A stretch of 20,000 bases of DNA from IMG/VR virus record IMGVR_UViG_3300024935_000002; one strand, written 5' to 3'. Within the stretch, counting starts at the first letter, position 1; the number at the start of each line of letters is the position of its first letter. Both the position numbers and the translations under genes were made by a program. Shown here in pieces: positions 1-20,000 of the stretch. Below the pieces are notes generated by a model that was not told where the DNA came from, did not search any database, and saw only the letters and a list, made by a program, of their open reading frames with translations. This DNA is from an uncultured virus (IMG/VR IMGVR_UViG_3300024935_000002) (taxonomy: Duplodnaviria > Heunggongvirae > Uroviricota > Caudoviricetes).

Positions 1-625
1 CCGCAGAGCCTCCATGCCCGGCACGCATGCGCGCCAGTACGATCCTGGCGTCGTTGATCGCCTGCTTTTGCACCTCTCCGGTACAGCGCTGCGCCGTATA
101 GAGCAGGGTGTGCAGCAGCTGCAGCTCGGCCCCGGTCGTACCGCCCGCGTTGGCCGCCAGCGACTGCAGGAACGGCAGCAGCTTCGCCTCGGGCATGGTG
201 CCTGTTTCAATGGTCGGGCCATGGAACTCGCCACCATAGGCAATCCAGAGCGCGCGCACCACGCCCTCGCTGGGCATTGCCCGCGCTGTGCGGTCTGCGT
301 CGATGGCAGCTTTGGCAATTTCCGCCACTCGCTCACCATCCTCCGCTACTAGGCGGAAGTCATCGCTGCTCATGGTGCCGTGGCTCCACGCTTGCCAGAC
401 GCGCGTGCAGTCGTAGGCATCGCCCAGGGCGGTCGCCACCGCATCGGTGACGTGCTCCGGCAGTTCGTCGGGAGCTGCCCCCAGTTTGATCACTGGCCGC
501 GATAGTGCATCGGCCGCCTGCTGCATCAGCGGAATCAGGTCGGCCAGTGGGTAGCTCTTGGCGCGCACCGATGTGCAGGCGTCGCGCAGGCGCTGGGCCA
601 GATCATGGTTCGTTGTGGTGGTCAT
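1..625 (-). CDS. Phage hypothetical protein (Ea22/Ead-like mosaic), truncated at window edge
   Basis: Not in the ORF track. ATG at 625 overlaps the upstream stop (TGATG) and the frame is open to the edge: MTTTTNHDLAQRLRDAC...ALGDAYDCTRVWQAWSHGTMSSDDF... Confidence 0.75.
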   Translation of the reverse strand, partial: MTTTTNHDLAQRLRDACTSVRAKSYPLADLIPLMQQAADALSRPVIKLGAAPDELPEHVTDAVATALGDAYDCTRVWQAWSHGTMSSDDFRLVAEDGERVAEIAKAAIDADRTARAMPSEGVVRALWIAYGGEFHGPTIETGTMPEAKLLPFLQSLAANAGGTTGAELQLLHTLLYTAQRCTGEVQKQAINDARIVLARMRAGHGGSA

Positions 626-1275
626 CAGAATCCTCTCCGTGTCTGTTCGCGGCCCAAGAAGCTGTAGCCAAGGGCATCGGCAAAGTGACTGCGTGGTGTG
701 TCGGGGTACATGCGCTGAGTGCGTTCCACGCCCGTCCCGCGCTCGTATTCGGCGGCCAGAATTTCAAGCGCCAGCTTGGCCGTGCGCTCCGTGGCTTCCA
801 TGGCGGCGATCAGGGCGCGCTCACCTGCGATGCGCGACTCGATCACGTCCAGGTACACGTTGCGCTCGGTCTTGGGCTTCACGCGGTCGCGCTGGGCCTC
901 AAGGCGCCTGATGGACTGGCGTGCTATGGAGGTCTTCATAGCGGCACCGGCGCGGCCGGCCTGCAGCGCTTCGCGCACACCTTCCACAGGGTCATCCTTG
1001 TTGATGTCCACCGCCTCCGCGAACAGTTTGCGGATCAGCTCTCGGGCGCCTTCTTCCTCGGTTGTGGCCTGGCCGTCTTCCCCGGCGTCGTACCGTGCGC
1101 GCCGGGCGGGGTCGGTCAGAACGTCCTTGGCTGCGTTCAGGGCCTGCATGCGCTCATGGCTTCCGCCACGGTCTGGGTGTGCGTGGCGCGCGGCGCGGCG
1201 GTATGCCCGCTTGATGTCGTCCAAGCTGGCATCAGGTGCCACGCCCAGCGTGGCGTAGTGATCGGGGCGGCTCAT
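625..1275 (-). CDS. J-domain (DnaJ-like, class C) protein, 216 aa
   Basis: ATG at 1275 (ATGA overlap). DHYATLGV...IKRAYRRAARHAHPDRGG...LNAAKDVLTDPARRARYD is a complete J-domain with HPD; the C-terminus is helical. Confidence 0.9.
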   Translation of the reverse strand: MSRPDHYATLGVAPDASLDDIKRAYRRAARHAHPDRGGSHERMQALNAAKDVLTDPARRARYDAGEDGQATTEEEGARELIRKLFAEAVDINKDDPVEGVREALQAGRAGAAMKTSIARQSIRRLEAQRDRVKPKTERNVYLDVIESRIAGERALIAAMEATERTAKLALEILAAEYERGTGVERTQRMYPDTPRSHFADALGYSFLGREQTRRGF

Positions 1276-1862
1276 ACCCGCAGCAGGCTCGCAGCCAATC
1301 GGTCGAAGGCGGGGGAGGGTGTCTCGCCCAGCTTCTTCATGATCGTGGACAGCTCGCGCACGAGGATGGCCTGTGGGTCTTTGGGTTCGTGCCAGAGCGC
1401 TGGCTCCTGCACGTTCAGAGTGGTCATCACCAGCTTCATGTCTGCCTCGGTCACAGCGGTACCGACATGCTGCGCGGCCTGCAACGTCAGCCCTTCCAGG
1501 CTGGAGAACGCGGACATTTTTTGGCCTTTGAGCCATTCGCAGGCGCGGTAGAAGGCAACGGGATCGAGCGCGGCTTGGGCGGTGGTTTTGGTCATGGTGA
1601 TGGCGTCGGGTTTGGGGGTGGTTCGATTGGTGGTGACGGGCAATGGCAGGGCGTTTTCGCGGGCGAAGCGCTTCATGGCGCTCAGCTCGTTCAAGTCGCC
1701 GCGTGCGTCGCTGCGTGTGCCCATGCTGATGCTGAAAACGCGCTCCGCGCCGTTCTCTGCCAGGCACAGCAGCGTGGCCCGGTTGGCTTTGCGCTCGTAG
1801 CGCACGGGGGAAAGGCCGGCTTGCTCGGCCATGGTGTGGATGTCTCTCTGTCGTCGTTCCAT
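1272..1862 (-). CDS. Hypothetical protein, possible HicA-like N-terminal fold
   Basis: GGAG RBS before ATG 1862; TRSDARGDLNELSAMKR resembles the TPSDxRxxxNxxAxLRR motif of phage HicA-like proteins. Confidence 0.7.
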   Translation of the reverse strand: MERRQRDIHTMAEQAGLSPVRYERKANRATLLCLAENGAERVFSISMGTRSDARGDLNELSAMKRFARENALPLPVTTNRTTPKPDAITMTKTTAQAALDPVAFYRACEWLKGQKMSAFSSLEGLTLQAAQHVGTAVTEADMKLVMTTLNVQEPALWHEPKDPQAILVRELSTIMKKLGETPSPAFDRLAASLLRV

Positions 1863-1948
1863 GGGTTCTCCAGGCAATCAGGACAGAGCGCCGCGCGCCC
1901 TGTGCTCATGGCCCGGCCTGCCCGCGGGTGGCGGGCGGGGCTTGGGGT

Positions 1949-2755
1949 TTAGGTGTTGGGGGTGCCGTTGAGGATCGGCAGCTTGGTTTCGTCAGCGATC
2001 TGCTTGCGCAGCTCTGCCACGGCGGCCTCGATGGTCTTGTGCGGGCGGATCAGTTCGATCCACATGGTCAGGCGGCCACCGTCTTGAATGCGGTAGCGCA
2101 GGCGCACATTCAGCTGCCACTTGGCGCCGTTTTCAAACACCGGGATGCCGATGATGAATTCCTCGGGCACCTTGAGCTGACCCTTCTGCGCGGTGCCCTG
2201 AACGTCTTCCTCGTAGGTGAACTGGTGCGAGCCGTCCGACAGGCGGATGGCGCTGGCGAAGTTCACCTTCTTCTTGGCTTCCAGGGTGCGGCAGATTTCC
2301 AGCAGGGTGGCGCCGTCCGGGTTCACCACGTCCACCAGGTTGTTTTCGATGAACTGGGCCAGCTCCACCTGGGACTTGTGAACGCCGTTCATGCCGTTCC
2401 ATGCCTTCCACTCGGGCGACAGCGGCGCGTTGTAGCGCGCACGGTGGTCGCCCCAACCGGCTTCGGCGCCGATGTGGTTGAACACGGCGGTGAAGGTTGG
2501 CGGGTCGATGGTGCTGAACAGGCGCGTTCTGCTTTCCGCCTTTTGGTCGTTGACCACGGCGATGAAGCTCTCTGCGTCGTTCAGCGTGGTGGTGCCCTTT
2601 TTGCGGGTCGGCGCTGGGAGCAGGTGAGACAGCTCCTTGAATTCATAGCCCTCGGGCAGGATGAATCCGGGGGTGCCAGCAAACTGGTAGCCGCCCTGAT
2701 TGCACGCGGCCAGCTCGTCGCGGGCTTCGGTTTCAGTTTTCTCTTGTTGTCCCAT
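1949..2755 (-). CDS. yfdQ: YfdQ / DUF2303 family protein
   Basis: AGGAG RBS; motifs FTAVFNH...GWGDHRARY...SPEWKAW, SQVELAQFIENN, VPEEFIIGIPVFENG, RLRYRI. Confidence 0.85.
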   Translation of the reverse strand: MGQQEKTETEARDELAACNQGGYQFAGTPGFILPEGYEFKELSHLLPAPTRKKGTTTLNDAESFIAVVNDQKAESRTRLFSTIDPPTFTAVFNHIGAEAGWGDHRARYNAPLSPEWKAWNGMNGVHKSQVELAQFIENNLVDVVNPDGATLLEICRTLEAKKKVNFASAIRLSDGSHQFTYEEDVQGTAQKGQLKVPEEFIIGIPVFENGAKWQLNVRLRYRIQDGGRLTMWIELIRPHKTIEAAVAELRKQIADETKLPILNGTPNT

Positions 2756-2794
2756 GGGTTTTCTCCTGGTTGGAACGGGTTGATGGAATGGGGA

Positions 2795-3211
2795 TCAGTG
2801 GACGGCGCGCAGGGGTTGCGCGTCGTCGGCGGCGGGCGCCGTGCGCAGCTCGGTTCGAGCGGCGGCTTCCTGGTCGGCGGTGCGCAGGCCGTCCAGCGTG
2901 GTTTGGCGGGGGTTCTCGCGCTGCAGGTTGTTGTCAGGCGTGGCGAACATGAGGGTCTTGCCGCGCGTGGGCTGCGGTACTTTGGCCTTCACATCGGCCT
3001 CCAGCTCCACCTGGCCGGTGGTGCCGATGGGTTTCAGCTTGACTTTGATGGTCAGCTCACCAGCTTTGCCGGTCTGCGTGGCCGCGTGCACGATGTCCTG
3101 CAGCGCGTCGGTGGCTTCCTGCTCCAGGTTGCCGAAATCCAGCTGCTTGAAGAAGTCGGTGAACGGCTTGCGCTTGGTCTGCAGCGTGGGCGATTTGAGT
3201 GTGGTACTCAT
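2795..3211 (-). CDS. YfdP-like partner of YfdQ
   Basis: GGAG RBS; TGKAGELTIKVKLKP...KVPQPTRGKTLMFATPDNNLQRENPRQ is typical of the gene upstream of DUF2303. Confidence 0.75.
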   Translation of the reverse strand: MSTTLKSPTLQTKRKPFTDFFKQLDFGNLEQEATDALQDIVHAATQTGKAGELTIKVKLKPIGTTGQVELEADVKAKVPQPTRGKTLMFATPDNNLQRENPRQTTLDGLRTADQEAAARTELRTAPAADDAQPLRAVH

Positions 3212-3221
3212 GGGTCACTCC

Positions 3222-3249
3222 AAAAAAATGGCCCGCACAGTGGCGGGCC
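3222..3249 (-). terminator. Intrinsic terminator
   Basis: Minus strand GGCCCGC-6nt-GCGGGCC followed by A and T7. Confidence 0.75.
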
Positions 3250-3278
3250 GGTTGCGGGAATGGGGCGGCGGCGAGGGC

Positions 3279-3770
3279 TTACTTGCCTGCCAGGGTGGCG
3301 AAGGTGGACAGCGCGGCGAGAACGGTGTTCTCCACGTAGCGGATGCCGCTCATGGTGGCGGCGGCCTTGGGGAAGGTGTTCACCGGCTGCTCGCCCAACT
3401 TGCGCACGTTGATGATGAAAGCGGCTGCCAGCAGGCGGGTGTGGCCTTCCAGGCTGTCAGGGTCGAAGCCGGGCTTGGCCATGCCCACCAGCTCGGCCAC
3501 ATCGGGCGGGATCTCGACAGCGGCGCTGACGTGTCGGTGCTCGGTTTCTTCTGCCGCTTCAGCGGCGGCATTCACCTTCTGCTCGCCCGCCGTGGTCGGG
3601 TGGCAGGCGTCGCAGGTGGGGTCATCGCACTTGGCTGACAGCAGTTCCTTGAGGCCAGGGGGAAGACCATCGGCACCAGGGGCGGTGTCGGGAATGGAGG
3701 CGATGATGTCTGCCAGCAGCAGGGCTGCCAGCATGGCGCTCATGGGAGGGCGGGTAGAGGTTGCGGACAT
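3279..3770 (-). CDS. Hypothetical protein with CDDPTCDAC motif
   Basis: AAGGAG RBS before ATG 3770; single gene between two terminators. Confidence 0.75.
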   Translation of the reverse strand: MSATSTRPPMSAMLAALLLADIIASIPDTAPGADGLPPGLKELLSAKCDDPTCDACHPTTAGEQKVNAAAEAAEETEHRHVSAAVEIPPDVAELVGMAKPGFDPDSLEGHTRLLAAAFIINVRKLGEQPVNTFPKAAATMSGIRYVENTVLAALSTFATLAGK

Positions 3771-3792
3771 TGAGGTTCTCCTTGAGATAGGC

Positions 3793-3818
3793 AAAAAAAG
3801 ACCCGCAGAGGGCGGGCC
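3793..3818 (-). terminator. Intrinsic terminator
   Basis: Minus strand GGCCCGC-5nt-GCGGGTC followed by T7. Confidence 0.75.
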
Positions 3819-3833
3819 GGTGGGGTGGTGAGA

Positions 3834-4118
3834 TCAGTGTTTCTTGGCCCGGCTTGCGCGCTGGTCGTCGTAACCAGAGAACAAAGGGTTCAACTGCTGG
3901 CGCAGGTCTATCCGCTCATCCAGGGCTACACCAGCGCAAGCCATTGCAGAGCCAGCGGCATACAGCACGCCGTAGAGAGCGGTGAATACGCCATGTGCGT
4001 CAGAGCACTCGTTCATCAGGTCAATGACCTTGTCAGCCAGATCGCCTGCGCCGCCAGTCTTGATTTCTTTGGTAGCGCGGTGCACACCGGGCTTGTTCGG
4101 GTCAGTCGTGTCGCTCAT
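3834..4118 (-). CDS. Hypothetical protein, 94 aa
   Basis: AAGGAG RBS before ATG 4118. Confidence 0.7.
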   Translation of the reverse strand: MSDTTDPNKPGVHRATKEIKTGGAGDLADKVIDLMNECSDAHGVFTALYGVLYAAGSAMACAGVALDERIDLRQQLNPLFSGYDDQRASRAKKH

Positions 4119-4139
4119 GGATGCTCCTTGGGGCATGAG

Positions 4140-4162
4140 AAAGCCCGCACGCGGCGGGCTTT
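4140..4162 (-). terminator. Terminator-like hairpin
   Basis: AAAGCCCGC-5nt-GCGGGCTTT; the T tracts are short. Confidence 0.55.
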
Positions 4163-4210
4163 GGTGGTGTTGGGTGCTGGAGTGAAAGGTCTGGATCGGT
4201 CCCGGGATAG

Positions 4211-5320
4211 TTACGCGGCTGCCTTAGCCTGCACGGCCTCGATGTGGCGCACCATGGCGGCCAGGATCAGAGGGAAATCGGCCTCGCGGTACACGCCATG
4301 GGCGCCCACCTTGCCAGCAGGTTCAAAGCCCAGGATGCGCAAGCCCTCGGCGCTGGTGGTGATGGCGCCGCCCAGGCGCTCATTGATCGTGCCCAGCTTG
4401 AGGCCGGGAGCTGCTGCTTCCTGAACAGGCGCGGGCGCGGGGGCGTTGCGGGCGGCGGCCCAACTGCTCACGCGCTGGCGGGCCGGGGCGAGCGGGTCAA
4501 CTTGCTCGGCCGCAGGCTGCACTATCTGATCTGCGGTGGGCCCACCCCATGGCTCTACCTCGAACGCCGTGTAATCCGCGGCTGGTGCTGCTGCGGGTGG
4601 CTCCACCGGGGCAGGGGCTGGCGCGGGTGCCTGGGCGGCCAGCTTGGCGCGGGCTTCTTCAAGTTCTTTTTGCAGGCGGGCGTTTTCGATACGGGTCTTT
4701 TCGCTCTCGACCATGGCCAGCAGGCGCTGCACGGTGGCGAGGCATGCTGCCTCGGCTTCCTTGGCGAATTCCTCCCATTCCTCGCCAAAGGTCATTGCGC
4801 CCAGGGTGGCAATGGCGTTCTCGATCACTTCCACCGGCTGGCCCTCGGCCTGCTCCACGTAGGCCTTGAGCTGTTCGATGTTGGCGCGATGGGCGCCGAC
4901 ACGCTCGGCCTCCTCGCGGTCGCGCTCGGCCTTCTCATCGGCCTTGCGCTTTTCCTCGGCCTTGATCTGGGCATCAATGGCATCTTCGACCGGCTTCACG
5001 ATGGCGATCAGGCGCTCCACTTCGTCGCCCATCACCTTCTTGAGTTCGTTCACGTCCGCTTTCACGGAGGCCTCGGTGCGGGTCAGCATGCGCCGGCCGT
5101 TGTCGCGCAGATCCGCGCGGGCCGCCTTAGCGTCGGCCATGCCCTTTGAGTCGGCTACGCTGTAAACCACGTCGCGGTACTTCTCCGCCATGGCGGTCAG
5201 CCCTGCCTCGGTGTCCTTGAACTGGGCCAGCACCGTGTCCTTGATGGACATAGGCTTGGCCGCGATGTTGGTGGCCTGCTGTTGCGCCACGGCGGTGGTG
5301 GGGGTTGCGGTTTCAGTCAT
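4211..5320 (-). CDS. Coiled-coil recombination-module protein (DUF1351-like) with conserved phage C-terminal domain
   Basis: GAGGAG RBS; long charged helices, AP-rich linker, C-terminal LKLGTINERL...LGF...YREADFP...HI; directly downstream of the exonuclease. Confidence 0.75.
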   Translation of the reverse strand: MTETATPTTAVAQQQATNIAAKPMSIKDTVLAQFKDTEAGLTAMAEKYRDVVYSVADSKGMADAKAARADLRDNGRRMLTRTEASVKADVNELKKVMGDEVERLIAIVKPVEDAIDAQIKAEEKRKADEKAERDREEAERVGAHRANIEQLKAYVEQAEGQPVEVIENAIATLGAMTFGEEWEEFAKEAEAACLATVQRLLAMVESEKTRIENARLQKELEEARAKLAAQAPAPAPAPVEPPAAAPAADYTAFEVEPWGGPTADQIVQPAAEQVDPLAPARQRVSSWAAARNAPAPAPVQEAAAPGLKLGTINERLGGAITTSAEGLRILGFEPAGKVGAHGVYREADFPLILAAMVRHIEAVQAKAAA

Positions 5321-5329
5321 GAAATCTCC

Positions 5330-6064
5330 TCAGAAAAGGGTTGGCAGCAGCACGCGCGAGGCGGCTGTGCTGGAAAGTTGTGGGGGTGGGGTGACAACCT
5401 TGGCCTGAACGTCGATCACGTCCATGCGGTGTGTGTCGTCAAACTCGCGGATCAGCTGCTCGTAGTACGCGCTGGCAGCCTCACAGCGGTGGCGGATGAG
5501 CGATTCCTTCTGGAAGTCGCGTTCAATGACCCAGGTGGTCAATCGGTGCTGTGGCGGGATGTGGTCAACCAGGTGCTGATCCATGGGCTCGTTGCGGATC
5601 AGCTCGTGCGGGGTGTTCACCATCACGTAGTTCACTTCCCACTCGTCGGCATCCCAGAGCATCATGTAGCCGCGCATTTGCCAGTCGTAGAGCGGGTCGA
5701 TGGCGTCAACGGTCCATGCCGGGAAGGTCTTGAGGGACCATGGTGCTTTGATGTCGTGCCCACGGCGCCGGGGAGCGTCGAACAGGTCGCACTCGCCGGT
5801 GATCCACTCGTTGCGGCGGCGCTCGGTGTTCTTCGCCAGATTCAGGCCGCGCACCTTGTTCAGCAGGGCGATGGCGGTGTTCTCCACCGCAATGCCCTTG
5901 TCGGTTTCCTTGCTGGACACCTCAAACTCCACGCTGAACAGTTCTTCCTTGACCAGCTGGCGGATGTAGGAGCGCGCGCCCATGGACAGATCGCCCTCGG
6001 CCCTGGTGCGCGGCTCCGTCATCAGGTGACCCAGGCTGGAGCAGCGGAAACGAATGTCACGCAT
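5330..6064 (-). CDS. Phage exonuclease, PD-(D/E)XK / YqaJ-lambda exo-like
   Basis: RCSSL, KG..VE, WITGECDL...DIKAPW and YDWQMRGYM motifs; coupled to erf. Confidence 0.85.
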   Translation of the reverse strand: MRDIRFRCSSLGHLMTEPRTRAEGDLSMGARSYIRQLVKEELFSVEFEVSSKETDKGIAVENTAIALLNKVRGLNLAKNTERRRNEWITGECDLFDAPRRRGHDIKAPWSLKTFPAWTVDAIDPLYDWQMRGYMMLWDADEWEVNYVMVNTPHELIRNEPMDQHLVDHIPPQHRLTTWVIERDFQKESLIRHRCEAASAYYEQLIREFDDTHRMDVIDVQAKVVTPPPQLSSTAASRVLLPTLF

Positions 6065-6896
6065 GGGCACGTCGCGTCTGTTGCGGGTCAGCGGGCAGGC
6101 TGTTGCCGTGCTGGGTGATGATTTGCATCAGCGACTGGTAGCCCTCAAAGTCCTTCGCATCCTGGAAGGTCTTTCGGGCTTGGCGCATCACGTCGGTGAG
6201 CACTGCGCGCGTCTTGGTGGATTTGACCTTCTCGGTCCACTGCTCCAGCATCGTTTTTTCGGGCCCCTGGCCGTTGCCAGCGCTGTTCCCGTCGTCGTCG
6301 TCCTCGCCAACGGCCACGTTGAAGATGTCTTTGAGCAAGTAGCGTTTGGCGTAGGTCTTGCCTGAGCCCACGGCGTGCGTTTTGGTCATCACGTCGCCGC
6401 CCTTGGCTCCCTTGCCATCTGCAGGTATGTCGCACCGGTAAGTGCGGGTATGACCGGCGATGTGCGACACATAGCAAAGCACCCGGATATGACCGTCAGG
6501 CGCTCCATCGGCCTGGTCAAAGCTCAAGGCAAACCCATGGCTTGTGTAGATCGGCCGGATGTGGCGGTCCAGCTGTGCATAGGAGGCGTAAAGGCTGCGG
6601 GTCTGCGGGTTGACGGCATCTGCAGACACACGGCCCATGCGGCTTTGGGCTGCGGCCATGGCCGCGTTGAATTGCTGCTCAGCATCCCGAGCTGCGATGT
6701 GCTCGTGCATTCCGAGCAGCCTCTCCATCTTCTCTATGTTCACACTGGGGTCGTGTGCTGCGGAAATGATGGCCTGCGTCAGCGCCGAAGAATCAGAGCG
6801 GGTCACCTCGGTGGAGCGTTGCTGCACGGGGGTCGGATGCGTTTCAAGGGGCGTCAATGTCAGCCCATCGGCGGTTGCAGTTGCGGCATCGTTCAT
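6057..6896 (-). CDS. erf: ERF family single-strand annealing protein
   Basis: YASYAQLDRHIRPIYTSHGF and the ERF signature GSGKTYAKRYLL...FNVAVGEDDDDGN. Confidence 0.9.
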   Translation of the reverse strand: MNDAATATADGLTLTPLETHPTPVQQRSTEVTRSDSSALTQAIISAAHDPSVNIEKMERLLGMHEHIAARDAEQQFNAAMAAAQSRMGRVSADAVNPQTRSLYASYAQLDRHIRPIYTSHGFALSFDQADGAPDGHIRVLCYVSHIAGHTRTYRCDIPADGKGAKGGDVMTKTHAVGSGKTYAKRYLLKDIFNVAVGEDDDDGNSAGNGQGPEKTMLEQWTEKVKSTKTRAVLTDVMRQARKTFQDAKDFEGYQSLMQIITQHGNSLPADPQQTRRAHA

Positions 6897-6903
6897 GTGA
6901 ACC

Positions 6904-7002
6904 TCACGGAATGAATGGTTGGTGAACCCAGGCCATGTAGAAGGCCAGGGCAGCGGCGTGGAAAAAGAACAGGGCGGCGGCCAGGAGCAGGACTGTTTTC
7001 AT
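6904..7002 (-). CDS. 32-aa single-TM peptide
   Basis: ATGA overlap and GGAAG upstream; MKTVLLLAAALFFFHAAALAFYMAWVHQPFIP. Confidence 0.55.
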   Translation of the reverse strand: MKTVLLLAAALFFFHAAALAFYMAWVHQPFIP

Positions 7003-7220
7003 GGCTTCTTCCACTGCACCCAGGCGCCACGCAGATAGACAGCGCTGTAGGCGACGGATAGGGCCAGCAGGCCCCAGGCCGATGACTGCAGCGCAAAGGT
7101 GATCCAGAAAGGCTGCCCGCACAGGCCTACGATGGGCGCCCAGCGCCGGGCTCGCGCGTTGTTTCCCGTGGCCATGTAGAGGGCGGTCAGCCCGAAGAAT
7201 GCGAGGGCGAGCTGGATCAT
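6999..7220 (-). CDS. Small 3-TM membrane protein, possibly PnuC-like half-transporter
   Basis: 73 aa with three hydrophobic segments; GLCGQPFW...WG...Y...RG..W pattern. Confidence 0.65.
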   Translation of the reverse strand: MIQLALAFFGLTALYMATGNNARARRWAPIVGLCGQPFWITFALQSSAWGLLALSVAYSAVYLRGAWVQWKKP

Positions 7221-7402
7221 TTGGAGCTACCCCAGACATGCCGTGTGCACACCGGGCAGATGACGAACCAACGGGCGCCATCGCGTGGATCTGGTGACCA
7301 CTGCACCTCGGAGTGCTTGAATTCCAGCTCGCTCTTGCAGTGGCCGCAGGTTTCGCGGTGAATCTGCTCGTCTGGCAGCTTGCCTTGCTTGATGACCTTC
7401 AC
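7217..7402 (-). CDS. Zinc-ribbon protein, 61 aa
   Basis: GTGA overlap start; CGHC...CPVC. Confidence 0.75.
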   Translation of the reverse strand: MKVIKQGKLPDEQIHRETCGHCKSELEFKHSEVQWSPDPRDGARWFVICPVCTRHVWGSSK

Positions 7403-7983
7403 GGCAGCCTCCGAAACTCGACTACCCACACCCAGGGGTTGGCGTCCCAGCTGCCTGGACCGTTGATGGATTCCCACAGCGCGCGAAACATGGCGCGCGG
7501 GATCGTCTCGCCTGGGGCGCTGGTCATGGGGCAGCCGATGGCGGATGGCAGTGCGCCACAGCCCTCGTCAACGCAATCGGCGTCGCTGATGTCCTGCAGC
7601 CGCTCCACGCGCACGCGGGTGATTTCCAGGGTGATGCGGCTGACCCAGCGGGGCATGAACATGCTCGGGCGCAGCTTCCCGAATCCAGGCTGGTGCGGGG
7701 CGTCGGCCTCGTACCAAATGCGATGTGCCGGGGTCAGCTCGCGTGGTGGCAGGTGATCCACGGCAGAAACTGTGCGCCACGCCTCACGCACCCGTAAGCG
7801 GTCGCCGGGGACGCCGTAGGGGCACATTGCATTTTCGGGCAGCGCCACGAACTCAGGCGTGAAGCCATCGCGTTCAAGCCAGTCCAGGGCTGCGCCTTTC
7901 ACGATCCGCCGCGTCATCAACTTGATGTCGCTCAGCGTGGCGCGCACCATTGGCACTTTGAAGGGAAGGGGGCGCTCTTTCAT
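7399..7983 (-). CDS. ASCH/PUA-like phage protein
   Basis: MKERP..F...MVRA.L...K..TRR, CPYG.PGDRL.VRE, PSMFMPRW.SRITLEIT.VRVERLQDIS, W.ANPWVWVVEF. Confidence 0.85.
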   Translation of the reverse strand: MKERPLPFKVPMVRATLSDIKLMTRRIVKGAALDWLERDGFTPEFVALPENAMCPYGVPGDRLRVREAWRTVSAVDHLPPRELTPAHRIWYEADAPHQPGFGKLRPSMFMPRWVSRITLEITRVRVERLQDISDADCVDEGCGALPSAIGCPMTSAPGETIPRAMFRALWESINGPGSWDANPWVWVVEFRRLP

Positions 7984-8228
7984 GGCTGCACGCCCCGCGC
8001 CACCATTCCGGCTGCAACATCAGCGCGAGCGCGGCGCTCGGGCGTCCAAAGGTCGGGGCGCTCTTGCTGCGCCTGTGCCAGTGCATCCCGCAGGTTTGCA
8101 GCGTTGTCGGCCTCGGATTCCCAGTCTGCGGGGCCGTCCAGCAGGTAGCTGCCGCCCAAGAGATACGAGGTCAACAGAACTGCTGCGGCGATACAGAAAA
8201 AAGCCTTGAGGTTTTCAAAGGGGGGCAT
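7980..8228 (-). CDS. Hypothetical protein with N-terminal TM anchor
   Basis: AAGGAG RBS; overlaps both neighbours; hydrophobic N-terminal segment. Confidence 0.7.
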   Translation of the reverse strand: MPPFENLKAFFCIAAAVLLTSYLLGGSYLLDGPADWESEADNAANLRDALAQAQQERPDLWTPERRARADVAAGMVARGVQP

Positions 8229-8407
8229 CAGGGTTCTCCTTGTTCAAGTGCGTCCGGGTCCAGATCCGCGCCAATGGCCGCAGCCTCTCTCTGGCGCTGG
8301 GTGGCGGCTTCATTGCGGCGCTTGGTTTCAGCCTGTGCTTCCTGGGATGCGGCAAGGGCATCGCGGCTGGTGCTGGTGAAGTGCGGGGAGTTGATGGGGT
8401 CGATCAC
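8228..8407 (-). CDS. Hypothetical protein, 59 aa
   Basis: GTGA overlap start at 8407; fills the operon exactly. Confidence 0.6.
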   Translation of the reverse strand: MIDPINSPHFTSTSRDALAASQEAQAETKRRNEAATQRQREAAAIGADLDPDALEQGEP

Positions 8408-8643
8408 TTCTCGCTCCCAAAGCCGCGCACGGTGATTTGCAGGTTCTCGCCGTATCTCTGCACCGAGAAATCCTTTTCGATCAGGGCGATACACATGGCT
8501 CCAACCCGCTCGCGGATGGCCTTCTCTGCTTGCGCTACTGCCTGTTGAATGGCGGGCTCTGCCGCGCGCTGCATTTCGGCCGACATTTCCGCTTTCAGGC
8601 GTGCCAGTGCGTTGTCGGCGTGGATGAATGTCTTCGTGCTCAC
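8404..8643 (-). CDS. Hypothetical protein, 79 aa
   Basis: GTGA overlap start at 8643 (MSTKTFIHADNAL...). Confidence 0.65.
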   Translation of the reverse strand: MSTKTFIHADNALARLKAEMSAEMQRAAEPAIQQAVAQAEKAIRERVGAMCIALIEKDFSVQRYGENLQITVRGFGSEK

Positions 8644-8837
8644 GACCACACCCCCATGTGCGCGTTGTGCTGGACCTGATCGACCAGCGCGCGGTGGTAG
8701 CGGGGATCGCTGGCCTCCAGTGCCGCCACATCGGCCCAGGCCTTGCTGCGCAGGCGCTGCAGCTCCTGCTCGGAAATCGGCGGCGGTGCGCCAGGGATGC
8801 GCAGCAGCGGCTGCACAGTGGTGTGTACGTTTTGCAT
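8640..8837 (-). CDS. Hypothetical protein, 65 aa
   Basis: AGGAGG RBS before ATG 8837. Confidence 0.7.
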   Translation of the reverse strand: MQNVHTTVQPLLRIPGAPPPISEQELQRLRSKAWADVAALEASDPRYHRALVDQVQHNAHMGVWS

Positions 8838-8853
8838 TGCGCCTCCTGGGCGT

Positions 8854-8877
8854 AAAAAAGCCCGCGTGGTGCGGGCT
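8854..8877 (-). terminator. Intrinsic terminator (tL-like)
   Basis: Minus strand AGCCCGC-ACCAC-GCGGGCT running into a T6 tract. Confidence 0.8.
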
Positions 8878-8883
8878 GGGGAG

Positions 8884-8957
8884 AAAAAACCGCTGCCCTT
8901 GCGGGGCCTGCCGGGGGAACACAAAGGAGGGAGGGAGGAGACACCCCCGGCGCGGTT
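8884..8957 (-). ncRNA. Candidate structured RNA with CU-rich anti-SD loop
   Basis: AACCGC/GCGGTT closing stem plus U tract; inner GCCGGGGG/CCCCCGGC stem with loop containing CUCCUCCCUCCCUCCUUU; GCAA tetraloop hairpin. Confidence 0.5.
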
Positions 8958-9014
8958 GGAAAGGTTCGGGACGTGTCCCACCAATGCCCCGCACGCGAGG
9001 CATGGATGGTTGTG

Positions 9015-9125
9015 TCAGGTGCGGCGGCGGCGCTCCACCCACCGGCCAAGGCGATAGGCCGCGTAGAAGATCGCAGCCGTCCAGGCGGCCAGCCCACCGC
9101 CTATCAGCGTGGTGATGAGCGCCAT
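9015..9125 (-). CDS. 36-aa single-TM peptide with basic tail
   Basis: Not in the ORF track; ATG 3 nt after the lipoprotein stop: MALITTLIGGGLAAWTAAIFYAAYRLGRWVERRRRT. Confidence 0.6.
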   Translation of the reverse strand: MALITTLIGGGLAAWTAAIFYAAYRLGRWVERRRRT

Positions 9126-9128
9126 TGG

Positions 9129-9548
9129 CTACTTGCCGATGCGGGGGACGGGGAAGGGCGCTTGCGAATTGCAGGTTCCGTTTTGCTTCGCAAGGTTGGT
9201 GTTCTTGTCGAAGTCTTCCTTGCGGTAGCAGCCCACGCTTTGCGAGAACGTGGAGCACATCAGCACCGTCTTGTCCACCTGCTTGCCTTCGACACGCATG
9301 ATGGACAGCTCTGCCCAGCCGTCGCCCTGGGGGCAGTTGGGCGATTGCATGTCGTCGCTGCGGCTCACGATGGTGAAGTCCGAGGTGAAACGCGGGTTCT
9401 GCGCCTTGTAGAGCGCCGCGTTGAACTCGGCATTGGCCTTGGCCGTCTGCCGGGCTTCTTCCAGCCGGTCGAACGGCACTTCTTTGTCGCCGCACGCGGC
9501 CATGGCCATGGCTGCGACAGCTGCCAAGGCGATCAGGGAGGTCTTCAT
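9129..9548 (-). CDS. Lipoprotein, 139 aa
   Basis: AAGGA RBS; MKTSLIALAAVAAMAMAA|CGD lipobox-type signal; four further Cys residues. Confidence 0.85.
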   Translation of the reverse strand: MKTSLIALAAVAAMAMAACGDKEVPFDRLEEARQTAKANAEFNAALYKAQNPRFTSDFTIVSRSDDMQSPNCPQGDGWAELSIMRVEGKQVDKTVLMCSTFSQSVGCYRKEDFDKNTNLAKQNGTCNSQAPFPVPRIGK

Positions 9549-9559
9549 ATGGTTCCTTG

Positions 9560-10091
9560 TCAAACGCCGCTGGGGCAGGCGGCAACAAACCCCGCGCATG
9601 ACCTGCCCGCAGGGCATGCACTGGTTCTGTTGTCAAAGGGAGGAATGGGTGGGCTACTCGCCGGGGGATTCACGCACCGTCCAAAGTTTGTGAAGTGGCT
9701 TTTGCCCGTATGGATTGATGGCGGCGCCATCACGACGGTGGGCTGGTGCTCTCTTTCCGCTTGATCCTGCGGCGAGTCACATTGCTCCAATCCACCTGCG
9801 TGATGGCCCTCTTGCGAGGGCATCCCGGCATCTGGTAGCCGTGTCGCTGCATCAACATGCAGCACCGTTTCCGTGGTGTCAGCCCCTTGCGGGGTTCCCA
9901 TCCCGTTTACCGCGCTTCGGCGGACTGGGAACCGCCTCGGATCTCGGCGGCGCATAGCTTCGGCCCATGCCCGAAGGTGCTCTTTCGCCGGACGAAGGCC
10001 CCGCAGGTGGGGCCAGCAACATCGGCGTGCATTTTTTGAAAGAGCCTCCGGTGTGCGCCGATCCACCCACCTGAGCCGTTGTTGACGGCGT
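9560..10091 (-). ncRNA. Long, densely structured PL leader (candidate cis-regulatory/antitermination RNA)
   Basis: About 540 nt with no credible ORF and RBS, more than ten hairpins including two GCAA tetraloops. Confidence 0.5.
10031..10045 (-). promoter_or_regulatory. boxA-like antitermination element (nutL)
   Basis: GCTCTTTCAAAAAAT about 45 nt after the PL start; close to boxA consensus GCTCTTTAACAA. Confidence 0.65.
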
Positions 10092-10097
10092 AGGCGA

Positions 10098-10126
10098 AAT
10101 ATAACAAGTGTTGATTGTGCGGTCAA
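10098..10126 (-). promoter_or_regulatory. PL sigma70 promoter
   Basis: Minus strand TTGACC-N17-TATATT, overlapped by two operators. Confidence 0.85.
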
Positions 10127-10147
10127 CAAGTGTTTTTAACATTCGTT
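10103..10147. promoter_or_regulatory. OL operators (3 sites)
   Basis: AACAAGTGTT at 10103 and 10125, AACATTCGTT at 10138; the same palindrome occurs at OR. Confidence 0.85.
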
Positions 10148-10187
10148 GATTTCATTGAATTTCGGGAAACTATCGGCTCAGACGGGC

Positions 10188-10213
10188 AACAAAAAACCGC
10201 CTCACGGGCGGTT
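10188..10213 (-). terminator. Terminator of the cI-HNH transcript
   Basis: Minus strand AACCGCC-5nt-GGCGGTT followed by TTTTGTT. Confidence 0.8.
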
Positions 10214-10247
10214 GTGTTGTGGCAACGAGTTGTGGGCCTCTGGGCGC

Positions 10248-10541
10248 CTATCGGCGGTCTTTTCGGCACTCTCTCACATCTACCAAGGTCTTAAAGCGGT
10301 GGTCCTCTCTCGTGATCCACTGCATGTTGTTGGGCCTGTCAGCACCTCCAGCACATAGCGCAATCACATGATCCACATGCCACCCCGGACAGGCGCCGCG
10401 CGTGCGGCCAGTGGCTGGGCACGGGTGCTCGGCGCGGAACGCGCGCACCTGGGAACGGTCGCGCTCTGTTCTTGCGCCAGCCATCTGTGGCCATGCGCAA
10501 AGCACAGCGAACAGCATGAGTGTCGGTTTTGCCAGGCTCAA
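10248..10541 (-). CDS. Small HNH-type nuclease with predicted Sec signal peptide
   Basis: TTG start overlapping the cI stop (alternative ATG 10517); MSLAKPTLMLFAVLCAWPQMAGA| then CPATG...CPGWHVDHVIALCAGGADRPNNMQWITREDHRFKT. Confidence 0.75.
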   Translation of the reverse strand: MSLAKPTLMLFAVLCAWPQMAGARTERDRSQVRAFRAEHPCPATGRTRGACPGWHVDHVIALCAGGADRPNNMQWITREDHRFKTLVDVRECRKDRR

Positions 10542-11296
10542 TACTGTTCGCTGCGCCACACCGTCAGTACCTTGCCCAAAATCTCGAAATGCGGATTCTT
10601 GGGTGACATAGGGTAAGGGGGGTAGTCCGGGTTCTTGGAAATGATATTCAGCATCACGCCGTCCCCATGAGGGTCTGGCACACGCTGGATCATTTTGATA
10701 AACCCTTCGTCACCGACGCGGAAGAAATATACGCCCTCGTGGGTCACGGTCTTCACGCCAATGTCCACCAGCAGCGGGTCGCCGGGGTTGAACATGGGCC
10801 GCATGGATGGCCCAAAGCCAGTAACGATGCAGAGGTTGCGAACGCCAGTATGGGATGGAACATTCAGGCGCAGCCAATCGTGAGACACGCGCCAACTCTT
10901 GATGATGCCTGGCTGGTCGTCCAGCATCAGGCGCCCGGTGGTGTCCATGCCGCCACCCGTATCGTACTCGGCGATGACCAAATCAGGAGGGGCGCCCGGT
11001 GCTCCAGACGGAGCCTCGTGAGGTGCTGGTGCTGGAGCAAGGATGTTGGTGGCCACTCCTTGTGAATCCAGCGCGGCAGCGGGGATCATGCTGCCCAACT
11101 CTGAGCGCAGCCATTCATGGCTGATCTTGTCCGCAGGGAAGCCGCGAATCAGATCCTCCTTGTAGTTTGTCCTGTCACTGCCGCGCGTAGTTATCGCGCT
11201 GATCGTCGGCATAGCAACGGAGGTGCGGCCCGCAAGGTCAGAAGGGCCCCAACCCAAGTGTTTTAAGGCTGCATCCAGCCGCTCTCCGAATTTCAT
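10538..11296 (-). CDS. cI: Phage repressor (HTH plus S24 peptidase)
   Basis: N-terminal HTH (FGERL...SDLA...PTISAI); S24 motifs GPSMRPMF.PGD.LLVD and FIKMIQR; divergent from cro. Confidence 0.93.
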   Translation of the reverse strand: MKFGERLDAALKHLGWGPSDLAGRTSVAMPTISAITTRGSDRTNYKEDLIRGFPADKISHEWLRSELGSMIPAAALDSQGVATNILAPAPAPHEAPSGAPGAPPDLVIAEYDTGGGMDTTGRLMLDDQPGIIKSWRVSHDWLRLNVPSHTGVRNLCIVTGFGPSMRPMFNPGDPLLVDIGVKTVTHEGVYFFRVGDEGFIKMIQRVPDPHGDGVMLNIISKNPDYPPYPMSPKNPHFEILGKVLTVWRSEQY

Positions 11297-11309
11297 TGCT
11301 CTAGCCTAA

Positions 11310-11386
11310 AACAAATGTTGAAAACAAGGGTTGATGCCTAAATCAACAAGTGTTATTCTCAAGGGATGAGTAACACAACACCTGTT
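11310..11386. promoter_or_regulatory. OR operators (3 intergenic sites plus 1 inside cro)
   Basis: AACAAATGTT 11310, AACAAGGGTT 11323, AACAAGTGTT 11345, AACACCTGTT 11377. Confidence 0.85.
11331..11359 (+). promoter_or_regulatory. PR sigma70 promoter
   Basis: TTGATG-N17-TATTCT; the predicted start coincides with the cro ATG. Confidence 0.75.
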
Positions 11387-11638
11387 GATGCATTGATCGA
11401 AGCGGTGAAGCTCGCTGGCGGTCAATCTGCGCTGGCCGAAAAGCTGTCAGCACTGGCGCCCAGCCCGGTTTCCCAGGCTCGGGTTTGGAACTGGGTCAAC
11501 CGCGATCAGCGAGCGCCAGCAGAAATGTGCCCGTTCATTGAGCGCCTGACCGGAGTTCAGTGCGAGCGCTTGCACCCTGATGTCGATTGGGCGTACTTGC
11601 GCAACGGAGCCGCCACACAAGCGAAGGAGGCCGCGTAA
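11366..11638 (+). CDS. cro: Cro/YdaS-family HTH regulator
   Basis: AGGQSALAEKL...SQARVWNWVNR...PAEMCPFIERLTGV..E.LHPDVDW. Confidence 0.9.
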   Translation: MSNTTPVDALIEAVKLAGGQSALAEKLSALAPSPVSQARVWNWVNRDQRAPAEMCPFIERLTGVQCERLHPDVDWAYLRNGAATQAKEAA

Positions 11639-12055
11639 ATGGCCGACTCCTTGAACCGCCAAGAGCAGGACATTGCGGACCAGATCCGCGCACTGCTGGC
11701 CCAGCTCCCCCCCGATGGCGTGACTCGCGTTCTCGCGGACGTTGAGGAACACCTCGACGCCGAAGCCCAAGATGGGCCAGTGTTTGCCCGTGGACGCCCC
11801 CACGGCCCCATGGGCAAGCTGGACACCCCCATCAAGACCTGGCTGGACGAAGGCACCGCAGAGCTGTTCTCCCGCAAGGCGGCCATGCGCCACCAGGAGG
11901 CCTCCGCAGCGCTGCGCGACTGCGCCTACGCATGGGTGCATGGCAAAACCTACACGTTGATGGCGGCTGAAAAAGCATTGCATGACGCTGATGCTATGGA
12001 CATTCGTGAGCAGATGGCAGTGCCATTTGCGGGCCGCGAAATCGGAGGGCGCTGA
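11639..12055 (+). CDS. Hypothetical regulator in the CII position (possible RHH)
   Basis: AAGGAGG RBS; KLDTPIKTWLDE followed by two helices. Confidence 0.7.
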   Translation: MADSLNRQEQDIADQIRALLAQLPPDGVTRVLADVEEHLDAEAQDGPVFARGRPHGPMGKLDTPIKTWLDEGTAELFSRKAAMRHQEASAALRDCAYAWVHGKTYTLMAAEKALHDADAMDIREQMAVPFAGREIGGR

Positions 12056-12246
12056 TGAGCCTCTGGAACCGCGCAAAGCCCTTGAATCAACCGCCCGGCT
12101 TTCGCCGCGTAGGGCACACCAACACACATTCCGCGCTGGCTGACACGCCGGAGCACCACGCGGCGCGTGCTCTGCAGGCTGCACAGCACGGGCGCGAGCT
12201 GGCTGTGAGCCGCCAGGGCGGACGCCGCGCCGTGGTGCGGGGGTAG
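12055..12246 (+). CDS. Hypothetical protein, 63 aa
   Basis: GGAGG RBS; TGATG overlap. Confidence 0.6.
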   Translation: MSLWNRAKPLNQPPGFRRVGHTNTHSALADTPEHHAARALQAAQHGRELAVSRQGGRRAVVRG

Positions 12247-12252
12247 GGACTG

Positions 12253-13308
12253 ATGAGCCTTTTGTTCAGCAAAGACGAAATCCTGCTGGTGAACCGCAAG
12301 CTCGCGGCCCTCATCGGCTTGAATGAGGCCATCGTGCTCCAGCAGATCCACTACTGGATCAAGAAGAAGGGTGGCGGGGTTGAGCACGCCGGTAGCCGCT
12401 GGGTTTTCAACTCCCTGGAGCGCTGGCACGAGCAGTTCCCATTTTGGTCGCAAGACACGATCAAGCGCACGCTTGCCGCCCTCAAATCCAAGGGGCTGGT
12501 GAAGGTCGAAAAGCTGTCCGAAGTCGGCCGCGACCGGACCAACTACTACACCATCGACTACGCGCAAATTGCACTGATGGAAGCGGGCAATTTGCACCAA
12601 TGCATCGGTGCAAATTGCACCAATGGAACAGGGCAATCTGCACCGATGGAACAGGGCAAGTTGCACCAATCGATCAGTGCAAATTGCACCGATGACTGTA
12701 TAGATACAAAGACTACTACAAAGACTACTACAAAGAATATTACGACCAAGGCTGACGCCGTGGTCGAGCCGATGCGGGTGACGGACAAGAAGGGTGTCGT
12801 CCATGAAATCCCTGCCGATCTGCGCTACCCCGGCAGCAAGACCAAAACCCACGACGCATGGTGCGCCTACGCCATCGCGTACCACACCCGCTACGGCGCA
12901 TGGCCCGTGTGGAATGCCACCGTGGCCGGTCAGGTGAGCCAGTTCATCGACCGCGTGGGCGTCGAGCGCGCCCCCCGCGTGGCTTACCACTACGTCGCCA
13001 AGGTGCAGGAGCCTTTCGTGGTCAAGCAGATGCACCCCGTAAAGCTGCTGCTGTCGGACGCAGAGAAGTGGGCAACCCAGTGCCAAACCGGCACCGCTGG
13101 TGGGCCCCCAGCGCCTGACGCACCCACCGAAACCTTTGCCCAGCGCGCTGCCCGCCAGCGCATGGAGGAAGTCGCCCCGGGCGTTGCCCGCAAGGCCCCC
13201 GGCGCAGAGAGCGGCTTTGAGGCTGCCCAGCGCTTCATGGCTGGAGGGCCGGTCATCGACGTTCAGGCGCGCGAGGCCGCGCCGCGCATTGAAGGAGCAG
13301 CAGCATGA
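12253..13308 (+). CDS. Replication initiator (lambda O analogue)
   Basis: N-terminal wHTH LA..IGLNEAIVLQQIHYW...WVFNS..W..QFPFWS..TIKR; internal iterons. Confidence 0.88.
   Translation: MSLLFSKDEILLVNRKLAALIGLNEAIVLQQIHYWIKKKGGGVEHAGSRWVFNSLERWHEQFPFWSQDTIKRTLAALKSKGLVKVEKLSEVGRDRTNYYTIDYAQIALMEAGNLHQCIGANCTNGTGQSAPMEQGKLHQSISANCTDDCIDTKTTTKTTTKNITTKADAVVEPMRVTDKKGVVHEIPADLRYPGSKTKTHDAWCAYAIAYHTRYGAWPVWNATVAGQVSQFIDRVGVERAPRVAYHYVAKVQEPFVVKQMHPVKLLLSDAEKWATQCQTGTAGGPPAPDAPTETFAQRAARQRMEEVAPGVARKAPGAESGFEAAQRFMAGGPVIDVQAREAAPRIEGAAA
12564..12694 (+). repeat. Origin iterons, six copies at 23-bp period
   Basis: GCAAnYTGCACYRAT starting at 12564, 12587, 12610, 12633, 12656 and 12679. Confidence 0.9.
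12705..12740 (+). repeat. AT-rich 12-bp triple repeat, probable unwinding element
   Basis: TACAAAGACTAC twice plus TACAAAGAATAT, adjacent to the iterons. Confidence 0.75.
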
Positions 13309-13775
13309 CAAGCCCTGAATTCATGGTCGTCATCGACGCCATTTTCGACAAGCTCACTGTGCGCTATGGCCACGAGTGGCTGCGCCAGTGGGATGGCATG
13401 GACATGGCATTCGTCAAAGCCGACTGGGCCGAGGAACTGAGCGGCTACGCCAACAACCTGGAGCCGCTTCGGTACGCCCTGCGCCACCTGCCGGAGCGCT
13501 GCCCTACGAACGTGGGCCAGCTCAAGAAGATCGCCAACCTGTGCCCACCGCCCGTGTTCAAGGCGCTGCCCGCGCCCAAGGCGGATGAGGCGGTGGTGTC
13601 GGCGCAGGTGGCAAAGCAACTGGAACTCAAGCAGGCGCTGGCGCCCAAGGCCGACGAGAAGGGCTGGGCCCGCACCATCGTTCAGCGCGCCGAGGCCGGA
13701 GACAAGATCCTGCCGTTCACGCTGCAGAGCGCACGCCAGGCCCTGGGCCTGGAAGGGCGGGCAGCATGGCAGTGA
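13305..13775 (+). CDS. Probable lambda P-like helicase loader
   Basis: ATGA overlap with the initiator; IF..L..RYG..W...W...W..EL...P pattern; position. Confidence 0.6.
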   Translation: MTSPEFMVVIDAIFDKLTVRYGHEWLRQWDGMDMAFVKADWAEELSGYANNLEPLRYALRHLPERCPTNVGQLKKIANLCPPPVFKALPAPKADEAVVSAQVAKQLELKQALAPKADEKGWARTIVQRAEAGDKILPFTLQSARQALGLEGRAAWQ

Positions 13776-14095
13776 GCAATTTCATGCAGGAGGCCAACGC
13801 CATCGCTGCCACGCTGCGCGGTAAGGCCCCGTTGCGAGGCAAGGCCAAGCCACCGGGCCGTCGTGCGCCGGACGGCCAGCCAACGCCTCGCAACCTGGAT
13901 GTGCTGGCATACGCACGCGAATTCTTCGCTGAGAACGATCAGTTGCCGACCATCAAGTGCATCCGTGAGCACTTCGGCTGGGTGTCGGACGGTGCGGCCG
14001 ACTTCCACGTGCAGGCGCTGATCCGCCACGGCAAGCTGGAGCGCAACGTGCTGGGCAAGTTGCGCTTCGCCCGCGAGAAGGGCGGTGCACAGTGA
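13772..14095 (+). CDS. Stand-alone LexA-type winged-helix DNA-binding protein
   Basis: TPRNLDVLAY...LPTIKCIREHFGWVSDGAADFHVQALIRHGKLER aligns by eye with the LexA N-domain; no peptidase domain. Confidence 0.7.
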   Translation: MSNFMQEANAIAATLRGKAPLRGKAKPPGRRAPDGQPTPRNLDVLAYAREFFAENDQLPTIKCIREHFGWVSDGAADFHVQALIRHGKLERNVLGKLRFAREKGGAQ

Positions 14096-14628
14096 GAACC
14101 ATTGAAGAGATCAAGGGCCGCTGCGTCATCACTGAGGACGGGCACTGGCTGTGGCGCGGCGCTCTGCGCCATGACGGCCGCCCCAATATCTACGCGCCGG
14201 ACTACACCCGCGCCGATGGAGGAATGCGGACCCAGTGCGGCATGCGCGCGGTATGGCATTGCCTCAACGAGCAGGCCGTGCCGGAGGGCTATCGCGTGTT
14301 TGGTACCTGCGATGAGCTTGCCTGCTGCAACCCGGCACACATCAAGTGCACAAAGGTGGCCGACTATGGCGCCTGGCTGCAGCGCACAGGTAAGTTGAAG
14401 GGGCAGACAAATCGCATCCTTGCGAATCGGGCGATAGGGCGCCAGCGGGCTCTCCTGAACCCGGAGCAGATCCTGTACGTGCAGACGAGCAAGAAGACCG
14501 GCGTTGAGCTGGCCGAGGAACTGGGGGTGAGCACTTCGGTGTTGAGCAAGTATCGCCGGGGTGAATCCATCGCGGTGCGTGCGGACAACGGGCTGTTTTC
14601 TGCCCTGATCGCAGGAGGCCGCCCATGA
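14092..14628 (+). CDS. Degenerate HNH (HNH_3-like) protein with C-terminal HTH
   Basis: HWLWRGA...TCDELACCNPAHI; C-terminal GVELAEELGVSTSVLSKYRRG. Confidence 0.7.
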   Translation: MRTIEEIKGRCVITEDGHWLWRGALRHDGRPNIYAPDYTRADGGMRTQCGMRAVWHCLNEQAVPEGYRVFGTCDELACCNPAHIKCTKVADYGAWLQRTGKLKGQTNRILANRAIGRQRALLNPEQILYVQTSKKTGVELAEELGVSTSVLSKYRRGESIAVRADNGLFSALIAGGRP

Positions 14629-15053
14629 GCCTGATTCTTGGCATGGACCCCGGCGCCAGCACGGGCGTGGCGCATTTTGTGGACGGCCAGCTCGTGCACC
14701 TGGACACCATCAAGCCAGTGGAGATCGAGCGCACGATCCGCGAAATGATGCCTGCGCGCGTGGTCTTTGAGGACTCGCGCCTGGAGACTCGCACCTGGAA
14801 CGCGCGCACCAAGGGTGCCTACGGCGCAGCGCTGGCCACCGCGCGCAGCCTGGGGCAGGTCGATGCATGGTGCCGCCTCATTACGGAGGTGTGCAGTGAG
14901 CTGGGTGTGCCGGCGCACGGCATCAGCCCAACGGCCAAGGGCCCGAAGCGCGGGGCCGAGAACTTCGCCGTCTACACGGGCTGGACGCACAGCAGCAACC
15001 AGCATGAGCGCGATGCGGCCATGGTGGCGTGGCCATACAGGAGCGCCCGGTGA
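14625..15053 (+). CDS. RuvC-like (RNase H fold) resolvase/nuclease
   Basis: ILGMDPGASTGVA, VVFED and HERDAA acidic motifs. Confidence 0.8.
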   Translation: MSLILGMDPGASTGVAHFVDGQLVHLDTIKPVEIERTIREMMPARVVFEDSRLETRTWNARTKGAYGAALATARSLGQVDAWCRLITEVCSELGVPAHGISPTAKGPKRGAENFAVYTGWTHSSNQHERDAAMVAWPYRSAR

Positions 15054-15259
15054 AGTGCGCTTTCTGCAATCGCCCCATGCTGGCCGCCGCTGTGTTTGTC
15101 GGCGCTCTGCCCATTGGGCCCACCTGCGCGCGCAAGGCTGGCTTGCTGGAGCTGGCGCGCAAGAAGTCGGGCGTGCTGCGCCTGGGGCGTCCGAGCGCGG
15201 GCCTTCGCCGCCCGGACCCGCAGACCCTGGATCTGTTCGCGGAGGTCGGTCATGAATGA
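15050..15259 (+). CDS. Small zinc-finger protein
   Basis: GTGA overlap; MKCAFCNRPM...IGPTCARK. Confidence 0.7.
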   Translation: MKCAFCNRPMLAAAVFVGALPIGPTCARKAGLLELARKKSGVLRLGRPSAGLRRPDPQTLDLFAEVGHE

Positions 15260-15635
15260 CGAGTTCACTGTCATCGAGGCCATCGACCACATGCGGGAAC
15301 TCATTGAAGCGGAGCTACGTGCGCCGCGTAAGCCCTTTGTTCTGGTCATCCCGCCGCAACTTGCCGTGGACATGGCCCGCGAGGTGGACCGTACTGCCAT
15401 CGCCGAATTCACGCGTGACGAGGACGGGGTAGCCCTGGTGCGAGTCCTCCAAGTGCGCGACCGCGATGCGCTGACCGATGGCGAACGGGATTTGTTGGGG
15501 TTCGTGAACGGATTGCACTTCACCGAGTTGAAGCCGATCAGCCCCCTCGTGTATCGCGCCCCGCGCCTCAATCCCAAAGACCACATGGCCCACCTTCGCA
15601 AGGTTACGGGCCAGGACTGGAGGGGCCGCCGATGA
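15252..15635 (+). CDS. Hypothetical protein
   Basis: GGAGG RBS before ATG 15252. Confidence 0.7.
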   Translation: MNDEFTVIEAIDHMRELIEAELRAPRKPFVLVIPPQLAVDMAREVDRTAIAEFTRDEDGVALVRVLQVRDRDALTDGERDLLGFVNGLHFTELKPISPLVYRAPRLNPKDHMAHLRKVTGQDWRGRR

Positions 15636-15964
15636 GCGAAACCGTGGACCCACAGCGCGCCGTCGATTTCCTCATCGAGCACTCGCGCAAATACGCCCAG
15701 GCCAAGGCCGACCGCGTGCACCTGGAGCACTTCCGCAAGAGCAAGAAGGCGCTGCTGATGAACGCCTGCCAGGAAAAAGCCGTGGCGGCCCGCGAGCAGT
15801 ACGCCTACAGCCACCCCGAATACATCGCGCTGCTCGAAGGCCTGCGCGAGGCCGTGCGCGTGGAGGAAGCACTGCGCTGGCGCCTGACCGCCGCACAGCT
15901 CCGTGTTGAGGTGTGGCGCAGCGAGAACGCCAACAACCGCCGCTTGGAAGGAGCCACCCGGTGA
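15632..15964 (+). CDS. Helical phage protein, possibly UvsY-like
   Basis: ATGA overlap; YAQAKA...REQYAYSHPEY...VWRSENAN. The family assignment is tentative. Confidence 0.65.
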   Translation: MSETVDPQRAVDFLIEHSRKYAQAKADRVHLEHFRKSKKALLMNACQEKAVAAREQYAYSHPEYIALLEGLREAVRVEEALRWRLTAAQLRVEVWRSENANNRRLEGATR

Positions 15965-16218
15965 CAGAGAACGAGAAGACCCTGGCCCGCGCTCTGGCCG
16001 CGTGCTGCTTCAAGCCCGGCATCGGTACCAAGCGCTTCGCCAAGGACATGGCAGCACGCGCCGCGCTGCCCGATGCCCAGGCGCTCACGCCCGCCCAGCG
16101 CCGCTACCTGCTCACGGCCACCGTGCGGTACCGCCGTCAGATTGCCGGTGACGTGGTGGCCCTGGCCGAACGCGAGCTGGAGGCAGATGCCCTGTCCGAT
16201 GGGGGTGTGCCGTGCTGA
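15961..16218 (+). CDS. Hypothetical protein
   Basis: AAGGAG RBS; GTG 15961 overlaps the upstream stop. Confidence 0.7.
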   Translation: MTENEKTLARALAACCFKPGIGTKRFAKDMAARAALPDAQALTPAQRRYLLTATVRYRRQIAGDVVALAERELEADALSDGGVPC

Positions 16219-16742
16219 CCCGTCGTACCCCCCTCAAGCGCACGGCCATGGCCCGCACGATATTCAAGACCCGTTCCCTAGGTCCATCGGTCTTCATGCT
16301 TCGGGACCAGCGCCTGGAAGAACGCGCAGCGCGCGCCATGGCTTCGGCCACTCCGCGAGCTTCGGTGATTGCCTGCGCGGTCGCCTGCTCCACTCCCGTG
16401 CTCAAAGACACCCCGCTGCGCAGCGAGAAATACCGCCGCGCCGTGGCCAGCCTGCCGTGCGCGCACTGCCAGGTCGCAGGCTACAGCCAGCACGCCCACG
16501 AGAACGCGGGCAAGGGCAAAGGCCAGAAGGTGGACGACCGCCGCGCCATGCCCCTGTGCTGCACCCGCCCCGGCATCGAGGGCTGCCACGTTGCTTTCGA
16601 CCAGTACCGCCTGGTGACCGGTGGCCGTGAGGCGCATGTGGCACTGGGCCGCGCCATGGCTGCCCAGACCCGCCACCAGCTCAACACCATGGGCCTTTGG
16701 CCCGCAGGAATCCCGCAGTTCACCGAAGACGAGGAAGCATGA
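16212..16742 (+). CDS. His-Me finger putative nuclease (DUF968/DUF1364-like)
   Basis: RSEKYRRAVASLPCAHC...HAH...GKG.G.K.DD...PLC...CH..FD. Confidence 0.75.
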   Translation: MLTRRTPLKRTAMARTIFKTRSLGPSVFMLRDQRLEERAARAMASATPRASVIACAVACSTPVLKDTPLRSEKYRRAVASLPCAHCQVAGYSQHAHENAGKGKGQKVDDRRAMPLCCTRPGIEGCHVAFDQYRLVTGGREAHVALGRAMAAQTRHQLNTMGLWPAGIPQFTEDEEA

Positions 16743-17341
16743 CCGAAACCACCCAGCAACAGATTGCCACCCCAGGGGCTGAGCCCATCGAGCCCACGAA
16801 GCCGATCCCGAGCACGGAGCGCGTGTACTGCGCGGTGCGCGACCTGCGGAGTGTGGATCAGATCGCCACGCGCGAGACGGTGGCCGAGCTCACCGGGCTG
16901 AAACTGTCCATCGTGGACGACCGCCTGCGCGCGCTGGTCGATGACAACCGCCTCAAGCGCCTGCTGCGTGGCATTTACGAGCTGGTGGAGACTTACCCGC
17001 CAAAGCGCAACATCAGCAAGACGATCCTGGATAGCGGCTACGTGATGATCGAAATCACGGGCCGCAAGGGCGTCCCCGATGTCGTGCTCCACCTGACGCC
17101 GGACGAGGACCGTGCCCTGTCCATGCTGTCCGTGGGCTCTGCGGGGCAGGCCATCCTCATCAACAGCACCAACCAGCACCTCTATCTGGCGACCGAGCTG
17201 GCGGCCAAGGTGGAGGCGCAGGGCCGCGAGCTGAAATCCATGCGCGATTTGCTGCAAGGGAAGCTGGACGCGCGCCAGCAGGATCTGTTGGGCTTCACCG
17301 GCCCCGAAGACGCCGTTTTTCGTGAAGGGACCAAGGCATGA
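16739..17341 (+). CDS. Winged-helix protein, candidate late regulator
   Basis: GAGG RBS; ATRETVAELTGLKLSIVDDRLRALVDD..LKR..RGIY. Confidence 0.7.
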   Translation: MTETTQQQIATPGAEPIEPTKPIPSTERVYCAVRDLRSVDQIATRETVAELTGLKLSIVDDRLRALVDDNRLKRLLRGIYELVETYPPKRNISKTILDSGYVMIEITGRKGVPDVVLHLTPDEDRALSMLSVGSAGQAILINSTNQHLYLATELAAKVEAQGRELKSMRDLLQGKLDARQQDLLGFTGPEDAVFREGTKA

Positions 17342-18054
17342 ACACGCTGATGACCATGGCCGCAGGCCAGCCACTGACGATGAGCACGCGGGAGATCGCC
17401 GCGCTCACGGGCAAGGAGCACCGCAACGTGCTGCGCGATGCGCGCGCCATGCTGGTGGAACTTCACGGCCCCCGGGGGGTGCTCAAATTTGAGCAGACCC
17501 ACCGTGACATCCAGAACGGACAGCTTTACCCCATCCTGGCGCTGCCCAAGCACGAAACGCTGGTGCTGGTGTCCGGCTACAGCCTGCAGCTGCGCAGCCG
17601 CATCATTGCTCGCTGGCAGGAGCTGGAGGATGGGCAGGGCGTCCCCAAGACCTTCGCCCAGGCCCTGCGCCTGGCTGCCGAGCAGCAGGAGCAGATTGAA
17701 CTGCAGCAGGCCGCGCTGGAGGCAGCCCGCCCGAAGGTGGTGTACGCCGACGCCATGCTGAACTCGGACGGCACGGTGCTGGTCCGTGACGCGGCCAAAA
17801 CCATCGGCGTGCCCGTGCGCAAGCTGGAGAAGGCTTTGCGCCAGAAGGGCGTGATCCTGCCCGACAACGCCCCGGCCGCGCGCTACGTGGCCCAAGGCTA
17901 CTTCAAGGAATCGCTGCACACCTTCGACACGAACACGCGCGGGCGCCAGCTCAGCCGCGTGGCGCGCGTGACCGGGCGGGGCCTAGAGTTCCTGCGCCGG
18001 TTTGTGGAGCGCCATGCTGATCTGTTCTCCCAAGCGCCGCGTGCGAGCGTTTGA
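17338..18054 (+). CDS. Rha-family / ANT (KilAC) antirepressor-like protein
   Basis: TMSTREIAALTGKEHRNVLRD, LVSGYS..LR..II.RWQELE, PKTFAQALRLAAE, PKV.YAD, VTGRGLEFL. Confidence 0.9.
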   Translation: MNTLMTMAAGQPLTMSTREIAALTGKEHRNVLRDARAMLVELHGPRGVLKFEQTHRDIQNGQLYPILALPKHETLVLVSGYSLQLRSRIIARWQELEDGQGVPKTFAQALRLAAEQQEQIELQQAALEAARPKVVYADAMLNSDGTVLVRDAAKTIGVPVRKLEKALRQKGVILPDNAPAARYVAQGYFKESLHTFDTNTRGRQLSRVARVTGRGLEFLRRFVERHADLFSQAPRASV

Positions 18055-18075
18055 AAAAAGAAATACGGAAAACAG

Positions 18076-18109
18076 TTGACTGAGTTGATTTGGGTAATAC
18101 ATAATTCAA
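18076..18109 (+). promoter_or_regulatory. Sigma70 promoter with overlapping palindrome for the accessory cassette
   Basis: AT-rich gap; TTGACT-N18-CATAAT; imperfect palindrome at 18085-18109. Confidence 0.65.
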
Positions 18110-18136
18110 TCACACCAACCCCAAGGAGTGATTGAA

Positions 18137-18460
18137 ATGGAAATGCAAATTGGCAAGGGCCGCGACGGCTGGGAAGCAAAGACCGCTATCGAAATGGGAG
18201 CGGCAAACCGCGTGCTGATCGTGAGCACTGGCAAGACGAATGGCGGAATGGTCACGCGCGCAGTGGTCAACACCGACAACAAAGACGGGTTCCTGACCTG
18301 GGATATGTTTGGCGACTACAGCGCCCGCACGGTCTACAAGGGCGCGCGCTGCACTGAAAAGACGGTGCGCGAGCTGCACCAGTTGGCCCTGAGCAAGATC
18401 GAGGAAACCCTGGCCGCCGCGCGCGCCCACTACGCGGCCAAGGAAGGCGCCGCAGCATGA
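18137..18460 (+). CDS. Hypothetical protein, 107 aa
   Basis: AAGGAG RBS 8 nt before ATG 18137. Confidence 0.8.
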   Translation: MEMQIGKGRDGWEAKTAIEMGAANRVLIVSTGKTNGGMVTRAVVNTDNKDGFLTWDMFGDYSARTVYKGARCTEKTVRELHQLALSKIEETLAAARAHYAAKEGAAA

Positions 18461-18720
18461 ACAAACAACGCCGCACCAAACTGGCCGAGCTGCGCGACCG
18501 CATGAGCGAGCTGCAGGATCAAGCCAGCACGCTCATGACCGACCTGCAGGATGTTCTCAACGAGGAACAGGACTACCTGGACAACATGCCAGAGAGCCTG
18601 CAGGAGGGGGAGAAGGGTCAGAAGGCCCAAGCCGCCATCGACCTCATGGAAAACATCATCAGCGGTATCACCGAGTTCACCGACCTGGACACCGATGATC
18701 TCGACGCAGCCGCGGAGTGA
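18457..18720 (+). CDS. Small acidic helical protein
   Basis: ATGA overlap; MNKQRR...EEQDYLDNMPESLQ.GEKG; about 22 D/E versus 8 K/R. Confidence 0.85.
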   Translation: MNKQRRTKLAELRDRMSELQDQASTLMTDLQDVLNEEQDYLDNMPESLQEGEKGQKAQAAIDLMENIISGITEFTDLDTDDLDAAAE

Positions 18721-18731
18721 AGGAGCCCGCC

Positions 18732-19046
18732 ATGCCTATCGACTTCTCAAACCTGTTCAACGCCGCCCGCGAGCAGATCGCGGAGCGCATCCAGAACATC
18801 CGCGATGACCGGCACAACTTTTACACCCAGGAAGACCTGGAATCCGCCGAGCTGGAGCGGTCCCGCATCGAGCAGGAAATCGCCGCCGTGACCAAGACGC
18901 TTGATCTTGCGAGCGTGGCCTGTGCTGCCCTGGAGAACATCATGTTGGACCCCAAGGCCCGCAACGCCATGACCACCGGGGACCAGCAAGGCCGGGACAA
19001 ACTGGCCGACGAGCTGCGCGCCCACCTTGACGCCATTGGAGCTTGA
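18732..19046 (+). CDS. Hypothetical acidic helical protein
   Basis: AAGGAG RBS before ATG 18732. Confidence 0.75.
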   Translation: MPIDFSNLFNAAREQIAERIQNIRDDRHNFYTQEDLESAELERSRIEQEIAAVTKTLDLASVACAALENIMLDPKARNAMTTGDQQGRDKLADELRAHLDAIGA

Positions 19047-19050
19047 CACC

Positions 19051-19548
19051 ATGACCATCACCCACACATCCACACGCCTCACGCATCGCGCCAACGGCAA
19101 TGCCAACAGCTACACCCTGCTGGACGACCAGGGCGAGTGGTTCATGAGCATGCTGGTGAACGGCAGACAGATGGAAGCCCGCCAGCAGGCCAACCTGCGC
19201 CGCTTGGCCGCGTGCTGGAACGCTTGCGAGGGAATCAGCACCGAAGCCCTGGAGACTGGGCCGGGCATGCTGGCCGCATTCCAGAGCGAGCAGGACCGCG
19301 CCGATAGAGCCGAGCGCACCCTGGAGCAAGCCCAACCCACCGGCCAGCGCCACTACGCCGTGACCGGCCGCCTGCGCGGCGACGATGAGGACACCCTGTT
19401 GCTGCTGACCGCCGAGAACCACGACCAAGCCGCCGAGGGGTTCAAGACCGAGTTGCGCGCCATCCGCAACGTGGACCCAGATGATCCGTACAGCGCCGAA
19501 ATCTTCATCGGCGCCGTGGTGTGGAGCGCCACGCCCATCCAGGAATGA
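19051..19548 (+). CDS. Hypothetical two-module phage protein
   Basis: GGAG RBS; contains the ANLRRLAACWNACEGISTEALE module seen in phage proteins. Confidence 0.75.
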   Translation: MTITHTSTRLTHRANGNANSYTLLDDQGEWFMSMLVNGRQMEARQQANLRRLAACWNACEGISTEALETGPGMLAAFQSEQDRADRAERTLEQAQPTGQRHYAVTGRLRGDDEDTLLLLTAENHDQAAEGFKTELRAIRNVDPDDPYSAEIFIGAVVWSATPIQE

Positions 19549-19572
19549 CTGCCACCCAGTAGGATTGCGCCC

Positions 19573-19758
19573 ATGACGACCGAGAGCAAACCCAAGCGCC
19601 CACCCAACGACCGAGGCCAGGGCCGAAAGCCCAAGCCCGCCGAAGAGCTCAAGGTTGTTGTGCCACTACGCCTGAGCCCAGCGCACAAGGCAAAGCTCAA
19701 AGCCCTGGGCGGCGCCGAGTGGGTGCGTACCAAGCTGGACGAGCTACCAGACCAGTAA
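19573..19758 (+). CDS. Small ribbon-helix-helix-like DNA-binding protein
   Basis: Basic RGQGRKP arm, VVVPLRL strand, then helices SPAHKAKLKALGG and AEWVRTKLD. Confidence 0.7.
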   Translation: MTTESKPKRPPNDRGQGRKPKPAEELKVVVPLRLSPAHKAKLKALGGAEWVRTKLDELPDQ

Positions 19759-19839
19759 CCCACACCACCCCCAGGCCGCCCACTGCGCGGCCCAGCATAG
19801 GGTTAGGCCAATCCCCCATGCCCCGGAAGACTCCCGGGC

Positions 19840-20000
19840 ATGGCCAAACCCCCAGCGGGCAAGAAGTCCGCACCCCCCAGTAAGAAGACCCCCACCAAGC
19901 CTGCAGCCCCCAAGAAGGCCGCAGGCTCAGTCACGCCTGCGCGCAAGGCAGCACCGGCCAAGAAGGCGCCCGCAGCAAGCGCCAAGCCTCCAAAGGCTGC
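19840..20000 (+). CDS. K/A/P-rich N-terminus of probable terminase small subunit (truncated)
   Basis: Not in the ORF track; MAKPPAGKKSAPPSKKTPTKPAAPKKAAGS... open to the edge. Identity is inferred from position. Confidence 0.5.
   Translation, partial: MAKPPAGKKSAPPSKKTPTKPAAPKKAAGSVTPARKAAPAKKAPAASAKPPKA

What the first reader, a model, noticed from the sequence alone, without database searches (positions are those of the whole stretch)
9560..10091. About 540-nt hairpin-packed PL leader: candidate N-independent antitermination RNA or large ncRNA
Seen on the minus strand: GGCCCC/GGGGCC, CTTCGG/CCGAAG, GTTCCCA/TGGGAAC, CCCC-GCAA-GGGG, GCTGCAT/ATGCAGC, CCCTC-GCAA-GAGGG, TGATGGC/GCCATCA and TGGATTG/CAATCCA stems almost back to back, plus boxA. 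There is no N-like gene, yet several terminators lie downstream. Known: HK022 put RNA antiterminates without a phage protein. Inference: an RNA-based readthrough device or a processed sRNA cluster.
Basis: partly seen in the sequence, partly recalled or inferred. Interest (0 to 1): 0.7.

Follow-up and report, generated by a model that had tools for sequence, protein, structure and literature searches.

The report
Conserved boxA-linked phage PL leader RNA
The start of this temperate phage's leftward early transcript carries a host-type boxA signal joined to a conserved, pseudoknotted RNA of about 210 bases that is shared by many phages of Burkholderiales bacteria, is listed in Rfam only as a 74-base piece on the opposite strand, and most likely helps RNA polymerase read through terminators.

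Summary
All eight stems, a boxA-like motif, a strong promoter and three downstream terminators are present, and the leader folds better than shuffles (z -4.85). The promoter is a true repressor-controlled PL: its operator motif recurs only in the cI-cro region.

Only part of the 540-nt leader is conserved. Window 10053-9843 (minus strand) is a 211-position RNA found once per locus in 75 of 75 related loci. In 49 of them, 97% of cells pair, 20 of 49 pairs show compensatory changes, and both pseudoknots covary.

Rfam's Burkholderiales-2 (RF02917, function unknown) is the reverse complement of its 5' third. G-U versus A-C counts (161:13), the boxA, the promoter and the gene order all favour the minus strand.

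Of 115 unique loci, 71 have boxA (0-2 mismatches), usually 6-7 nt before the first helix. Host rrn leaders share the boxA-spacer-GCCGAU layout.

No N or Q family, no conserved downstream gene and no second copy were found.

Best reading (about 50%): a cis-acting, Nus-assisted antitermination or anti-Rho leader. This would be a new variant beside lambda nut and HK022 put. Function is untested; attenuator, stable early RNA and N-dependent site remain rivals.

The parts
10098..10126 (-). PL-like sigma-70 promoter, TTGACC-17-TATATT with TG before the -10 hexamer
   Evidence: It is the only promoter-like site in window 1-10200, and the operator motif overlaps both hexamers.
10103..10134 (.). Two operator-like palindromes AACAAGTGTT (10103-10112 and 10125-10134), over the -10 and -35 hexamers. 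The same motif occurs at 11310-11319, 11345-11354 and 11377-11386 in the cI-cro region.
   Evidence: 5 matches to AACANNTGTT in the 20-kb window, all at these two places. Expected 0.15; 0 of 200 shuffles reach 5.
10034..10045 (-). boxA-like element GCUCUUUCAAAA, 7 nt upstream of helix P1
   Evidence: 2 mismatches to GCTCTTTAACAA; 71 of 115 unique related loci have 0-2 mismatches at this position, and the spacer to P1 is 6-7 nt in 63 of those 71.
9843..10053 (-). Conserved structured RNA: full-length match to covariance model R1 (boxA region plus helices P1-P8)
   Evidence: 127.4 bits, E 1.7e-39, model positions 1-211 of 211. Covariation.
9987..10026 (-). P1 (10026-10020 with 9994-9987, one bulged C) enclosing hairpin P2 (10014-10009 with 10002-9997)
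   Evidence: P2 shows compensatory changes in 3 of 6 pairs (A1) and 5 of 6 (A2). P1 is invariant, because the search pattern fixed it.
9952..9980 (-). P3: outer 9980-9978 with 9954-9952, inner 9976-9971 with 9963-9958. P1 to P3 together are the reverse complement of the Rfam RF02917 match (9952-10026, plus strand).
   Evidence: The inner helix has compensatory changes in 5 of 6 pairs.
9931..9951 (-). P4 hairpin (GCCGCC 9951-9946 with GGCGGU 9936-9931), loop GAGAUCCGA
   Evidence: Sequence and the R1 alignment. The family helix covaries in A2 (3 of 4 pairs). In 49 class A relatives the P4 loop forms pseudoknot PK1. In the window an equivalent pairing (UCC with GGA) is only possible, not shown.
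9901..9930 (-). P5: outer UCCC 9930-9927 with GGGA 9904-9901, inner CCGC 9923-9920 with GCGG 9913-9910.
   Evidence: R1 alignment. Covariation (helices 6 and 7, 3 of 4 pairs each)., I3.
9846..9894 (-). 3' domain of the window's subtype: CCCC-GCAA-GGGG (9894-9883), CACC/GGUG hairpin (9878-9863), and P8 GCUGCAU/AUGCAGC (9863-9846). In most relatives it is replaced by P6 plus pseudoknot PK2 plus a P8 with the invariant loop UUGGAAU.
   Evidence: Relatives: (P6, PK2 and P8 covary). Only L060 shares this subtype (92.7% identity over 10071-9826).
9549..9842 (-). Lineage-specific rest of the leader. It holds further hairpins (for example CCCUC-GCAA-GAGGG at 9821-9806) and a C-rich stretch at about 9657-9620.
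   Evidence: single-sequence folding only; no broad conservation; 9881-9828 is shared with about 10 loci, and 9631-9100 with L063.
9129..9548 (-). First gene of the leftward operon: 139 aa, N-terminus MKTSLIALAAVAAMAMAACGDKE (lipoprotein-like signal). It is not N-like.
   Evidence: No Pfam or PHROG match. The lipoprotein reading is an inference from the sequence.
8859..8877 (-). Intrinsic terminator-like hairpin followed by T5, inside the leftward operon
   Evidence: One RNA-library contig bridges it (X12 record 4, 8722-8942).
3800..3818 (-). Intrinsic terminator-like hairpin followed by T7, in the gap between co-directional ORFs 3834-4136 and 3279-3794
3230..3249 (-). Intrinsic terminator-like hairpin (7 G-C pairs) followed by T7, in the gap between ORFs 3279-3794 and 2795-3211
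10195..11296 (-). Upstream context on the same strand: cI-like S24 repressor (10538-11296), HNH endonuclease (10248-10559) and their terminator (10213-10195)

Best explanation
The element is the nutL/putL-equivalent of a group of N-less, lambda-like temperate phages of Burkholderiales.

Proposed mechanism, step by step:
1. On induction or infection, the cI-controlled PL fires.
2. About 45 nt into the transcript a host-type boxA emerges.
3. Six or seven nucleotides later comes a roughly 185-nt multi-helix RNA (P1-P8; two pseudoknots in most members).
4. NusB-NusE bind boxA and, with NusA and NusG (and possibly SuhB), tether the 5' RNA to the elongating polymerase.
5. The folded domain supplies what boxB plus N supply in lambda, or what put RNA supplies in HK022: a stable modification of the elongation complex.
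6. The modified complex carries transcription through the long untranslated leader (Rho) and through the intrinsic terminators spaced along the about 9-kb leftward operon.

Shown here: the promoter and its operators, the boxA, the conserved covarying fold, the RNA strand, the single copy per genome, the fixed position, and the terminators.

Inferred: Nus binding, contact with the polymerase, and readthrough.
For: 1. Position. The element sits directly behind a promoter that carries the same operator motif as the cI-cro region. It is on the same strand as the repressor gene, as in lambda. A repressor-like gene lies upstream on the same strand in 32 related loci, and the same layout is annotated in Bordetella avium phages.

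2. boxA. Of 115 unique loci, 21 match GCTCTTTAACAA exactly, 22 have 1 mismatch and 28 have 2. The spacer to P1 is 6-7 nt in 63 of these 71.

3. Likeness to host rrn leaders. In 12 of 13 host genomes examined, the rrn leader has a boxA-like site (rrn-type boxA), then 6-7 nt, then GCCGAU. This is the same layout as boxA, 6-7 nt, GCCGAUGUUGCU in the phage RNA. Where the hosts' rrn boxA deviates, some phage copies deviate in a similar way: Ottowia rrn GATCATTAAAAA against its prophage GACCATTCAAAA, and GATCCTTAAAAA in L061/L068 against the Delftia rrn.

4. A selected RNA fold.
- A1 (49 sequences): 97.2% of cells paired; 20 of 49 pairs with changes on both sides; covariation score 0.271 against 0.126 shuffled (0 of 500 shuffles as high); slid controls 33-40% paired; both pseudoknots covary.
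- A2 (75 sequences): 98.5% paired; 25 of 42 pairs with changes on both sides.

5. Strand. G-U against A-C is 161:13 in A1 and 223:14 in A2, or 84:14 among pairs that are mostly Watson-Crick.

6. Need for readthrough. One promoter-like site serves about 10 kb of co-directional genes, with three strong intergenic terminator hairpins. No N or Q family matched among 36 ORF translations. No conserved gene lies directly downstream; at most 11 loci share one.

7. RNA-library contigs cover the element in 3 sediment runs and in a wastewater run. This shows presence only.
Against: - No functional test was possible, so readthrough, Nus binding and polymerase contact are all inferred.
- There is one copy per genome: none behind PR in the window, and none elsewhere in 6 of 6 records searched whole. 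Lambda and HK022 each have L and R sites.
- 30 of 115 loci have 4 or more mismatches to boxA at the expected place, so boxA is not obligatory.
- According to passages of PMC5725501, Nus factors alone mainly counter Rho or aid RNA folding, and in suhB they even promote termination. The presence of boxA therefore does not by itself predict antitermination.
- A 210-nt fold with two pseudoknots is far more elaborate than any known antiterminator RNA and would equally suit a sensor.
- The total count of terminator-like sites does not exceed the shuffles (11 against 10.4).
- The search pattern fixed the P1 sequence, so P1 has no covariation support. In one copy found without the pattern (L147), one P1 pair is broken.
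Confidence: 0.5

Rival explanations
1. Attenuator or riboswitch-like sensor. The pseudoknotted domain binds a metabolite, ion or host factor and decides whether PL transcripts stop (by Rho, or at a terminator where one exists) before the first gene, gating the lytic or recombination genes. boxA and the Nus factors serve only to chaperone co-transcriptional folding.
For: - The fold is complex, highly conserved and pseudoknotted, with invariant loops, which is typical of ligand-binding RNAs.
- 14 of 105 loci have a terminator-like hairpin 213-241 nt after the start of P1, just behind P8.
- The window has a C-rich unstructured stretch before the first gene.
- Passages of PMC5725501 say that Nus factors act mainly in RNA folding at rrn.
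- In three RNA libraries a separate short contig covers just the element. This is a weak hint only; the tool warns that contigs cannot rank parts of a transcript.
Against: - There is no conserved expression platform. Only 28 of 105 loci have any terminator-like site within +150 to +520, no more than on the opposite strand (24).
- The region 3' of P8 is variable.
- No alternative, mutually exclusive pairing is conserved. The candidate P0 helix failed its test (median z 0.09; 9 of 111 loci below -2).
- No riboswitch family matched.
Confidence: 0.17
2. N-dependent nut-like site. The element is bound by a small, fast-evolving phage protein (an N analogue encoded elsewhere or too divergent to recognise). 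The P1/P2 hairpin takes the place of boxB.
For: - boxA is followed after 6-7 nt by a hairpin, which recalls the boxA-spacer-boxB order of lambda (recalled knowledge).
- N proteins are short and diverse, so profile searches can miss them.
- Many early ORFs in the window have no family.
Against: - No N family was hit in the 36 ORF translations scanned.
- No gene is conserved directly downstream across loci; at most 11 loci share one.
- No second (nutR-like) site exists.
- The conserved RNA is more than ten times the size of boxB, and the P2 loops are 6-8 nt, not a GNRA-like pentaloop.
Confidence: 0.15
3. Stable early non-coding RNA. The 5' leader is cut or terminated to give a discrete RNA of about 280-330 nt that acts in trans (for example as a protein sponge, or on host or competing-phage targets). 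Its place at PL serves only to time its synthesis.
For: - RNA-library contigs of 166-326 nt cover just the element (X8 9785-10066, X12 9879-10044, X14 9748-10073). They are separate from the contigs over the downstream genes. Presence only.
- A subset of loci has a terminator right behind it.
- The compact tertiary fold should resist nucleases (inference).
Against: - The element is always at the very 5' end of the early-left operon, always with the operon continuing behind it, and mostly joined to boxA, which is a cis-acting co-transcriptional signal.
- Most loci have no terminator after it.
- It has no match to known phage sRNA families. C4 and its targets are found separately in the Bordetella phage locus.
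Confidence: 0.13
4. The Rfam reading. The functional RNA is the 74-nt plus-strand motif (RF02917), a cis-regulator or antisense RNA transcribed towards the repressor gene.
For: - The RF02917 match is on the plus strand at 91.1 bits, against a gathering score of 67.9.
- In one Bordetella phage, two small annotated genes lie 'downstream' in that orientation.
Against: - G-U against A-C is 161:13 in favour of the minus strand overall. Within the motif's own helices P2 and P3 it is 24:4 (counted from the per-pair list) and 39:4.
- Conservation and covariation extend about 140 nt beyond the motif, only as a minus-strand fold with pseudoknots.
- boxA, the promoter and the operators are on the minus strand.
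- In the window, no plus-strand gene follows the motif.
Confidence: 0.03

Closest known systems
Rfam RF02917, Burkholderiales-2 RNA (Weinberg et al. 2017 motif set; typed 'Cis-reg', no function assigned)
   Same: The same locus and sequence family. The window scores 91.1 bits against a gathering score of 67.9 at 9952-10026. Relatives score 82-100 bits.
   Different: - The Rfam model is 74 nt, on the opposite strand, and covers only P1-P3.
- Here the selected fold is about 211 nt on the other strand, with five more helices, two pseudoknots and a preceding boxA.
- The main text of PMC5737381 does not mention the motif (0 occurrences of 'Burkholderiales'). Its supplement could not be read, so what its authors said about strand or context is unknown to me.
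Lambda nutL (boxA - boxB, N protein, NusA/B/E/G)
   Same: - It lies just downstream of a repressor-controlled PL, on the same strand as cI.
- A consensus-type boxA is followed after a short spacer by a hairpin.
- Terminators lie in the operon behind it.
   Different: - No N family and no conserved first gene were found.
- There is no nutR-like second site.
- In place of a 15-nt boxB stands a pseudoknotted domain of about 185 nt.
- The features of lambda are recalled knowledge, apart from what PMC5725501 states.
HK022 putL/putR antiterminator RNA
   Same: Both are cis-acting structured RNAs immediately downstream of PL in lambdoid phages without N. HK022 put works without phage protein (PMC9378689, passages read).
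   Different: - put is about 70-74 nt, with two stem-loops and a short triplex. It comes in two copies (L and R), has no boxA and needs no Nus factors.
- This element is 211 nt with 8 helices and 2 pseudoknots, comes in a single copy, and mostly carries boxA.
- Sequence or structure homology to put could not be tested, because no put model was at hand. Rfam scans returned no family other than RF02917 above chance level in the element.
rrn operon leader antiterminator (boxB-boxA-boxC; NusA/B/E/G, SuhB, S4)
   Same: Both have a host-type boxA and the same boxA, 6-7 nt, GCCGAU layout, seen in 12 of 13 Burkholderiales host rrn leaders examined. Both stand at the head of a long untranslated RNA.
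   Different: - The phage element is phage-borne, under a repressor-controlled promoter.
- What follows GCCGAU is a dedicated pseudoknotted fold, not boxC and the 16S processing stem.
- The rrn complex is not known to overcome intrinsic terminators efficiently (recalled knowledge). Passages of PMC5725501 stress its role in folding.

Membership tests
Rfam RF02917 Burkholderiales-2 | Covariance-model score at or above the gathering threshold (67.9 bits) | tested here: met
   91.1 bits, E 1.9e-14, model positions 1-74 of 74, at window 9952-10026 on the plus strand.
Rfam RF02917 Burkholderiales-2 | The modelled strand is the strand on which the RNA structure is selected | tested here: not met
   G-U against A-C is 161:13 in favour of the opposite (minus) strand, and 24:4 in the motif's own variable helices. 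On A2 the counts are 223:14 and 39:4. boxA and the promoter are on the minus strand.
Lambda-type nut site | boxA (CGCTCTTTAACAA-like) on the early transcript | tested here: met
   Window: GCTCTTTCAAAA at 10045-10034, 2 mismatches. Family: 71 of 115 loci with 0-2 mismatches.
Lambda-type nut site | boxB: a short hairpin with a GNRA-like pentaloop a few nt after boxA (recalled definition) | tested here: not met
   After a 6-7 nt spacer comes P1, enclosing P2 with 6-8 nt loops, as part of a 185-nt fold.
Lambda-type nut site | An N-family protein encoded downstream of nutL | tested here: not met
   No N or Q family among 36 ORF translations (Pfam and PHROGs). The first gene is lipoprotein-like. No conserved downstream ORF across loci. 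Profile searches have limited sensitivity for short, divergent proteins.
Lambda-type nut site | A second site (nutR) on the PR transcript | tested here: not met
   There is no plus-strand boxA-like match in the window. One R1 match in the whole 68.6-kb phage and one significant match in each of 5 other whole records.
HK022 put RNA | About 70-nt RNA with two stem-loops (PMC9378689) | tested here: not met
   211 model positions, 42 nested pairs in 9 helices, plus 2 pseudoknots.
HK022 put RNA | Located just downstream of PL, with a second copy behind PR | tested here: inconclusive
   The PL position is met. The second copy is not met.
HK022 put RNA | Acts by binding the RNA polymerase beta' zinc-binding domain, without protein factors | not testable with these tools
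   This needs in vitro transcription or structural work.
rrn leader antiterminator | boxA that matches the host's own rrn boxA, with its downstream context | tested here: inconclusive
   12 of 13 host rrn leaders have boxA, 6-7 nt, GCCGAU, like the phage RNA. Prophage and host boxA agree exactly in 1 of 12 comparable pairs (Pigmentiphaga) and differ by 1-4 letters in the others. The shared deviations (Ottowia) are anecdotal.
rrn leader antiterminator | Precedes an rRNA gene | tested here: not met
   It precedes phage early genes.
Transcriptional riboswitch | A conserved aptamer followed by a conserved expression platform (terminator and antiterminator alternatives) | tested here: not met
   A conserved fold is present, but a terminator right behind it occurs in only 14 of 105 loci. 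No conserved alternative pairing was found. No riboswitch family was hit.
C4 / CI-type phage immunity RNAs | A match to Rfam C4 (RF01695) with target sites upstream of an antirepressor operon | tested here: not met
   No such match in the window. In Bordetella phage locus L002, C4 and c4-a1b1 occur separately, about 2.4 kb downstream of the element.

The most novel reading that the evidence does not exclude
This is a third kind of RNA-based processive antitermination. A large pseudoknotted leader RNA is fused to a module that mimics the host rrn leader (boxA, 6-7 nt, GCCGAU). It assembles host Nus factors on RNA polymerase and, without any phage protein, makes the complex resistant to both Rho and intrinsic terminators over about 9 kb. 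In effect it would be a put-like function built on the rrn antitermination machinery, and it would explain how N-less lambda-like phages of Burkholderiales express their early-left operon.
Probability: 0.3. Interest if true: 0.85.

Novelty: new variant of a known kind. Interest (0 to 1): 0.68.

Why it matters
How lambda-like phages without an N protein get through their early terminators is solved only for HK022 (put RNA). This work gives three things.

1. A well-defined, covariation-supported RNA with coordinates, a consensus fold and a covariance model. It sits exactly where nutL or putL would be, in at least 115 distinct loci of phages and prophages. The hosts are mainly Comamonadaceae and Alcaligenaceae.

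2. A correction to a public RNA family. RF02917 appears to be modelled on the wrong strand and to hold only about a third of the element.

3. A concrete, testable link to the host Nus/rrn machinery: boxA and the GCCGAU spacing shared with host rrn leaders.

If the element works as proposed, it would show a new way of building a terminator-resistant polymerase. It would also provide a portable readthrough module for beta-proteobacteria. Earlier notes from this scan describe boxA-plus-structured-leader arrangements in N-less prophages of E. coli and Pseudomonas (unchecked AI notes), so the strategy may be general.

Tried and rejected
- **P0 helix.** A long-range helix between the 5' end of the transcript and the P3/P4 region is seen in the window (I12, I14, I22) and in the Bordetella phages. 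It is not general: RNAduplex against shuffles gave a median z of 0.09, with 9 of 111 loci below -2.
- **Terminator behind the element as a general feature.** 28 of 105 loci have one within +150 to +520, against 24 on the opposite strand. Only 14 cluster at +213 to +241.
- **Conserved partner gene downstream.** None was found. The two largest ORF clusters are artefacts of translating the conserved RNA itself.
- **Second copy.** None in the window's phage, within +/-1.5 kb in 75 loci, or in 5 other whole records. One Delftia genome has two copies at separate chromosomal places about 0.84 Mb apart.
- **Order-wide survey with R1.** 0 of 150 other sampled Burkholderiales genomes matched. Only 15 candidates per genome were scored, with strict filters, so this shows only that the element was not found in those searched.
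- **Other Rfam families.** Only chance-level hits in the leader and nothing further in four relatives. No tRNA- or tmRNA-like call.
- **RNAalifold on the mixed 75-sequence MAFFT alignment.** It recovered only P1-P3 on either strand. Structure beyond that needed subclass alignment and manual helices.
- **Technical failures.** mafft-qinsi is not usable on the script machine. A crude GC3 gene caller gave unusable context calls.
- **Literature.** A full-text search for 'Burkholderiales-2' found 0 papers. 'boxA + antitermination + prophage + Burkholderia' found 1 unrelated paper (listing only). The supplement of PMC5737381 could not be read.
- **RNA-library contigs.** Stretches without cover (10128-10863; nearly all of 9579-9784 in X8 and X12) are not evidence of anything. 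Contig depths (543 against 20 in X8; 521 against 30 in X12; 61 against 4 in X14, element against next gene) are reported by the tool as unfit for ranking parts of a transcript, and k-mers shared with related phages could inflate them. I use them only as a weak hint under two rivals. The upstream ends of the contigs (10044-10073) do not coincide exactly, and strand cannot be read from contigs.
- **Arg-rich motif scan for an N-like protein.** It is dominated by spurious high-GC frames. The only real gene flagged is the DnaJ-domain ORF 625-1767.
- **Earlier notes.** The search of earlier findings by place and by sequence gave nothing.
Full report
**Setting.** The window is part of a 68.6-kb IMG/VR virus record with direct terminal repeats. 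It has the layout of a lambda-like immunity region:
- a cI-like S24 repressor (10538-11296, minus strand);
- a divergent Cro/YdaS-like gene (11366-11638, plus strand);
- replication genes to the right;
- a leftward operon with an Erf annealing protein (6057-6896), an exonuclease (5330-6070) and many unknown genes.

Behind cI lies an HNH gene (10248-10559), then a terminator (10213-10195). Next comes the only sigma-70 promoter-like site found in window 1-10200: TTGACC-17-TATATT at 10126-10098 on the minus strand.

The palindrome AACANNTGTT occurs five times in the 20 kb. Two copies lie over the -10 and -35 hexamers of this promoter and three lie in the cI-cro region. The expected count is 0.15, and 0 of 200 shuffles reach 5. 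The promoter is therefore a repressor-controlled PL, and the finding is its leader. The first plausible gene (lipoprotein-like, ATG at 9548) begins about 540 nt downstream.

**The observation.** The minus-strand RNA folds 4.85 standard deviations better than dinucleotide shuffles; the plus strand gives 2.56. Three strong terminator-like hairpins sit in intergenic gaps of the leftward operon: 8877-8859, 3818-3800 and 3249-3230. The overall number of such sites does not exceed chance.

**A database hit on the other strand.** Rfam finds one family, RF02917 Burkholderiales-2 (typed Cis-reg). It matches at 9952-10026 on the plus strand with 91.1 bits. The main text of the paper that introduced the motif set does not discuss it, its supplement could not be read, and no paper in the library names it.

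**Relatives.** BLAST against phage records finds only nine Bordetella avium phages. They match window 10048-9903 in the same context: repressor, accessory genes, a long gap holding the match, then early genes on the same strand. A pattern from the conserved core found 82 IMG/VR loci and 41 species-representative genomes. The named genomes are almost all Burkholderiales:
- Comamonadaceae: Comamonas, Delftia, Acidovorax, Ottowia and others;
- Alcaligenaceae: Bordetella, Achromobacter, Alcaligenes, Kerstersia and others;
- Burkholderiaceae: Pandoraea and Burkholderia.

A few oddly labelled MAGs also matched.

**Extent and structure.** Oriented as the PL transcript, the loci share far more than the 74-nt motif. 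The order is:
- a boxA;
- a 6-7 nt spacer;
- P1 enclosing hairpin P2;
- a two-part P3;
- hairpin P4;
- a two-part P5;
- a short P6;
- hairpin P8, with the invariant loop UUGGAAU.

There are two pseudoknots. PK1 joins the P4 loop to the bases just before an invariant GUGAGG. PK2 joins the P6 loop to a triplet downstream.

On a plain MAFFT alignment of 49 loci (A1), the structure I proposed pairs 97.2% of 2299 cells. Of its 49 pairs, 20 change on both sides. The covariation score is 0.271, against 0.126 in shuffles (0 of 500 as high). Sliding the partners by 1-3 columns drops pairing to 33-40%. PK1 covaries in 3 of 4 pairs and PK2 in 2 of 3.

A covariance model of the nested part (R1; 211 positions, 42 pairs) finds exactly one full-length match in each of 75 unique sources, always on the leader strand. 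On that model-fitted alignment, 98.5% of cells pair and 25 of 42 pairs show double changes.

The window's copy is 10053-9843: 127.4 bits, E 1.7e-39, all 211 positions. Its 5' two-thirds (boxA to P5) is canonical. Its 3' domain is a variant: CCCC-GCAA-GGGG, a CACC/GGUG hairpin and GCUGCAU/AUGCAGC. Only L060 shares this variant. Several such 3' subtypes exist, and PK1 is not evident in all of them. P1 has no covariation support, because my search pattern fixed its sequence. In a copy found by the model alone (L147), one P1 pair is broken.

**Strand.** In A1, pairs that depart from Watson-Crick are G-U 161 times and A-C 13 times (113:13 without P1). Within the helices of the Rfam motif itself the ratio is 24:4. 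In A2 the counts are 223:14, 84:14 among pairs that are mostly Watson-Crick, and 39:4 in P2 plus P3 (this alignment is fitted to the model). The boxA, the promoter, the operators and the gene order all agree. The selected RNA is therefore the minus strand of the window, and RF02917 describes the reverse complement of its 5' third.

**Not a protein.** Element lengths fall in all three classes modulo 3 (27, 29 and 19 of 75), and no single frame is kept open across the sequences. Open frames of this length are common in such GC-rich DNA.

**boxA and the host.** Of 115 unique loci, 21 have GCTCTTTAACAA exactly within the 45 nt before P1. A further 22 have one mismatch, 28 have two and 14 have three. 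The spacer to P1 is 6-7 nt in 63 of the 71 with at most two mismatches. Thirty loci have four or more mismatches.

I read the rrn leaders of 13 host genomes that carry the element. All have a boxA-like site about 146-219 nt before the 16S start, and 12 of 13 continue, after 6-7 nt, with GCCGAU(AAGYGUGGGC). The phage RNA has the same arrangement: boxA, 6-7 nt, GCCGAU(GUUGCU).

Comamonadaceae rrn boxA sites deviate from the enterobacterial consensus (GATCCTTAAAAA, GATCATTAAAAA). An exact GCTCTTTAACAA was absent from one Delftia genome and occurred once in one Ottowia genome. Some phage copies deviate in the same direction: the Ottowia prophage has GACCATTCAAAA, and L061/L068 have GATCCTTAAAAA. 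This is suggestive, not a statistical result.

**What is not there.**
- No N or Q family among 36 ORF translations.
- No gene conserved directly downstream; at most 11 loci share one.
- No boxA-like site on the PR side of the window.
- No second copy of the RNA in 6 of 6 records searched whole.
- A terminator right behind P8 in only 14 of 105 loci.
- No conserved alternative pairing.
- No tRNA-like feature.

In 150 other Burkholderiales genomes sampled evenly, the model found nothing, under strict filters. By the exact pattern, 41 loci in 38 of 185,579 species-representative genomes carry the element. It is a sporadic, phage-borne element.

**Transcript data.** Metatranscriptome assemblies hold short contigs that cover just the element. 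They come from sediment (three studies, possibly one campaign, in the habitat the record may come from) and from wastewater. The sediment contigs are 9785-10066, 9879-10044 and 9748-10073, each 100% identical to the window. They are separate from the contigs over the downstream genes, and one contig bridges the 8877-8859 terminator. The tool warns that contigs show presence only, not strand, ends or level. I therefore take this as showing that the element is found in RNA libraries, and nothing firmer.

**Interpretation.** Position, boxA, the rrn-like spacing, the missing N and the terminators ahead make a cis-acting antitermination or anti-Rho device the most economical reading (about 0.5). 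Passages of PMC9378689 show that HK022 put is much smaller, comes in two copies and lacks boxA, so the element is not a put family member. Nor is it a lambda nut site, since boxB, N and nutR are not met.

Passages of PMC5725501 caution that Nus factors at boxA may mainly chaperone RNA folding and can even favour termination. This keeps three rivals alive:
- a sensor or attenuator;
- a stable early RNA;
- a site for an unrecognised phage protein.

Earlier notes of this scan report boxA plus undescribed structured leaders in N-less prophages of E. coli and Pseudomonas. They are unchecked AI notes on other genomes and do not support this case, but they suggest a recurring design.

**Verdict.** The finding is a real, conserved, structured leader RNA. 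It is partly known as a mis-oriented 74-nt Rfam motif of unknown function. Here it is defined as a boxA-linked RNA of about 211 nt, with pseudoknots, at PL of Burkholderiales temperate phages. Its function is inferred, not shown.

Noticed in passing
window 10103-10134 and 11310-11386: The operator-like palindrome AACANNTGTT occurs only at PL (2 copies) and in the cI-cro region (3 copies). It is a candidate binding site for the S24 repressor encoded at 10538-11296.
   Followed up: partly
window 10248-10559 (-): A small HNH endonuclease gene overlaps the end of the repressor gene and is followed by its own terminator (10213-10195). It sits where lambda carries rexAB, so it may be a lysogen-expressed accessory gene.
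   Followed up: no
window 625-1767 (-): A 380-aa protein with a DnaJ domain lies at the far end of the leftward operon. It carries an arginine-rich stretch (RRTRRLERAERHEALRPR) at residues 20-37.
   Followed up: no
L002:5492-5692 (Bordetella phage vB_BaM-IFTN3): Rfam C4 antisense RNA (53.4 bits) and its a1b1 target motif (44.7 bits, just under its gathering score of 46.7) lie upstream of the Rha-family antirepressor gene, about 2.4 kb downstream of the leader RNA in the same orientation. This is a separate P1-like immI module in the same phages.
   Followed up: no
L063 versus window 9100-10083: The leader is mosaic. L063 shares the lipoprotein gene and 80 nt upstream of it at 96.6% identity, and the 5' part of the RNA at 90%. 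It carries the common (class A) 3' domain in place of the window's subtype, so recombination seems to swap domains within the RNA.
   Followed up: partly
host rrn leaders L129-L146: In Burkholderiales rrn leaders the boxA is followed by a strongly conserved ACAGCCGAUAAG(U/C)GUGGGC. In Comamonadaceae the boxA itself departs from the enterobacterial consensus (for example GAUCCUUAAAAA).
   Followed up: partly
window 9620-9657 (-): A C-rich, G-poor, apparently unstructured stretch (GUAGCCCACCCAUUCCUCCCUUUGACAACAGAACCAG) lies in the untranslated leader before the first gene. It is a possible Rho loading site.
   Followed up: no
G001 (Delftia sp.) 3434984-3435166 and 4276367-4276565; also L107/L112, L099/L120, L105/L121: Some host genomes carry two copies of the element at distant places, presumably in two prophages. 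One Delftia copy escaped the exact pattern and was found only by the covariance model.
   Followed up: partly
alignment A1, columns 212-229 (P8): The P8 loop UUGGAAU is invariant across 49 sequences apart from UUGAAAU in L044 and L054, while its stem covaries. From memory it resembles a T-loop, which would suggest a tertiary contact. This was not tested.
   Followed up: no
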